Source: a bacterium
GTDB taxonomy: Bacteria > UBA8248
Reading direction: 5' to 3'
DNA: 64,000 nucleotides
Assembly: GCA_965200245.1 (NCBI GenBank)
Contig: CBDATS010000015.1
Coordinates: 32,001 to 96,000 of the forward strand
The notes beneath the pieces are model-generated. The model saw only the letters and a program-made list of their open reading frames with translations, did no database searches and was not told where the DNA came from. Shown piece by piece: positions 1 to 64,000 of the stretch. Position 1 is the stretch's first letter. Each line of letters starts with the position of its first letter. A program made the position numbers and the translations under genes.

Positions 1-1772
1 TGGGGCATGTCCGCGACGTTGCCGAAGGAAAGCTCAAAGGATTTTTTGGTGGCGAAGCGCGTCAGGTCCGGTCCGATTTTGGAGAGCTTCTCGGTGCCGG
101 GAATAACATGGCAGCCGAAACAACCACGCGTCGCCACGAGTTTCTTGCCCCGTTCATAAGAGGCGTCATCACCGAGTTTGCGGGGTTTGGGCCGATTTGC
201 TTTGGGTGTGAGACTGATGAGATAGGCAGTGGTCGCGCTCGCTTCTTCATCCGTGAGACGCAGGCTCGGCATCTTGGTGTCGTGCCAGTACGCCTTGGGG
301 TTCTTGAGCCAGCGGAACAGCCAGTCCGGCTGGATTTTGGCCCCGATATTCTGGAGAGCCGGTGCGAAATCCCGGTTTCTGTAGACGATGGGTCTACCGT
401 CCACGCCCTCGAGCGGTGGTCCGAGGTCCAGGTCCTTTTCATTGCGAATGTGACAACCCAGACACCCCACTTCCTCGAAAGTGGTTTTTCCTTTCTGAAT
501 CAGGGCAGCGTCGTCCATATTCGGGAGTGCGGCTGATTCCACCTTGCGCGGGCCTTGCCGCCAGACATACGTGGCGATGTCGATCGCTTCCTGATCGGTG
601 AAGCTGAAATACGGCATGAGGGTGCGCGGGTTGTAATCTTTCGGTTTCTTGATCCACGAGACGAGCCAGGCGGGTTCCACCTTCTCCTGGATTCTCGAGA
701 GATCCGGCCCCGTCTTGCGCAGGCCTTCCGTGCCGGGAAGGGTGTGGCATCCGTTGCAGCCCAGTTCCCGGGTGAGCGAAATGCCACGCGAGATTTGCGG
801 AGCCTCCGGGATATTGAATATCTCGGTGTGACAGCTTCTGCACTTGGTCTGCGTTTCGCTGCCGTGCAGGAGAGGGTCTTCCCAGAATTGCACGTGGCCG
901 TGGGCAGTATTGAGGCTGGTGACAGCCGTTCCCTGACCGCCATGGCAAAGAGTGCAGCCGACCTTGTTGAACTCGTGTTTCGAGAGATAAAGACGCCTGT
1001 TGGGGTGCGTGCGGAATGGTTGGGGGGCATCCTCGAAGCCCGCCCTGTTGATGCCAAGGTGACAAGTCTGGCACCGTTCCACCTTCATCACAGGCTCGTT
1101 GAAGTTGTTGCGTTCGTATTCGCGAAGGACGAGCTGCTTGATTTCGTAGGGGCGGGCGGCGATGCCCTCGAGCCGACGTTCCTGGAAGGAAATGTCGCTC
1201 GCCGCTTTCCGGCGATTTGTCTGGAGCGTCTTTAATGCTTTTTCTTTCGCCTCGATTTTCGCCTTTATGGCGTCTCTGGCGGCTTCGGCTTTCGCCGCGA
1301 CAGGTGTTATCTCGTCAAGCAGGGCTTTGGCATCGTCGACTTCTTTCTGCTCGGCTTCCTTGTTATGCCCTTGCCGGATGGCTTCCTGGAGATAGAAGTA
1401 GGACTGATCGAAAAGCGCTTTTCGAAAACCCAGTTCCTGTACCTTCTCGAAGGCGTCGAGTTCGCTCTTTGTGAGTTCTTCCCTGAGTTTTTTGAGTTCT
1501 TCGTCGTCCGAGAGTTTTTGTTCTTGCTCGGCGATTTTCTTGTCGAGTTCAGCGACCGTGGGGCCTGTGGTTTTCTGGAGTTTGGTAAGTTCTTTTTCTA
1601 CCTGCGCTTTCTCGTATGCGTTGAACTTCTTCTGGTATTGTTTCCAGGGTCTGCGCGTGAACGATTCGTCCCATACGGTCCAAAATGTCACCGCCACCAT
1701 GAAGAGCCCCAGGATGAAAAACAGAATCGGACTTGTTTTCTCTTCCGGAGGCTTGAAGTCTCTGCCTTGCAT
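1..1772 (-). CDS. Membrane-anchored multiheme c-type cytochrome, partial (3' end runs off the window)
   Basis: Not in ORF track. Manual translation from ATG 1772: MQGRDFKPPEEKTSPILFFILGLFMVAVTFWTVW (TM), long coiled coil, then six CxxCH motifs (CQTCH, CTLCH, CRSCH, CNGCH, CLGCH, CFGCH) and class I cyt c-type GPDL...WIKKPK...MP segments; frame open to the window edge. Confidence 0.9.
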   Translation of the reverse strand, partial: MQGRDFKPPEEKTSPILFFILGLFMVAVTFWTVWDESFTRRPWKQYQKKFNAYEKAQVEKELTKLQKTTGPTVAELDKKIAEQEQKLSDDEELKKLREELTKSELDAFEKVQELGFRKALFDQSYFYLQEAIRQGHNKEAEQKEVDDAKALLDEITPVAAKAEAARDAIKAKIEAKEKALKTLQTNRRKAASDISFQERRLEGIAARPYEIKQLVLREYERNNFNEPVMKVERCQTCHLGINRAGFEDAPQPFRTHPNRRLYLSKHEFNKVGCTLCHGGQGTAVTSLNTAHGHVQFWEDPLLHGSETQTKCRSCHTEIFNIPEAPQISRGISLTRELGCNGCHTLPGTEGLRKTGPDLSRIQEKVEPAWLVSWIKKPKDYNPRTLMPYFSFTDQEAIDIATYVWRQGPRKVESAALPNMDDAALIQKGKTTFEEVGCLGCHIRNEKDLDLGPPLEGVDGRPIVYRNRDFAPALQNIGAKIQPDWLFRWLKNPKAYWHDTKMPSLRLTDEEASATTAYLISLTPKANRPKPRKLGDDASYERGKKLVATRGCFGCHVIPGTEKLSKIGPDLTRFATKKSFELSFGNVADMP

Positions 1773-1992
1773 CTCGAAAAAACGCTCCCCCACCAACGTG
1801 CCGAGCGGAAATCGCGGGTTTCCACGCTGAAATCCGGCTGATTATAGGGAGGGGCAGGGCGGGCGTCAACCGCAGAACGGATAGTTTTGGCCAGGGGATA
1901 TCCGGCCTGAATACACAGAGAAAAGGCCGAAAACACGAGGCGGATCACAGGAACCGGCGAGCCTTAGTCTCCCGTAACGACCCTGTCTCAGG

Positions 1993-4900
1993 CTATTCGT
2001 TTTGGCTGCGGATGATGCCCGCGAGTTGGCCGATGATGGCGATGGAGATGGTGGGATGTTCGTGGATCAACTGCAAAAGGGGCTCTTTTTCAATGCCCAG
2101 CAGGGAAGTATCCTCGCTCGCGCGTGCGCCCGCGCTTCTGCCCTCATCACCGAAGAGCGCGACTTCACCGAAAGAAGCCGGTGGGCCGAGTGTGGCGAGA
2201 ACCCTGGATTCCCCGTTTTCCTGGTTCAGGATGATCTCGATTTCTCCCTCGACGATGACGTAGAGATAATCACAGGGATCTCCTTGCTCAAACAAAACGG
2301 TTCCCGCCTGAATCGGGATTTCTCTGGAAATGTTGCTCAGTATTTTCAACTGCTCCGCGCTCATCGTCTCGAACATGTTGACGCCTTTCAGGAAGAGGGC
2401 CTTTTCGATGGTCGAGAGCATGATTTTCTCCTGTCTGGACGGATTCTCGCCGACTCCCTCGAATCGGAGCAGTTCGCGGCGTACCTGAAGACGAACCAGC
2501 TGACTCTCGTCATTCTCCAGGGTTCTCAGGAATCCCGTGACGCTGTCATTATCTTTGCCGAAGATCTTCAGCGCGGCAACCGCCGCTTCACGTATGAACG
2601 GATTGCTCCCCGTTGCCCGCACCTCGAATTGCCCACGCCAATCAGCGTTTGCTCCAACCGCTTCGCTTTGGAGATGCTTGCCGACAGCATCGACCGCGAT
2701 GGCCTGGAGCCAGGTGTTTTCTGAATTCATGTATGTCCTGAGCACCTCTTCAATCGATATTTCGGGGATATCCCAGAGTTTCCTGCCTTCTGAAACCTTA
2801 TCGGCGGTCGATCGGCCCAGCAGCAGAGGTTCGAGAGCCAGAATCAGGAGTCTCGTGTTCCCCGTCGAGGAGAAGTTCGAGAGCGTCTCGATGGCGAGTG
2901 CCCTGGAAGATGAACCTCCCCGGGCGAGGGACTCCGACACGGTGTCCACTGTTTTCTCATCCCCAATCACACCCAACAATTCCAGCAGGACGATTTGCCT
3001 TTCCTCGACAAAATCCTCGAGCGCTTTTCTGAGCATCGTGAAATCGGGAGCGTTCTTCCGTTGTTCGATGACGTGGAGGTGGTTGATGACTTCGTAAACT
3101 TCCTTCACGTGCTTCGCGGCGAACTCGGAGAGGGAATCGACGACTTCCTGCTCGCTCATTTCCCGGGAGCCGTTTGGGGCGCCTTTGAACAGAAACGGGA
3201 TGATGAAAGAACCCAGCCCCGAACCTTCCAGAGTGAGGGTTCCTTTTCGTTTCATGTTCTTGAGCGAATCAATGGCTTGCGCTCTCACGAGGGAATCAAC
3301 GTCCGAAAGGGCGGTCAGGGCGCGTTCAAAATTCTCGCGCACGCCTCTGTTGCCCAGTTGGCGGACGCCCCTGCGCCTTATGGCCGCGCTCTCGTCCGAG
3401 GTGGTCACCTGCATGACTTCCTGCATGTGCACCTCATCCACTTCCTGGTTCATGGCGAGAATTTCTATTGCCTCCAGGGCGGCTTCGCGGACTTTCTCTT
3501 CTTCCTGGTAGAGATAGGGGATCAGGCGTCTGATGAAGCGCGGGTTCTCGAGTTCCCCCATGCAGCGGAGGGCGCAGACCCTGGCCTCCGCGTCTTCTTC
3601 GTTCAGCATCTGGTGGAGCGTTTGCAACCCGTTGGCGAGCCAGAACAGATCGTCTGAGCGTACGAGTAGGCCGACGGCGGCGGTCTTGACTTCCGGTGAG
3701 GCGCTTTCCAGGTTTTCATGCACCAGTTCCGCTATCTCTTCTGTGAGGCCGACTGTTTCCACCGCATCCATGGCGGCGCACTGGAGAAGTGGGTCATCGC
3801 ATGTGAGGTATTCCTGAAGGAGGGGCCGCATTCTCGCGTCTTCTTCGGCTCCGGGAATCCTGGCGAGGATTTTCAGTAATTCGGCTGCCGCCCGGCTTTT
3901 CCGCCGGGGGATTTCTTCGAGAATGATCGGAAAAGCCTCGCTCCCGGAACCGTCGGCCATTATCTGCGCTGTGAAGACGCATAGGTCGTCATCCCCCTCG
4001 CGAATGTTTTTTCTCAAGATCGCCATGCTGTCGCCGTCAATCGGGCCGAAGCCCTCCTTGGCGTAGCGAAAGAGTCCCAGGTTCCTCTCCTCGAGCATCC
4101 TGCGCAGCGCAGCGCCGTATTCGTGGCGCACGAAAAAGCCCGTTCCCAGATAGGCGAACGCGATGAACAGGGAGATGAGAGCCACCCAGCCGCTGCTGAG
4201 CGGGAAGAGTGCGAGTCCTGTCGGTTTGATGATGAGAAGTGCGACGCCGCTCACGATGCTGGCAACGGCTACTACCTGGCCTGCAACGAACGCGCCCACA
4301 CGACCGCGAATCGAGGGGGAGACGGCGTTGTAGAGCAGGGCATTGATGGCGTTTCGAATGGACTCCTGCAGGTTCTTGTTGTTGAAGCGCAGGAAAACGG
4401 CGGAATGGAAGCCAGGAGATACCGCCATGCCGGCGAGGCCAATGATGGTCGTGAGCGGATAAAGGAGGTTTGCCGTGCCCAGTCCGAGACGCTTTATGAT
4501 GCGCGGGGTGATGAACGTCTGGACGAGCAGCGAGATGGCACTCCCGATGGCGGTGAAGTATCCGAGGAACGAGGCGAGCTGCGCGCGATCAGGGAAGACT
4601 TCCCGAAAGACGAGGCTGTATTGGAAATCTTGAAAGCTTCTGAGGATCACCACGAGAAAACTGAAAAGCGCGAACGCGCAGACGTATTTGTTCGTCCGCA
4701 TCAGGGCAAGGTTGCCGCTTTTTGAGGCTGGCCTGGACGTTTTTCGCTTTTTGGGGGCCGCGTCGTCGATGAGGTGGTCCCTGAGCCGCCATTCGGTATA
4801 TTGCACCACCCCTATACTGACGACGATGGCTCCCATCCAGACATAGAGCAGGTTCGAGACGCTACCCAGAACGGGAATGAGCAGTGGTATGGCCAAACCG

Positions 4901-5391
4901 CCCAGAATGCCTCCGTAGCGTCCTCCCGTCAGAATAATCGGAACGAGTCGCTTGGATTGCAGGACATCCAGGTACTGGCCGTAAAGGGCGCGGAAATTGT
5001 TCGGCACCATGTTCGTGAATATTACGAACAGCGTGTGGAGTAGGGGGAATGCGACAGGCATGGCGTAGGCGCGCATGTCGGCGAAGATGAGTAGCTTGAT
5101 ACCCAGAATGAGAGCGATGAAAAAGATCAGGACGGCCTTGAACATCGCAGGAATCGAAAGTTTTTCGGTCAGGGAGGAGTAGAACGTGCTGATGAAGATG
5201 ATCATCAAGGCGTTGAATATGTACATGTACGGGAGAAAACCCGGCCCGACTTCAGAGAGGAAAAGCGCTTCAGATACGGTGAGTCCTATCGAGAACTGAA
5301 TCCCGATGAGTAAGTAGAAAGAAAAAAACACGGAGAAGACGAGCAACTCCTCTTTCTGGATATTGAAGGCTTTTTTGAGGAGTTTCGCCAT
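1993..5391 (-). CDS. Npt/TLC-like (ATP/ADP translocase-type) transporter fused to HEAT repeats and a C-terminal cNMP-binding domain
   Basis: About 12 TM segments in the N-terminal ~430 aa (QSKRLVPII..GG..GG), helical HEAT-like repeats (VRAQAIDSL, VREAALEAI), cNMP signature LFEQGD..YVIVEG..FGEVAL..RSAGARA; probable start ATG 5391 (MAKLLKK). Confidence 0.85.
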   Translation of the reverse strand: MAKLLKKAFNIQKEELLVFSVFFSFYLLIGIQFSIGLTVSEALFLSEVGPGFLPYMYIFNALMIIFISTFYSSLTEKLSIPAMFKAVLIFFIALILGIKLLIFADMRAYAMPVAFPLLHTLFVIFTNMVPNNFRALYGQYLDVLQSKRLVPIILTGGRYGGILGGLAIPLLIPVLGSVSNLLYVWMGAIVVSIGVVQYTEWRLRDHLIDDAAPKKRKTSRPASKSGNLALMRTNKYVCAFALFSFLVVILRSFQDFQYSLVFREVFPDRAQLASFLGYFTAIGSAISLLVQTFITPRIIKRLGLGTANLLYPLTTIIGLAGMAVSPGFHSAVFLRFNNKNLQESIRNAINALLYNAVSPSIRGRVGAFVAGQVVAVASIVSGVALLIIKPTGLALFPLSSGWVALISLFIAFAYLGTGFFVRHEYGAALRRMLEERNLGLFRYAKEGFGPIDGDSMAILRKNIREGDDDLCVFTAQIMADGSGSEAFPIILEEIPRRKSRAAAELLKILARIPGAEEDARMRPLLQEYLTCDDPLLQCAAMDAVETVGLTEEIAELVHENLESASPEVKTAAVGLLVRSDDLFWLANGLQTLHQMLNEEDAEARVCALRCMGELENPRFIRRLIPYLYQEEEKVREAALEAIEILAMNQEVDEVHMQEVMQVTTSDESAAIRRRGVRQLGNRGVRENFERALTALSDVDSLVRAQAIDSLKNMKRKGTLTLEGSGLGSFIIPFLFKGAPNGSREMSEQEVVDSLSEFAAKHVKEVYEVINHLHVIEQRKNAPDFTMLRKALEDFVEERQIVLLELLGVIGDEKTVDTVSESLARGGSSSRALAIETLSNFSSTGNTRLLILALEPLLLGRSTADKVSEGRKLWDIPEISIEEVLRTYMNSENTWLQAIAVDAVGKHLQSEAVGANADWRGQFEVRATGSNPFIREAAVAALKIFGKDNDSVTGFLRTLENDESQLVRLQVRRELLRFEGVGENPSRQEKIMLSTIEKALFLKGVNMFETMSAEQLKILSNISREIPIQAGTVLFEQGDPCDYLYVIVEGEIEIILNQENGESRVLATLGPPASFGEVALFGDEGRSAGARASEDTSLLGIEKEPLLQLIHEHPTISIAIIGQLAGIIRSQNE

Positions 5392-5396
5392 GGTGA

Positions 5397-7106
5397 TCAC
5401 TTCTGGAGTGGTGGATGTGGTCCTTTCGTGTGCATTTCGCACCCCGGCTTCCCTGGAGCGGAAGCGGGCGTGAACCGACTCATTCTAGACCAGGTTTTTT
5501 GAGTTTTCCATGAGTAGAAAGACAGGGAGTCCTCGGTCCATTGTGCGGAATTCCGGCTGAACCTGTCCCAGCGGCTGTTCGCGCAGAGGCCGCGAACCGG
5601 GTCTGCGTTGCCCTCGGCGATCAGGCCGTTTAGCGGCGACAGGTCGAATTCGGCCCGAGTCGGCACTCTGCCGCGTTCCTCGGTGGAGAGGAGGGACAGA
5701 AAACGCGCGAACGCATCGAAAGCGCCGCGAATCTTCTCGTGCAATCGTTTCTCGCCTCCCGCATAGGCGACCAGGGATGGTGTCAAGGGTGCGTAGCGGT
5801 TCAACTCCATCCCCCCCTCCGTTCGGTTCGTGATGCTGTCGACGCCGACGACTCCGATGGAATCATCCGAAAATTCCACCGGGAACAACCTGGCGTAAAC
5901 TGTCTCCACGACTGGACCCTCGCGACCGAGTCTCAGATGAACGCGGACACCGAACAGGCCGAAATCGATCCAGTTGCATACGAGCGGCTGGTAGCGGACG
6001 TTGAACACTTGCTCGTAGTTTTCAATGGCGTTTGCCAGCAGTCGAACCGTATCCTCACGTGTACGGGACGATTCACGCAGTTCGGATTCCAGTCTGGGCG
6101 TGCAGTTCTCGATCATCTGACGCAAAACACCCGGGGAAGCGCCCCCTTCCACCTTGCGAGTCTTGATGTAGGCCTTGGAAGTCGCCGGGCTGGCCAGGAA
6201 GCGATGAACGAGCCAGTCCATCGCCTGGATGTGCTCGTCTTTTTCCGGGTCGATGGACAGGGGCAGGGGAATCGCGTTGTCCATGGCGACCCCGAGCCTG
6301 CTCAAGTCCGGAAGACCGAACCCGTTGGAGTAGATGTCCAGACGGAAGCAACCGCGTCCCCCGCCGCCTTCCTGTGGTTTAACGAAGAAAGTCCGCGCTC
6401 CCCATTTCCTGGACAGAGTGGAAGCGCAATCCAGAATATCTGCCGCTGTGTCTGCAGGTTTTCCGCCGTCTATTTCCACTGCCTGATAATCAGCCGTCAG
6501 ACGATGTACACGCGCATCCGTTTCGGAGTGTTTCCCGTCTGCGCCGTTTCCATTCAGGAGTTCATATGTGGTTCTTTTGTTGGAAAGCGGCCCGCCAGGA
6601 GCGGTGAGAGGGCCCGGCACCACGACAATGCCCCGTTCCTCCAGTACCTTGGCGAGGTTTGCGTCGTAGAGGCTTCTTTGGGCGGTCTGGCTGATAACGA
6701 GCAGTTCTTCGGGCGCCTGTGCGGCGCGGGCCAGGAGTTCTTCCCGCCGGTTCAGAACCCTGACGGGTATGGACAGGCCCATTTGGTTCAAGTGCGCCTG
6801 CACCACCCGCGCCGTCTCCATGGTGAGGGGCAGCCGGCTCGGGGAGCCGTCCAGCAGGAGGATTTCTTTCGGCAGCCGATCAGGTTGCGAGCCGTCCAGG
6901 ATGCGCAATTCTGCGAATCGGGGCTCACGCGACGCCCATCGATTCAGGTTTTCGATAAGCGATTCGTTCAGATCGCCGTCAGACGAGTCGAACTCCCTGG
7001 CTACCCTGAGTAAATCCCAGGTGCCGCCACTCGCATCCGGAGTGAGATGATAAAGCGAAGGTTCCCGCTTGATGGGAGGATGACTCGGCATTTTCTGTGA
7101 GGCCAA
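5397..7106 (-). CDS. Divergent ATP-grasp-fold protein, function unknown
   Basis: 569 aa; SNKRTTYELL, FFVKPQEGGGGRG loop, EFD...AEGNA (E-x-N); start TTG 7106 or ATG 7091. Confidence 0.65.
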   Translation of the reverse strand: MASQKMPSHPPIKREPSLYHLTPDASGGTWDLLRVAREFDSSDGDLNESLIENLNRWASREPRFAELRILDGSQPDRLPKEILLLDGSPSRLPLTMETARVVQAHLNQMGLSIPVRVLNRREELLARAAQAPEELLVISQTAQRSLYDANLAKVLEERGIVVVPGPLTAPGGPLSNKRTTYELLNGNGADGKHSETDARVHRLTADYQAVEIDGGKPADTAADILDCASTLSRKWGARTFFVKPQEGGGGRGCFRLDIYSNGFGLPDLSRLGVAMDNAIPLPLSIDPEKDEHIQAMDWLVHRFLASPATSKAYIKTRKVEGGASPGVLRQMIENCTPRLESELRESSRTREDTVRLLANAIENYEQVFNVRYQPLVCNWIDFGLFGVRVHLRLGREGPVVETVYARLFPVEFSDDSIGVVGVDSITNRTEGGMELNRYAPLTPSLVAYAGGEKRLHEKIRGAFDAFARFLSLLSTEERGRVPTRAEFDLSPLNGLIAEGNADPVRGLCANSRWDRFSRNSAQWTEDSLSFYSWKTQKTWSRMSRFTPASAPGKPGCEMHTKGPHPPLQK

Positions 7107-7129
7107 GGTTCTGTTCTCGATACCGATAC

Positions 7130-8299
7130 CTAGACCAGCGACTTGCGCTGGCGCATGAAATGCTTGACTACCCAGTCCGCGATGGCGCCGCCCACCGTGC
7201 TCTCGCCAGCAATTGAGGAGGGGTTCGAAGCCACGCAGCTCAAGGCGTGTACCCCTGTCATCCGGTACGCCTCCTCGCGCGCGTGTGCCTGGTTTGCGAG
7301 CTTTCCTGAAATGAGCATGTTCTCTTCCTCTACCTCCAGATGACTTCTGATCCAGTGAACGACAAGCGTTGATTCCAGCGTATCACATGCGCAGATTATC
7401 AGCCCTCTGCGCGCGAGCCAGTTCTTGAACCAGGGGTCGCTGGCCACTTCGAGACTGGAGTCGCATGACGGAGAATCTGCCAGCTCCGCGATGACGATCT
7501 CTCCGTGCGCGCAGGCGTGGCGGAGCAGATTCCGGGCGCAACGCCTTACCTGGCTTGCGGGTACCCCGCTGGTCGTTGCGAGGCCCGCGTCGACGAAATC
7601 CCACCCCATCCTCGCGGAATCGAAAAAACCGAGCGGTCTCCCATAATTCACTTGCATGAGGTCCCGCATGCGCCCTGTGCCCGTCAGTTTTGCGTATGTG
7701 GCATGAATGCCAGAGGAGTGGAGGGCGGAGGCCAGCGATGAGGCGCAGGTCGTCTTGCCTACATCCATCTCGGAGCCTGTGACCAGGACGATGGGGGTGC
7801 AGGGGATTCCTTCCTCGTCTACAGCACAACGGGTATCAGGAATGACTGGCAGATGAGACAGCCGGGCGGGTTCGCCTTGCAGCGCAACGCCCCCTTTCAC
7901 CTGAATTTTCACGCATTGCGTTTTCGGATTGGAGCGGATACCGCAGACGCCACCGACGTTCAAAAGGTCGAGCACGACTCCAGGCTCTGCAGGAGGTTCC
8001 GGCTTGTGGCCCGAAACGCTGCGATTCGCGTACCGACCGCCGATCGCAACGAGCACAGTCATTCTTTCGCGCAACCTCTCCTCGTTTGTCTTCCAGGCGT
8101 CTTCCGCTCCCTGGAGGATCTCAAGTGCCTCAAGATGATCGATGGGGGCATTCACGGGCACGGCGACGACTTCGCCCAGCATGATTCCGTTCGCGGGAAC
8201 GGGCCCGGGAGCGGGCGTGAAATCCGTCTGAAATGTATAAGGACTATCAGGGGAGAGGAACAATCCCCGGACGATGGATGCGCAAAAATCGATTTTCAA
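7130..8299 (-). CDS. DUF1611-like P-loop protein
   Basis: GSEMDVGKTT Walker-A-like motif, GGRYA, AKLTGTG, DFVDAG..TT, VIAELAD. Confidence 0.7.
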   Translation of the reverse strand: MKIDFCASIVRGLFLSPDSPYTFQTDFTPAPGPVPANGIMLGEVVAVPVNAPIDHLEALEILQGAEDAWKTNEERLRERMTVLVAIGGRYANRSVSGHKPEPPAEPGVVLDLLNVGGVCGIRSNPKTQCVKIQVKGGVALQGEPARLSHLPVIPDTRCAVDEEGIPCTPIVLVTGSEMDVGKTTCASSLASALHSSGIHATYAKLTGTGRMRDLMQVNYGRPLGFFDSARMGWDFVDAGLATTSGVPASQVRRCARNLLRHACAHGEIVIAELADSPSCDSSLEVASDPWFKNWLARRGLIICACDTLESTLVVHWIRSHLEVEEENMLISGKLANQAHAREEAYRMTGVHALSCVASNPSSIAGESTVGGAIADWVVKHFMRQRKSLV

Positions 8300-8312
8300 T
8301 TTTCACCGTGTC

Positions 8313-9779
8313 CTAAGCAGAAGAAAGAGCGAAGTGGTTCGTGAACGCATCAATCATTTCTCGGGCGTTTTGGGATATCTGCGCCTCTCCCCCTTCATAG
8401 ATGGATGAAACGCCCTCCAGCCTGCAGAAGGTTCCCCTCGGTTCCACTATGGTGCCTTTCGCCGGGGGAGAGCAAGTGACCAGAACCTCACCCTCGTCTT
8501 GTACGTCTCCCAGCCGGTAGCCCTGCCGGAGAAATTCGGACCTCCCGTTTTTGAGGGTGTAAATTCCGGGTGCCAGCGAATGACCGATTTTCACCCTGGC
8601 AGTGCTCGTGTTCCGAATCAATAGCTGAAAACCGGACAAGTCCGGCGCATCAAGCACGGTGAGCAAATTCCGATGTGCCTCGAGGGCGGCACCAGGCTTC
8701 AGAAACTCGGCCAGATGCCAGTAAGTGGTGGTGGGAGAGTCGCCGTATATTTCTTCAAGCTCGGTCATCAGTTGTGTGGTTCCCAGGATGCGCGGGTTGA
8801 GTTCGAGAGCATAGGGTTCGTTCTCATGAACGATGAAGTCGACGCCATATATTCCCCGGTAGCCTGCCTCGGCGATCCATTCTCCGATTTTCAGGGTGAA
8901 TTCCTTGATTTTGCGTCGACTTTCCCCCGAAACCAGCCGATACGCCGCATAGTCACTACCTGCGTAATCGAAGCGGTGCATGGAGCAGCCGGGAATTCCC
9001 GTGAACATCACAGATGGGTGTGACATCCAGGGCTCGCCTTCGTAAATCACTCCCGCAGCGCCGACAGCAGGACCGCTCAGAAAGGTGCTCACAATCACCT
9101 GTGCATTGGAACCCAGCTTCTGGAGGAGTTCTTTTCGCTTGTCGGCGAGTCCCTCGGCAGAATCGATGAGGTGCGTCTGGTTGCCCGAGGAACCAATGCG
9201 CTCTGAAACGATCATAATGGGGCCGAATTCTTCTAGGTGGCTGGGTCCGAGTTCGCACAGCGTCACGACATCGCCCGGAGGAACACCGAACCCCGCTTCG
9301 GACGCCCGGTGGCGGAACGCTACCTTGTCGTCGAATCTCGTCTTGATTTCCACCGGATTCGCCAGGATGTGGACCCTGCCCTCGGCTTGTTCTGCGAGTT
9401 TGCCCAGAAATTCCGTGGAACGGTAGGGGATGATGTAGCGGGGCGCATCCCCTGACGAGAGATATTCACGAATCTGCGCCCCCAGTGCTCCTTCGTACGC
9501 CTCCACGAGCGATGAATGCGTCCACACGATTCGTCTGCTTTGTCCGCGTTCCACGGAAAAATAGCGCAGGCGCCTGTCCCACTCGGGTCCGTCGAGTCCA
9601 TAGTCGCAGGCGATGAGGTAATCAAGGGGGACGATGTTCTCCATCGTAATCGAATCGACCGCGCGCAGTCCCTGGAAGCCGAATGTCGCTCCTTCGGGAA
9701 CGGCGGAAGTCAGTATGCCGTTGAAATCGTTTTTTTCTGGAGGGGGCAAGGGGAATGTTCCCTCATCTGGAATCATCAA
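8313..9779 (-). CDS. ATP-grasp ligase (PGM1-like peptide ligase-type C-terminus)
   Basis: FDDKVAFR, GSSGNQT loop, GYRGIYGVDFIV...LELNPR. Confidence 0.8.
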   Translation of the reverse strand: MMIPDEGTFPLPPPEKNDFNGILTSAVPEGATFGFQGLRAVDSITMENIVPLDYLIACDYGLDGPEWDRRLRYFSVERGQSRRIVWTHSSLVEAYEGALGAQIREYLSSGDAPRYIIPYRSTEFLGKLAEQAEGRVHILANPVEIKTRFDDKVAFRHRASEAGFGVPPGDVVTLCELGPSHLEEFGPIMIVSERIGSSGNQTHLIDSAEGLADKRKELLQKLGSNAQVIVSTFLSGPAVGAAGVIYEGEPWMSHPSVMFTGIPGCSMHRFDYAGSDYAAYRLVSGESRRKIKEFTLKIGEWIAEAGYRGIYGVDFIVHENEPYALELNPRILGTTQLMTELEEIYGDSPTTTYWHLAEFLKPGAALEAHRNLLTVLDAPDLSGFQLLIRNTSTARVKIGHSLAPGIYTLKNGRSEFLRQGYRLGDVQDEGEVLVTCSPPAKGTIVEPRGTFCRLEGVSSIYEGGEAQISQNAREMIDAFTNHFALSSA

Positions 9780-9947
9780 AAAATCCGTAGGCTGCGAAAT
9801 CGAAAACAGGCGATTCTAATTCGATAACCTCGTGGATATCAACACGAATCTTGTTTTGGAAGGCGACGATTTCCCTCTTGAAATTTCTGCAACGCCCCGC
9901 TTGCTATGGTAGGATATTGAGCGTTTCAACCAAAAATTACGCCATCC

Positions 9948-10898
9948 ATGCGTAAGAGTGAATGTATGCCCGAAGAGAGTAATATGCCCGATTCAGCTTC
10001 AGAAACTGATGAATACCCGGTGATGTCTGAATCGCAGCTTCGGTGGGAGAAATTCCGCCGCAGCTTGATGCGGGCCAAACCGGCGTTGCTGGGCGGCGTT
10101 TTTCTCATCCTCCTGACGTTTGTCTCTCTTTCTGCTCCTGTTATCGCGCCGCAAGATCCGAGTCGGGTTGACGTGAACCTGCGCCTGAAGCCTCCCGTCT
10201 GGGTGGAGGGCGGAAGCGTCAGCTATCCGCTGGGAACCGATGCGCTCGGCCGGGATATTCTGAGCAGGCTCATGTACGGGGGACGTGTCTCCATTCTGGT
10301 GGGCTTGAGTTCGGTGGTGATTTCAGGGGTGATCGGTATCGTTCTGGGACTTGTTTCAGGCTTTTTCGGTGGAAAGATTGACGACATCATCAGCGGATTT
10401 TCCGAAATCCAACTGGCGTTTCCCTTCATGCTCCTGGCCATTACGATCATGGCGGTCGTCGGACCGGGACTGCCCAACATCATCGTGGTGCTGGGCATCA
10501 GTCGCTGGGTGGCGTATGGCCGAGTGGTAAGGGGGCAGGTAATCTCGATAAGGGAGCGTGAATTCGTGGAAGCCACCCGCGCTCTGGGCTATCCCTTGTA
10601 TCGCATATTGTTCATGCAGATTTTGCCCAATACCCTCTCGCCGCTCATCGTCATCGCCACCTTCGCCGTGGCGGGGAACATCATTTCCGAATCCTCGCTG
10701 AGCTTTCTGGGGCTCGGCGTTCCGCCCTCGGTCGTCACTTGGGGAGGGATGTTGTCCGAAGGACGCGAGTATCTGCGCGGTGCCTGGTGGATGGCGACTT
10801 TCCCCGGTCTCGCAATCATGGCGACTGTTTTGAGCATCAACCTCATTGGCGACTGGCTACGGGACTACATGGATCCCCGCCTCGGCGATGACATGTAG
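9948..10898 (+). CDS. Peptide/nickel ABC transporter permease (DppC/OppC family)
   Basis: PLGTDALGRDILSRL, EFVEATRALG (EAA loop), LSFLGLG; start could be a downstream ATG. Confidence 0.93.
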   Translation: MRKSECMPEESNMPDSASETDEYPVMSESQLRWEKFRRSLMRAKPALLGGVFLILLTFVSLSAPVIAPQDPSRVDVNLRLKPPVWVEGGSVSYPLGTDALGRDILSRLMYGGRVSILVGLSSVVISGVIGIVLGLVSGFFGGKIDDIISGFSEIQLAFPFMLLAITIMAVVGPGLPNIIVVLGISRWVAYGRVVRGQVISIREREFVEATRALGYPLYRILFMQILPNTLSPLIVIATFAVAGNIISESSLSFLGLGVPPSVVTWGGMLSEGREYLRGAWWMATFPGLAIMATVLSINLIGDWLRDYMDPRLGDDM

Positions 10899-10922
10899 AT
10901 GCCTGGTTTTTGGGGGATATAC

Positions 10923-12470
10923 ATGAAAAGGATTCTGTTATGCGGGTTTTGCCTGCTGCTCGTGGCGCTCGCCGCCTGCGGACGCGAAACGAGAAAGGGG
11001 CCCTTCACGATTCTGCTCTCGGTGGAGGCCAATACGCTTGATCCCCAGTTCGCGACTTCCACCATCGAGTGGAGCATATTGATGAACGTGTACGACCCGC
11101 TTATTGAACGACGCGCGGATATGACGCCGGGACCTGCCCTGGCCGAGCGATGGGAGGTGGACAAGACGAAAAAGATATGGACGTTTCATCTGCGCAAGGG
11201 GGTGAAGTTTCATAACGGGGAGCCGTTCGACTCGGAATCCGTGCGCTACACCTTCGAGCGGATGCGTGACGAGAAACTGAAGTCCCGTATTACGGTGCAT
11301 CGCAGGATTCACTTGGACAAGATAGAAATAGTGGGTTCCCACACCGTGAAGATTCATACGAAGCGCCCGGTCTCCATCCTGCCGGTCTGGATGGTGAATG
11401 CGTTCATGTTGCCGCCTAGGTACTATTCTTCCACCCCTCCCAAGGAACTTTTGAAGAAACCCGTGGGCACGGGGCCCTACAAGCTGGTGCAGTGGATCAA
11501 GGACGATCGCATCGAGATGGAGGCCAACGAGGATTGGTGGCGAGGCAAACCCGCCATTGAAAAGGTTGTATGGCGGCCGGTAGCCGAGGCTTCGGCCCGC
11601 ATTGCGGAACTTGAAACGGGCGGAGCCGACGTCATTATGAACATTTCGCCCGATCAGTCGAAAGCGATAATCGAGAGCGAAGAAGGCCTTCAGTTCAAGG
11701 GGGCACGGGGAGGGCGCAGGATTTACCTGGGGGTTCGTACAGATCACGGAGTGCTCTCCGACGCTCGCGTCCGCCGGGCACTGAACCATGCGATAGATTT
11801 CGAGGCCATCGCAAAGAACGTATTTCTTGGCCACGGTTCGCGAATGAGGAGCATCGTAAACCCACCGAACGCCGACCCTGCAATCAAGGCGTACGCCTAC
11901 GACCCCGCAAAGGCAAAGGCGCTTTTTGCCGAGGCGGGGCTGAGAGATACGAATGGAGACGGTGTCCTGGATGTGAACGGAAAGACATTTGAACTGAAAC
12001 TCGATGTTCCATCATCCAGGTATCTGAAAGGAAAGGAATTAGCAGAATTTATTTCGGCATATTATCGCGCTGTCGGCGTCCATGTAGAAGTAATTCCCCT
12101 GGAGTGGTCCGTATTTCTCGCCAGAAGAAGAAAGAAGACGCTGGCACCCCTGTATTTTCACGGGTTCAGTTCTGCTTTCAACGAAGAACTCGACCTTGGC
12201 GTGTTGCGCCCCAATCTTTTTGCGAACCTCACCGGATGGAAGAACCGGGATTTTATCCGAAAATACAGAAAACTGGGGCAGACGTTCGACCCCGTGGAAC
12301 GCAGGCGGATCAGCTACCGGATGCAGCGCATCGTTCATGAGGAAAGCCCATGGGTATTTCTTTGGAACCAGTACGATTTTTTTGGCTTGAGCGCGAGAAC
12401 GCAGTGGACTCCCAGATCGGATGAGAGAATCTACCTGCCCGCGATTCGCCTGAAAGATGTGAAAGAATAA
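10923..12470 (+). CDS. Peptide ABC transporter substrate-binding lipoprotein (family 5)
   Basis: Lipobox LAAC after ATG 10923; LRKGVKFHNGEPF, PVGTGPYK, VRRALNHAID. Confidence 0.93.
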   Translation: MKRILLCGFCLLLVALAACGRETRKGPFTILLSVEANTLDPQFATSTIEWSILMNVYDPLIERRADMTPGPALAERWEVDKTKKIWTFHLRKGVKFHNGEPFDSESVRYTFERMRDEKLKSRITVHRRIHLDKIEIVGSHTVKIHTKRPVSILPVWMVNAFMLPPRYYSSTPPKELLKKPVGTGPYKLVQWIKDDRIEMEANEDWWRGKPAIEKVVWRPVAEASARIAELETGGADVIMNISPDQSKAIIESEEGLQFKGARGGRRIYLGVRTDHGVLSDARVRRALNHAIDFEAIAKNVFLGHGSRMRSIVNPPNADPAIKAYAYDPAKAKALFAEAGLRDTNGDGVLDVNGKTFELKLDVPSSRYLKGKELAEFISAYYRAVGVHVEVIPLEWSVFLARRRKKTLAPLYFHGFSSAFNEELDLGVLRPNLFANLTGWKNRDFIRKYRKLGQTFDPVERRRISYRMQRIVHEESPWVFLWNQYDFFGLSARTQWTPRSDERIYLPAIRLKDVKE

Positions 12471-12471
12471 A

Positions 12472-13389
12472 ATGGGCGCCTATCTTTTCAGACGATTTCT
12501 CAGGGCCGTCGTGGTCGTGATCGGTGTGAGCTTCATTTCTTTTGCCGTTCTCTTCTTGTCAGGCGATCCGACCGATACCATGGTGGGTGAGGACTGGACG
12601 GTGGAAGAAGTCCAGAAACTCCGCCAGGACCTGGGCCTCGACAAGCCATGGTTTGTTCAATACGCACTTTACGTGAGCCGGGCCGTACAGGGAGATTTCG
12701 GCGAAAGCCTGCGCTACCACCAGCCCGCGTTTGAACTCATCATGGAGCGATTGCCCGCGACGCTGGAACTTGCCCTCGTGGCGCTGGTTCTTTCGATTAT
12801 CCTGGCGTTTCCGTTAGGTATCATCAGCGCGACGCAGCGTGGTTCTCCCTATGATCACGGGGGAATGCTTTTCGCGCTCCTGGGTCAGTCGGTCCCCGTG
12901 TTCTGGCTCGGTCTGATGCTCATCCTTGTTTTCGGTGTGACGCTGAGGATGCTGCCCGTCAGTGGCAGAAGCGGCTGGGAACATCTCATTCTACCCGCCA
13001 TTGCGTTGTCTACCTATTCGATTGCCAGAAATACACGGGTGGTGCGAAGTTCCATGCTGGAGGTTCTGCGACATGAATATGTGAAAACCGCCCGCGCGAA
13101 GGGTCTCTCGGAGTGGTGCGTCATCAACATGCATGTGCTCAGAAACTCCATGATTCCGGTGATCACCATTATCGGCCTCGAATTCGGTCATCTGCTTGGA
13201 GGAGCAGTGATCGTCGAGACGATTTTCGCATGGCCGGGAGTGGGGAGATTGTTGATTCAGGCCGTCTATGCCAAGGATTTTCCCCTCGTACAGGCTTCTG
13301 TGACTATCACCGCCCTGATATTCGTGTCTTTGAACCTGATTGTTGATTTGATGTATTCCGTCCTCGATCCAAGGGTGAGACTCCATTGA
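12472..13389 (+). CDS. Peptide ABC transporter permease (DppB/OppB family)
   Basis: LGLDKP, GDFGES, YVKTARAKGL, VETIFAWPGVG. Confidence 0.93.
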   Translation: MGAYLFRRFLRAVVVVIGVSFISFAVLFLSGDPTDTMVGEDWTVEEVQKLRQDLGLDKPWFVQYALYVSRAVQGDFGESLRYHQPAFELIMERLPATLELALVALVLSIILAFPLGIISATQRGSPYDHGGMLFALLGQSVPVFWLGLMLILVFGVTLRMLPVSGRSGWEHLILPAIALSTYSIARNTRVVRSSMLEVLRHEYVKTARAKGLSEWCVINMHVLRNSMIPVITIIGLEFGHLLGGAVIVETIFAWPGVGRLLIQAVYAKDFPLVQASVTITALIFVSLNLIVDLMYSVLDPRVRLH

Positions 13390-14324
13390 GCAGAACCGCC
13401 TATTTCTGGACGCCGGAATCTCTCCGGCACGACAACATGGGGCACGTGGAAAACGTAGAGCGCGCCAGACGCCTCGCGCCCGAGAGAATTCTCCCGCAGG
13501 TTCCCTCCCTCAGACACATGGAAATCGCGCCCCACGACGCCGGGAAGTGGGTTTTGCGGGTACATGAGGAAACGCACCACCGCTTCGTGCGCGAAACGTG
13601 CGAGAGTGGCAGGTGCGTTCTGGATGCCGGAGACACGCCAGCTGGCCCCGGGAGCTATGAAGCTGCTCTCGCCGCTGTGGATGCAGCCCTGAGTGCTGCG
13701 GATGCCGTCGTGGGTGGTGTGGTCGATAACGCATTTTGCGCGATGAGACCGCCGGGCCACCACGCCTTGCCATTTCAGTCAATGGGTTTTTGCCTGTTCG
13801 CAACTGCGTCCATCCTTGTCCGGTATCTTCAGGAACAACATGGTCTTCATAGAATCGCCGTGGTGGATTGGGACGTCCACCACGGAAACGGAACGCAGCA
13901 TATCTTCTGGCGCGATCAGGAAGTGCTTTTTGTCTCGATGCATCAACACCCCCACTACCCAGGCACGGGCCTTGCCATTGAAATCGGGGAAGGGGCAGGT
14001 GCGGGCAAGACGCTCAACATTCCCGTCGCTGCGGGAACATCCGAAGAAGAATATCTCAAAAAATTCCAGGAGAATGTCATTCCGGCCATTGAGGCGCACG
14101 ATCCCGAAGCTATCGTCGTATCGGCGGGTTTTGACGCGCATCGTGATGATCCGCTTGGTGGGTTGTTGCTCACCGAAGCCGGTTTCTCCCGCCTGACCGA
14201 ATGGGTGAAGTCGGTTGCCGCAAGCTTTTGCGGTGGGTGCCTTATCTGCCTGCTCGAGGGTGGATACAATCTTGAGGCTCTCGAGCGTTCCGTCCTTGCG
14301 CATGTACGAGAGCTTTCTGCGTAG
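13386..14324 (+). CDS. Histone deacetylase / acetylpolyamine amidohydrolase family protein
   Basis: RPPGHHA, GFC, DWDVHHGNGTQ, SAGFDAH..D, LEGGY; TTG start overlaps the permease stop. Confidence 0.92.
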   Translation: MSRTAYFWTPESLRHDNMGHVENVERARRLAPERILPQVPSLRHMEIAPHDAGKWVLRVHEETHHRFVRETCESGRCVLDAGDTPAGPGSYEAALAAVDAALSAADAVVGGVVDNAFCAMRPPGHHALPFQSMGFCLFATASILVRYLQEQHGLHRIAVVDWDVHHGNGTQHIFWRDQEVLFVSMHQHPHYPGTGLAIEIGEGAGAGKTLNIPVAAGTSEEEYLKKFQENVIPAIEAHDPEAIVVSAGFDAHRDDPLGGLLLTEAGFSRLTEWVKSVAASFCGGCLICLLEGGYNLEALERSVLAHVRELSA

Positions 14325-14469
14325 CTGACTTCTCCCTGGATTCCCAATCAGGCCAAAACCCGGTTTGTTGACGAACTGGAACAACAGAGCCCTTTGCACC
14401 AGGATTGTGAGCGTGGTTTCATGTATCTGTCTTGGACGCGGGAAGAAAGTTGAATGATAGGGGTTTGAA

Positions 14470-15618
14470 ATGAACGGGGAAGGTCGGGAATTCAGGCGCA
14501 GGGGGACTGTGTATTCCAGCGGGTGGGGGTGGATCGGCTGGTGCGTTTTTTTGTTGGGTGTCTCCCTCGCGTGGCTGTTCGCAAAGGGCTATTTCGATAA
14601 TCTTCACGATCCTGATGCCGTGCCCCGCGTCGTCACCCCACGGGGGGATCTCGCCGCCGAGGAAAAATCCAATATAGAGCTCTTTCGTCTCTCCTCGCCT
14701 TCGGTTGTCTACATCACGAGATTGGCGATGCGGCGCGACAGGTTCAGTCTCAATTTGTTCGAAATCCCGCAAGGCACAGGCTCGGGCTTCGTTTGGAATG
14801 ATCAGGGCCACGTCATAACGAACTTTCACGTCATCCAGGGGGCGAGTGCCCTGCGTATCACCCTAGCGGATCATTCCGAGTGGGATGCCCGTGTGGTGGG
14901 CATAGCGCCGGATCAGGATTTGGCGGTTCTCTTTATCAACGCACCGAAAAACCGCCTGAAACCCATTGCCATCGGGCAGTCCTCCAACCTGCAGGTGGGC
15001 CAGAAGGTATTTGCTATCGGCAATCCTTTCGGACTGGACCAAACGCTCACGACAGGAATCATCAGCGCCTTGGGTCGTGAGATAGATGGCGTGTCGGGTC
15101 GCAAAATCAGCGGCGTTATCCAGACCGACGCCGCGATCAATCCCGGCAATTCCGGAGGACCGCTTCTGGACAGCGCTGGTCGGCTGGTAGGCGTGAACAC
15201 CGCCATTTTCAGTCCCTCAGGCTCCAGCGCAGGGATAGGGTTTGCGGTTCCCGTGGATACGGTGAACAGGGTCATCCCCCAGTTGATTCGCCATGGCCGC
15301 GTCATCAGACCGGGGCTCGGCATCCACGTGGCCGACAGGGGAACGGCAGAGCGCTTTGGCATACGGGGCGTGCTGATCATCCGCGTACAGAAAGGCAGCT
15401 CGGCCGAAGGCGCAGGGCTGCGTGGTACCGGTAGAAATCGGGCAGGGAGCCTCGTGCTCGGCGACGCGATTGTGGGCGTGGAGGAGCGTTCGGTCACATC
15501 GCTCAATGATTTGCTGGACGCTCTTGATGAACATAAGGTGGGCGACGTCGTGGAACTCCACCTTCTACGCGACGGAAACCGGATGAGCGTGAACATAAAA
15601 CTGCAGGCACTGGGTTAG
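14470..15618 (+). CDS. HtrA/DegP-family trypsin-like serine protease with one PDZ domain
   Basis: N-terminal TM, GTGSGF, TNFHV, DLAVL, GNSGG. Confidence 0.93.
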   Translation: MNGEGREFRRRGTVYSSGWGWIGWCVFLLGVSLAWLFAKGYFDNLHDPDAVPRVVTPRGDLAAEEKSNIELFRLSSPSVVYITRLAMRRDRFSLNLFEIPQGTGSGFVWNDQGHVITNFHVIQGASALRITLADHSEWDARVVGIAPDQDLAVLFINAPKNRLKPIAIGQSSNLQVGQKVFAIGNPFGLDQTLTTGIISALGREIDGVSGRKISGVIQTDAAINPGNSGGPLLDSAGRLVGVNTAIFSPSGSSAGIGFAVPVDTVNRVIPQLIRHGRVIRPGLGIHVADRGTAERFGIRGVLIIRVQKGSSAEGAGLRGTGRNRAGSLVLGDAIVGVEERSVTSLNDLLDALDEHKVGDVVELHLLRDGNRMSVNIKLQALG

Positions 15619-15627
15619 GAGCGTGGC

Positions 15628-18042
15628 ATGGCGGTGAATTCGATACCAGAGACGCTGGATATTCCGGTCGAGGGCATGTCGTGCACGGCGTGTTCCGCAA
15701 GACTGGAAAAACGACTCGGCTCACTTGATGGCGTGCTGCGTGTGAACGTGAATCTGACCCTTGCGAACGCGCATATCGAGTTCGTAGCAACCCAGGTCAC
15801 GCCAGCGGACATCGCAAAAAGAGTGGAAAAAACGGGGTTTCGCGTTCCGCATACTCACATATACTTCACGATAGAAGGGATGGCAGACGCGGCTGACGCC
15901 GCAGGTCTGGAGGAGCAGTTAAGCGGGCTGGAAGGTGTCGTATCTGCCAGCGTCGATCTGTCGACGGGCCTCGCCCATGTGGAAATCCAGCCGGCTCTCA
16001 CTCGGGCCGATGAAATTGTCGAGCATGTCGCCAAGACGGGCTATTCGGCCCGGCCCGTACAGGATGAGGAACAGGACACGGAAAAAATCAAGCGAGAGCG
16101 AGAGTTCAGAAAAAGCCTGCGCCTGCTCGTGTTTTCCGCGGTTTTGTCCGCACCACTCCTTATTCAAATGGCCGGGATGATTCCGGGCGCAGGGGGCTGG
16201 GAGTTGCCCAGATGGTGGCAGTTCGCACTCGCTACTCCAGTGCAGTTCGTCGTGGGCTGGCGGTTTTATCGGGGGGCGTATCATTCGCTCTCGGGCGGTG
16301 GCGCGAACATGGATGTTCTCGTCACACTCGGCACGAGCGCGGCGTGGCTGCACAGCAGCGCGGTGACCCTATGGGGCTTGAGTGGACATCACGTGTATTT
16401 CGAGGCGTCTGCGGTACTGCTCACGCTCATTGTGCTCGGGAAAGTGCTTGAGGAACGGGCCATGGGTCGAACTTCCGAAGCCATCAAGAAACTTGTGGGT
16501 CTCCAGGTGAAGACGGCGCAGGTACTGCGTGACGGGCAAGAACGCGAGATTCCCGTGGATGAGGTCTGCGTGGGCGACATCATAATGGTGCGGCCCGGCG
16601 AGAAATACCCTGTGGACGGGATTATCCTCGAAGGGTCGACTTCCGTAGATGAATCCATGCTCACAGGTGAGAGCGTTCCCGTGGCGAAAAGCGTGGCCGA
16701 CGCCGTCACCGGCGCCACGCTCAACATTGATGGGGCAGTGAAGTTCCGGGCCATGAAGGTGGGAAAAGAGACGGTTCTGGCCCAGATAGTCCGGATGATG
16801 GAACAGGTGCAGCACTCCAAGGCGCCTATCCAGCGCACAGCGGACAAGGTTTCGGGCATTTTTGTGCCCATCGTGTTGGGAATCGCAGCTATTACATACG
16901 TTCTGTGGGACGTCACAGGGCCGTTTGCGCCTGCTTTGATAAACGCTGTCGCCGTTTTGGTCATTGCATGTCCGTGCGCCCTGGGCCTCGCGACACCTAC
17001 GGCCATTATGGTGGGGGCGGGAAAAGGAGCCGAAGCGGGGGTCCTCATCAAAGGCGGCGAATCCCTGGAGACGGCGCACAGGCTCGACGCCGTCATACTC
17101 GACAAGACCGGCACACTGACTAGGGGAACACCAGTGGTGACGGACGTTTTGCCGCTGGACGGAATAGAAGAAGGGGAGTTGCTCCGGCTCGCGGCAAGTG
17201 CAGAGCGCGGTTCGGAACATCCCCTGGGTAAGTCGATAATCGATGAAGCTGAAGCGCGCGGCACGGAATTGCTCGAATTGCGCGATTTCCGAGCCTTCCC
17301 GGGTTATGGTCTGGAAGCGAAAATAGAGAGCCGGAAGATATATCTGGGTAACGAGAGATTCATTGTAAAGCGTGGCTTGAAAATGTCCGGATTCGCCGAC
17401 GAGATTTTGTGTCGACTCGAATCCCAGGGGAAGACCGTCGTGTTCCTTGCAGATGAGGATGGAGTGTTGGGTGCCATTGGTGTGGCCGATACACTGAGAG
17501 AGAACTCCGCCGAAGCCGTCGAGTCGCTCAGAAGCATGGGAATCGAGGTCTATATGATGACGGGCGACAACGAGCGGGCGGCCCGGGCCACGGCAGTGCA
17601 GGCGGGCATTTCTCACGTAATGGCGGACGTGATGCCGGATGACAAGGCGGCTATGGTGCAGCGGCTCAGAAAAGAGGGTAAGCGGGTCGGCATGGTGGGC
17701 GACGGCATCAACGACGCTCCGGCCCTGGCCGCGGCGGACGTAGGATTCGCCATCGGCACGGGTACGGACATTGCCATGGAAGCGTCGGACATCACGTTGA
17801 TGCGGAGCGATCTGATGGGCGTCGTGGCGGGGGTACATCTCTCGAAAACCGTGATGCGGAAAATTCGTCAGAACCTGTTCTGGGCTTTCTTCTACAACGT
17901 ACTCGGAATCCCACTGGCGGCATTCGGTTTCTTGAGCCCTGTCGTCGCCGGTGCGGCCATGGCGTTCAGTTCCGTATCCGTCGTCTCGAACACCTTGCTG
18001 CTCAAAAACTGGAAGTTCCCTCGTTCGAGGAATGTGGCCTAG
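15628..18042 (+). CDS. copA: Copper-translocating P1B-type ATPase
   Basis: GMSCTAC HMA domain, TGES, CPC, DKTGT, GDGIND, YN and MAFSS Cu(I) signatures. Confidence 0.93.
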
Positions 18043-18098
18043 ATTCCAAATGCAGTAATGTGCTCATGGCGTCACGAGATTTTTGGGGGAGATTATAG

Positions 18099-18299
18099 AT
18101 GGAAAGAGTGGAATTGATCGTAAGTGGAATGAGTTGTGAGATGTGCCAATCCGCTGTTCAGGAGGCACTGGGCGGCGTGGAAGGCGTGGCCGAGGTCGAT
18201 CTGGAAAGCGGCAAGGCGACGGTTGTATTCGATGATGGAGAGGCGAACCTGGACGCCTTACGCTCCGCTGTTCTGGAATCCGGGTTTGATGTAGAGTAA
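18099..18299 (+). CDS. copZ: Copper chaperone (HMA domain)
   Basis: 66 aa with GMSCEMC, directly after copA. Confidence 0.88.
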   Translation: MERVELIVSGMSCEMCQSAVQEALGGVEGVAEVDLESGKATVVFDDGEANLDALRSAVLESGFDVE

Positions 18300-18360
18300 A
18301 GGTTGACGATTGAGGCAAAACCACAATACTTTGATTTTCTATTCAAATAAACACAATATA

Positions 18361-18394
18361 TTGACAAAAAACTTGCAGGGTAATAACATTACCC
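18361..18394 (+). promoter_or_regulatory. Sigma70-like promoter with overlapping palindromic operator
   Basis: TTGACA (18361-18366), 17 bp spacer, TAACAT (18384-18389); inverted repeat GGGTAAT-aac-ATTACCC (18378-18394) covers the -10 box. Confidence 0.6.
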
Positions 18395-18401
18395 CTTAAA
18401 T

Positions 18402-18536
18402 TTCTCTCTGAAATACCCCATATTCGTTTGCAGGGACGGCCGCGAATATGGGTGTAAAGGGCAAGGCGACGGATACAGTGAATGCTCAGGCAGTCGAGGA
18501 CACGAAGGCTCGCACGATACATGGTTTCAGAGGGAA
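18402..18536 (+). other. Structured non-coding element (candidate ncRNA or miniature inverted-repeat element)
   Basis: TTCTCTCTGAAA (18402-18413) pairs with TTTCAGAGGGAA (18525-18536, one G-U); inner stem CCCATATTCG/CGAATATGGG (18417-18426/18443-18452). Confidence 0.4.
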
Positions 18537-18593
18537 TTGTGCCAATCAAGAGGTCATGATTTATACCGATTAACATTATGAGGATTTGGTGGC

Positions 18594-19425
18594 GTGAATC
18601 ATGCGATTCTTTCCTGCGAGGACAATATTCCGTTCATGGAACGATTGCCTGATGCAGCATTCAAGTTAATCGTTACTTTGCCCCCCGTACAATCTTGGAA
18701 AATCGTATGAACGCAAATCTGCACTTGATGTTTATCTCGCAACACAGGAGCGGGTCGTTAATGAATGTGTTCGCCTTTTAGACGATAAAGGCTCAATTTG
18801 CTGGCAAGTTGGCAACTACGTCGAGAATGGAGAGATTATACCTCTTGACACCCTGCTCTATCCGATTTTTCAGACAAAAGGGCTGAAACTCCGCAATCGG
18901 ATAATCTGGCATTTTGGCCACGGCTTGCATTGCACGAATCGCCTTTCCGGTCGATACGGGACGATCAACTGGTGGACGAAGGGCGATGATTACACATGGA
19001 ATCTTAATCCGATTCGCGTTCCTTCCAAATATCCTGGCAAGAAGCATTTCAAGGGACCGAACGCCGGAAAACTGTCGGGAAATCCCAAGGGAAAGAATCC
19101 AAGCGACGTTTGGGAATTTCCAAATGTCAAAAACAACCACCCGGAAAAGACAATCCATCCATGTCAATTTCCGGTAGAGTTGGTGGAGAGACTGGTTCTT
19201 TCAATGACGGACGAAGGCGATTCCGTATTCGATCCATATATGGGGGTTGGATCATCGGTTATCGCGGCTCTCAAGCATGGTCGTATCGGCTACGGCTGGG
19301 ATATCGTTGAGGATTACGTTCAAATCACGCAGGAACGGATCAAATTGCTTGAAACAGGCAATCTCCGCACACGGCCTATGGGAAAGCCGATTTACGATCC
19401 TGCTTTACCTAATGGCGGCCACTGA
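18594..19425 (+). pseudogene. N4/N6 DNA methyltransferase (beta class, M.BglII-like), frameshifted
   Basis: GTG 18594 gives MNHAILSCEDNIPFMERLPDAAFKLIVT; one extra base at ttgccccccg (~18678-18687) breaks the (S)PPY motif; shifted frame continues YNLGKSYE...HPCQFP...DPYMGVGSS. Confidence 0.85.
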
Positions 19426-19848
19426 TGGAGATTGGATAACTCAGGACCTTTGCACTGTGTGGAAATACAGGTCAATGGATTCGTAATTCAAATTGAATCA
19501 GATGGGATCTGTGCGGTGGGAGGACCACCAAAGATAACGTATCGAGAAACGGCTATAGCACCCTTTTCTGATCGCGACCCACTGCTCTACAACGAACTTT
19601 CGGACGTCATTGTGCAGGACGATTGGTAGTTGTTGCCGGAGCGAACCCGGCAGCGTCGATCCATGCGACTATCGCGATGGATATCGAGAGGGAGGACCAA
19701 AAAAGCGTTTTTGTTCGTGTTCGGCCAGGAGTGTTCGGTCTGCAAGGATTGAGCTTGGACATAATACGGAGTGTTTGAACTTTCCGCCGATTCGTATGCG
19801 GTTGTGGCCTGAGAAAAAACGAATCATGAGGGGCATGAGAAAAAAGAT

Positions 19849-20577
19849 ATGAACGAGGCATATAGACAACGAATAAAACAGCGAACAAAAGAATTGAAAG
19901 AAAAATACAGGCATATGGATGCTGAAGAACGAAGGGAAAGAATAGCGCAATTGATGCCTGAGAAAGATCTGCATTTCTCACCATTCCTGCAACAACGATT
20001 GGAAAAACGAATAAAAGGAATGGAAGAGGAATACAGGCATCTGGCCACGAAAGAGCGAGAAGAAAAAATTGCACAATTGCGTGAGAAACATAGAGAAGAT
20101 GGTTATAACTGTGATTTTCCATTCCCTCTTCATATGGTTTTTGAAGATGCCATGGAACTGGTTCAGGATCCCGAAGAGTTCTCAACATACCAAGAGATAG
20201 CAGACAATCCTGCAAACAATACCTGTGTTGTTGCAGAAGCTTTGGAGTATGCTTCCGCTTCCTGGGGCGAAGAATGGACCTCTTGTCATTTTCTTTTTGA
20301 AAAAGTCTTTCCCAATTATGAAGGCGGGAAATATGCCGGGATGTCTTTCCCTGAATTGAACAAGGAGCCTTGCAGCAGGAAGAAGGAATGGGTGCTCGAC
20401 CTGTTGGACTATGCCATGCGTTATGCTAGGGAAAACCCACAGAGTTATGATTATGATGACATAGAAGACATGCTTGGTCCTATGATTCCACTTCGTGGTT
20501 CTGATGATCCTCCAGGCTTTAGTTATTGGGATGAAGTCGAAAAAATTCATTCTGGCCTTGGGAAATCAAGTATGTAA
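19849..20577 (+). CDS. Hypothetical protein with a duplicated 42-aa charged helical unit
   Basis: 242 aa, AT-rich; KEKYRHMDAEERRERIAQL and EEEYRHLATKEREEKIAQL, 126 nt apart. Confidence 0.65.
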   Translation: MNEAYRQRIKQRTKELKEKYRHMDAEERRERIAQLMPEKDLHFSPFLQQRLEKRIKGMEEEYRHLATKEREEKIAQLREKHREDGYNCDFPFPLHMVFEDAMELVQDPEEFSTYQEIADNPANNTCVVAEALEYASASWGEEWTSCHFLFEKVFPNYEGGKYAGMSFPELNKEPCSRKKEWVLDLLDYAMRYARENPQSYDYDDIEDMLGPMIPLRGSDDPPGFSYWDEVEKIHSGLGKSSM

Positions 20578-20821
20578 TTCCCAAAAGGAAGGGCAGAGCG
20601 ATTAAGACGTGAGAAATCACAGGCAAAGAAACGGCGAGGACGACGAAACAGGGGAGAGACAATGGCAAGACTACCGGATCAGGACTGGATTGACAATCCA
20701 TGGGCCACAGAAAAGAAATGTGACATGAGCAAGGAAAAGTCTCGATTCCAGCATGTAATGTTCAATATCTTCTCAAGGAGACTGGCCAAGCCATGTCCTC
20801 ACCGACGAAAGGAGGTAGCGA

Positions 20822-22031
20822 GTGATCAAGGTAGAGAATGACGATACGAACCTGCGGGGGGTCCGCATTTCTCACTTTCCGGTATACTCAGAGTTGCGGC
20901 AAATACTACCTGTGTGGTCAGGCAGACCGCGCAAGCAGGTGACAGACCTCATAGCATCGATCAACGAACTGACAGGTACTCCAGAGAAACCGGTCGATTC
21001 GACTGATCCGACTACCTGGATACCTGAACGGCAAGAACCGTGATCTGGCCCAAGCCATCTGGGATCGGTCGAACCATGTGGTGAACCCCAGGCATATTTA
21101 CGGCCACTGGCAGTTCGCGCAGGGATACGACCTATTGCAAGACGATGGCGAGGGTCTCCTTCAGCTTACCGAGTTAGGCCAAAACTTCCTCAAGCAACCG
21201 GGCGGTGAAGCTGAGTCTGACGTTGACGAAGCTGAAGGACTGCTCAAGCTGTTGTCTATCGTGGCAGATAGCGGGCCCGCTAAAGCTGCAGGATTCTTCG
21301 ATGAGTGGGGCGACTACCTGACGCGCTGTTCTGCCGTCCGCAAGGATTCCACGATCAAAGAAAGGATGCGCCGACGACTGAAAAACCTCGTCGCGCGTGG
21401 CTTGATCGAGCGGAAGAGGAGTCTTTACTCCGCGACGCCGGACGGCTTGGCTTACCTTAAAAAGACCGAAGACGAAGACTCCATGGCTGGCGGCATCAAC
21501 AACGAGGTAAGGGAGCTGGTTCGAGAGCACGCGAATACGGTTCGCGAGAGCCTGCGCAAGCTACTCCAGGACATGGATCCGTTCGCATTCGAGCACTTGA
21601 TCAAGCGCCTGCTGGAGAAGATGGGCTATGAAAATGCAGAGGTCACCCCTCAATCAGGTGATGGTGGGGTCGACGTTGTCGCCGACATTGAGCTTGGAAT
21701 CACATCGGTTCGCGAGGTCATCCAAGCCAAACGTCACAGCCGACCGATCCAAAGGAAAGACCTTGACGCCCTCCGAGGTTCGCTGCCTCGCTTCAAAGCC
21801 GTCCGAGGAACTATCGTTACGACTTCCAGTTTTTCAAAGCCAACTCAGGAGGCTGCGTTCGCTGAGAATGGTGCCCCCATCACGCTCGTGGATGGTGATA
21901 AGCTGATTGACCTTCCTATTGAATACGAAATCGGTGTCCAAAAGCGGCCGATATATCTACTGGAAGTGAACGCGGATGATCTGCGGGAAATGGACGCGGA
22001 TGCTGTCGCAGCTATCGAAAAAGATAACTGA
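20822..22031 (+). pseudogene. mrr: Mrr-family (type IV) restriction endonuclease split by a frameshift
   Basis: 5' piece ends DPTTWIPERQEP* (21043); another frame continues DLAQAIWDRS..VNPRH; C-terminal Mrr_cat motifs FEHLIKRLL, SGDGGVD, IQAKR, ITLVDG. Confidence 0.8.
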
Positions 22032-22518
22032 GTGTTGTTTGGCGGAGGATTTTGGTCCTTCCCTTGAGAATAGCAGAGAGTGGTGTCCGCATGAGAGCGA
22101 GAAGCCTTGGATCGGTCTGGCCCTTCCACCGTTCCAGAAGTGGATCTACGACATCCGCGATGAGCTTCGGTGCTGGAGCAACGGGAAAGGGCCTTGCTCC
22201 GCGCCCGGCAGTCGTTTTTTTCGTGGTGACATGACCGGCGCTTTCCAGATCGTCGAGAACGGGTTTCGGCAAGCTCCTCTCGGGGAATTTCACTCCATAG
22301 GTCGTCACAGCGAGCCTGGCGATTTCATTCGCGCCCTGCGGATCGTTCGTTCCTGTATTGGCCAGGGCACGCAGGAAAGCGCGTTGTTCTGGGGCAAGGC
22401 CAGCCAGAACTTCGAACTCATCGGGATCAAGCCCGAGGATCTCCTCAACTTGATGAAGATCGATCTGCCAACGACTCCCGACAAAGACGCCAGCCCTGGC
22501 GAGCCAGAGTCGCATCAT
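22012..22518 (-). pseudogene. Probable internal fragment of a restriction endonuclease-like gene
   Basis: GKHPDMMRLWLARAG...YGVKFPERSLPK...TTAGRGARPF reads as a winged-helix region; truncated and overlapping the Mrr 3' end; family assignment is from memory only. Confidence 0.4.
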
Positions 22519-22852
22519 ATCCGGATGTTTCCCGAGTGACGCCGCGCGCGGTGGGGCAAGGGCGTAAGCCTACAGGCAAACCGGCAGGGGGCAAGCTTAT
22601 GGGCAGTTCTACGTGTGTATCAGTCGGGGATGATAGAGTACAGTTCGGAAAACACAGGATCAGGCGGCTTGTGAGTCGGACGCAGCTAACATCCGCTAAA
22701 TTGCCGATGGTTTCACACGAGCGTTGTCTGTCGATTTCCGCACCACTCTTTCCACTGCTCGTGTGAACCAAGGCGCTGCATGCGGCGGCACGAAGACCTC
22801 GTCATTCGGACAGCCCTTTCATTGCTTGATATCGCACTCAGGAGGAAATCTC

Positions 22853-23116
22853 ATGAGTAACACTCAAGAAAGATTGTTGGGTGAAGAACTAGATTTCTAC
22901 GAAAAAAATAAAGAGCGGTTTCTGCGTGAATATACAAACCGCTACCTCCTTATCAAGGGAAGGAAGCTGATTGGCAGTTTTCACACATCCGGTCAAGCGG
23001 TTGCCGAGGGGGTGCGCCAGTTCGGCACCGGCCCTTTTTTGGTGCGATTATCTGGCGAGGACACTCCCCGAGTTTCCATTCCCGCGCTATCGTTGGGGTT
23101 GCTGTGCCAACCCTAA
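22853..23116 (+). CDS. Small hypothetical protein (DUF5678-like)
   Basis: RBS GGAGG then ATG 22853; ELDFYEKNKERFLREYTNRYLLIKG...G...FLVR. Confidence 0.6.
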   Translation: MSNTQERLLGEELDFYEKNKERFLREYTNRYLLIKGRKLIGSFHTSGQAVAEGVRQFGTGPFLVRLSGEDTPRVSIPALSLGLLCQP

Positions 23117-23379
23117 ATCTTTAATGGCAAGGCCCGGATCAAAACCAAAACGGGAGAAGTTCTTCCGGCCCCGGAGAGGTTGCTGGACATGGCCCCATCA
23201 TACCTTGGCTCGCCTTGCCACTGAATCGGACAGATCATTACGGCAATATCCGGGTTGCTCTTTTGGAAATACGGGTTTTCATGGAAACTGTATGCTCGCG
23301 GATGTGGCCAGACGGGTAACATCGGGGATTTTCGGCGGCAAGTTTCAGCTATCTGTCTCCGGTGCTTCGTCGAAAGTCG

Positions 23380-23690
23380 CTTGTAGTTTCTTGCCCAATG
23401 CATCCGTGGCCTACGTGAAGCACCTCGACCACATCGTCGTTGATGTCGTTGATGAGGTGCAACACACAGCAATTACCGATAATCAGATGGCGTATGCCCT
23501 GCCGGATATCCGCATCCTCCGGTGCCAACGGTCAGAGTCCGGCCAGCAGGTCGAGCCCTTCGATGGCTCCGACAATCTGCAGATACCGGTTCAGCGCATT
23601 TTATGGAGACTCTTCGGCTATCCGGCTGTATCGCCATTCAAGATCGTTTTTCGCTGTCGGCTTGATTTCAATGCAGTATTTCTTCTTCAA
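23380..23690 (-). pseudogene. RelE/ParE-family toxin with internal stop codons
   Basis: TTG 23690: KKKYCIEIKPTAKNDLE...ESP*NALN...GL*PLAPED...IRHLIIG...VEVLHVGHG; two in-frame stops; 3' end approximate. Confidence 0.75.
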
Positions 23691-23961
23691 CGGACAATGC
23701 CGTGCCTGGACTCGAACCCGTCGGTAAATTCCCGAAGTGGTCGACCCTCCTCCATGGCTTGCCTGATGTTTTGAAGGCTTTCGGCAAACTCTCCGCCAGT
23801 GCAGCTGTTTTCTCGCAGGTTTCGGCGTCCTGGACAACCACCGTGGCCTTGCCGTCGACCCCAAGAACCCCGGGGCGCCTGCTTTCGGACAACCGTTTGA
23901 TGTGCTCCATCGGTTTACGACTGAATTCCGTTACCGTATAAATATCCGAGTTTCGAAACAT
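23687..23961 (-). pseudogene. Phd/YefM-family antitoxin, frameshifted
   Basis: MFRNSDIYTVTEFSRKP..HIKRL....P..L...GKA.VVVQD; the likely native tail (IRQAMEEGRPLREF...IVR*) is in another frame and its stop overlaps the toxin start. Confidence 0.7.
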
Positions 23962-24754
23962 TCTCCCCGTCTCTTGGACAAGGGAAAAATTCTTCTCTGT
24001 TTATGTGAAATTTCCACTGTTTAGCAAACTACGATTCGCATATCCGCCCATGAGTTCGAAAAAGCCAATACCTGCAATGCTTTCAACAGACTATAAAGAT
24101 TCTACCCCTGTCAGAAATTCCCTGGCGTCTGAAAACGGGCGGAACATCGGACGAATCAGCGGCAGATGCGGACTCTCTGTCTTATCTGTGCGATTGTCTG
24201 TTCATATATCCTTATGGCATGTCGAACAGTCGGATAAAGGATTTATATGACATCTGATTGCAGTCCTGCCAGATCGACTTTACAGGTAATGAACTGGTTT
24301 AGGTCAATAGACTGACCTCCGGGCGGCGAAGTATGGAGTTGTCACTCACAATCGAGTCGCTCACCCAGCCGTTCATTGATACCAGACAGACCCAGTGTAG
24401 AGTGTTCCGTAAAAGACTCCTTCAGAAGTGGGTCCCTGCCTGATTCATGGAAATCACAGCTTTTGTGGGCAGTATCTGTCGTCTATCCTTGTGTCTCTCC
24501 CCTCAGTAATGCCAATACCGGGAAATTGGACGGTACCCGTCTTGAAACGTGATATTTCCATTTCCTTCGTCTCAGCGAGCATGTTGATCGGTTCAGAGCA
24601 GCGATCGTAGATTCTGAGGCGCATCATATGACGAAAGATGAGACACTGAATCCAGATGAGAACGCGACGCGCTGGCATGTAGCCGTGTTCAAGCTGTTGC
24701 CACTATGGTCGAGTCTACACAGGTTCAAACAGTATTGACGGCCTGGGAGGAAAA

Positions 24755-25996
24755 ATGAGCAGGACGCCCATCGGACCCGCCCTTCGTATTGGCGAATTCG
24801 TTCCCCTCGTCGCCCTTCTGATGGCCTTGGTCGCGCTCTCTATCGACGCGATACTGCCGGCGTTGCCCGTGATAGGCCACGACCTCGGGACGCCGCGCAG
24901 AAACGATGTTCAGTTCATCGTCACGGCTGTGCTCCTGGGACTCGGCTTCGGGCAGATCGTTTTTGGCCCTCTCTCCGACAGAATCGGGCGCAAGCCCTCT
25001 ATCAATATCGGCCTCGTTTTGTTCATGCTTGGATGTTTCATGAGCACCTTCGCATTCACTTTCGAGGTGATGATTGTGGGTCGTGTACTACAGGGCATCG
25101 GAATCGCGGGACCGCGCATCGTGACCGTTGCCCTGGTGCGCGATCAATACGAAGGACGCCAAATGGCTCGTCTCATGTCGTTTGCGATGGCCGTGTTCAT
25201 TCTCGTCCCCACTGTCGCTCCGTCCCTCGGCCTGGGAATACTGCTGCTGGGCGGCTGGCGCGCGATATTCGTCACCTTCATCATCATCGCTGCGATCACA
25301 CTCGCGTGGTTTGCACTTCGTCAACCGGAAACCCTTCCACCCGACTGTCGGCGGCCCCTCTCCCCGCGCGTCATCGGTGGAACCGTCCTGGAGGCGCTGA
25401 GCATTCGGGCTGCGCTTGGATACACCGTGGCCACCGGATGTGTGTTCGCACCGTTCGTGGCCTACCTTAGTTCCGCCCAGCAAATCTTCCAGGAGGCCTA
25501 CAGGACCGGCGCGCTTTTCCCGGCCTATTTCGGCGTGCTGGCGCTCGCTTTCGGAGCCGCCTCTCTCGTGAACGGGTGGCTCGTTGTGAAGTACGGGATG
25601 CGCCGGCTCTCGAGGGCGGCGACGGTGTCCATGACACTGGTCTCGGCCGTTGCGTGGGTGCTGGCCTTCGCCTTCGAGGGGCTTCCTTCGTTGTGGCTGT
25701 TCATGATTTACCTGCTCCTCGTCTTTGTCTGTATTGGACTGCTCTTCGGAAATCTCAATGCGCTTGCCATGGAACCCCTCGGTCACATCGCCGGAGTGGG
25801 TGCGGGCGTGGTTGCTTCTCTATCCACCTTTATCTCGGTGCCATTCGGAGCGCTCGTGGGCCAGGGTTTCGATGGAACCATGTTCACCCTGATTGCCGCT
25901 TTCGGGGCCTTCGGAGCAGGGACCTACGCCGCCATGAGATGGGCCGAGGGAGGTGGAGGCGCACAACGTAGCCGCGATACTACCGCTCGATCATGA
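24755..25996 (+). CDS. Bcr/CflA-family MFS multidrug efflux transporter
   Basis: ALSIDAILPALP, GPLSDRIGRKP, GRVLQG, ~12 TM; RBS GGAGG. Confidence 0.92.
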   Translation: MSRTPIGPALRIGEFVPLVALLMALVALSIDAILPALPVIGHDLGTPRRNDVQFIVTAVLLGLGFGQIVFGPLSDRIGRKPSINIGLVLFMLGCFMSTFAFTFEVMIVGRVLQGIGIAGPRIVTVALVRDQYEGRQMARLMSFAMAVFILVPTVAPSLGLGILLLGGWRAIFVTFIIIAAITLAWFALRQPETLPPDCRRPLSPRVIGGTVLEALSIRAALGYTVATGCVFAPFVAYLSSAQQIFQEAYRTGALFPAYFGVLALAFGAASLVNGWLVVKYGMRRLSRAATVSMTLVSAVAWVLAFAFEGLPSLWLFMIYLLLVFVCIGLLFGNLNALAMEPLGHIAGVGAGVVASLSTFISVPFGALVGQGFDGTMFTLIAAFGAFGAGTYAAMRWAEGGGGAQRSRDTTARS

Positions 25997-26749
25997 TCCT
26001 CTGTCATCCGCTGGATGTCTCCAGATATCTCGAGAATCACATTACCCGCCGCAGTTTGTTCGATGTGCTCGCGTCTCATGGATTCCCGTAACTTTGTGCC
26101 ACGCATGGTCACGTGAACTCGCCGGCAAGCGGATGCGACGCAGGCATGAATCGGTCACCGTCGCGGGAAACCCGTCCGGTGGTTCCTGAAAATGGACGTT
26201 GCGGGGCGCCGGAGTATGATCGCAAGCAAGTTGTTGCTGGACGGGCTTTGGAGGACGACCCCACAATAGTCCGACACTGACCCACCGGGATGCATGGGAG
26301 TTGTAATAAACTCGCTTTCGATTTGATTCCATATTGCAGCAGGCGAATCTCGAACGAAACCGGGAATCATGAATTTTTCCCGATAAAATCAATACGATGA
26401 GAAGGATATCATCGTCGTTTATAACATTTCTCCGCTTCCAGGAGGGTGAAAGCGAGTTCCACTATGGGCAATGCAGGGACACGGCAACCTGAACCTCTGG
26501 CCCGTGGATTTGCTGAAAAAATGCTGAACGGAGAAATCCCCGACGAGCGCGAGAAGACCGTCTGCATCAGATAGAAATCGGGCTGCGACACCCGTCCCGA
26601 AGATTATCCCAGGTGATGGTGAATGGGCTTGTGAATGCTCAGGTAGCTGCAGGTGGCTGATTCACGGAAGCACCCGGAAGTTTTGATATCATGCACGTCG
26701 CATCCAAGGCAGCTTCGATATGTTCCGCCCACCGTTCCTTATTCATCCT

Positions 26750-27170
26750 CTAAGCGGGAGTAGCTGTGCTGGTGGCGCCTGCTACCAGACCCCTTGCACT
26801 GAATATGAGGGCGTCAACTCCGCAAACGTCCTTTCTGGACTCCCGCTTGTTGAGCGCGTAGCCATGCACTCTGATCGTTTCGAACCCTTTGCGCATTCTT
26901 CGGGAATCGACGATGGTGTGAGGCGAATATCTTTCCTGCCTGGACGTAAGAGGGCACTCCGCAAACTCTGGATGATACGCCAGCATCGCCTTGCCGCTGG
27001 ATACGCAATGAGCAGAAGCCGTCGTTCCCACGGTCGTTCGGGTGACAACGGCTTGTCTGTTCTACACCTTCTCCAGACAGGTAACTCGATCACCTTCCGG
27101 CACCGTCAACAATACGTTCTCGTTGATGGCGTCTCTCAGATTCGTCATATGCGGAATAACGATTTCACTT
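26750..27170 (-). pseudogene. IclR-family regulator remnant (effector domain only)
   Basis: PHMTNLRDAINENVLL...CLEKV* then AHCVSSGKAMLAY...TI....L..IR..GYA.N.RE; internal stop, no HTH seen. Confidence 0.7.
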
Positions 27171-27206
27171 TCATTTTCGAGACTTTCGGAATAAAGCCTC
27201 CGAGCC

Positions 27207-27830
27207 TTACCTTGGTTGTCCGTCTTCGAAACTTCTTTCCAGAAACTCGCCAAGAGTGCACTGCCAAAAGCCGTTCAAACGTCCGATGGGCCCGAGTTTG
27301 TTCATGTCGATGTATTTTCCGGTCATGACGGCGGGGTTGACGTGGAAATAGACGACTTCTCCAATCAGAAGGGGATGTTTGTTCGGACCGAGTTCGAACA
27401 CATTGTGGGTCTTGCACTCGAAGTGAATGGGCGCGTCCTTGATGCGCGGGGCCTTCACCTTCTTGGCGGGTATCGGCTCGAGGTCGGTGGCATCGAATTC
27501 ACTTTCTTCCGCCGGAATGCCGTTCGCCGTATCTACCATCTGCTCCCAATGACGGTAGGTGACGACGTTGAAGCAGAATTCCCCGGTTTCTTCTGCGTTG
27601 ATAAGGGTGTGTTTCTTTGTGCCATCAGGGTTTCTTGCCACGGTGAGCGATATCATCGGTGGTGCCACGCAGACACAGGTGAAGAAACTGAAAGGTGCAA
27701 TGTTATGTATTCCGTCCTTGCTGATGGATGACGCCCAGCCAATGGGACGGGGAACGATAGAGCCCGTGAGCAGGCGGTAAATCTCGCGCCTCTCAATCTC
27801 GTCGGGGTCGAATTCCAGGTATTCGCTCAT
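27207..27830 (-). CDS. Flavin reductase-like FMN-binding protein
   Basis: IVPRPIGW, NIAPFSFF, KHTLIN, IGRLNG; ATG 27830. Confidence 0.9.
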   Translation of the reverse strand: MSEYLEFDPDEIERREIYRLLTGSIVPRPIGWASSISKDGIHNIAPFSFFTCVCVAPPMISLTVARNPDGTKKHTLINAEETGEFCFNVVTYRHWEQMVDTANGIPAEESEFDATDLEPIPAKKVKAPRIKDAPIHFECKTHNVFELGPNKHPLLIGEVVYFHVNPAVMTGKYIDMNKLGPIGRLNGFWQCTLGEFLERSFEDGQPR

Positions 27831-27873
27831 CTGAGTCCTCAAAAAGGTTGTAAGCACGAAAGAAGCGTCGCAT

Positions 27874-28641
27874 CTATGACATATAGCGTCCCGCGTTCAC
27901 GGCGATGGTCTGGCCCGTGAGATAGGCGGATTCGGGCGACGCCAGCATAAGCACCCAGCCCACCATGTCTTCCACTTCGGCGATGCGGCCCAAAAGCGTC
28001 CCCTTGCCGATCATCTCGCGTTGTTCTTCGGAGCGCACAGCAATGACACGCTCGGTTGCCGTGGTTCCCGGGGCGATGGCGTTCACGCGGACGTTGTATT
28101 TTCCAAGGTCATAGGCGAGCACGCGGGTCAGGGCGTGAACTCCTGCCTTGGCCGCCGCATAGGGCGGGGATGAGGGCTGCAGTGTTGTGATTCCTGACAT
28201 GGAGCCCAGGTTGATCACGCAGCCGCTGTTTTGTTTCTCGAAAACGGGCGTAAGGTATTTCGAAGTCAAAAAGACGCTTTTCAAGTTCCTGTCCACCACA
28301 GCATCCCATTCATCTTCCGAGGTATCGCCCATAGAGAGTTGCTGGTGAAACCCGCCCGCGCAATTCACGAAAATATCGATGGCGCCCGCCTCGCTCGCGA
28401 TGCGCTGGATCATCTGTTTTACGGCCACCGAATCCGTGAGGTCGCAGTCGATGAAGGTAGCGTCGCCGCCTTTTTCGCGAATGTCTGCACCGGCTGCTTC
28501 ACCGAGTTCGGTGTCGATGTCTACGAGATACGTCTTGGCGCCCGCCTCGGCGAACTGCTCCGCCGATCCCTTTCCGATGCCGCGCGATGCGCCCGTGACG
28601 ACGGCGACATCACCGGAAAAATCAAAGCTGGTCTTGCCCAT
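27874..28641 (-). CDS. SDR-family oxidoreductase
   Basis: TGASRGIG, NCAG, YAAAK, VNAIAPG. Confidence 0.92.
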   Translation of the reverse strand: MGKTSFDFSGDVAVVTGASRGIGKGSAEQFAEAGAKTYLVDIDTELGEAAGADIREKGGDATFIDCDLTDSVAVKQMIQRIASEAGAIDIFVNCAGGFHQQLSMGDTSEDEWDAVVDRNLKSVFLTSKYLTPVFEKQNSGCVINLGSMSGITTLQPSSPPYAAAKAGVHALTRVLAYDLGKYNVRVNAIAPGTTATERVIAVRSEEQREMIGKGTLLGRIAEVEDMVGWVLMLASPESAYLTGQTIAVNAGRYMS

Positions 28642-28671
28642 GGTAAGATCTCCTTTGGGATGATGGATCTT

Positions 28672-29478
28672 TTATGACTTCAGAAATTTCAACACGCTTT
28701 CGTTGAATATATCGGGTTGCTCCCACTGGGCCATGTGGCCAGCGTCGGGAATTACATCCACTTCTGCATGGGGGGCGGCATTTTGGCAAGCGCTCCGGCG
28801 TTCTTCGAGTGTAGGGTAGGCGATGACATCGGCGTCTCCCCATAACATGAGCAACGGCATGGAGCATGCCGGAAGCAAATCGGGCAGGTAGGGTTTCCGG
28901 TTCATGGCGTAGATGTTCATCCTCGAATTCCTGAGATTCGTCCAGGCTTGGGAGAGGTACGCCTCGTCTGCGGATCCACGTTTTTTGAACATCAGCGCCT
29001 TTTGGTTGTGAACGAACACCTCGTACTTCTCCTCAGGGCTCATGTTCCTGCCAGCGCGGCGTTCATCACCCAGCTTGACGTCACCTGTGATCCCCAGACC
29101 TCCCGGGCCGAGCAAAACGATTTTTTTGAACCGCGAGGCGTTGTCCTGGCAAAACGTCACGCTCATCGTCGCGCCGAAGGAAAAGGCCACGCAAAGGCAC
29201 TTCTCGATTCCGAGCCCATTGAGTAGCCGGCTTATGCCCTGCGTGACGGATGAAGGCGTATGCGGCTTGGGTGGCAAGTAGCTTTCACCGAAGGCGGGCA
29301 GGTCGATCGCCAGCGTGCGATAATGCAAAGCGAAGAGCGACTGGTTCTTGATCCAGTGGTTCGCCGCTCCGAAGCCGCCGTGTACGAGGAGGAGGGGTTC
29401 ACCATTTGTGTCCCCAGCCTCGGTATAGGCGAGCGGGCCTTCGGGAGTTGGCAGTGTTTTGGATATGAGCCGGGTCAA
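28672..29478 (-). CDS. Alpha/beta-fold hydrolase
   Basis: HGGFG, DLPAFGES, AFSFG nucleophile elbow, WGDAD, AGH; probable TTG start 29478. Confidence 0.85.
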   Translation of the reverse strand: MTRLISKTLPTPEGPLAYTEAGDTNGEPLLLVHGGFGAANHWIKNQSLFALHYRTLAIDLPAFGESYLPPKPHTPSSVTQGISRLLNGLGIEKCLCVAFSFGATMSVTFCQDNASRFKKIVLLGPGGLGITGDVKLGDERRAGRNMSPEEKYEVFVHNQKALMFKKRGSADEAYLSQAWTNLRNSRMNIYAMNRKPYLPDLLPACSMPLLMLWGDADVIAYPTLEERRSACQNAAPHAEVDVIPDAGHMAQWEQPDIFNESVLKFLKS

Positions 29479-30242
29479 TGAACATCCTCTGATACATGAC
29501 AATATGGTGGAGGCTATCATTTTTCGTCCGATGCTGTGTAGCTGGTTCGGGGTTTTCGCCGCCGGTTCTCGTGCATCCACTTGCCAGAAGTGCCGGGAAG
29601 CGACGGGGGTGCCTACACGCTTCCGTTGTCAGGCAGACATGGTCGCCGAGCAAGGTGGCATCAATGGGGTGGACGAAAAACAAGCCTGAACGAGGGTCGC
29701 TGGATTCGGAACGACCATGCAACAGATTGGACGGGGGACCCGGTGTGGGACTGGTTCAGGTGCAGGCCAATTGCAACCTCATCAACCGCGTGGTGCCGGG
29801 TTTGGGCGTCAGCCTGGATGATGCTTTGGAGCGGGTGCCGAAGCCTGGCGGACTCATCAGAGAAAAAACGCGTCTCTCGGGCTGGCAACCTTCTAGGGGG
29901 TGCCTTTGATGAATTCGATGAGTGTGCCGACGATTCCGTTGTCATAGAGTGTCCACGCCGTTACCACGACGACGAGCACGAGAACGCTCAAAAGCAGATA
30001 TTCGAGTAAACCGTGTTTAATAGCGGGGGGTTTGGGGGGATTTCTTTTCGCCATGCGGAAGATTCTCGGGTGTGGATGGAATAGGGGGTCAATTTGCCAG
30101 TGAATTATAAACGTTATTCACTGCATGAGAAACCCGCAGCGTGCCTGAGGAAAGCCCGGATAGACAAGGGCAGGACATCCCGTTTATGGTATAGCCCATC
30201 GCGAGCCGTCTCTTCATTGCATCACGGAGTTTTATATTTCAC

Positions 30243-30821
30243 ATGGATTCTGCCAAATACAATTTAGGCGAAGTCGAAAAAATCAGAACCGAAGCCATTG
30301 GCGTAGCGGGAAAACGGATTTTCCGCATCCTGATCGATTGTCCGACCAAGGCGGCTGCCACGCTCTGGTTGGAAAAAGAGCAGGTCTACGGCCTTTCGAT
30401 GGCGATGAAAAAGATGGTGGAGGCGAAAGGGCAGGAAGAACGCTCGGACGAGGAACCGGATTTTCCGGACATTGCCGAAGTCGGTTCCAGCCCGGTGAAA
30501 TCCCGGGGGACGCTCGAGTTCAAGGTGAGTCGTATGGGACTTGCGTATGGTCCGGGCAAAGGCAACGTCACGGTCTTTTTCTATGATGAACGCGACGAAG
30601 TCATCTCGGAGGGACAGTCTTCGGCAGATGAGGAATACGAGGAAGCCACAGTTGGTCCGGCTGCACTGCAGGTAAGTCTTGCGCACGCACAGTTGGAAGA
30701 ATTCATCACCCAAAGTTTGGATGCATGTTCCTCCGGGAGAGGGACGGATGCGCTCTCTCGTCATGCCATGGTGGCCACTGGCAAGGTGGACCCCAATACG
30801 AACGGGCATTTTCGTCATTAG
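30243..30821 (+). CDS. DUF3090-family protein
   Basis: AIGVAGKRIF, WLEKEQ, EFKV..MGLAY, SGR...NGH; immediately upstream of a SCO1664-like gene. Confidence 0.75.
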   Translation: MDSAKYNLGEVEKIRTEAIGVAGKRIFRILIDCPTKAAATLWLEKEQVYGLSMAMKKMVEAKGQEERSDEEPDFPDIAEVGSSPVKSRGTLEFKVSRMGLAYGPGKGNVTVFFYDERDEVISEGQSSADEEYEEATVGPAALQVSLAHAQLEEFITQSLDACSSGRGTDALSRHAMVATGKVDPNTNGHFRH

Positions 30822-30853
30822 ACCGCATTTTTCTTTCGCGACAGGGAACTCTT

Positions 30854-31639
30854 GTGGTCCGGAAATTTTCTTCTCCTGAAAGCCAGGAAACGGCGGAAGC
30901 GCCTGTATCGCAGGCGTATCGCTTCGAACCGGCGGAAATCGAGAACCTTTTGCTCAAATCGGAAATCCTGGGAGGCGAGTTGGTGCCGCAGGGCTCCAAC
31001 TATACGTTCGCCGTCAGGATGGGCACAGATGATTTTCAGTTCTGGGGGATATACAAGCCCGCGAGCGGCGAGCGCCCTCTATGGGATTTTCCATACGGCA
31101 CGCTCCATTTTCGGGAAAGATGTTCATTTCTGGTAAGCCATCACCTGGGTTGGCACCTCGTTCCGCCAACAGTGATTCGCGAAGGGCCGCATGGCGAGGG
31201 ATCCATGCAGTTGTGTGTGCCCTATGACGGGAAGTCGAACTATTTCACGCTCCGTGAGGAGGCTCGGCCGGAACTTGTTTTGCTTGCGGCGTTCGACATT
31301 ATGGTGAACAACACGGATCGCAAGGGAGGACATTGTTTCAAGTCCGAAGACGGCCGCGTGTGGGGGATCGATCACGGACTCACGTTTCATGCGGACCCCA
31401 AACTGAGGACCGTCATCTGGGATTATGCAGGAGTTTCCCTGCCCGAGACGCAGGTGAACGATATCAAAAGGCTGGAGACCAGCCTGCACGACGGCGACAG
31501 CCCCCTGCGGCGTGAGTTGGACGAGCTTTTGGAACCCGATGAGGTGGAAATTTTCCTTGACAGGGTGGTTCGCTTCAGGATGAACCCGTGCCTGCCGACG
31601 CCGGAAGAATACAGGCGTTTACACTGGCATTTTGAATAA
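30854..31639 (+). CDS. SCO1664-family protein (PI3/PI4-kinase-like fold)
   Basis: GSNYTF, YKP..GERPLWDFP.GTL..RE, VPPT, NNTDRKGGH, IDHGLTF, LRTVIWD; probable GTG 30854. Confidence 0.88.
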   Translation: MVRKFSSPESQETAEAPVSQAYRFEPAEIENLLLKSEILGGELVPQGSNYTFAVRMGTDDFQFWGIYKPASGERPLWDFPYGTLHFRERCSFLVSHHLGWHLVPPTVIREGPHGEGSMQLCVPYDGKSNYFTLREEARPELVLLAAFDIMVNNTDRKGGHCFKSEDGRVWGIDHGLTFHADPKLRTVIWDYAGVSLPETQVNDIKRLETSLHDGDSPLRRELDELLEPDEVEIFLDRVVRFRMNPCLPTPEEYRRLHWHFE

Positions 31640-31684
31640 TCACGAATTCGCCCGGATAAATGCTGGAACGTTGAGGTTTAGGCA

Positions 31685-33001
31685 ATGAACGGTCATGCGA
31701 GCTTGACCGGGAATCGGGTGTTGCTCTTTTTTTTCTGTTTCGTCATTTGCTTGTCTCTGGTCGGGTGCAAGGAGAGTCCGCGTGTGCGCAGGATTGTGCC
31801 GCGCGATGTGGTGAACGAAAAACGCTGGTTTGTTTATAATAACCCGAATCATCCAAAATCCAGGAAATATTTAGCAGAACTCGATGAATTCGATTTTAGA
31901 AGATCGGCCCGAAGACACACGGCCCGCATATATAAGCAATACCTAGAATATCATTATACTGGCAAGTACTTCCGTCGGGCGCGTTACTGGTGGGAGCAGC
32001 TCACTTATCAGGAATTGCTCCAATCGAAGCAATCCGGCGTTCTCGAAAAGTTTCTGAAGCGATTCCCGGAAGGCTGGTTTGATACACCTCCCGATTTGGA
32101 CACCCAGAAGAGGGAATACGAAGCCCTGACGGCAAAAGACGAGATCGCACCCTACAGGGTTTTCCTTGAAAAATACAAAAATGCGCGCAGCGAATGGACC
32201 GAAGCGGCGACCCAGCGCCTTGAAAGGCTCCTGCTTGATGCGGTGAAAGCCTCGGGTGACGTTCTTCGCCTCGAGAGGTTCGTTTTTGATAATCCCTCCA
32301 GCCCCTATCTTGGCGAGGCGAAGAACGCTTTGCGCGCAGCGAGATTCAAACAGGCTTTGGGATCCGGGCAGGAAGTGGAATGGAAGGCTTTTATCCGAAG
32401 GTACAAAGGCTCGAAAGAAGCAGGAATTGTTCAGCAGCATATGGAAACGAAGGCGCTGGAAGGAGCCGAACGCTCAGGCCGTGTCGCGGCGCTTGAGCAG
32501 TTTCTGGTGCGCTACCCCGGTTCGGTTCACAAAGAACGGATTCTCACCTCGATTCACAGGATAGGGCAGGAGAGGAATCAACAGGCCCATCAGTGGGTGC
32601 GCGTAGAAAACGCCGAGGTCGAGGTATTCCGGAAACCCAAATGTAAATCCTGCAGGCCCTATTTGCGCGCCCAGGGCACACTGCGCAATCTGGATCCCGA
32701 TTTTTCTTTCGATGTAGGCTTGCAGGTCGAACTCATCCGGAGCGGGCGAAATTTTTGTCGCACCAGACACTGGATAAGAGGACTGAGGCCCGGAGAAACC
32801 CGTCCGTTTTCGTTTCACATTCGCGGAAAATCGCCTCCTAGGGGCAGCCCCGCTCCGAGGTATGAACTCGAGGTGATATCCGGTTCCGCTTATCGTGATC
32901 CACAAGAGGAGCAAAACATGGAAATCGAAGGTCTGGGCGGAAGGGGCAAGGGTCCTCAAAGTGATCGCTTCGCGCCTTTCCGGGTTCCTGATCTGAATTA
33001 A
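31685..33001 (+). CDS. Hypothetical lipoprotein with helical repeats
   Basis: Lipobox LVGC; repeats FLKRFPEG, FLEKYKN, FVFDNPSS, FIRRYKGS, FLVRYPGS; C-terminal beta-rich part with CKSC. Confidence 0.75.
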   Translation: MNGHASLTGNRVLLFFFCFVICLSLVGCKESPRVRRIVPRDVVNEKRWFVYNNPNHPKSRKYLAELDEFDFRRSARRHTARIYKQYLEYHYTGKYFRRARYWWEQLTYQELLQSKQSGVLEKFLKRFPEGWFDTPPDLDTQKREYEALTAKDEIAPYRVFLEKYKNARSEWTEAATQRLERLLLDAVKASGDVLRLERFVFDNPSSPYLGEAKNALRAARFKQALGSGQEVEWKAFIRRYKGSKEAGIVQQHMETKALEGAERSGRVAALEQFLVRYPGSVHKERILTSIHRIGQERNQQAHQWVRVENAEVEVFRKPKCKSCRPYLRAQGTLRNLDPDFSFDVGLQVELIRSGRNFCRTRHWIRGLRPGETRPFSFHIRGKSPPRGSPAPRYELEVISGSAYRDPQEEQNMEIEGLGGRGKGPQSDRFAPFRVPDLN

Positions 33002-33071
33002 AACAAGATAAATATCAATATTTTATGATGTTATATTGAAATAGAATAGAGGAATTTCTCGCTTGTGAAGT

Positions 33072-33977
33072 TTACTGGCGGTTCTTGCGCTTGAGTCTGC
33101 GCCGGTTCACTTTCTTGATATGTTTTGCGATGTATTGCACGAGGGCAGGGTTGCCAATGAGCAGAGACTGCCGCCACTTGCGTGCAGCGTCGAGGTCTTT
33201 CGGCGTATTCTCTTCAGAGAAAAACGTATCGAGGGCACGCCATTGGTTCGTACGGTCACGCCTTGCGAGAGTCGTGCCCCCTGCTTCTTTCACGATAACG
33301 GTCCCCGCCGCAACATCCCAGATGCTGGGAACGCCAAAGAGCGTATAGTGCAAGCCTCCACGTGCCACGAGGGCCTGCTCGTAGCACATCGAGCCGGTGG
33401 CGCGTACCTCGCCAAGGTTTTTCTTGAGCGGTCCTGTGGGACGGAATTGCGTCCAGTAGGAACCAGGCAGGGCGGCAATGCGTTTTCCGGTGGGTTTGTC
33501 TTCTGTGGCTACTTCGATTCTGTGCTTGTTGCGAAACGCCCCACCGCCTTCGAATGCGCTGTATATGGTACCTTTCTCCTCGGGCGTGAAAATCGCGCCC
33601 GCAATCGAGCGTCCGCGCTTCAATACACCCACCGAGCAGCCCCAGACGTGCAGGCCGTTCAGAAAATTTTTTGTGCCGTCGAGGGGGTCCAGAACCCAGA
33701 GAAATTCGGGTATTTTACGCGCTCCCTGCGCTTTGGCTTCTTCTTCGTTTTTGGGTTTCTCCTCGCCCAGAACCCCGTGCGCCGGAAAGTTCTCGTTTAT
33801 CACTTTCGTGAGAAACTCCTGGCTCGCGTGGTCGGCTTCGCTCACCGGGTCGGTCTCGGCCTTGTTTTTGTAATCCACTTCGACCTGCTTGCCGAAAAAA
33901 TCCATCAGGATTTCTCCGGCCTCACGGGCGAATCGGGAAGCGGCTTCGGCAAGGTTTCGGGGGGTAGGTTCGCTCAT
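33072..33977 (-). CDS. Inositol monophosphatase family protein (SuhB-like)
   Basis: VSEAD, LGEE, WVLDPLDGTKNF, WDVAAG. Confidence 0.92.
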   Translation of the reverse strand: MSEPTPRNLAEAASRFAREAGEILMDFFGKQVEVDYKNKAETDPVSEADHASQEFLTKVINENFPAHGVLGEEKPKNEEEAKAQGARKIPEFLWVLDPLDGTKNFLNGLHVWGCSVGVLKRGRSIAGAIFTPEEKGTIYSAFEGGGAFRNKHRIEVATEDKPTGKRIAALPGSYWTQFRPTGPLKKNLGEVRATGSMCYEQALVARGGLHYTLFGVPSIWDVAAGTVIVKEAGGTTLARRDRTNQWRALDTFFSEENTPKDLDAARKWRQSLLIGNPALVQYIAKHIKKVNRRRLKRKNRQ

Positions 33978-35023
33978 TCCTCACGCTCCAGCGGAGGCAG
34001 GTCGAGCCTGTCCGCAATTTCATCGAGTTCAGCAAGGCGTTCCGGCGAGAGTTCGAACCCCGTGCGCCTGCGTTTCGTCTCGGACCGGTGCTCGATCTCG
34101 CCGGGTATGAAAATCGTTTCCACACCCGCCGCCTTGGGTGTCGCCTTGATGATGGAGACGAAGGCGTTGGCGGCGGCCTGAAACTGCGATATCGGCAGAA
34201 GCGCCTCGATATTGACGGCTACGAAAACGCTCGTGACCCGGCTTTTTCCGTGAAATTCGTTGATGCCCACGATCTCGTGGCTGTGTCCTCCGCCCGCAAG
34301 GCAGCCGAGTATGGCGTCGATGGCGACAGAAAGCCCGCTGCCTTTGTACCCTGCAATCGGGGAGAGCAGGGAGCTTTCTAGGACTTCTTCGGGGTCCGTG
34401 GTCGGCCTGCCCTCTTTATCCAGTCCCCATCCCTCGGGGATGAGTTCGCCCGCCCGCGCCGCTTCGATGATATAGCCTCGTGCCACGACGGAAAGTGCCA
34501 TGTCCAGCACCATCGGGGGGTCGCTCGGCAGGGCGATGGAAAGGGGATTGTTGCCGATTCTGGGTTCTTTGCCTCCTGCCGGGGGCAGGACGCGCAGGGT
34601 GTTCGTCGTCACGATGCCGATCATGCCCGCTTCGGGTGCCATGGCCGCGTACGTTGCGGCGGCGCCGAAATGGTTGCTCTCTTTGAGTAGAACGGCGCCC
34701 ACATTGTGCTCTCTGGCGCGCGCTATGGCCTCTTCCATCGCGAGTCTGGAAACCACCTGGCCCATGCCGTTGTCGCCGTCTGCGAGCGCGAGTGCGCCTG
34801 CATCCTTGGCGATGTGGAAATTCGGAGTCGGGTTCGCAAGACTGATTTCCAGTCGCTTTGCGTAGTGTGGCATGCGGATCACGCCGTGACTGGTCACGCC
34901 GCGTAGCTCGGCTGTCACGAGTGTCTCTGCCGTCCATGCAGCGTCTTCTGCTGGCATGCCCAGCTTGGTGAAGACCCGATTCAGGAAGGCGTGGAGTTTC
35001 TCGCCCGTCGTGTGTCCGCTCAT
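33974..35023 (-). CDS. Ldh_2-family dehydrogenase (malate/L-sulfolactate/ureidoglycolate type)
   Basis: AELRGVTSHG, NHFG, GNNP, LDMA, GYKGSGL, IPGE. Confidence 0.9.
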   Translation of the reverse strand: MSGHTTGEKLHAFLNRVFTKLGMPAEDAAWTAETLVTAELRGVTSHGVIRMPHYAKRLEISLANPTPNFHIAKDAGALALADGDNGMGQVVSRLAMEEAIARAREHNVGAVLLKESNHFGAAATYAAMAPEAGMIGIVTTNTLRVLPPAGGKEPRIGNNPLSIALPSDPPMVLDMALSVVARGYIIEAARAGELIPEGWGLDKEGRPTTDPEEVLESSLLSPIAGYKGSGLSVAIDAILGCLAGGGHSHEIVGINEFHGKSRVTSVFVAVNIEALLPISQFQAAANAFVSIIKATPKAAGVETIFIPGEIEHRSETKRRRTGFELSPERLAELDEIADRLDLPPLEREE

Positions 35024-35596
35024 TCAACCCTCACGCGTGAACAGATAGGCCATACCGTGCCGAACGTGTTCGCCGGAGTCGATTTCGCTCAGAAAATCGG
35101 CCCGAGAGACGGACCAGCGGTTCACTTCGCTCAACTCACGTACTCGCCAGCCGGGAGCGTCCCATAGCGATTCGCTGCCAGCATAGCCGGGCCCTTGCTG
35201 CACGATCGTCAGATACCAGCGGAGGTTTTTCTCGCCAAATACCAGCCTGTCCACGCCTGAATCGAACGGCAGCCAGCAGGAAAACACGAAATCAGGCGTA
35301 TGGACTGTAAGCGCATCACGCGCGTCAAGAGCTTCCACTCCATCTTGTCCGGCCAGGTCCGTGAGTTTCAGATGCACACCGTGCGACTGCAACGCTTTCC
35401 CGATGATGGCGGCGCCGGCCCCCACCTCCAGAGGTCTTTGGGGAGCCAGGGCAACAATTTCCTCCCTGAGCGCGTCCAGCCATTCGATTACGGGAAGCTG
35501 GTAGAGGTTTTTCCCCTCGCAGTACAGGAGCCAGCCTTTTCTCTGCTCTTCTTCTGCAAGCATTTCCATGGCTTCGGCGTAGGGCAGGGGATTCAT
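35024..35596 (-). CDS. Hypothetical protein, possible class I SAM-methyltransferase fold
   Basis: LEVGAG motif I, then TD and VFSCWLP; abuts the Ldh_2 gene. Confidence 0.55.
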   Translation of the reverse strand: MNPLPYAEAMEMLAEEEQRKGWLLYCEGKNLYQLPVIEWLDALREEIVALAPQRPLEVGAGAAIIGKALQSHGVHLKLTDLAGQDGVEALDARDALTVHTPDFVFSCWLPFDSGVDRLVFGEKNLRWYLTIVQQGPGYAGSESLWDAPGWRVRELSEVNRWSVSRADFLSEIDSGEHVRHGMAYLFTREG

Positions 35597-35727
35597 CCAG
35601 GGACCCGGGTAAGGAGTATCCGTATCGCCCGTCTCAAAGAAATAAACCGCCCGAAAGGGAAGTTCCCTTGCAACGCCGCGTGAAACAAATCTCCAGAACG
35701 CATCTCCCCGTGCCTCTGGTGAATTTC

Positions 35728-36939
35728 CTAGACGCTTGGTCCATTTCTGTTGATGGCGAAAGCGTTGTCTTCATGCAGTATCTCGGCCTTCGTCATTTTC
35801 CCGCTTGCGACATCGATCACCTCGTCATAGACGCGCCGTCCCGCCACCTCGATGGGCACACCCTCGAAGATGTCCGTCACATCCACATCCGTGGTGTCGG
35901 CCTGCAGCTTCGCAGAGAGCGGGTTGCCCGTAATGCGAATGGTGCTCATCAGGGGGTGGTTGATGGTGTGGCCGCCGCCCGTGGAGAAGATGAGTACCTG
36001 AGAGCCGCCCGCCGCGATACCGGTAATGGATTCGCCCCCGTGGCCCGGTGTATCCATCACGTGGAGGCCGCTTCTGCGGCTCGCACGTTTCGCCCATGGG
36101 ATCACATCCACGATGGGCGCGGAACCTGCCTTCTGGATGGCGCCCAGGGATTTTTCTTCAATGGTGGTCAGGCCGCCCTCCATGTTGTCGCCCGTGGGCT
36201 GGCTGCCCCTGAGGTCGACGCCGCAGGCGAGTATACGTTCTTCCATCTCCTCCACCATCTTCCAGATGCGCTTACCCAAGGCCGGCCTCACACATTTATC
36301 GGCCAACACACCCTCGCCGCCCATCATTTCCGTAGTTTCGGCCAACAGGGCACGTCCACCCAGTTTAACGACTTGGTCTGTCACCCAGCCAGTGGCCTTG
36401 TTGTGCGAGAGGCCCGAAGTGGTGTCCGACGTTCCGCAGTTCAGTCCCAGAAGCAGCTTGCTCACCGGGACTTCCTGACGGCGTTCGTTCGTGAGCTCTC
36501 GAAGCATCTCCATTCCGATCCGCGTGGCCTTTGCGGTAGCGTCTATTGCGCCCCCGTCCTCTCGAATGTTGATTGCCTCCACCCGTTTTTCCGTTTTGGC
36601 TATTTCATGGGCGATTTCATCCGCCGTACAACCTTCTTCGCGATGGTGATCGATGACGATAACGGCGCCCGCATTGGCGTTTTGTCCATGCCCGACGAGG
36701 GTCTCGAACGTGCGCTGGATGTCGGGACCGATCTGGCAGCGGCCCAGTGGGTGAGTGAGTGCGACACTATGTCGCAGCGTTCTGGCGACGCGCTCGCAGG
36801 TTGGGTTGGCGTAGAGCGTGCCGCTAAGCAGAAGCAGGTAGTTTCTTGCGCCTACATCCCCCTTTTCCCTGGGGTATCCCCACCAGGTTTTTCTCAGGCG
36901 TTTCGACGATCCTGCGCCTCTTCCGTTTCTTCTGGCCAT
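35728..36939 (-). CDS. UxaA-family lyase large subunit (altronate dehydratase / SuyB-like)
   Basis: VGARN, HPLGRCQ, CGTSD..SG, NMEGGLTTIEEKSLG, FSTG. Confidence 0.88.
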   Translation of the reverse strand: MARRNGRGAGSSKRLRKTWWGYPREKGDVGARNYLLLLSGTLYANPTCERVARTLRHSVALTHPLGRCQIGPDIQRTFETLVGHGQNANAGAVIVIDHHREEGCTADEIAHEIAKTEKRVEAINIREDGGAIDATAKATRIGMEMLRELTNERRQEVPVSKLLLGLNCGTSDTTSGLSHNKATGWVTDQVVKLGGRALLAETTEMMGGEGVLADKCVRPALGKRIWKMVEEMEERILACGVDLRGSQPTGDNMEGGLTTIEEKSLGAIQKAGSAPIVDVIPWAKRASRRSGLHVMDTPGHGGESITGIAAGGSQVLIFSTGGGHTINHPLMSTIRITGNPLSAKLQADTTDVDVTDIFEGVPIEVAGRRVYDEVIDVASGKMTKAEILHEDNAFAINRNGPSV

Positions 36940-36955
36940 GGTGCACCTCCCTTCT

Positions 36956-37249
36956 TTATGCGAGGTCGCCGCGGCCGCGGGCGCTCTCTATGTTATGTAT
37001 GTGAATGTAGTCGCCCACTTTGATGTTCTTGCTCGCCACGCCGATGGACAGGCCGTATTTAATGCAGTGCTCACCTTTTTTCAGTGGTTTGATGCAGATT
37101 TTGTGGATATAGGGAATCGCCTGATTGGCAGTAAGGGTTTCGCCCATCTTGCCGTTGAGCATGAGGCAAACGGAACCTCCCTTTTCCACCTTTTCAAGAC
37201 AGGTGGCAACATTGTCTTCTTCTTCGATAATCATTGCAGTTACCGGCAT
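36956..37249 (-). CDS. UxaA-family small SAF-domain subunit (SuyA-like)
   Basis: DNVAT, IPYIHK, IKYG, HIHNIESARGRGD; RBS AAGGAG then ATG 37249. Confidence 0.88.
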   Translation of the reverse strand: MPVTAMIIEEEDNVATCLEKVEKGGSVCLMLNGKMGETLTANQAIPYIHKICIKPLKKGEHCIKYGLSIGVASKNIKVGDYIHIHNIESARGRGDLA

Positions 37250-37777
37250 GTTTTTCTCCTTCCAAAATTCAAGGTCCGAAAACCCATCGTAGCCAGTCAT
37301 GTGATGGATGATTGAGGAATTTCCTTCCAACGAGCCACAAACTATCGCATGGCAGGCGACAATTCTCAACAATGGGGAGTTACATACTTAAATCCGCAAG
37401 TCTCAATCCCTTCATCTTGCGCGCCGGCCCCAACCGCATCCCTGGATATCATGCAGACGAACATCACCGTCATCACCGGAAGTTGTGTACGGGAATCGTC
37501 ATGACTCTTTCCTGCAAGACAGGGAACGTCTTCTGCAGACAAGAGGAGGGGTGATAACAGCCTCATTTTGGAAATATGCTCCTTCGGACGCCGGTTTCCC
37601 GGGAGAAGAGGGGGCATACGGACGAGGTTCCGAGAGTCTGTTTCTCAACAGAAAAACGTCGAAAAATTTCCTGCTTTCCCGTCGGAATGTCCCATATCCT
37701 GCTCATGATGACGATGCAAAAAAACGAAAGCGTCAGGATATCAAACCATACTCATTTCCCCAGGAAAGGAGACCAGG

Positions 37778-38023
37778 ATGAAATCTATTTCCGAGATGCG
37801 CGAGCACCTGATCGGGAAGGCAGGCGACAGTGAGGAGTTCCGTGCCCGTCTGATCTCCGAACCGAGGGCCGTGGTATCCGGGGAATTCGGAATCGCGGTG
37901 CCGGAGACTTTCAACCTGCATGTGATGGAAGACGACGCCGAGAACAGCTATCTCGTCCTCCCGCCTTCGTCCCGGCTCACCGAGGAAGAACTGGAAGCTG
38001 CTGAAGGCGCATACTGGATGTAA
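37778..38023 (+). CDS. NHLP (nitrile hydratase-like leader peptide) RiPP precursor
   Basis: RBS AAGGAG; KA..SEEFRARLISEP.AVV..EFG..VP....L.V.ED.....LVLP....LTEEELEAAEGA, then YWM and stop. Confidence 0.85.
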   Translation: MKSISEMREHLIGKAGDSEEFRARLISEPRAVVSGEFGIAVPETFNLHVMEDDAENSYLVLPPSSRLTEEELEAAEGAYWM

Positions 38024-38174
38024 AGGGAATGATACACGAAAATGCCCATTTTCTTCCCTGAAACCAATAGGATTTGCCTGGGTAATAGTAGCCGTTGCGA
38101 TTTGCAACCATCCGTGGCTTCTAGTCTGTCTTGAGAGGAATGATTTATTGAATACATTATAGAACGTATATTAT

Positions 38175-38210
38175 GGGTGGGAACAAGGCCGGAATATCTG
38201 GTTCCCACCC
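38175..38210. repeat. Intergenic inverted repeat (REP-like hairpin)
   Basis: GGGTGGGAAC (38175-38184) / GTTCCCACCC (38201-38210) between convergent genes. Confidence 0.5.
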
Positions 38211-38286
38211 GTAGCTTAGGCAGAACAGTATATCCGGGTTCAACGCAGGCATATCATCCCCCCAACAATGACAGGGAGCATCACGC

Positions 38287-39336
38287 TCAGCCCCTGGGCA
38301 AGGGCGCAACGCCCACCTCGGCTGCAATCCGGTCGAGATCCTTTGTAAGTGCTTCCTTGATCGTGATGCCCTCGGACAGGGCGGTTTGGTATCTGCGATG
38401 TGCCCCTTCGCCCGGGATCCGGATCTCATCGAAGCCGGGTGCCAGACCAGACGCTTTGATGCGTGTCACGGCTTCGTCTACCACCGCCTTGTAGTCGCCT
38501 CCCAGGCATATCTCCGGGCTTATCGCCATGGCGAACATCGGCAGGCCGAAGGGTTTATCCGTTTCCAGCCAGTCGGGCTGATCGGCGTCAAAGCCGTTGC
38601 CGGAAAGTGCACCCGTCAGGAAAGTGAACATGAGTGCCAGGCCATATCCCTTGTAATCCCCCAGGGGCAACATGGTGCCCTTTGCGGCGAGGCTGGCGTC
38701 TGTAGTCGGCCTGCCTGAGGGGTCAAGTGCCCAACCCTCGGGAATCGGGTCCCCCGTCCTGGCGGCCAGGAGCACGTAGCCTCTCGCCACCTTGGATGTG
38801 GCGATGTCGAAGATAATGGGATAATCCTGATTGGAGGGAATCGCGAAGGCCACCGGATTGTTTCCAACCATTCGCTCGAAACCGCCCCACGGGGCGAGGT
38901 TTCCGACCGCACCGCTGATGACCATGCCAATCATGCCGTGTTCAAGTGCCATGGCGGCGAAATAACCAATGTGGCCCGTGTGGGAGGATTTTCGTATTGC
39001 AGCCGCTCCGATGCCGCAAGTCTTTGCCTTCTCGATGGCGACATCCATGGCGCGCCGCGCGACGACGGCACTCATGCCGTAGTCCCCGTCAAGCAAGGAA
39101 AAAGCGGGCAGATCCGTGATGGTATCAACTTGGGGTCTCGGGTTCGCCGTTCCGTTTCTGAGACGTTCCACAAAAACCCCGAAGCGTACGCAGCCATGTG
39201 AATTCACGCCCCTCAGTTCGGCGTCCACAATTTGGGCGGCACACGCACTGGCGTCAGACTCCGTCATGTCGAGAGCCTGATAGACACGCACAAGATAGGT
39301 GTGAAGGTCTTTCGCATGAACCTTGATGTCCGGCAT
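38287..39336 (-). CDS. Second Ldh_2-family dehydrogenase
   Basis: AELRGVNSHG, SHTG, GNNP, FDIAT, DYKGYGL, IPGE; ATG 39336 after GGAG. Confidence 0.9.
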   Translation of the reverse strand: MPDIKVHAKDLHTYLVRVYQALDMTESDASACAAQIVDAELRGVNSHGCVRFGVFVERLRNGTANPRPQVDTITDLPAFSLLDGDYGMSAVVARRAMDVAIEKAKTCGIGAAAIRKSSHTGHIGYFAAMALEHGMIGMVISGAVGNLAPWGGFERMVGNNPVAFAIPSNQDYPIIFDIATSKVARGYVLLAARTGDPIPEGWALDPSGRPTTDASLAAKGTMLPLGDYKGYGLALMFTFLTGALSGNGFDADQPDWLETDKPFGLPMFAMAISPEICLGGDYKAVVDEAVTRIKASGLAPGFDEIRIPGEGAHRRYQTALSEGITIKEALTKDLDRIAAEVGVAPLPRG

Positions 39337-39463
39337 GTTTTCTCCCCGCGAAGTCAGCGAAGCCACGTGCAAACAAATCCCCGATCTTGTCTTGGCGGAC
39401 GGGAAAAAGAGTGTTAAGAGCTAATACGATGAGTTTGCCTTTACATATGGAGGGTCCGCAAGC

Positions 39464-40552
39464 ATGAAAGGATGGCGTTTCTATGCCTTTGGCGATATGA
39501 GGCTTGATGAGGTGCCGGACCCCGAGGTGAAACCCGGTTGGGCCGTGTGCAAGGTGCGGCGGGTGCAGCCAAGCATCACCGACGTGCAGAGATCTTTGGG
39601 TATCGGAACCATAAATTCGGCGCTTTTGAGGGAAATGCTCGAAAAACACGCGCCCGTGCAGTTGCTTGGGCACGAGATGAGCGCTGAAGTCGTGGAGGTG
39701 GGTGGAGGCGTCGAGCATCTGAGTGTGGGTGACAGGGTCTGTACCTCGGGTCACGTACCGTGCCTCAATTGCAGTTTTTGCCGTGAAGGTAGAGAGATGT
39801 ACTGCATCGACAAGCTTCACGTGGGCATAAACACGCCGGGGGCCTTCGCCGAGTACATCGCGTTGCCCGCGCACGGCCTTGTGAGGCCGCCCCAGACGCT
39901 GGACGACGCATCCATCGCCTGTCTCCAGCCGCTTTCCTCTACGGTTGCTGCCATGCGGGACGCGAAGGTTCAGCCAGGCGAGACAGTGGCTATCACGGGA
40001 CAAGGGGTGATGGGCCTCTATGCCCTGCAGGCTGCCCGCACCTGCGGGGCAGGGGCCGTCTACGTGAGCGATGTGAAAGAGGAAGCTCTCGCCTTGAGCC
40101 GCAGGTTCGGGGCGGATGAGATAATCGACGCGAGAGCAGAAGATACCGTTGAAAGGGTGATGGAGATAACGGAGGGCCGGGGTGTCGACCTCGTTTTCGA
40201 ATGCGCAGGCGGAAACGCCGAGCAGGGACTTTCGGGCCACACCACACTGCACCAGTCGACACGCATGGTGCGCATCGGCGGACGCGTCATCCAAATCGCG
40301 GGCCTCATCGGTGATCTGAAATTCGACCCGGTTTTCATGCGTGCACAGGGCATCCAGTGGGTTTTCCCCGAAGGACACGGCGCAGATACTGTGGCCCTGG
40401 GCGGGAAGTGGGTGGCCAGTGGAAGAATCGACGTGCAATCTCTCATCACACACGAGGAGCACGGAATCGAAAACCTTCCCCGAGTGATGGAGATTACCAA
40501 CAAGAAGGCGGAATACCGGGCCACGAACCCTTGCCAACTCGTTCTGGCTTAG
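39464..40552 (+). CDS. Zn-dependent medium-chain dehydrogenase
   Basis: GHE motif, structural-Zn CLNCSFC...C, GQGVMG. Confidence 0.88.
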   Translation: MKGWRFYAFGDMRLDEVPDPEVKPGWAVCKVRRVQPSITDVQRSLGIGTINSALLREMLEKHAPVQLLGHEMSAEVVEVGGGVEHLSVGDRVCTSGHVPCLNCSFCREGREMYCIDKLHVGINTPGAFAEYIALPAHGLVRPPQTLDDASIACLQPLSSTVAAMRDAKVQPGETVAITGQGVMGLYALQAARTCGAGAVYVSDVKEEALALSRRFGADEIIDARAEDTVERVMEITEGRGVDLVFECAGGNAEQGLSGHTTLHQSTRMVRIGGRVIQIAGLIGDLKFDPVFMRAQGIQWVFPEGHGADTVALGGKWVASGRIDVQSLITHEEHGIENLPRVMEITNKKAEYRATNPCQLVLA

Positions 40553-40586
40553 CCTGTGCATACTTTCGTTTTATATTTTTAAGGAG

Positions 40587-41381
40587 ATGAAAATGGACCT
40601 TGGATTGACGGGAAAAATCGCCATCGTAACAGGCGCAAGCCGGGGCATCGGCCGCGAATGCGCGATCGCGCTTGCGAGAGAGGGTGCCCGCGTGTGCGCC
40701 GCGGGGCGGGATGAGACGCTTCTGGCCGAGGTGGTGGAAGCGGTGAACGCCGCAGGAGGAGAAGGCATGTCCGTCTCCTCTGACCTGACTTCGCTCGATG
40801 GATGCAGGAAGGTGGTCGATGAGTGCGTCGCGAACTTCGGTGGCGTGGACATCCTCATCAACAGTGCGGGTGCGGCGAGGGGCGGAGATATCCTGACGCT
40901 CGACGCGGAGTGGATTACCGAGGCGCTCGCTCTCAAGACATATGGATATCTACGTCTCTCCCAGTTGGTGATTCCTCACATGAGGGAGAACGGCTGGGGC
41001 CGCATCGTGAACATCGCGGGTGGGGCGGGCGCGAGTCCCGCACGTGGGAACATACCAACCAGTGCGGCGAATATCACCGTTCTCAACAACACGAGAGCTC
41101 TCTCCGACGCCGTGGCAGGTGAGGGAATTCAGGTGAATACAATCTGTCCGGGTATGACGAACACACAGCGCGCGCGTGACCTTATGCAGGGGCCTGCAGA
41201 CAAAGCGGGCAAGGATGTGGAGGAATTTTTGAAAGAAGTCGGTGCGAGAACACCTGCAGGGAGAATCGCCGAGCCCGAGGAGGTGGCGAACGTCGCCACG
41301 TTCCTGGCTTCCGCTGCGTGTTCTTACCTGAATGGGAGTTCCCTTTATATGGATGGCGGCAGCCGCAGGGCAACGCCCTAG
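40587..41381 (+). CDS. SDR-family oxidoreductase (atypical active site)
   Basis: TGASRGIG, NSAG, VNTICPG, DGG; no YxxxK. Confidence 0.88.
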   Translation: MKMDLGLTGKIAIVTGASRGIGRECAIALAREGARVCAAGRDETLLAEVVEAVNAAGGEGMSVSSDLTSLDGCRKVVDECVANFGGVDILINSAGAARGGDILTLDAEWITEALALKTYGYLRLSQLVIPHMRENGWGRIVNIAGGAGASPARGNIPTSAANITVLNNTRALSDAVAGEGIQVNTICPGMTNTQRARDLMQGPADKAGKDVEEFLKEVGARTPAGRIAEPEEVANVATFLASAACSYLNGSSLYMDGGSRRATP

Positions 41382-41401
41382 GCGAGGCCGAACCCGATTT
41401 T

Positions 41402-41436
41402 TCCTCCGGGCGGTGCGGATCGCCCGGAGGATTTTT
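41402..41436 (+). terminator. Putative intrinsic terminator
   Basis: TCCTCCGGGCG / CGCCCGGAGGA stem followed by TTTTT. Confidence 0.55.
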
Positions 41437-41464
41437 CTTCCGTATTCTAAGAATGAGAGGAAAG

Positions 41465-42538
41465 ATGGCGAAACTTTTCGATTCGTTTTCCCTGCGGGGC
41501 GTCACGCTCAGAAACAGGATTTGCGTGTCTCCGATGTGTCAATACAGTGCGGAAAACGGCAAGCTCACCGACTGGCACCTGGTGCACCTGGGGGCTCGTG
41601 CTGTCGGTGGCGCGGGTCTCGTGATGGTCGAGATGACGAACGTGGAGGCCCGTGGGCGCATCACGCGCGGGTGTTCGGGCATCTGGTCGGATGAGCACGT
41701 CGAGCCACTGGCCAGGATCGCTCGTTTCGTCTCTGGTCAGGGGGCTGTCGCCGGGATCCAGATAGGACATGCAGGCCGCAAGGGTAGTTGCGCGCCCACA
41801 TGGGAGGGCGGGGGGCACCTCTCCGACGAGGAGGATGGCTGGGAGATCGTGGCTCCAAGCGCGATTCCGTTTCATGACAATGCGCGCGTTCCCAAGGCGT
41901 TGAGCGTCAAGGAGATAGCCGTGATTCAGGAGGCGTTCCGCCAGGGTGTGAGAAGAGTCGACGAGGCGGGTTTCGATTGGCTCGAAATCCATGGTGCACA
42001 CGGATATCTCTTCCACAGCTTTCACTCTCCGGTTTCGAATCAAAGGGAAGACAATTACGGAGGGAGCTTTGAGAACCGAATCCGCTTCACGGTGGAGACT
42101 GTCCGAATCGCAAGAGAGCAATGGCCGGAACACAAGCCGCTCGCCATACGCCTCTCGTGTACCGACTACTATGAGGGTGGCTGGATGTTGGATGAAACGA
42201 TAGAACTCGCCAGTATCCTCAAAACCGAAGGAGTAGACCTCATCGATTGTAGCGGGGGTGGAGGAACGCCGCTAGCGAAGATTCCCGTAGGGCCGGGCTA
42301 TCAGGTTCCGCTCTCCCGGGCTGTGCGAGCAGGAGCCGAAATTCCTACCGCCACGGTAGGGATGATCACCCAGGCCTGGCAGGCGGATCAGATAGTCCGA
42401 AACGGCGAGAGCGACCTCGTCTTCATGGCACGCGAAATGCTGCGCGAGCCTTATTGGCCACAGAAAGCGGCCTCTGCGCTCGGCGTGATGGATGAGGCTT
42501 ACGTCTCCGACCAGTACCACCGAGCCCACGGGAGATGA
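41465..42538 (+). CDS. NADH:flavin oxidoreductase (Old Yellow Enzyme, YqjM/NamA-like)
   Basis: SPMCQYSA, HAGRK, HGAHGYL, YGGSFENR, GYQVP; ATG 41465. Confidence 0.92.
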   Translation: MAKLFDSFSLRGVTLRNRICVSPMCQYSAENGKLTDWHLVHLGARAVGGAGLVMVEMTNVEARGRITRGCSGIWSDEHVEPLARIARFVSGQGAVAGIQIGHAGRKGSCAPTWEGGGHLSDEEDGWEIVAPSAIPFHDNARVPKALSVKEIAVIQEAFRQGVRRVDEAGFDWLEIHGAHGYLFHSFHSPVSNQREDNYGGSFENRIRFTVETVRIAREQWPEHKPLAIRLSCTDYYEGGWMLDETIELASILKTEGVDLIDCSGGGGTPLAKIPVGPGYQVPLSRAVRAGAEIPTATVGMITQAWQADQIVRNGESDLVFMAREMLREPYWPQKAASALGVMDEAYVSDQYHRAHGR

Positions 42539-42611
42539 CCTATGGGCCGCCGATCACCGGGTTTCGGGTGTTCTTGTGCCCTTTGGCCTTGCAGCTTCTC
42601 CCGCCAAAATA

Positions 42612-42641
42612 TTGACAAGGCTTTATGGGCCGTGTTGTAAT
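42612..42641 (+). promoter_or_regulatory. Candidate sigma70 promoter of the ABC operon
   Basis: TTGACA, 18 bp spacer, TGTAAT, about 60 bp upstream of the binding-protein gene. Confidence 0.45.
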
Positions 42642-42699
42642 CTCCGGACTGCCAAACAACTGAATAAATTGAGTTCACATCCACAAGGGAGAAAAGCCG

Positions 42700-43884
42700 A
42701 TGAACCGATGTTTTTCACGCTTTCTGAGACGGTCCACTTTCTGGTTTGCGCTCGTTGTAGCGATGGGTTTGATAGGCGGTCCTCTCGTCGGTGACGCGCG
42801 AGCGCAGAAGAAAAAGCCGCTTCGCTTCGGTGTCGCCGATCCCCTGACCGGGCCTGCCGCGATTTTCGGCAAGGACCAGATGCAGGCGGTCCGCTGGGCG
42901 GTCGAGGACATTAACGCAAAAGGCGGCGTGAACGGCCATCCTCTCGAAGCCATCATACTGGATCATCAAGCGAAACCCGAGGTTGGCATCGCGGTGGTCA
43001 ACCGCTTCGTCCACGTGGAGAAGGTGCCCGTGTTTATCACCGCGTTCAGCAACGTAGTCAAGGCAGTCGCGCCCATCGCCAACCGTGAGAAGGTGCTGAT
43101 GTTGAGCGTGGGCGCAAACGCGCCAGCCATTGCACGGCTGGGTGATTACGTCTATACGACTTTTCCGCTGGCGGATGTGGACATGAACGCCCTGGGCAAA
43201 TACGCCTATGAGAAGATGGGCAAGCGCCGCGCTGCTGTCTTGCACGTGAACCACGAAACAGGCAGGGACGGGGCCAAAGTCTTCAGCAACAGTTTCAAGA
43301 AAGCCGGCGGAAAAATAGTCGTTTATGAGTCCTACGAACAGGAGCGTTCGGACTTCACAGGTCTGGTGCTCAAGGTGAAAGCGGCGAATCCCGACATCAT
43401 CCACATCCACAGCGTGATCCGCGATTTCACGGCCGTTGTCGCGCAGATGCGCCAGCTCGGTGTGAAGGCCCAGATTACCAGCTACCAGACGGCTTTCAAC
43501 CCCAAGATGATCCAGCAGTTGGGCAAGGGTGCAGAAGGCATTATCGTGACTGCACTGGCTCCCAGCGTGGAGGACAACAAGAACTTGCCCGCCTATCTCG
43601 AGCGGTGGAAAAAGGCGTATAAGCGTACACCCATCGGACTGCCCTATACGCAGTACTTCTACGATGCGCCTTACATCGTGGCAGCGCTCTATAAATGGGT
43701 ACTGGACAAGAAGCTACCGATCACTGGCGAGAACATGCGCAAGGCGCTGGTGGCAATAAAGACGTTCGAGCAACCCTTGACCAACACAGTCACTATCAAC
43801 GACGACCACACGGTCAAGAAGCCGGTCTATTTCTGGCAGGTCAAAGGCGGTAAATTTACGCTTATCGGTTCCCGGAAGGATTGA
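42700..43884 (+). CDS. Branched-chain amino acid-type ABC substrate-binding protein
   Basis: Signal peptide (ARA), PLTGPAA.FG, INAKGGVNG. Confidence 0.9.
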   Translation: MNRCFSRFLRRSTFWFALVVAMGLIGGPLVGDARAQKKKPLRFGVADPLTGPAAIFGKDQMQAVRWAVEDINAKGGVNGHPLEAIILDHQAKPEVGIAVVNRFVHVEKVPVFITAFSNVVKAVAPIANREKVLMLSVGANAPAIARLGDYVYTTFPLADVDMNALGKYAYEKMGKRRAAVLHVNHETGRDGAKVFSNSFKKAGGKIVVYESYEQERSDFTGLVLKVKAANPDIIHIHSVIRDFTAVVAQMRQLGVKAQITSYQTAFNPKMIQQLGKGAEGIIVTALAPSVEDNKNLPAYLERWKKAYKRTPIGLPYTQYFYDAPYIVAALYKWVLDKKLPITGENMRKALVAIKTFEQPLTNTVTINDDHTVKKPVYFWQVKGGKFTLIGSRKD

Positions 43885-43902
43885 GCCCGTATATTCTCTC
43901 TG

Positions 43903-43930
43903 GGTGGGCGCACCTGTCGGCGCGCCCACC
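43903..43930 (+). other. Intercistronic hairpin after the binding-protein gene
   Basis: GGTGGGCGC / GCGCCCACC 9-bp stem. Confidence 0.45.
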
Positions 43931-43958
43931 GGGATTTTACCGTGTGTGATGTCAAGCC

Positions 43959-44906
43959 ATGCTGACATGGGGGATTTTGGGGCAACTCCTGTGGACCGGG
44001 TTCGCCGCCGCGACCTATTACTGTCTTTTTGCAGTCGCTTTCTCGCTTGTTCTCAAGGTCAACAAGATTTGGAACTTCGCCCAGGCCGGAGTGATGGTGT
44101 TCGCCTATTACTCCTTGCTCGTGGCGTTCCGGTATTGGGATCTCGCGCTGGTTCCCGCACTGGTCTTCGGGTTACTGATAACACTTGGTGTCTCGCTCGC
44201 TCTTGAGCGCTACGCCTTCATGGTGTTCCGTGATCGCAACTCCTCGATTCTGACTCTGTTCATCTTCACGATTGTCTTTTCGGAGTTCTCGGTCTACCTC
44301 ACCGAACTCATATTCGGGACTGAACCCCAGACGCTCTACCCGAGCCTTTTGTGGCCCGTCGACTTATACGCAGGCATTGCGATCAGCCAGTGGGACCTCA
44401 TGGCGATTGCTGTGACGGTGGTGCTGATGCTGCTCCTCTATTTGTTTATCCACCAGAGTCGCTACGGCCAGTATCTGATCGCCGTCGCCGATAACGAGGA
44501 TCTGGCCGAAATATACGGAATCAGCCGAAAGCGCGCCTACGGTATTTCAATCTCTATCGCCGCGGTGCTCATCACGGCGGGCATGTATCTATTTGGGACA
44601 AAGGCGGCATTGTTTCCCTCAACACCTCTGCAGCATTTACTGATATTCGCCGTCATCGCGACGATTCTGGCCGGGATTGGCAACATCTTTCGTGCCGGAA
44701 TCGCTGCAGTTGCGCTGAGTCTCATACAGGCCTTCAGCATTCTCGTCATCGCTTCCAAATGGCAGGCACTGCTCGCTTATATTCTGATATTCGTCGCCAT
44801 CATATTCTTTCCGCGCGGGTTCTCCCTGCCACGCCGGCTGCGCGGGTTGGAGCGAGCCTCAGGACGTTCCACAGCCGTGGCGGTGGCCGACTCATCAGGA
44901 GACTGA
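43959..44906 (+). CDS. ABC permease, LivH-like
   Basis: NFAQA, AVADN..LAEIYGI, multiple TM. Confidence 0.88.
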   Translation: MLTWGILGQLLWTGFAAATYYCLFAVAFSLVLKVNKIWNFAQAGVMVFAYYSLLVAFRYWDLALVPALVFGLLITLGVSLALERYAFMVFRDRNSSILTLFIFTIVFSEFSVYLTELIFGTEPQTLYPSLLWPVDLYAGIAISQWDLMAIAVTVVLMLLLYLFIHQSRYGQYLIAVADNEDLAEIYGISRKRAYGISISIAAVLITAGMYLFGTKAALFPSTPLQHLLIFAVIATILAGIGNIFRAGIAAVALSLIQAFSILVIASKWQALLAYILIFVAIIFFPRGFSLPRRLRGLERASGRSTAVAVADSSGD

Positions 44907-44913
44907 GCCAGAA

Positions 44914-45828
44914 ATGGAATACATCCTGACAGTGATGGTGCTCATTGGGATCAACGTGATCCTCGCCACGAGTTTCAACCTCATTCTGGGGTACGGTGGG
45001 CTGATGAGCGTCGCCCATCCGATCTTCTACGCCATCGGGGCCTATGGCTCCGGCCTGCTGGCGATTCACCTGCAGATTCCAGTTCCTCTCTCGATCCTGA
45101 TAGGATCAGTAGTCGCGATGGTGCTCTCGTTCGGTGTGTCTCTGCCCTCGCTTCGTGTGTCGGGTGATTACCTCGTCATCGCCAGCATCGGGTTTCAGTT
45201 GGGTATCCTGCACGTTATCAACAACCTGGATTTCACCGGCGCAGCCGGCGGACTCACTAACATTCCGGTGCTGAACGAAGGCCCGTCGCGAAGCCTCGTG
45301 TTCGTCCTGCTCATTGCGGTTGTCGCCGCCGGCGCGGTTCTGCTGGTGGGCTGGATCGTCGAAGGCGATTACGGGCGAGCCATCACCGCCATGCGTAACG
45401 ACGAGGAAGCTTTCAGTGCATTGGGCCGTAACGCGATGAACATCAAGATCGTCCTTTTCGCCATCGGTTCGGGCATGGCCGGCTTGGCGGGCGCACTCTA
45501 TGCACATTACTTCGCCTACGTCACGCCTGAGCAGTTTGGCATATTCACCTCCGCTGCCCTGTTGACAATGGTGGTCGTGGGCGGCGCCGCCACGACCTGG
45601 GGGCCTCTGGTGGGTGCGGTGCTCCTGACAACCCTTCCACAGGCCATCACGTTTCTCGGCTTGCCCGTCTCCATCATGGCGCCGCTTCAAGGTGTTATCT
45701 ATACGACGCTCGTCATATTCTTCCTCTTCGCACGCCCCCAGGGCCTGACGGGAGGCAGCCGCGGCGGCGGCGGGCTCGAGGCCTGGAGCGCGAGTACGAC
45801 TTTCAGGGGGAGGGGGGATACGGAATGA
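44914..45828 (+). CDS. ABC permease, LivM-like
   Basis: NLILGYGG, LRVSGDYL, AMRNDE, MVVVGG, RPQGL. Confidence 0.9.
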   Translation: MEYILTVMVLIGINVILATSFNLILGYGGLMSVAHPIFYAIGAYGSGLLAIHLQIPVPLSILIGSVVAMVLSFGVSLPSLRVSGDYLVIASIGFQLGILHVINNLDFTGAAGGLTNIPVLNEGPSRSLVFVLLIAVVAAGAVLLVGWIVEGDYGRAITAMRNDEEAFSALGRNAMNIKIVLFAIGSGMAGLAGALYAHYFAYVTPEQFGIFTSAALLTMVVVGGAATTWGPLVGAVLLTTLPQAITFLGLPVSIMAPLQGVIYTTLVIFFLFARPQGLTGGSRGGGGLEAWSASTTFRGRGDTE

Positions 45829-46595
45829 GTCAGATCGTCCAGATGAAAGGACTGCACAAGAGTTTTGGCGGAATCGTGGTGGCGGATGATGTCAACCTGG
45901 ATTTCGAGGCAGGTGAGATCATCGGCCTCATTGGTCCCAACGGGGCGGGCAAGACGTCTTTGTTCAATCTGATCTCAGGCGTGATTCCCCCCGATGCAGG
46001 TTCGATCATTCTGGAGGGCCATCGCGTGGATCAACTGCCCATGCACCACCGCGCACGGATCGGTTTGGCCAGGACATGGCAGAACACCCGCATGTTTCAC
46101 TCGATGTCCGTGATCGATAACCTGCTGATAGCGACGCGGCGCTACCCGGGAGAGTCACTGGCGCGCATTCTTTTTCGTCGCCGCTCGATCAACGCCTTCC
46201 GCCGGGAAGCAACGAAAAAAGCCATGGCGCTTCTCGAACGAGTGGGACTCGCCGACAAGATGCACGAGATGGCGATAGAACTCTCCTACGGCCAGCAGAA
46301 GCGGATTGGACTCGCCCGTGCGTTGATGAGCGACGCGGCGTGCCTGTTGCTGGATGAACCCATGGCGGGCGTGGAAGGACAGGCGTACGAAACGATCATT
46401 CGCGTTATCCGCGAAGAGGCCCAGGCCGGGCGTGCCGTCTGTGTTGTGGAGCACAACATTTCATTCATCCGCGACATCAGCGATCGCACGGTTTTCATGT
46501 TCAACGGATGTGTTCTGGCCAGCGGATCCGTCGATGAACTCACACGCGATACGCAACTTACGCACCTGTATTTTGGCGGCGAACACCCGCACTGA
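45825..46595 (+). CDS. ABC ATPase, LivG-like
   Basis: GPNGAGKT, LSYGQ, LLLDEP, VEH. Confidence 0.92.
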   Translation: MSQIVQMKGLHKSFGGIVVADDVNLDFEAGEIIGLIGPNGAGKTSLFNLISGVIPPDAGSIILEGHRVDQLPMHHRARIGLARTWQNTRMFHSMSVIDNLLIATRRYPGESLARILFRRRSINAFRREATKKAMALLERVGLADKMHEMAIELSYGQQKRIGLARALMSDAACLLLDEPMAGVEGQAYETIIRVIREEAQAGRAVCVVEHNISFIRDISDRTVFMFNGCVLASGSVDELTRDTQLTHLYFGGEHPH

Positions 46596-46608
46596 TCAAG
46601 AGAGAAAG

Positions 46609-47292
46609 ATGTTCGAAGTCCAAAACCTCACGGCCCGCTACGGGCCACTTATCGCCGTGAACGACGTGTCGCTGTCTTTCGATACAGGTGTGCGGATGGG
46701 AATTTTCGGTCACAACGGCTCAGGCAAGTCGACGTTTCTCAAGTGTCTGGTGGGTGGCGTCAGGGATATTTCCGGTGCCGTGGCTTTCGATGGTTCGCCC
46801 ATCGTGCCGGATCAGGTTCACCGCAACGTCATGCTGGGAATCGGCTTCGTGCCGCAGGTCCAGAACGTCTTTCCAAACCTCACGGTTGAACAGAACCTCC
46901 ACATCGCCGGCTCGAAATCCGACCTCTCGTTTCTCAAAGAGGCTTATGCCCTTTTCCCCTTGCTGGAAGAACGCCAGAACCAGCTTGCAGGAGACATGAG
47001 CGGTGGAGAGCAGCAGATGCTCGCGGTTGCACTGGCCTTGATGACGAGGCCGCAAGTCCTCCTGCTCGACGAACCGACTGCCGGTCTTGCTCCAGCAATC
47101 GTGAAAAACGTGCTGAACTCGCTCTCGCGTATCAACTCAGAGCTCGGCACAGGGCTGATCCTCGTCGAGCAGAACGTGCTCGCCGCCCTGGATGTCGTCG
47201 AGCGCGCAATCGTGCTCAAAGGCGGACGCGTGGTGTTCGACGGTGCGAGCGAAGAACTCCGCGCAAAGGAAGATTTGTGGGCTTGGTTCTGA
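46609..47292 (+). CDS. ABC ATPase, LivF-like
   Basis: GHNGSGKS, MSGGEQQM, LLDEP, VEQN; ATG 46609. Confidence 0.92.
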   Translation: MFEVQNLTARYGPLIAVNDVSLSFDTGVRMGIFGHNGSGKSTFLKCLVGGVRDISGAVAFDGSPIVPDQVHRNVMLGIGFVPQVQNVFPNLTVEQNLHIAGSKSDLSFLKEAYALFPLLEERQNQLAGDMSGGEQQMLAVALALMTRPQVLLLDEPTAGLAPAIVKNVLNSLSRINSELGTGLILVEQNVLAALDVVERAIVLKGGRVVFDGASEELRAKEDLWAWF

Positions 47293-47313
47293 CCCTGTAA
47301 ATCGTCGGCGCGA

Positions 47314-48683
47314 CTATTTCACCCCGACGGCATCGATCTGCACAAGCGCTTCCGCCACTGGTCCGGGGCCGTGCACGATCACGCATTCGAATGCAGGCAA
47401 GTCCTCGTTGATGAAGGTCTCGCGTACCGCCTCGTAGACTGCAAGGTCCGCTGGATTGGAGAGATACACCCTGGTCATAGCGATGTCCGCCAGTTCCATT
47501 CCTGCCCCTGCCGCGCTGGCGCGCAACTGTTTCCACGCCATCCAGCATTGCGCGGCGATGCCCGGTTGCCGTTCCACTTCTTCAAGTGCAAGCACGGTGC
47601 GGTGCCCTGTCTCCGGAAGGGAATCTGCACCCCGGACGAGTGTTCCTGCCTCGTCGACGCCCACCATACCCGAGAAGAAACAGATCGGTCCCGCTTGCGT
47701 GACGGAGGGAGACGCAAAGGGCGCTGTCCCCGGCCAGGGGTACGATTGGCGAGTGAGTCCACTGCGTCTGTCCATAGCGGTTATTTCGATCTCGATGCGC
47801 GTGCCTCGGTGGCCCACTTCGTCGAATCCCACAACGCAAAGCGATGGCTGGGTGTCAGGGAAGAAATGGGTGTGCACCCGATGGAAAGTCGAGAAATCAC
47901 GTATGTCGCCCAGGAAAATACTCACGTTCACGACGTCTTCCATATCCATGCCGTGGCCCGTGAGTGTGCGGCGCAATTCGTTGTATACATACCAGGTTTG
48001 GGATGCGATAGGGCCGTGCCGGCTGTCGGGATGGCTGCGTCCCGTCGAGAGGAAACGACCCTCCTCTGGCACGTCGTCATAAGAGTTGACCAGCGGTTTG
48101 CCGGGTTCTGCTGTCTTGATCGGAATGTGACCGGCAAAAAAGCGAAAGGGCCGGAGCGTATGGCCTGGCAGTAGTGTGAAGCCGCGGGAAGGTCCGGGTT
48201 GTAGACGTCGGTCATGACTTGTCGTTCGCCGAACACACCGCCGGCTTGTGTGCATGCAGCGATGGCGTCGACCCCGATCCAGTGCCTGCCGCATCCGACG
48301 ACATCCGTTATGCCCAGTCCACTGCTTGGAGCAGGCGTGGGTTGCCAATGCACCCGGACGTGTTCGTAGCTGGGGAAATAACGCTTGTCGCGCTGCCAGA
48401 TATGCTGGCGCAGCACCTGGTCGCGATTCGTGCCCGCTGCGACAAGGATTTTCTCTAGGCTGTCGTGAACCGCCCAGGAATCGGCGACAACCCTCTCTTC
48501 GGTGAGGTCGGCAAGTGGATAGCCCTGCATCTGCCCGCGTCCTTCCTCGGGCAGGTCCGCGAAACCCGCAGGGCCGGCTGGTCTCAATCCGGAGACGAAT
48601 AAAAGTTCGCCAGCCCTGACCGCTACCGGATAGGGTGGGAAAGCAGGGGCGACATCCTCGCAAACGATCGGGGTTTTCTTCAT
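47314..48683 (-). pseudogene. Triple-domain Rid (RidA/YjgF) family protein with one frameshift
   Basis: Three Rid-like units begin YPVAVRAGELLFVSG, YCQAIRSGPFAF/FAGHIP and SPSVTQAGPICFFSG; ends VQIDAV; frame switches at an A6 run (48136-48141). Confidence 0.75.
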
Positions 48684-48764
48684 CGCTCGATCAACCTCCG
48701 TGGGTTGGCATATCCAGGCGCCTCGTGCGGGGTAGGGAGGAAATCTCCCGGCGGTTGCATTTGT

Positions 48765-49526
48765 CTACATCGCCAAGGTGCCGCCATCGCACGATATAAA
48801 GGCTCCGTTCATGAAATCGTTCTCGTCCGAGACCATAAAGAGCGATACCTCAGCCATCTCTTCTGGGCTTGCAAATCGATTCACGGGTATGCGGGGGAGC
48901 TTCGCTTGTGCGCGTTCGGGATTGTCGATGTGAATCTGCTTTACGCGCTCGCTTTCAGTGGTTCCCGGCATGAGGCAATTCACGCGCAACCCCAGGGGGC
49001 CGAGTTCCACTGCGAGGGCGCGTGTCAAATTGTGCATGGAAGTCTTGGTCGCGCAGTAGAGTGCATTGCCGGGCACGCCGCGCTCGCCGTCGATGGACCC
49101 GATCATGAGAACCTTGCCCTTGCCCTGGGGTGCCATGAGCTTGGCCGCCTCGCGTGTGGCGATGAAAACGGATTTTGCGTTCACCTCGTAGAGCTCGTCA
49201 ATTTCCTCATCCGTAAACTCGAGAAAACTCCTGTGGGCCCGCATGGCGGCGCAGTTTACCATGATGTCGAGACCGCCCAGGAATCGCGCGCCGTCGCTCA
49301 TGATCTCGTTTGCCTTTCGCGCGTCTCTTAAGTCGTAACATCGCCCGTCGATCTTCGTGTTCGCCGCGCCACAATCGGCGATGACTTTGTCCAGACGCTC
49401 CTGATTGAAGCCGCCCGCAGCCCAGATAGCTGCGCCCTCCTCGCTGAACTTGCGCGCAATGGCCGCCCCGATACCCGATGAGGCACCGGTAACGATGACT
49501 CTTTTCCCTGCCAGCTTGCCCTGCAT
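48765..49526 (-). CDS. SDR-family oxidoreductase
   Basis: TGASSGIG, YCATK, VNCLMPG, DGG. Confidence 0.92.
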   Translation of the reverse strand: MQGKLAGKRVIVTGASSGIGAAIARKFSEEGAAIWAAGGFNQERLDKVIADCGAANTKIDGRCYDLRDARKANEIMSDGARFLGGLDIMVNCAAMRAHRSFLEFTDEEIDELYEVNAKSVFIATREAAKLMAPQGKGKVLMIGSIDGERGVPGNALYCATKTSMHNLTRALAVELGPLGLRVNCLMPGTTESERVKQIHIDNPERAQAKLPRIPVNRFASPEEMAEVSLFMVSDENDFMNGAFISCDGGTLAM

Positions 49527-49547
49527 ATCTTCTCCTTAAGGTGAAAA

Positions 49548-50432
49548 CTATTCTTCATCGGGCAGTAATGCGGATTCTCCCATCGAGAGCGGGTCGCGCG
49601 TCGGCCAGCGACCGGCGTCCACCTCGGTGATGAATTCGAGAACGACGCGATTGAACATAGCGGGTTCTTCGAGATTGATGAGGTGGCCGGCATTCGGGAA
49701 GGTAACGAGAGCGGCCGTCTGGATGTTGCGCTTCATGAACAGCCCGGGTTCCAGACAGGGGTAGTCCTCATCCCCCGTAAGGACGAGCGTCGGCACAGAG
49801 CATTTCTCCATCTGCTCTCCAAGTTCATAAACCGAGGGTCTTGCACTTTGCACCCCGCGCATCGTGTTGGCGCAGCCCAGAGGAGAGTGGCTCATGAAGT
49901 GGTCGATGAATTTCTGATAGCCGATGGCGTCTTTCCGTTTCAGTTGCATGCGCGTCGGACCGGCGGTGTAGACAGGGCCGAACTTCTCCATCCCATCGTT
50001 CAGAAACCTGTCGGCTACAGCTTCGGCATCTTTCTGGAATCGTTCGCGCTGATCCATGTCGGATCCGTAACCGCATCCGGCCACGACGATGGAGCGGGTG
50101 AGTTCAGGGTGGCGCAGGCCGAGATGCAGGGTCGCATAGCCGCCCATCGAAAGCCCCGCAACGTGGGCGGGCGCGAGATTCAATTCTTGGATCAGGCCTG
50201 CCAGGTCATTCACGGCGATGTTCTGGCTGTATAGGGATGTGTCTTCGGGCACTTCGGAGGGGGGGAACCCTCTCGCGTTGTAAGTGATTACCCGATACCT
50301 GCGATTGAAATAGCGAACCTGATCCTCCCAACTGCGGCAATCGCCCGCGAATTCGTGAACGAACACGATGGGCGTGCCCTCGCCACTGTCTTCGTAGTAC
50401 AGACTGACGCCGTTTGTTCTCACTTCGGGCAT
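49548..50432 (-). CDS. Alpha/beta-fold hydrolase
   Basis: VFVHEF, GLSMGG, GDED, AGH; ATG 50432 after GAGGAG. Confidence 0.9.
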   Translation of the reverse strand: MPEVRTNGVSLYYEDSGEGTPIVFVHEFAGDCRSWEDQVRYFNRRYRVITYNARGFPPSEVPEDTSLYSQNIAVNDLAGLIQELNLAPAHVAGLSMGGYATLHLGLRHPELTRSIVVAGCGYGSDMDQRERFQKDAEAVADRFLNDGMEKFGPVYTAGPTRMQLKRKDAIGYQKFIDHFMSHSPLGCANTMRGVQSARPSVYELGEQMEKCSVPTLVLTGDEDYPCLEPGLFMKRNIQTAALVTFPNAGHLINLEEPAMFNRVVLEFITEVDAGRWPTRDPLSMGESALLPDEE

Positions 50433-50765
50433 GGTGTTCTCCTCGCAAGTTGACGATGGGATATGAAATACGCTTCTTACGGGAGAATCGGCAAAATAAC
50501 AACGCGAAAGAGGGAATTCCCGCATGTTTTCACGTGACCGTGCCCGAATGGCAGGAGTGAATATAGAGTCGGGAAAGATTCGACTCCCGGGGCTGATTTC
50601 CATTCGGGGACTTGCTTTCTATATTTGCTTGGCCCAAGATAAATACGCATCACGACATGGTTTGAGTTTGACGGTAATTTGACTTGGTGCATCACCGCAT
50701 CGCCCATTCATGCATGGAACAAAACTCCAGGAAGCCCTTTAGGTTTGAAAATTGGGGGAAAGAAC

Positions 50766-52175
50766 TTGTCTACGGCCCCGGAGAAACGCAGCCTCGCAAT
50801 TCACAGGAAAGCCGAAAGAAAGCTCCAGTGGGAGACGATCTTCATCATTGGGGTGATCCATTTGCTCGCCTTGATGGCTTTTGATCTGGACTATTTCAGT
50901 GTATCCGGCCTCGTGGTGGGAATCGTGATGTATTTCGTCGCCGGAATGATAGGTGTGACAGTCGCCTACCACAGGCTCCTTACTCACAGGAGTTTCCGTA
51001 CGTATAAGCCGGTGGAGTATTTTCTGACGTTTTGCGCCTGCCAGGCGCTTCAGAGCGGGCCCATCGAGTGGGTGGCGATGCACCGCATTCACCACAAGGA
51101 ATCGGATGAGGAACCCGATCCCCATTCCCCGCTCGTGAACTTTCTGTGGGCGCACGCCGGATGGCTGTTCGTCAGCTTGCCGGACGCACATACCTGCAAG
51201 GAATATTCGCGCTTTGCGAAGGATTTGCACCGCGACAGGTGGCAGCGTTTTTTCGACATGTTCTTTTTCCCCATCTATGTAATGACTGCGGTGGCGATCT
51301 ACTTCGCCGGGGAATGGTACGGCGGCCTTGGAATGTCCTGGCTCGTCTGGGGGGTATTCGTGCGCACGGTCGTCTTGTGGCATTGCACTTGGGCGGTCAA
51401 TTCAGTGACGCATACCTTCGGCTATCGCAATTACAACACGGACGAGGAGAGTACGAACAACTGGCTGGTCGCCATCTTGTCCTTCGGCGAGGGGTGGCAC
51501 AACAACCACCATTCGGATCAGCGCTCGGCCGCTCACGGTCAAAGGTGGTTTGAGGTGGACATAACATACCGGTTCATCAAGATGATGGAACTCCTGGGTC
51601 TGGCTTGGGAGGTGAGGGAACCGAGCAAGCGCATCGTGGCGAAGAGGCTTGATATCATGGTGGACGACGAGGGTTTGCGCGCTGCGGAGGCAAGAAGGCA
51701 CGGGCCGGCGGAAGTGCGTGCCGAAGTGCTCCACACGATGACAGATCCGACGACGCCGCTGGAAGTCCCCAGAATGCCTTCGCTGGCCGAAGCGAGCGAG
51801 GCGGCGACAAATTCGGCCCGAAAAGCTATGGAATCCGTCAATACGGCGCTTGCGCACGCCTCTCATGCGCTTCGGTACAAAAAAGAAGATAAAGCGGACC
51901 AGTCAGTTCGCCAGATGCTGGAAAGGGGTAAGGACATGGCAATGGCGGATGTTGAGCAGGCCAAATACGCTGCGGCGGAAGCCGCCGAGTTCTCCGCCCA
52001 AGCGAGTGCCTACCTGGCGGATGCGAAGGACAGGACGACAGAATCCGCCCGTCAGGCGGTGGAGAAAGCGAAGGCGCTCGCGCAGGAAGCAGCTGATGCA
52101 GCCTCGAAAGCGGCCGATGAGATTGCGGTTGCTTTCAAGGGAATCGACAGACCTGTTATTACCTCTACGGTCTAG
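50766..52175 (+). CDS. Delta-9 fatty acyl desaturase with a long Ala-rich C-terminal extension
   Basis: His boxes HRLLTH, HRIHH, HNNHH; DPHSP; GEGWHNNHH; probable TTG start 50766. Confidence 0.92.
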   Translation: MSTAPEKRSLAIHRKAERKLQWETIFIIGVIHLLALMAFDLDYFSVSGLVVGIVMYFVAGMIGVTVAYHRLLTHRSFRTYKPVEYFLTFCACQALQSGPIEWVAMHRIHHKESDEEPDPHSPLVNFLWAHAGWLFVSLPDAHTCKEYSRFAKDLHRDRWQRFFDMFFFPIYVMTAVAIYFAGEWYGGLGMSWLVWGVFVRTVVLWHCTWAVNSVTHTFGYRNYNTDEESTNNWLVAILSFGEGWHNNHHSDQRSAAHGQRWFEVDITYRFIKMMELLGLAWEVREPSKRIVAKRLDIMVDDEGLRAAEARRHGPAEVRAEVLHTMTDPTTPLEVPRMPSLAEASEAATNSARKAMESVNTALAHASHALRYKKEDKADQSVRQMLERGKDMAMADVEQAKYAAAEAAEFSAQASAYLADAKDRTTESARQAVEKAKALAQEAADAASKAADEIAVAFKGIDRPVITSTV

Positions 52176-52185
52176 AAGGGAACTC

Positions 52186-52220
52186 AAAAAAAGCCGGAGC
52201 GTATTGCTTCGGCTTTTTTT
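52186..52220 (+). terminator. Intrinsic terminator (bidirectional form)
   Basis: A7-GCCGGAGC-gtatt-GCTTCGGC-T7 just after the desaturase stop. Confidence 0.85.
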
Positions 52221-52506
52221 GTGTCTCCTTGGGTATTGTGCGTGATAGAGCGTTTCACGTTACAGAGGCAACGACTGTACTCACAAGAGGTTTTTTGCCA
52301 GGTGATTGCGGGAGAAGCACAAGGCATTTTGAATATGCATCCCGATGCCCTGAGTGCCTTGACGCTCCAGTTCCCGGCTCTTAGATTATGGTCTCTTTTT
52401 CAGCGGTTTCCCCCAAGAAGCCGATTTGTTTTCGGGTGGCGGGTGTTTTCGAGCCATGTGAATCGTTTTTGACGGCGCGGCAGAGGCCGCGAATCCTGGA
52501 GGGCCA

Positions 52507-53550
52507 ATGGCCATGAGCGGAGTGAATGAAGAACAGTTGTTGAAAGACCTGAAAATTTACTATGACGCCGACGCGGACCTGAATCTGTTGCAGAACAGGA
52601 AAATCGCCGTCATTGGCTACGGAAGTCAGGGGCGCGCCCATGCGCTGAATGCGCAGGACAGCGGTGCGGACGTCGTTGTAGGTTTGAGGAAATCCTCTCC
52701 CCGCTGGAAACAGGCCGAAGAGGACGGTCTCGAGGTGATGGAGACGGCCGAGGCGGCCGAGGCGGGAGACATTGTGGTCATTCTCACCCAGGACCATCTC
52801 CAGCCTGCCATCTGGAAAGCGGATATCGAGCCCAATATGAAAGACGGCGATGCACTGGTGGTCGCCCACGGCTTCAACCTCAATTACGGACAGATTATTC
52901 CTCCGGACAATATCGACGTTGTGATGATCGCGCCGAAAAGCCCGGGCCATACCATGCGGTTTCAGTACGAAGACGGGCGCGGCGTGCCGGGTTTGGTGGC
53001 TGTCTTCCAGGACGCCACGGGCAAGGCGAAGGAATATGCGCTGGCTTATGGTAAGGCGGTGGGCTGCGCCCGCGCCGGCATCATCGAAACGACCATCGAG
53101 GAGGAGACCGAGACGGACCTCTTCGGCGAGCAGGCTGTGTTGTGCGGCGGTATCACCGAGTTGATCCGCGTCGCGTTCGAAACGCTTGTAGAGGCGGGCT
53201 ATCAACCTGCGCTGGCGTATTTTGAGTGCCTCCACGAGGTGAAACTGATTACGGATCTCATCTATCAGGGCGGCATCACCATGATGCGCTATTCGGTCTC
53301 GGACACCGCCGAGTATGGTGACATCACGCGGGGCAAGGTCGTCATCGACGAGGCAACGCGCGAGCGTATGCGCGGTATCCTGCGAGACATCCAGACGGGA
53401 AGATTCGCCAGTGAATGGATCAACGAGAACATGGTGAACCGGCCCACGTTCAATACGGTGGTGCGCAAGGAGAAAGAACACGACATTGAGGTAGTCGGCC
53501 GCCGGCTGCGCGCAATGATGCCCTGGATTGAGGAACGCGAGGTGAAATAA
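52507..53550 (+). CDS. ilvC: Ketol-acid reductoisomerase
   Basis: [43 protein letters not shown]. Confidence 0.97.
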
Positions 53551-54621
53551 AGACCCATCTCTTCATGGGCAGAGTGCCGATAGACGGTGAGGGTGTCACG
53601 TAATGCCGGGGCCCATATGAGGTCGGCCAGGTGAGCGCGGGTGTGCACAGGGCGAACCGTCTTCCAGACAATGCTTCGCGGAAGCCCGTGCGCAGGGCTG
53701 GCGCGTGACGGCGAAGGGCGGCCAGCGATCACGAAACGCCGAAACCGACATGCCGTCCCCTGTGCTCGTGAAGGCGCATGCCAGTGTGCTCGCCGCGCGC
53801 GGGCAAAGGAAGTCGCGTGGCGGAACTCGGCCGCGGGTTCAAGTGCCTCTGTTGGGAAAACGCGGGCATCGTGCGTGAGGAGGGTCTGCCCGGGTAAAAT
53901 GTGCTCTTGCCTCGTGCGAGAGAGGCGAGTTCGCGTGACTGGTCAAGGCGGACCGAGAGCCGGGGCGCGAACTACCGGGTGGATTGTCCGTAAGCCGATG
54001 ACCCGCGCGGCGGGTGAATATTTTTCTGAAAATCGCCGAGTGCTCAATTGTGACCCAGGAACACCCCATAGGAGCCTGTTTGTGGGGAAATCCCGGAAAA
54101 GTCGTTATTTTTCGAAAAGATGATTATACGTGCTCGCCATCAGAGCGTCCGCTGGATGCCATCTTGCCACAGCTTTGACTCCGTGGCGTTGTAGTCACAC
54201 GAAACATATTCAAAGACACAGAAATAAATCCGTCCTTCCGTCAATGATGCGACGAACCACGTCAACGAATGAGAACTACCTGTATTTCATAGAGTATACT
54301 TTCCCGTTACCTTTTCGTTTCCCGTGGAATTTCGCTATGTTTATGGTTCGGGATGCCAGGCTCGGACAAGCCGGGTTTTCGGCTTCCTGCCGCGCCCCTT
54401 ACAGGGCAAACATCGGCTCGTCATCGCCCCAATACCGCTGGCAGCACATTTGACAAGCATTAAAACTCATCACTCAACTACTGATTCCACAGGAACAGTC
54501 GGTACCAGGAGAACACCGACACTCGTATGAGAGTTGTGAGCATTCTTGACTGCGCCCCGACCACCGTCCACGGCCGTTCGATCAGAGTGACCGTTCCATG
54601 GCTTCGATACAGAAGGCCGTA

Positions 54622-54720
54622 GTCAATGATTCCGAGGCGAAGCCGCGACGCGGCCCCCCCTCGTCGTCGCGCAGCGCGACGACGGTACGCAACGCAGAGA
54701 TGTCCACATCTGTCATTGGC
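54622..54720. repeat. Nested palindromic element in a long intergenic region
   Basis: Outer GTCAATGA/TCATTGGC; inner GCCGCG-A-CGCGGC, CGTCGTCGCGC-A-GCGCGACGACG (54662-54684) and AGATGT-CC-ACATCT. Confidence 0.5.
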
Positions 54721-55092
54721 GTTTCGTCCGAGTCCTGTGCTGAACATTGTACACTGCGCCGCTGGGCGTAGACTTCGAAAACGTCGGTTGCGCCAGCACC
54801 GGCATGTGCCAGTGTCCCGAATCATAAATTCGCATCATGATGCTTTCTTTTTCTTGAGGCAGAACCTTTTGACATTCTGGATTATTTGATTGTCATCCTT
54901 GCCCCACTTGAAAGGTTTCGGAGCATTATTGTGCTTTTCATAAGGTGCGATTATCAATTCGTCCCCTGGTGTGACACTGGTGGCCGATTCTGAAACGAAA
55001 CGACACCGAGGGGAACGAAAACCATGGTGACACGATGAATCCGCGCCTCAGCGAGTCTCCGAGAGAAGACGGGCGTTCCGGTGGAATCGCGC

Positions 55093-55956
55093 CTATTGCC
55101 GCAGGCCGCCGAATACCCCGGAGATACCAGATCGCTCGAAAATGCCGGCAACCTCTTCTTGCGCCGGGCCGAAGAACTGGCCCGTGATCGTATCGTCCTC
55201 GGCGACGCGGCGGGCGAAGCCGCCCTCCATGACCGGCAGATCGCTCCACGCTATGTCATCATAGCTGCGCTGCGTGTGGCTACCGGTGAGATTCATGAAG
55301 ACGATGTTGGCCCGCAGGGTTTGCGGCGAACCAAGCTCGACGAAGACGTTCGCTTCTCCCTCGACGACCGCCTCGATGTCTTGCGTCACGCTATCGTCCC
55401 GACCCACGACGAAGCCTTGCCACGAAGCGCCGCCCGCTGGCACGGTCGGATTCTCTACCGTGGTGAACCCGAAAATATCGGTATGGACCCTGACGGCTCC
55501 CCGTCTCGGATCGGCTTCCCTCGTCAAGCGATCGACTTGTGAAACAAACAGACTGTGTTCCATCCATCCGCCGAGCACATGGACATCTGTGTCGTCTCCG
55601 CCGAAGCGCTCCACCACCTTGCGAACGCCGTTTGGCCCCGAAAGCACCTCCAATTCCACATCTTCAAGGTTGAAATCCTTCGAAGTATAAGCTTTCGTAA
55701 AGTCGTAGTAGCAAGTATTCTCATGACACTCATATCCCCGGAGACGCTGGGGTGTCGTCTCTCCCGCAGCGTATCCCAAAAGATCACCGCTGATCAGGAA
55801 ATTGGCTTGATCGGTAATCCGAGCGTAGTCGGTACGCGCGGTTTCCTCGGGCGTTGGCGATGTCTGTTCCGCGGACCTGCCGCCCCCGCTTCAAAGAGAG
55901 CATGCCGCCAACGTCAGGCACGCGAGTGCCAATCCCATCGCTTGTAAAATCTTCAT
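55093..55956 (-). pseudogene. TbpB-like beta-barrel surface lipoprotein with an in-frame TGA
   Basis: ATG 55956: MKILQAMGLALACLTLAAC-SL, TGA (55891-55893), then SGGG... in frame with ORF 55093..55779, which ends GQFFGP..EEVAGIF...ISGVFGG. Confidence 0.75.
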
Positions 55957-56159
55957 GTCAATTGCCCCCAATGAAAGATATCCTTGCCTTTGTTCTTTGC
56001 TGTTTTTCTTTCTTGATACTTTGAATCCGCCATGCATAGCTCACCATTATCTTTTCATATTTCTGGTGTATATCCTAATTTTTTTTCGGATTTGGTTGAA
56101 AGAAGTCAAAGGGCGTCGTATCCTTTGAAACGATGTTTTGGGCCGCCGAGAGGTAGTGG

Positions 56160-56636
56160 ATGAACGTTCAGAAAATCAAATTTCTTATCGCGGGTATTGT
56201 GATTCTAAGTGCATTCGCCTATTTGGCTGTCTCGGGATTTCAAAGTGAGAATCTGGTGTATTTCCTCACGGTGGATGAGGTAGCCGAGAAAGCGCCGGCC
56301 CTGCGTAGTCGTGGAATAAGGGTGCAGGGAAAGATTGTGCCCAGGACGCTTCGGAAAAATCCCGACGCCATGCAACTCGCCTTCCATATCCAGGGCGAAA
56401 AGGGAACATTGCCCGTGAGTTACAAAGGTGTTCCCCCTGATTTGCTCGAAAACGGATTTCCTGTTATTGCCGAAGGGAAACTTGACGGCAAGGGGGTTTT
56501 GGTGGCGAAGAATCTGATGGTCGCGTGCCCCTCGAAATTCGAGGAAATGAAAGAGGCGGGGGAAAGCATACCAACGAATCACGAGGCTTTGATGAAAGAA
56601 GCCGAGAAGCGAAAGCTGACGACAGAAGCCAGATAG
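56160..56636 (+). CDS. ccmE: Cytochrome c maturation heme chaperone, Cys variant
   Basis: N-terminal TM, VYFLTVDE, V.YKG..PD, AEG, ACPSKF. Confidence 0.9.
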   Translation: MNVQKIKFLIAGIVILSAFAYLAVSGFQSENLVYFLTVDEVAEKAPALRSRGIRVQGKIVPRTLRKNPDAMQLAFHIQGEKGTLPVSYKGVPPDLLENGFPVIAEGKLDGKGVLVAKNLMVACPSKFEEMKEAGESIPTNHEALMKEAEKRKLTTEAR

Positions 56637-56709
56637 CTCGACTGCCAACAACACGACCCTAGTCTCTCGTGCAAGTTTGAAAATCCGATCCACCCCCGGG
56701 AGTTTTCCG

Positions 56710-58674
56710 TTGCTCGCCATTCAGTTCGGACACTACAGCTTGCTGGCTTCGCTCGTTCTGGCGGTGTTCGGGATCGCGGCGTCCATATTTGGGGCTCAAA
56801 GACGCAGGGCCGACCTCATCGCTTCGGGCCGTAACGCCGCCGTCGGTGTGTACTGGCTGGTGAGCGGTGCGAGCGCGTGCCTTGTCTACCTGCTTATGGT
56901 GCGTGACTACCGGGTGGAATATGTGGCCGGACACGTCAACAACACCCTGAACGGGTTTTATCGCTTCAGCGCGTTTTGGGGTGGGCAGGAGGGTAGTCTG
57001 CTGCTTTGGCTTCTGCTCCTTTGCGTCTATGCGTTCGTCGTCATCCGCCAGAACCGCGACAGAAACCTGGAACTGATGCCTTACGTGACGGCCACTCTCA
57101 TGGCGACGGCACTTTTTTTCCTGGTGATTCTCAATTTCGTCACTCCGCCTTTCGATACGCTTGCTACCCCTCCCGCGGACGGACGTGGCCTGAACCCGCT
57201 ATTGCAGGACTGGGGGATGGTAATCCATCCGCCCAATCTGTATCTGGGCTACGTGGGTTTCGCCGTGCCCTTCGCGTTTTGCATCGGCGCCTTGGCGAGC
57301 GGGAAGCTTGATACCGACTGGATTACCTCGACGCGCCGCTGGACGTTGTTCGCCTGGTTTTTCAACGGGGTGGGCATTCTGCTCGGCGGCGCGTGGGCCT
57401 ACAAGGAGTTGGGTTGGGGTGGATACTGGGCGTGGGACCCGGTGGAGAATGCGAGCCTGATGCCCTGGCTCGTGGGAACCGCCTTCCTTCATTCGGTGAT
57501 GATCCAGGAGAAGCGAGGAATGCTCAAGGTCTGGAACGTCTCGCTTATCATCATCACCTACGCCCTCACAATATTCGGCACTTTCCTGACGAGAAGCGGT
57601 ATTATTTCAAGCGTGCACGCCTTTGCGAACTCGTCGTTCGGCTGGGCGTTTCTGGTCTATCTCCTGGTGGCACTCGTTATCGCCTTCGGGCTGATGATAT
57701 GGCGCTTGCCCCGGCTTCAAAGTGAACACGAGATGGAAAGTTTCTTCTCTCGCGAGGCGAGTTTTCTCCTCAATAACGTCGTGCTCGTGGGCATTACGTT
57801 CGCTGTCTTCTGGGGAACGATTTTCCCGGTCGTCTCCGAAGCGGTGAAGGGGATCAAGGTCACCGTCGGGCCGCCGTTCTTCAATCAGGTGAACGTGCCG
57901 ATTGGTCTTTTGCTCATATTGCTTTGCGGTGCGGGTCCGCTTTTCGCATGGCGCAGGACATCGCGAAAACAGATGAACAAAAGCTTCGTCTACCCTTCGG
58001 TGGTGGCGGTGGGAGCTCTTCTCGTTCTGGTGCTCTTCGGCGTCCGCCACGTATATGCAGTGCTCACGTTCGGTCTGTGCGCGTTTGTTGCGGGAACGAT
58101 TGTTCTTGAGTATTGGCGGGGAATCACCTCGCGCGTGCGCCACCAGGGAGAGCGTTTCACCCTGGCCGCGTGGGAACTCACCATGCGGAACAAAAGGCGT
58201 TTCGGGGGTTACATCGTCCATCTCGGGATGGCGATACTGTTTGTGGGCGTGGCGGCGTCTTCCGCCTACCAGGAAGTGGGTGAAGTGCGTCTTCGTCTGG
58301 GTGAGAGTTTCGCGCTCGACGGCGTGCGGATGCGCTTTGAGGGGATTCGCGAAAGTACGACCCCGCAATACAGCTCCGCTTTCGCGCGACTGGGCGTTTA
58401 CCGGGCGGGGTATCGCATCGGAGAGGTGGAACCCGAAAAAAGGCTCTATTTCACACCGCCGCAACCGACGACGGAACCCGGCATCCGCCGGGGTGCGCGG
58501 TCGGACATCTACGCCGTCTTCGCCGAGGCGGACCCAGACGGCGCGGCCACGTTCAAGTTCATGGTAAATCCGCTCGTGAACTGGGTTTGGGCAGGAGGTG
58601 TGGTCTTTGCGCTCGGATCCATTGTTTGCTTCCTGCCTGAACGCTGGGGCAGGCGCAGGAAGAGGCGAACTTGA
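56710..58674 (+). CDS. ccmF: Heme lyase CcmF
   Basis: WGGQEGSLLLW, GLNPLLQ, IHPP, WGGYWAWDPVEN, SVHAF; probable TTG 56710. Confidence 0.96.
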   Translation: MLAIQFGHYSLLASLVLAVFGIAASIFGAQRRRADLIASGRNAAVGVYWLVSGASACLVYLLMVRDYRVEYVAGHVNNTLNGFYRFSAFWGGQEGSLLLWLLLLCVYAFVVIRQNRDRNLELMPYVTATLMATALFFLVILNFVTPPFDTLATPPADGRGLNPLLQDWGMVIHPPNLYLGYVGFAVPFAFCIGALASGKLDTDWITSTRRWTLFAWFFNGVGILLGGAWAYKELGWGGYWAWDPVENASLMPWLVGTAFLHSVMIQEKRGMLKVWNVSLIIITYALTIFGTFLTRSGIISSVHAFANSSFGWAFLVYLLVALVIAFGLMIWRLPRLQSEHEMESFFSREASFLLNNVVLVGITFAVFWGTIFPVVSEAVKGIKVTVGPPFFNQVNVPIGLLLILLCGAGPLFAWRRTSRKQMNKSFVYPSVVAVGALLVLVLFGVRHVYAVLTFGLCAFVAGTIVLEYWRGITSRVRHQGERFTLAAWELTMRNKRRFGGYIVHLGMAILFVGVAASSAYQEVGEVRLRLGESFALDGVRMRFEGIRESTTPQYSSAFARLGVYRAGYRIGEVEPEKRLYFTPPQPTTEPGIRRGARSDIYAVFAEADPDGAATFKFMVNPLVNWVWAGGVVFALGSIVCFLPERWGRRRKRRT

Positions 58675-59280
58675 ATGACGGAGATTCTGGGCGCCCTAAT
58701 CACATCGGGAGCCGTAGGTGTTGCTTTTTTCTACACGATCCTGCCCCTCATGCGACCGGAGACTGCGAAAGGTGTGTTGCCCCATGAAGAAAACGCACAA
58801 CCGCTTTCGAATCGCGAGTTGACGCGTTTGTTGATGGAGCGTGAGCAGGCTTACAAGAACATCCTGGACATTGAGTTTGACAGGGAGATGGGCAAACTCT
58901 CCGATGAAGATTATGCTCAGATGATTGCGTCCGCCCGCGCCCGGGCGGTGGAGGTGCTGAGACACCTCGAAGCCAGAGGGGTGAAGGAGGGTATGGCGCC
59001 TGTCCAGATGACCGAGCGAGAGGCGGCCGAGGCAGTGGCCCGGATCGACACGGCCAGTTCCGCATCCTCGAAAGTCGTAACCGGGAAATCACTCGATGAA
59101 CGGTTGGAGGATGAGGTTCTGCGCTACAGGAAAGTCGTGGGCGAATCGCAGGACGAATTCCCCGATTCGTCATCGGGTGGACAGGTGAAAAATGTGAAGC
59201 CCCGGTTTTGCGCCTCATGCGGAAACACCGTGGAAAAAGCGGATAATTTCTGCTCTGCCTGTGGGCGAAAGCTAAATTGA
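58675..59280 (+). CDS. Ccm-associated membrane protein (CcmI-like N-terminus plus zinc ribbon)
   Basis: TM, REQAYKNILDIEFDREMGKLSDEDY, C-terminal FCASCG...FCSACG. Confidence 0.75.
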   Translation: MTEILGALITSGAVGVAFFYTILPLMRPETAKGVLPHEENAQPLSNRELTRLLMEREQAYKNILDIEFDREMGKLSDEDYAQMIASARARAVEVLRHLEARGVKEGMAPVQMTEREAAEAVARIDTASSASSKVVTGKSLDERLEDEVLRYRKVVGESQDEFPDSSSGGQVKNVKPRFCASCGNTVEKADNFCSACGRKLN

Positions 59281-60179
59281 AGCGCATCCCTGCCGTAAGC
59301 AGACTGATCGCCTTGGGCTTGTTTCTGAAATGTTCTTTGATCGCCCCGTCATATGCGGCTCCTGCGAAGCTGCAGGCTGCTCCTCCCAAGACGAAAACCG
59401 CAGTCACGGGTCCCACGACGACGGATCTCTCCCGGCTCAAGCTAAGGCGCAACATCCTTGCCATCCGACTTGAGAAGGGGTTTTTCGAGATGGTGGAGAT
59501 GATGGATTTCGAAAACGAGGGAAGTGCCACCATCGTATCCAGGGGAGGCGCTCCTACGCTGCGGTTCGTCTTGCCGAGAAGCAGCAATGTCAGAAACCCC
59601 AGGGCACGGTGGGGAGCGGCGCCTGCAGGAGTGGATCCCAAATTTCTCACTTCAATCGGGGATGAAATTCAGACGAGCGAGCCTATCCCACCAGGCCGAA
59701 AGTTCATTGTCCTGCTATATCGCCTGGAAGATGAATTCGGCGGCATCAGGGTGGAGAAGCCCATGCTCTACGACACACCGAGTTTGACCGTCCTGCCGGA
59801 GAAGGACCGCGTACAGGCTCAGGCTATCGGTCTTGCTGCACAACCCGCAGTCGAATTTCAGAACCGTGAATACAACCGTTTCGTGGGCACCGCCAGCGCA
59901 GGTACGGTGGTGCAGATCGACATGCAGGCGCCCGATTCGATGGGCGGCCTGGGCGTTTTTTACGTCGTGGGTAGCGTTGTCGTCGTGCTGAGTCTGGGGC
60001 TTGGGTTGTACATCCGGAAAAAGAGGAACACGGCCTATTCGGTCCAGGTGGAGCGCGAAGAGATATTGCGCGTCATCGCCCTGCTGGACGACAGGCTCGA
60101 GGCGGGAGAAATGTCCTCGGAGGAGCACGCCCGCGAACGCGCCCCGCGTTTTGAACGCCTGAAAGAACTCTCGGAATAA
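59277..60179 (+). CDS. Ccm-associated hypothetical exported single-pass membrane protein
   Basis: Signal peptide, beta-rich domain, TM, tail REEILRVIALLDDRLEAGEMSSEEH. Confidence 0.75.
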   Translation: MKRIPAVSRLIALGLFLKCSLIAPSYAAPAKLQAAPPKTKTAVTGPTTTDLSRLKLRRNILAIRLEKGFFEMVEMMDFENEGSATIVSRGGAPTLRFVLPRSSNVRNPRARWGAAPAGVDPKFLTSIGDEIQTSEPIPPGRKFIVLLYRLEDEFGGIRVEKPMLYDTPSLTVLPEKDRVQAQAIGLAAQPAVEFQNREYNRFVGTASAGTVVQIDMQAPDSMGGLGVFYVVGSVVVVLSLGLGLYIRKKRNTAYSVQVEREEILRVIALLDDRLEAGEMSSEEHARERAPRFERLKELSE

Positions 60180-60192
60180 GAGGTCGGATGCC

Positions 60193-60894
60193 ATGCTGGA
60201 GGCTCTGGGCGTATCCAGGCGATACGGATGGAGATGGGCGCTCAGGGATTTGGACCTCACTCTCTTCCCGGGAGAGACGGTCGCTCTTTTGGGCAAAAAC
60301 GGATCCGGTAAGACCACTCTCATCAAGACACTGGCTGGCTTGCTGAGGCCTACTAAAGGAGAGGTGCGCATGGCCGGCAAGCCGATCTCGCGTGTGGCGA
60401 AAAAGAGAATCGGCCTGCTCTCACACGAACCCATGCTCTATGAGGGGCTGACGATACGTGAAAACCTCAGGTACTTCGCCAGACTTTATGGCGTGGAGAA
60501 TGCAGATATATCGGGTCGCGTGGAGTCTTTGGCGAAAATGCTCGGCATCCCGGAGCGCCTTGATGAGCCCGTGCGTATCCTGAGCCAGGGCCTCAGGCAA
60601 CGCGCGGCTCTTGCGCGAGCGCTTTTGCACGAACCCGAAATCGTGCTGCTAGATGAACCTTTCTCCGGTCTCGACCCCGAGGCGGCCGAACGTCTCGGGA
60701 ATGTAGTCCGCGCGCTTGGTGAAAGAGGGGAGCGCATCGTGGTGTTCACGACGCACGACCTCTCAAAAGCCTTCGGGATAGGTGATAGAATCGTTGTTTT
60801 GGCCGAGGGCAGGATCGCATATGCAGAAAATGCCGCGAATTCACGGGAAGAGGAAATTATGGCCGCATTCGATGCATCCCCTGGAGATGCATGA
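60193..60894 (+). CDS. ccmA: Heme ABC exporter ATPase
   Basis: GKNGSGKT, LSQG, LLDEPF; ccm context. Confidence 0.9.
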   Translation: MLEALGVSRRYGWRWALRDLDLTLFPGETVALLGKNGSGKTTLIKTLAGLLRPTKGEVRMAGKPISRVAKKRIGLLSHEPMLYEGLTIRENLRYFARLYGVENADISGRVESLAKMLGIPERLDEPVRILSQGLRQRAALARALLHEPEIVLLDEPFSGLDPEAAERLGNVVRALGERGERIVVFTTHDLSKAFGIGDRIVVLAEGRIAYAENAANSREEEIMAAFDASPGDA

Positions 60895-61577
60895 TGAGGC
60901 GATTTTTCTCCGTCTTCCTTGCGGTGGTGGAAAAGGATATGCGCCTGGAATGGCGGACGAGGGAGAGCCTCCTCATAATGGTGGTTTTCGCGCTGCTCGT
61001 ACTCACGCTTTTCAGCTTTGCCTTCGGTCCTGGAGGGGGAAGCGGGGAGGACGCCCCCGCCTTGCAAGCTGGAATCTTGTGGATATCGTTCCTTTTCGCC
61101 AGTGTCATCGGGCTGTCACGTACCGTGAGCGTCGAGCGCGAGAGCGCGGGTTTTTCGGCCATGTATGCAAGCCCTGCCGATCCTTCCGCACTGTATCTGG
61201 GCAAAGTGACTTCGGCGGCCGTTTTGATGGGGATCATGGAGTTGTTCGGTTTCGCCGTCTTGGCCGTTCTCTACCAAGCGGACGTGTGGAAATCGGCAGG
61301 CGCGCTTGCGATCATCGCCGCTTGCGCAACCCTCGGAATCGCTGCCGCCGGCGCCCTTTTCTCCGCTATGAGCGCGCACACGCGCGAGGTATTGCTGCCC
61401 ATCTTGATGTTTCCCGTTCTCGTGCCCGTTTTAATCGCCGCCGTCAAGGGGACCGAAGCCCATCTCGGCGGAGGGGGATGGGCGGATTCGAGGGATTGGA
61501 TTCGATTGATGTTGGTGTATGATGTGGTATTCTTGGTGGCCGCCTCTATGGTTTATGAATACATATTAGAAGAATAA
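60891..61577 (+). CDS. ccmB: Heme exporter membrane protein B
   Basis: KDMRLEWR, GILW, REVLLPIL.FP. Confidence 0.9.
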   Translation: MMRRFFSVFLAVVEKDMRLEWRTRESLLIMVVFALLVLTLFSFAFGPGGGSGEDAPALQAGILWISFLFASVIGLSRTVSVERESAGFSAMYASPADPSALYLGKVTSAAVLMGIMELFGFAVLAVLYQADVWKSAGALAIIAACATLGIAAAGALFSAMSAHTREVLLPILMFPVLVPVLIAAVKGTEAHLGGGGWADSRDWIRLMLVYDVVFLVAASMVYEYILEE

Positions 61578-61660
61578 TGTCAGTAGTTTATGATGATATA
61601 TCTGTTAAATCACTTTATATCCGAAAGCCGCCGTTTCCGCCTCACTGGAAGGAATGTCTG

Positions 61661-62356
61661 ATGGATCGAAAAGAACGGGGCGTGTTCGGCTGGCTGCCGG
61701 TTTTCACCCTGATTGTTCTCGCTTTCGCCATATATGCGGATTTGTTTATTGCAGGGACCGACAGGCTCCAGGGTACGCCTCAGCGAATTTTCTATATCCA
61801 TGTGCCGTCGGCCTGGGTAGCGTTTTTCGCCTTTTTTCTTGTGTTCATCTTCTCGATCAAGTATCTCGTCACGCGAAACCACGACGATGACATCCGGGCG
61901 CATGCCTGCGCGGAGGCGGGGGTCGTCTTTTGCACGTTGGTGCTGATCACGGGGCCCATCTGGGCACGACCGGTTTGGGGCATATGGTGGACATGGGACG
62001 CAAGGCTAACCACCACGCTCATCCTGTGGATGATATACGTGGGATATCTCATGTTGCGTGCCTACATGACGGAACCTGAACAAAGGGCGCGCTTTGCCGC
62101 CGTAATGGGAATCGTCGGTTTTTTGAACGTGCCCATCGTCCACATGTCGGTTGAATGGTGGCGCACGTTACATCCCAAGCCTGTGGTGATGCGCTCGGGC
62201 GGATTGCGGGACTTGCCCGACTCCATGCACATCGCCTTGTGGAGTTCCTTGCTCGCCTTTACGCTCCTTTTCGTTTGCTTCGCCAGAAAGCGCGCGCAAA
62301 TCGAGCTTCTGAAGTCGCGGGTGGAAGAGGCGCGCGCCATACAGGAGGGAACATGA
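61661..62356 (+). CDS. ccmC: Heme exporter protein C
   Basis: IFYIHVP, WARPVWGIWWTWDARLT, WWRTLHP; ATG 61661. Confidence 0.94.
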   Translation: MDRKERGVFGWLPVFTLIVLAFAIYADLFIAGTDRLQGTPQRIFYIHVPSAWVAFFAFFLVFIFSIKYLVTRNHDDDIRAHACAEAGVVFCTLVLITGPIWARPVWGIWWTWDARLTTTLILWMIYVGYLMLRAYMTEPEQRARFAAVMGIVGFLNVPIVHMSVEWWRTLHPKPVVMRSGGLRDLPDSMHIALWSSLLAFTLLFVCFARKRAQIELLKSRVEEARAIQEGT

Positions 62357-62487
62357 TGGGCTACGTTACGGCAGCGTACATCGTCGTTTTGGGCGGGTTT
62401 GCGATTTATTGGTGGACTCTCAAGGCGCGAATGGATAATTTGGTCGAGGAGGAGAAACAACAAAAGTCTCAGAGGGATTCCCCATGA
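62353..62487 (+). CDS. ccmD: Heme exporter protein D (small membrane protein)
   Basis: RBS GGAGG; MMGYVTAAY + TM + charged tail; overlaps the ccmC stop and ccmH start. Confidence 0.75.
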   Translation: MMGYVTAAYIVVLGGFAIYWWTLKARMDNLVEEEKQQKSQRDSP

Positions 62488-62972
62488 TGCGCTTTTGTCT
62501 CGCCTTGTGCCTGGTGCTTGCATTCTGCGCGCTTTCGGAGGCGAAGGTCGCCACGCCGGGAGCCAAGACGACTTTCTCCGAAGTGGCGGGGGAGCTCATG
62601 AGTCCCGTCTGCCCGGGAAAACTGCTCCACGATTGCCCGAGCAGCGAGGGCGCCCAACTCCGCGAACTCGTTCGCCGCAAGATATTCGCCGGGGAAACGA
62701 AAGAGCAAATCGTCCGGTATTTTGTCGAGGTATACGGCCGGGAAGTCCTTCCGAAACCACCGGCGCAAGGATTCTATCTCACTGCCTGGCTTCTTCCATT
62801 CGGGGGCGTGTTGGCGGGGTTCGGCGTGGTGTTCGTGCTTGTCAGAACCTGGACGAGACGTCCCGAAGAGGTCGAACAAAGCGAGGGGAACTCCGGAGTT
62901 GCGCCACACGCCACGACGGAAGATCTCCTGGAGAGTCGCCTCAGGCGCGAACTGGGGGATTTCGAAGGTTGA
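62484..62972 (+). CDS. ccmH: Cytochrome c biogenesis protein CcmH (variant Cys spacing)
   Basis: LMSPVCPGKLLHDCPS, I..YFVE.YG..VL..PP..G, WLLP. Confidence 0.85.
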   Translation: MMRFCLALCLVLAFCALSEAKVATPGAKTTFSEVAGELMSPVCPGKLLHDCPSSEGAQLRELVRRKIFAGETKEQIVRYFVEVYGREVLPKPPAQGFYLTAWLLPFGGVLAGFGVVFVLVRTWTRRPEEVEQSEGNSGVAPHATTEDLLESRLRRELGDFEG

Positions 62973-63006
62973 GCCGCCACGTACTCCGCACGATGGGAGT
63001 CAGTAA

Positions 63007-63690
63007 ATGAAATACAATCCCAAAGCCGAATTCGCCAGAAATCTGGATGGACTCTCAGCACCTCGCCGGAGCATCACGTGGCGGCTCATCGGAATGTGTG
63101 TCAGCCTCGTTCTTGTCGTCTGGGTAATGGTGTATTTCGGCTCTCAGGGAGAGACGCCGACGCGTTCGGTGGTGAAGAAACAGGAACAGGCCAGACAGGC
63201 GAATCTCATGGGGGATGACGCCTCCCTGTACCGCGACATGAGCTTTCTCAAACAGGCGAAGCGTTCCGTGGCCCCGGACGTGATACTGAAAACACTGGAC
63301 GGGCAGAATCATTCTCTGAAACAGCACGCGGGCAAGCTCGTTCTGGTGAATTTCTGGGCGACCTGGTGCCAGCCCTGTATCCGGGAAATGCCCTCGATGG
63401 AGAGGCTGTATGCGCGGCACAAGCCACACGGTTTCGAGATCGTGGCGATATCGCTGGACCAAGGCAATGAGCAGGAAGTGCGCGAATTCGCTTCGAAGCT
63501 AAATCTGACGTTCCCCATCATCCTCGATCCCGATCACAAGGCCAAAGCACTCTATAAGGTGCGGGGCCTGCCGACGACCTATCTCCTGGACAGAAAAGGC
63601 CAGGTGGCCGGCTACGGCGTGGGACCCCGCGAATGGGACAGCGAGGCGGCCTTCGCCTTGGTGGGACATCTGCTTGATGAGAAAATCTGA
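63007..63690 (+). CDS. TlpA/ResA/CcmG-like thiol:disulfide oxidoreductase
   Basis: TM anchor, NFWATWCQPCIREMP, GLPTT. Confidence 0.92.
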   Translation: MKYNPKAEFARNLDGLSAPRRSITWRLIGMCVSLVLVVWVMVYFGSQGETPTRSVVKKQEQARQANLMGDDASLYRDMSFLKQAKRSVAPDVILKTLDGQNHSLKQHAGKLVLVNFWATWCQPCIREMPSMERLYARHKPHGFEIVAISLDQGNEQEVREFASKLNLTFPIILDPDHKAKALYKVRGLPTTYLLDRKGQVAGYGVGPREWDSEAAFALVGHLLDEKI

Positions 63691-63694
63691 GCAT

Positions 63695-64000
63695 ATGGAA
63701 GTCTCCAAAAGCCCGGGTTCCGATCAGAGAAACGCGAAGCGTTTGGCCATATCGTTCATTCTGGCGCCTTTGCTGTTGACGCTGCTGTGGGCGGTGGGCG
63801 AGCGGCTTATGACCGAACGTGTGCAGGAGGCGCCTGCGCCCAATCTGGAAATCGGCGGTCGGGCACCCGATTTCGAATTTCCGGTTCTGGGCGGGGGACG
63901 CGTCTCTCTTTCAGGCCAAAAGAAAAAAGTGGTGCTCATCAACGTGTGGGCCACGTGGTGCGTCCCTTGTCTGGACGAGATGCCGGATTTGCAGCGACTC
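63695..64000 (+). CDS. Second TlpA-like thiol:disulfide oxidoreductase, partial
   Basis: Not in ORF track; ATG 63695, TM, APDF, NVWATWCVPCLDEMPDLQRL to the window edge. Confidence 0.88.
   Translation, partial: MEVSKSPGSDQRNAKRLAISFILAPLLLTLLWAVGERLMTERVQEAPAPNLEIGGRAPDFEFPVLGGGRVSLSGQKKKVVLINVWATWCVPCLDEMPDLQRL

Follow-up and report, generated by a model that had tools for sequence, protein, structure and literature searches.

We found that four closely spaced genes of an uncultured Nitrospinota-type bacterium, here called A to D, include a rare two-gene ligase module, A and C, whose members are adjacent wherever C occurs, and that it is this pair, not the four-gene set, that is the unit conserved across phyla. 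Cell walls, cofactors, antibiotics and protein tails all contain amide bonds made by ATP-grasp ligases. We tentatively propose that the cassette is a lineage-specific version of the module, which would write a short peptide or a peptide tail with lineage-specific add-ons. The genes lie in the order A, B, C, D within the window (the whole 64,000-nucleotide stretch of DNA that was analysed), and the features are as follows.

8313 to 9779, minus strand: gene A open reading frame, 488 aa (TTG start at 9779, next ATG at 9776)
7130 to 8299, minus strand: gene B open reading frame, 389 aa
5397 to 7106, minus strand: gene C open reading frame, 569 aa
1993 to 5391, minus strand: gene D, 1132 aa from the ATG at 5391 (the open reading frame spans 1993 to 5442)
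5397 to 5489, minus strand: 30-residue C-terminal extension of C, only in the source genome
5482 to 5510, minus strand: promoter-like element TGGAAA-17-TAGAAT, at the 3' end of C and ~90 nt upstream of D
9813 to 9842, minus strand: promoter-like element TTGATA-18-TAGAAT upstream of A, predicted by a consensus scan

The preliminary description of this DNA had recognised four closely spaced minus-strand genes; all four are real, with homologues found for each, and the motifs that it quoted for A, B and C could all be located in the translations. The spacing was also as described (A-B 13 nt, B-C 23 nt and C-D 5 nt, the last counted to the D ATG at 5391), except that the 5 nt gap is peculiar to the source genome, which has lost a stop codon. 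In relatives, C is ~538 aa long and its TAA stop lies ~95 nt before the ATG of D, whereas DNA and protein alignments showed that the source genome reads TGG at this position. The lost TAA adds the 30-residue tail to C, and residues 546-569 have a pLDDT below 50.

A consensus scan of the element upstream of A, which lies in a 168 nt divergent intergenic region, gave 10 of 12 consensus positions, and that of the element upstream of D gave 9 of 12. Both hexamers of the latter are invariant in a DNA alignment of six relatives (6/6), and of 22 loci, 20 have a -10-like hexamer in this position and 19 have TGGAAA upstream of it. As far as sequence can tell, D carries a conserved promoter-like element of its own, so that a single A-to-D operon is not certain; the earlier proposal of a four-gene operon agrees with co-inheritance within the source order but has to be qualified by this element. 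Contigs from RNA libraries touched all four genes at an identity of at least 99%, evidence that is weak because DNA carry-over is possible.

Gene A, for which 65 homologous proteins were found, matched the Pfam model ATP-grasp_3 above its cut-off (30.2 against 23.2 bits), and its translation holds GVDF..ELNPR. The family alignment has K146, D150, K152, S197-G199, D314 and N328-P329-R330 as invariant residues and E326 and S198 as nearly invariant (at least 90%), and an E-x-N-x-R site is present. When the PDB was searched with the family profile, carbamoyl-phosphate synthetase was matched at 6e-9, along with pyruvate and biotin carboxylases, 7r8p and BesA; the weak family matches comprised the amino-acid ligases BesA, LdmS and MfnD plus carboxylases. 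Judged by these matches, A is an ATP-grasp of the carboxylase/L-amino-acid-ligase type. The earlier assignment of A to the ATP-grasp enzymes was therefore correct, but its description as 'PGM1-like' found no support: PGM1 was absent both from the eight PDB matches of the A sequence (E ≤ 1) and from the 36 that the A-family profile gave at E ≤ 0.01.

Gene C has 56 homologous proteins, and it matched no Pfam family at E ≤ 0.1; likewise, its family profile matched no PDB sequence at E ≤ 0.1, and an exhaustive HMMER search of 1.84 billion representative proteins returned only 44, all from C's own family. An AF2 model of C (pLDDT 86, pTM 0.87) gave 355 ATP-grasp-type matches in Foldseek at E ≤ 1e-3, with Ddl and biotin carboxylase on top. 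Alignment with VIA-align over residues ~75-534 ranked ArgX (Z 19.9), LysX/ArgX (19.1), DcsG (18.9), Ddl (17.1) and RimK (16.9), the range from Z 19.9 to 15 spanning ArgX, LysX, DcsG, Ddl, RimK and GshB, with TTL/TTLL at mid-rank (Z 10.7-12.9). The translation holds VKPQEGGGGRG and AEGNAD, and F241, K243-P244, G247-G250, G252, D488, E498 and N500 are invariant in 38 of 38 sequences; going by motif, these residues presumably play the roles known from Ddl. The model clearly identifies C as an ATP-grasp closest to ArgX/LysX, DcsG, Ddl and RimK, and the proposal that this divergent 569-aa protein belongs to that class is thus borne out by fold. This fold-level assignment, for a family invisible to Pfam and PDB sequence searches, is new, as is the finding that C is always accompanied by a second, unrelated ligase. 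Both A and C keep the ATP-grasp lysine, the glycine-rich loop and the D/E-x-N metal site. No relationship between the two families was detectable with hhalign (probability 0.15%), which points to two distinct activities.

The best structural matches of C, LysX and ArgX (Z 19.9 and 19.1, rmsd 3.1-3.3 over 270-276 residues), join an amino acid to the C-terminal residue of the LysW carrier, from which a peptidase frees the product. C differs from them in having no sequence similarity, no lysine or arginine pathway genes around it, no LysW-like small gene found near the module and, in the AF2 model, an N-terminus longer by ~75 residues and a helical insertion of ~80 residues. The small-molecule ligases DcsG, Ddl and GshB lie within a few Z units, and the fold of C therefore does not fix the acceptor. 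Lower in the ranking are the graspetide ligases MdnC, AMdnB and PsnB (Z 11.6-12.6), which, with two ATP-grasp genes in a row, might suggest a graspetide-type RiPP in which, as for microviridin, a pair of ATP-grasp macrocyclases modifies a ribosomally made precursor. We regard this as extremely unlikely, since the better fold matches of C lie elsewhere, the gaps of 13, 23 and 5 nt leave no room for a precursor gene, and none of the locus types has a conserved small ORF at a distance of up to 6 kb from A-C. Among 738 small ORFs from 58 loci there was no conserved precursor or carrier ORF, and the sole conserved groups were translated tRNA genes.

The family of gene B comprises 60 homologous proteins (60 clusters) that are essentially confined to this locus type. 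Its AF2 model (pLDDT 90.2) has a beta-rich N-domain (~aa 1-160), which matched no known domain and no DUF1611 N-domain model, and a P-loop domain (~aa 160-389). The translation holds GSEMDVGKTT, and the GxxxxGKT P-loop of the C-domain is accompanied by invariant K204-T206-G207, D213, D234, D237 and E272. VIA-align placed BioD (Z 12.4), DUF1611 2g0t (12.3), CTP synthase (11.9) and DgcN (11.3) in a tie, the DUF1611-fold matches 2g0t, 2obn and 7xrj (Z 11.3-12.3) being level with BioD and CTP synthase; Foldseek found CTP synthase at 4.6e-7, and the B profile matched BioD alone in the PDB (5e-7), with only the P-loop region aligned (aa 167-226). On the model, the C-domain is a P-loop of the BioD/CTP-synthase/DUF1611 class.

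Membership of two named families was tried and rejected: PF07755, the DUF1611/DgcN model, gave 17.1 bits against a cut-off of 25 and covered only aa 169-209, and the BioD equivalog TIGR00347 gave 21.5 bits against 83.3. Of the 'DUF1611-like' label given to B, the P-loop fold class stands and the sequence match does not. The sub-cut-off TIGR00347 score and the P-loop-only alignment indicate that B is not BioD itself, although it works as the class does. B shares the fold of its C-domain with BioD, CTP synthase and DUF1611 (the N-acetyltransferase DgcN), yet falls below every family cut-off, and its N-domain sets it apart; the comparisons made cannot tell BioD-type from DgcN-type chemistry.

Gene D encodes, in order, a membrane domain to which the hydrophobic segments are confined (aa ~17-421), HEAT repeats and a C-terminal cyclic-nucleotide-binding domain. 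HEAT_2 (81.9 bits) and cNMP_binding (81 bits) were both above their Pfam cut-offs, and the Pfam TLC model was not matched at E ≤ 1. The profile of the N-domain, however, found 9j3n, 'ADP,ATP carrier protein 1', in the PDB (E 4.2e-5 over 206 positions), and the closest ESM Atlas clusters carry TLC (30-87% of members) and HEAT_2. These results confirm D as a membrane/HEAT/cNMP fusion whose membrane domain is probably of the NTT family. Such an architecture is already in print: Major, Embley and Williams (2017, PMC5381601), in the portion of that paper drawn on here, describe NTT-HEAT-cNBD fusions as common among bacteria and of uncharacterised function. D has exactly the three-part architecture of these fusions but is too divergent for the TLC model, and that portion says nothing of a link to an ATP-grasp cassette. 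The Nitrospinota-type variant is the first genomic context found in this analysis for an NTT-HEAT-cNMP protein.

Among 51 genomes of the source phylum, C was found in 35, B in 36 and a D orthologue in 34, always adjacent; D orthologues occur in 34 of the 35 C-positive genomes and in none of the 16 that are C-negative. B and D are found only in the order of the source bacterium, where they were gained and lost together with C. In 22 complete loci the A-B gap is -4 to 19 nt in 21 (it was computed as -185 in locus L019) and the B-C gap is -7 to 17 nt in all 22. The idea that the four genes are conserved together therefore holds within this order, but across phyla only A and C co-occur. A literature search found no described pathway with this gene set, in agreement with the preliminary description. 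The unrelated flanking genes for cytochrome c, OppC and SBP5 are equally syntenic within the source order.

It could be argued that only A and C form a functional unit and that B, D or both are neighbours with unrelated roles, kept by shared ancestry in one order. The linkage of B and D is indeed confined to that order, in which flanking genes are just as syntenic, and this counts against their being parts of the system. Neither gene was found in any of 54 distant A-C loci, and B was not found in two distant genomes tested. D has its own promoter-like element, NTT-HEAT-cNBD fusions are common in other contexts according to the part of PMC5381601 cited above, and in G021, a related genome, C and D are deleted and A is in fragments, yet B is intact, so B may not depend on them. 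We nevertheless consider this explanation unlikely: B, whose distance to each neighbour is -7 to 19 nt in 21 of 22 loci, is wedged between A and C and must be co-transcribed with both, its family is essentially limited to this locus type, and D follows C across the phylum.

The 54 distant loci were found by tblastn in records labelled as several phyla. A adjoins C in 52 of them, and in both exceptions C lies less than 350 nt from the contig start, so that every locus with room has A beside C; the genes often overlap (gap of -4 nt). Directly downstream of C, the gene map places CstA in 17 distant loci. In 36 of the 41 loci with room, a MATCAP-family gene is present within 1.5 kb upstream of A. 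Its product scored 152.8 bits with Pfam PF08014 (cut-off 27) and 173.5 bits with TIGR02421, which is below the cut-off of 338.65, and H203-E204-H208 (HExxxH) and E234-E235-G236 (EEGLA) are invariant in 19 of 19 aligned sequences. The same motifs are reported for the tubulin carboxypeptidases TMCP1/2, and, as far as the cited portion goes, all MATCAP-family members characterised so far have protein tails as their substrates (PMC10499314). The recurrent partner gives uncharacterised bacterial homologues of this recently discovered enzyme a concrete, testable biochemical context.

No MATCAP/QEGLA metallocarboxypeptidase family member was found in the source genome. The MATCAP profile gave no match in three of three ABCD-type genomes (G000, which is 95.8% complete, G053 and G054), whereas it gave matches of 1e-141 and 3.5e-143 in two of two control genomes (G051 and G052). 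B reverses this pattern, being present in ABCD-type genomes and not in the controls.

Two different ligases with a peptidase would fit the make-and-break logic of a storage or surface polyamide, like cyanophycin or poly-glutamate, that A and C extend and branch and the peptidase depolymerises, and the poly-glutamate writer RimK is among the fold matches of C. This seems very unlikely to us. Compared with cyanophycin synthetase, a Mur-ligase-type domain is missing. The module is also rare, since a scan of 185,579 species genomes gave 99 matching stretches and one distant phylum has it in one of 69 genomes, and nothing points to a polymer.

The company of a tubulin-type carboxypeptidase in other lineages makes it probable that the module produces short chains of amino acids, and this constant third partner opens a peptide- or protein-tail reading that was absent from the preliminary description. 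A and C would each activate a carboxylate as an acyl-phosphate and then add an amino acid, together writing a short peptide on one acceptor. Because MATCAP is co-translated with A and C in other lineages, we lean slightly towards an acceptor that is a peptide or protein encoded elsewhere, extended at its C-terminal carboxylate as by RimK, LysX and TTL; there MATCAP, with its intact HExxxH...EEG site, may be an eraser, a trimmer or a release step. The source order, without MATCAP, would have inserted B between A and C, presumably as a third nucleotide-dependent activation, or a DgcN-like N-acylation, of the same substrate.

It is also possible, as was suggested earlier, that A, B and C are three ATP-dependent C-N bond formers making a free di-/tripeptide-like or N-acylated amino-acid compound (an osmolyte, thiol or signal), with D importing a precursor or exporting the product under cyclic-nucleotide control and the MATCAP-like enzyme elsewhere recycling or maturing the compound. 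Several observations favour this, and most of them also count against a tail writer: BioD, CTP synthase and DgcN, the nearest relatives of B, act on small molecules, the gene after C encodes a transporter in each of two lineages (CstA in one, the NTT-HEAT-cNMP protein in the other), the weak matches of A are amino-acid ligases and carboxylases, no carrier or precursor gene was found near the module, and, on the model, DcsG, Ddl and GshB are among the near fold matches of C. Plain biosynthesis, however, does not easily explain why 36 of 41 loci co-translate a carboxypeptidase with the ligases. The characterised MATCAP-family members all act on protein tails in the portion of the literature cited, the two best fold matches of C act on a carrier-protein C-terminus, and no tailoring or precursor-supply genes common to the lineages were found beside the module.

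Writing on a protein C-terminus has a precedent in RimABK of Pseudomonas, where, in the portions of the papers cited, the glutamate ligase RimK, the retropepsin-like protease RimB, RimA and c-di-GMP bring ligase, protease and second messenger together in one operon (PMC4741518, PMC7343187, PMC11957791). The likeness is an ATP-grasp ligase co-transcribed with a protease under second-messenger control, RimK also being a strong fold match of C. The differences are that C has no sequence similarity to RimK, that there are two unrelated ligases here, that the peptidase of other lineages is of MATCAP and not retropepsin type, and that a membrane carrier bears the messenger domain, which binds cNMP. 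The eukaryotic TTL/TTLL and MATCAP (TMCP1/2) enzymes, as described in the part cited, offer the same pairing of an ATP-grasp 'writer' with an HExxxH...EEG metallocarboxypeptidase 'eraser'; however, TTL/TTLL rank only midway among the fold matches of C, the genes are co-translated in bacteria, the source genome is without the peptidase, and no tubulin-like target is implied. A bolder reading, doubtful but conceivable, is that A, C and the MATCAP eraser write and erase amino-acid tails on bacterial protein C-termini in a prokaryotic parallel to the TTL/MATCAP cycle of tubulin, and perhaps its forerunner; a BioD-class enzyme would replace the eraser in the Nitrospinota-type variant, where tail writing would be wired to the NTT-HEAT-cNMP protein as regulated partner or even target. 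The finding makes such product and target questions testable.

In our preferred reading, a peptide or peptide-tail writer, D would serve as a carrier of the NTT family whose HEAT arm lies in the cytoplasm and whose cNMP domain acts as a sensor; read-through would supply its transcript, probably together with initiation at a promoter of its own. Regulated by cAMP/cGMP, it may carry a nucleotide or a charged compound, either precursor or product, and its coupling to the product of the module is something that we purely infer. Two class III nucleotide cyclase genes are present in the source genome.

The window comes from a metagenome-assembled genome of 3.68 Mb that is 95.8% complete, and the records of its relatives are titled Nitrospinota, some of them carrying the NCBI label 'Tectomicrobia'. 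The ORF coordinates bore out the four minus-strand genes, at gaps of 13, 23 and 5 nt, that had been read from the sequence in the preliminary description, and all of the motifs quoted there were found in the translations. The features are as follows.

1993-5391, minus strand: gene D, transporter (NTT)-HEAT-cNMP fusion, 1132 aa from the ATG or 1149 aa from an upstream GTG
5397-7106, minus strand: gene C, ATP-grasp ligase, 569 aa
5482-5510, minus strand: promoter-like TGGAAA-17-TAGAAT at the end of C, sigma-70-like and conserved
7130-8299, minus strand: gene B, P-loop protein, 389 aa
8313-9779, minus strand: gene A, ATP-grasp ligase, 488 aa

The G+C content is even (0.53-0.60). A consensus scan placed a promoter-like TTGATA-18-TAGAAT upstream of A, no convincing terminator was found on scanning the intergenic stretches of the set, and an Rfam scan of positions 1-16000 gave no more than two hits, both below threshold and at chance level. 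Across four metatranscriptome runs of a single study, contigs with an identity of at least 99% cover pieces of all four genes, the uncovered parts of the stretch proving nothing; since the RNA libraries could contain DNA, this is weak evidence that all four genes are expressed.

Gene C had been taken for a very divergent ATP-grasp enzyme. No Pfam family matched it at E<=0.1, its family profile found no match among PDB sequences, and HMMER, run exhaustively over 1.84 billion representatives, recovered only 44 proteins, all of them members or fragments of its own family. The AlphaFold model, built on a 38-sequence alignment (pLDDT 86, pTM 0.87), gave 355 Foldseek matches at E<=1e-3, headed by D-Ala-D-Ala ligases and biotin carboxylases. 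Using VIA-align, the best scores were those of ArgX (Z 19.9), LysX/ArgX (19.1) and DcsG (18.9), followed by Ddl (17.1), RimK (16.9) and GshB (15.1), whereas TTL/TTLL scored 10.7-12.9. C has extra N-terminal and helical-insert segments, and FVKPxxGGGGxG and D488...E498-x-N500 are invariant in the 38-sequence alignment. The model and these motifs uphold the assignment, and we conclude that, as judged by its predicted structure, C is a genuine sequence-orphan ATP-grasp. Positions 439-486 of the C profile were also matched in 17 separate stretches of a 1355-aa database protein, P0148, which looks like either an artefact of assembly or a protein made of repeats of a C-family segment, and a whole-genome search found an Omnitrophota-type C homologue with one in-frame TAG (G051:C182:30407-31990).

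Gene A passes the Pfam ATP-grasp_3 cut-off (30.2 bits against 23.2). Its family profile matched carbamoyl-phosphate synthetase in the PDB at 6e-9, with further matches to pyruvate and biotin carboxylases, 7r8p and BesA; no PGM1 entry was among the PDB matches of A or of its profile. The catalytic residues D314 and N328-P-R330 are invariant across 28 sequences and E326 is nearly so (at least 90%), and the only name given to it in the sources is 'ATP-grasp domain-containing protein'. No relation between A and C was detectable with hhalign. A complex prediction of A with C residues 70-545 scored 0.15 and 0.01, where the mark is 0.32, which says nothing either way on binding.

To define the distribution of the set, C relatives were searched for in one genome per species (185,579 species), 80 of the 99 stretches found were kept, and the loci were typed by tblastn with all four proteins. 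Type-1 loci (L002-L026 and L032, from records labelled Nitrospinota or 'Tectomicrobia' plus one unlabelled) have the order A-B-C-D wherever the contig allows, and their flanks, made up of unrelated genes (cytochrome c, OppC, SBP5), are likewise syntenic. The 54 type-2 loci bear the labels Omnitrophota, Elusimicrobia, Planctomycetia, Desulfobacterales/Thermodesulfobacteriota, KSB1 and some others; in 52 of them the gene directly upstream of C is A, often at a gap of -4 nt, and the remaining two lie at contig starts. The view that the four genes belong together holds for type 1 but not for the 54 distant loci, in none of which tblastn found B or D. Two intact, unrelated ATP-grasp ligases always occur together, and the accessory genes around them are lineage-specific. 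RNase PH, Ham1, fumarase, GH57, aminotransferase and others were rejected as parts of the module, being housekeeping genes with lineage-specific synteny only. In one distant phylum, C was present in one of 69 genomes.

Of 51 genomes of the window's own phylum, 35 carry C, 36 carry B and 34 carry a D orthologue, and the genes are adjacent in every case; as these genomes are kin, the counts are descriptive and not statistical. The presence of B agrees with that of C in 50/51. D is found in 34 of the 35 C-positive genomes, the one miss falling at the end of a contig in a MAG that is 67% complete, and in none of the 16 C-negative genomes, one of which gave a weak paralogue-level match. Because whole genera and a sister family are without the cassette, it is an accessory unit. 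A same-genus exception, genome G021, has a decayed locus (L082; G021:C1:2738000-2757000, about 8400-12600) in which A is reduced to two fragments (aa 16-71 and 416-488), OppC is also fragmented, and B is full-length with 76% identity; deletion of both C and D puts the cytochrome c gene directly after B.

Across the 22 complete type-1 loci, A and B are separated by -4 to 19 nt in all but one (L019, computed at -185), and B and C by -7 to 17 nt without exception; given this tight spacing, B must share a transcript with A and C. The C-D junction of the window is unusual in that the C stop position, which an alignment of five close relatives shows as TAA about 95 nt before D, is TGG, adding a 30-residue tail (5397-5489, minus strand) that is low-confidence or disordered in the model and ends 5 nt before the ATG of D. 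This TGG may reflect either a true mutation or a mistake in the assembly; the actual spacer in type-1 loci is about 46-98 nt. The promoter-like element lies 66-97 nt upstream of D in L002-L026, and both TGGAAA and TAGAAT are invariant across six aligned loci. Of 22 loci, 20 have a -10-like hexamer before D and 19 have TGGAAA upstream of it; the -35 overlaps conserved Ser-Trp-Lys codons, and the -10 is non-coding in relatives. From its conservation, the element may serve as an internal promoter for D, in addition to read-through. For the C-D leader, RNAalifold run over 13 loci gave no convincing conserved structure (-5.1 kcal/mol, one compensatory pair). Both this element and the G021 remnant would fit B and D being mere neighbours of the ligases, although with B inside the operon and D strictly co-occurring we consider this improbable.

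The description of D as a fusion of a membrane domain with HEAT and cNMP domains was borne out: HEAT_2 and cNMP_binding clear their cut-offs by a wide margin. The N-domain profile, for its part, matched 'ADP,ATP carrier protein 1' (9j3n) at 4.2e-5. Hydrophobic segments are confined to aa 17-421. D gave no match to the Pfam TLC model; its nearest Atlas clusters contain TLC and HEAT. The window's genome encodes two class III cyclases. D has the NTT-HEAT-cNBD architecture, which Major et al. 2017 (PMC5381601) present as widespread and uncharacterised; NTT fusions from Nitrospinota may be among those in the supplements to that paper.

The model of B (pLDDT 90) contains a SIMIBI-class P-loop domain at residues ~160-389, for which VIA-align gave tied scores to BioD (Z 12.4), DUF1611 (12.3/11.7), CTP synthase (11.9) and DgcN (11.3). 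Foldseek ranked CTP synthase first, and the B profile matched only BioD in the PDB. By fold, the label 'DUF1611-like' is in a tie with BioD and CTP synthase, and by sequence all curated family models fall below cut-off. The beta-rich N-domain (aa 1-160), taken within the full-length model, had no fold match, and ESM Atlas returned only unnamed clusters for it (0.88-0.92).

In proteobacteria, TIGR02421 is linked to RimK-like ligases. A MATCAP-family gene (MATCAP/QEGLA metallocarboxypeptidase, PF08014) is found no more than 1.5 kb upstream of A in 36 of the 41 type-2 loci with room for it, and frequently overlaps A. Its HExxxH and EEGLA are invariant and match the metal site described for the TMCP1/2 tubulin carboxypeptidases in PMC10499314. 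A MATCAP profile found nothing in three type-1 genomes and gave 1e-141 and better in two type-2 controls; the absence rests on this profile and its positive controls, as a Pfam PF08014 search missed the controls too. The occurrence of B is the reverse of that of MATCAP between type-1 and type-2 genomes; a relationship between the two proteins was ruled out (hhalign probability 0.12%). An SPL-like radical-SAM gene lies upstream in 19 type-2 loci, and CstA directly follows C in 17 by gene map, the CstA cluster comprising 19 loci. The 775-aa database protein P0218, a distant relative of A, has Radical_SAM and an A-like ATP-grasp_3 fused, echoing the SPL-like gene. Most of the Desulfobacterales-type loci L062-L079 have two tandem MATCAP-like genes before A, and in 11 loci a conserved 270-aa gene, matched by neither Pfam nor NCBIfam, lies upstream in the opposite orientation.

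We infer that A and C would act in succession on one common acceptor, each ligating an amino acid by way of an acyl-phosphate. By analogy, we slightly favour the C-terminus of a peptide or protein as this acceptor, because MATCAP is co-translated elsewhere, the C fold is ArgX/LysX/RimK-like and RimABK provides a precedent (PMC4741518, PMC7343187 and PMC11957791). A free-metabolite pathway, as first proposed with D as its carrier, is almost as likely: the relatives of B act on small molecules, transporters adjoin the module and no cis-encoded carrier was found. No conserved small ORF accompanies the A-C module in loci of either type; we regard a polymer product as a very minor possibility, and a RiPP as a slighter one still.

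ATP-grasp neighbourhoods without an assigned role are familiar, and the NTT-HEAT-cNBD architecture has been published. Four points are new: family C is assigned by its fold, A and C form an obligate pair, the pair has a MATCAP-type partner, and a Nitrospinota-type variant combines it with a BioD-class enzyme and an NTT fusion; our literature search, whose coverage lies outside the amidoligase survey of Iyer et al. 2009, found no description of any of these. It likewise found no described pathway with this gene set, in agreement with the preliminary description, nor any pairing of ATP-grasp with DUF1704 or DUF1611; the Nitrospinota literature searched makes no mention of ATP-grasp, and the mentions of QEGLA and DUF1704 belong to unrelated work.

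Divergent from the cassette, at 9948-14324 on the plus strand, are genes for an OppC-like permease, a family-5 solute-binding protein, a second permease and an HDAC-like amidohydrolase, a set that keeps its place beside the cassette in every type-1 locus with room for it; the next genes after it (HtrA-like protease, Cu-ATPase) include no ABC ATPase gene. Directly downstream of D, at 3-1796 on the minus strand, is a multi-haem cytochrome c gene with Cytochrom_C, Cytochrome_CBB3 and MtrC-like matches and its own strong promoter-like site at 1841-1869.
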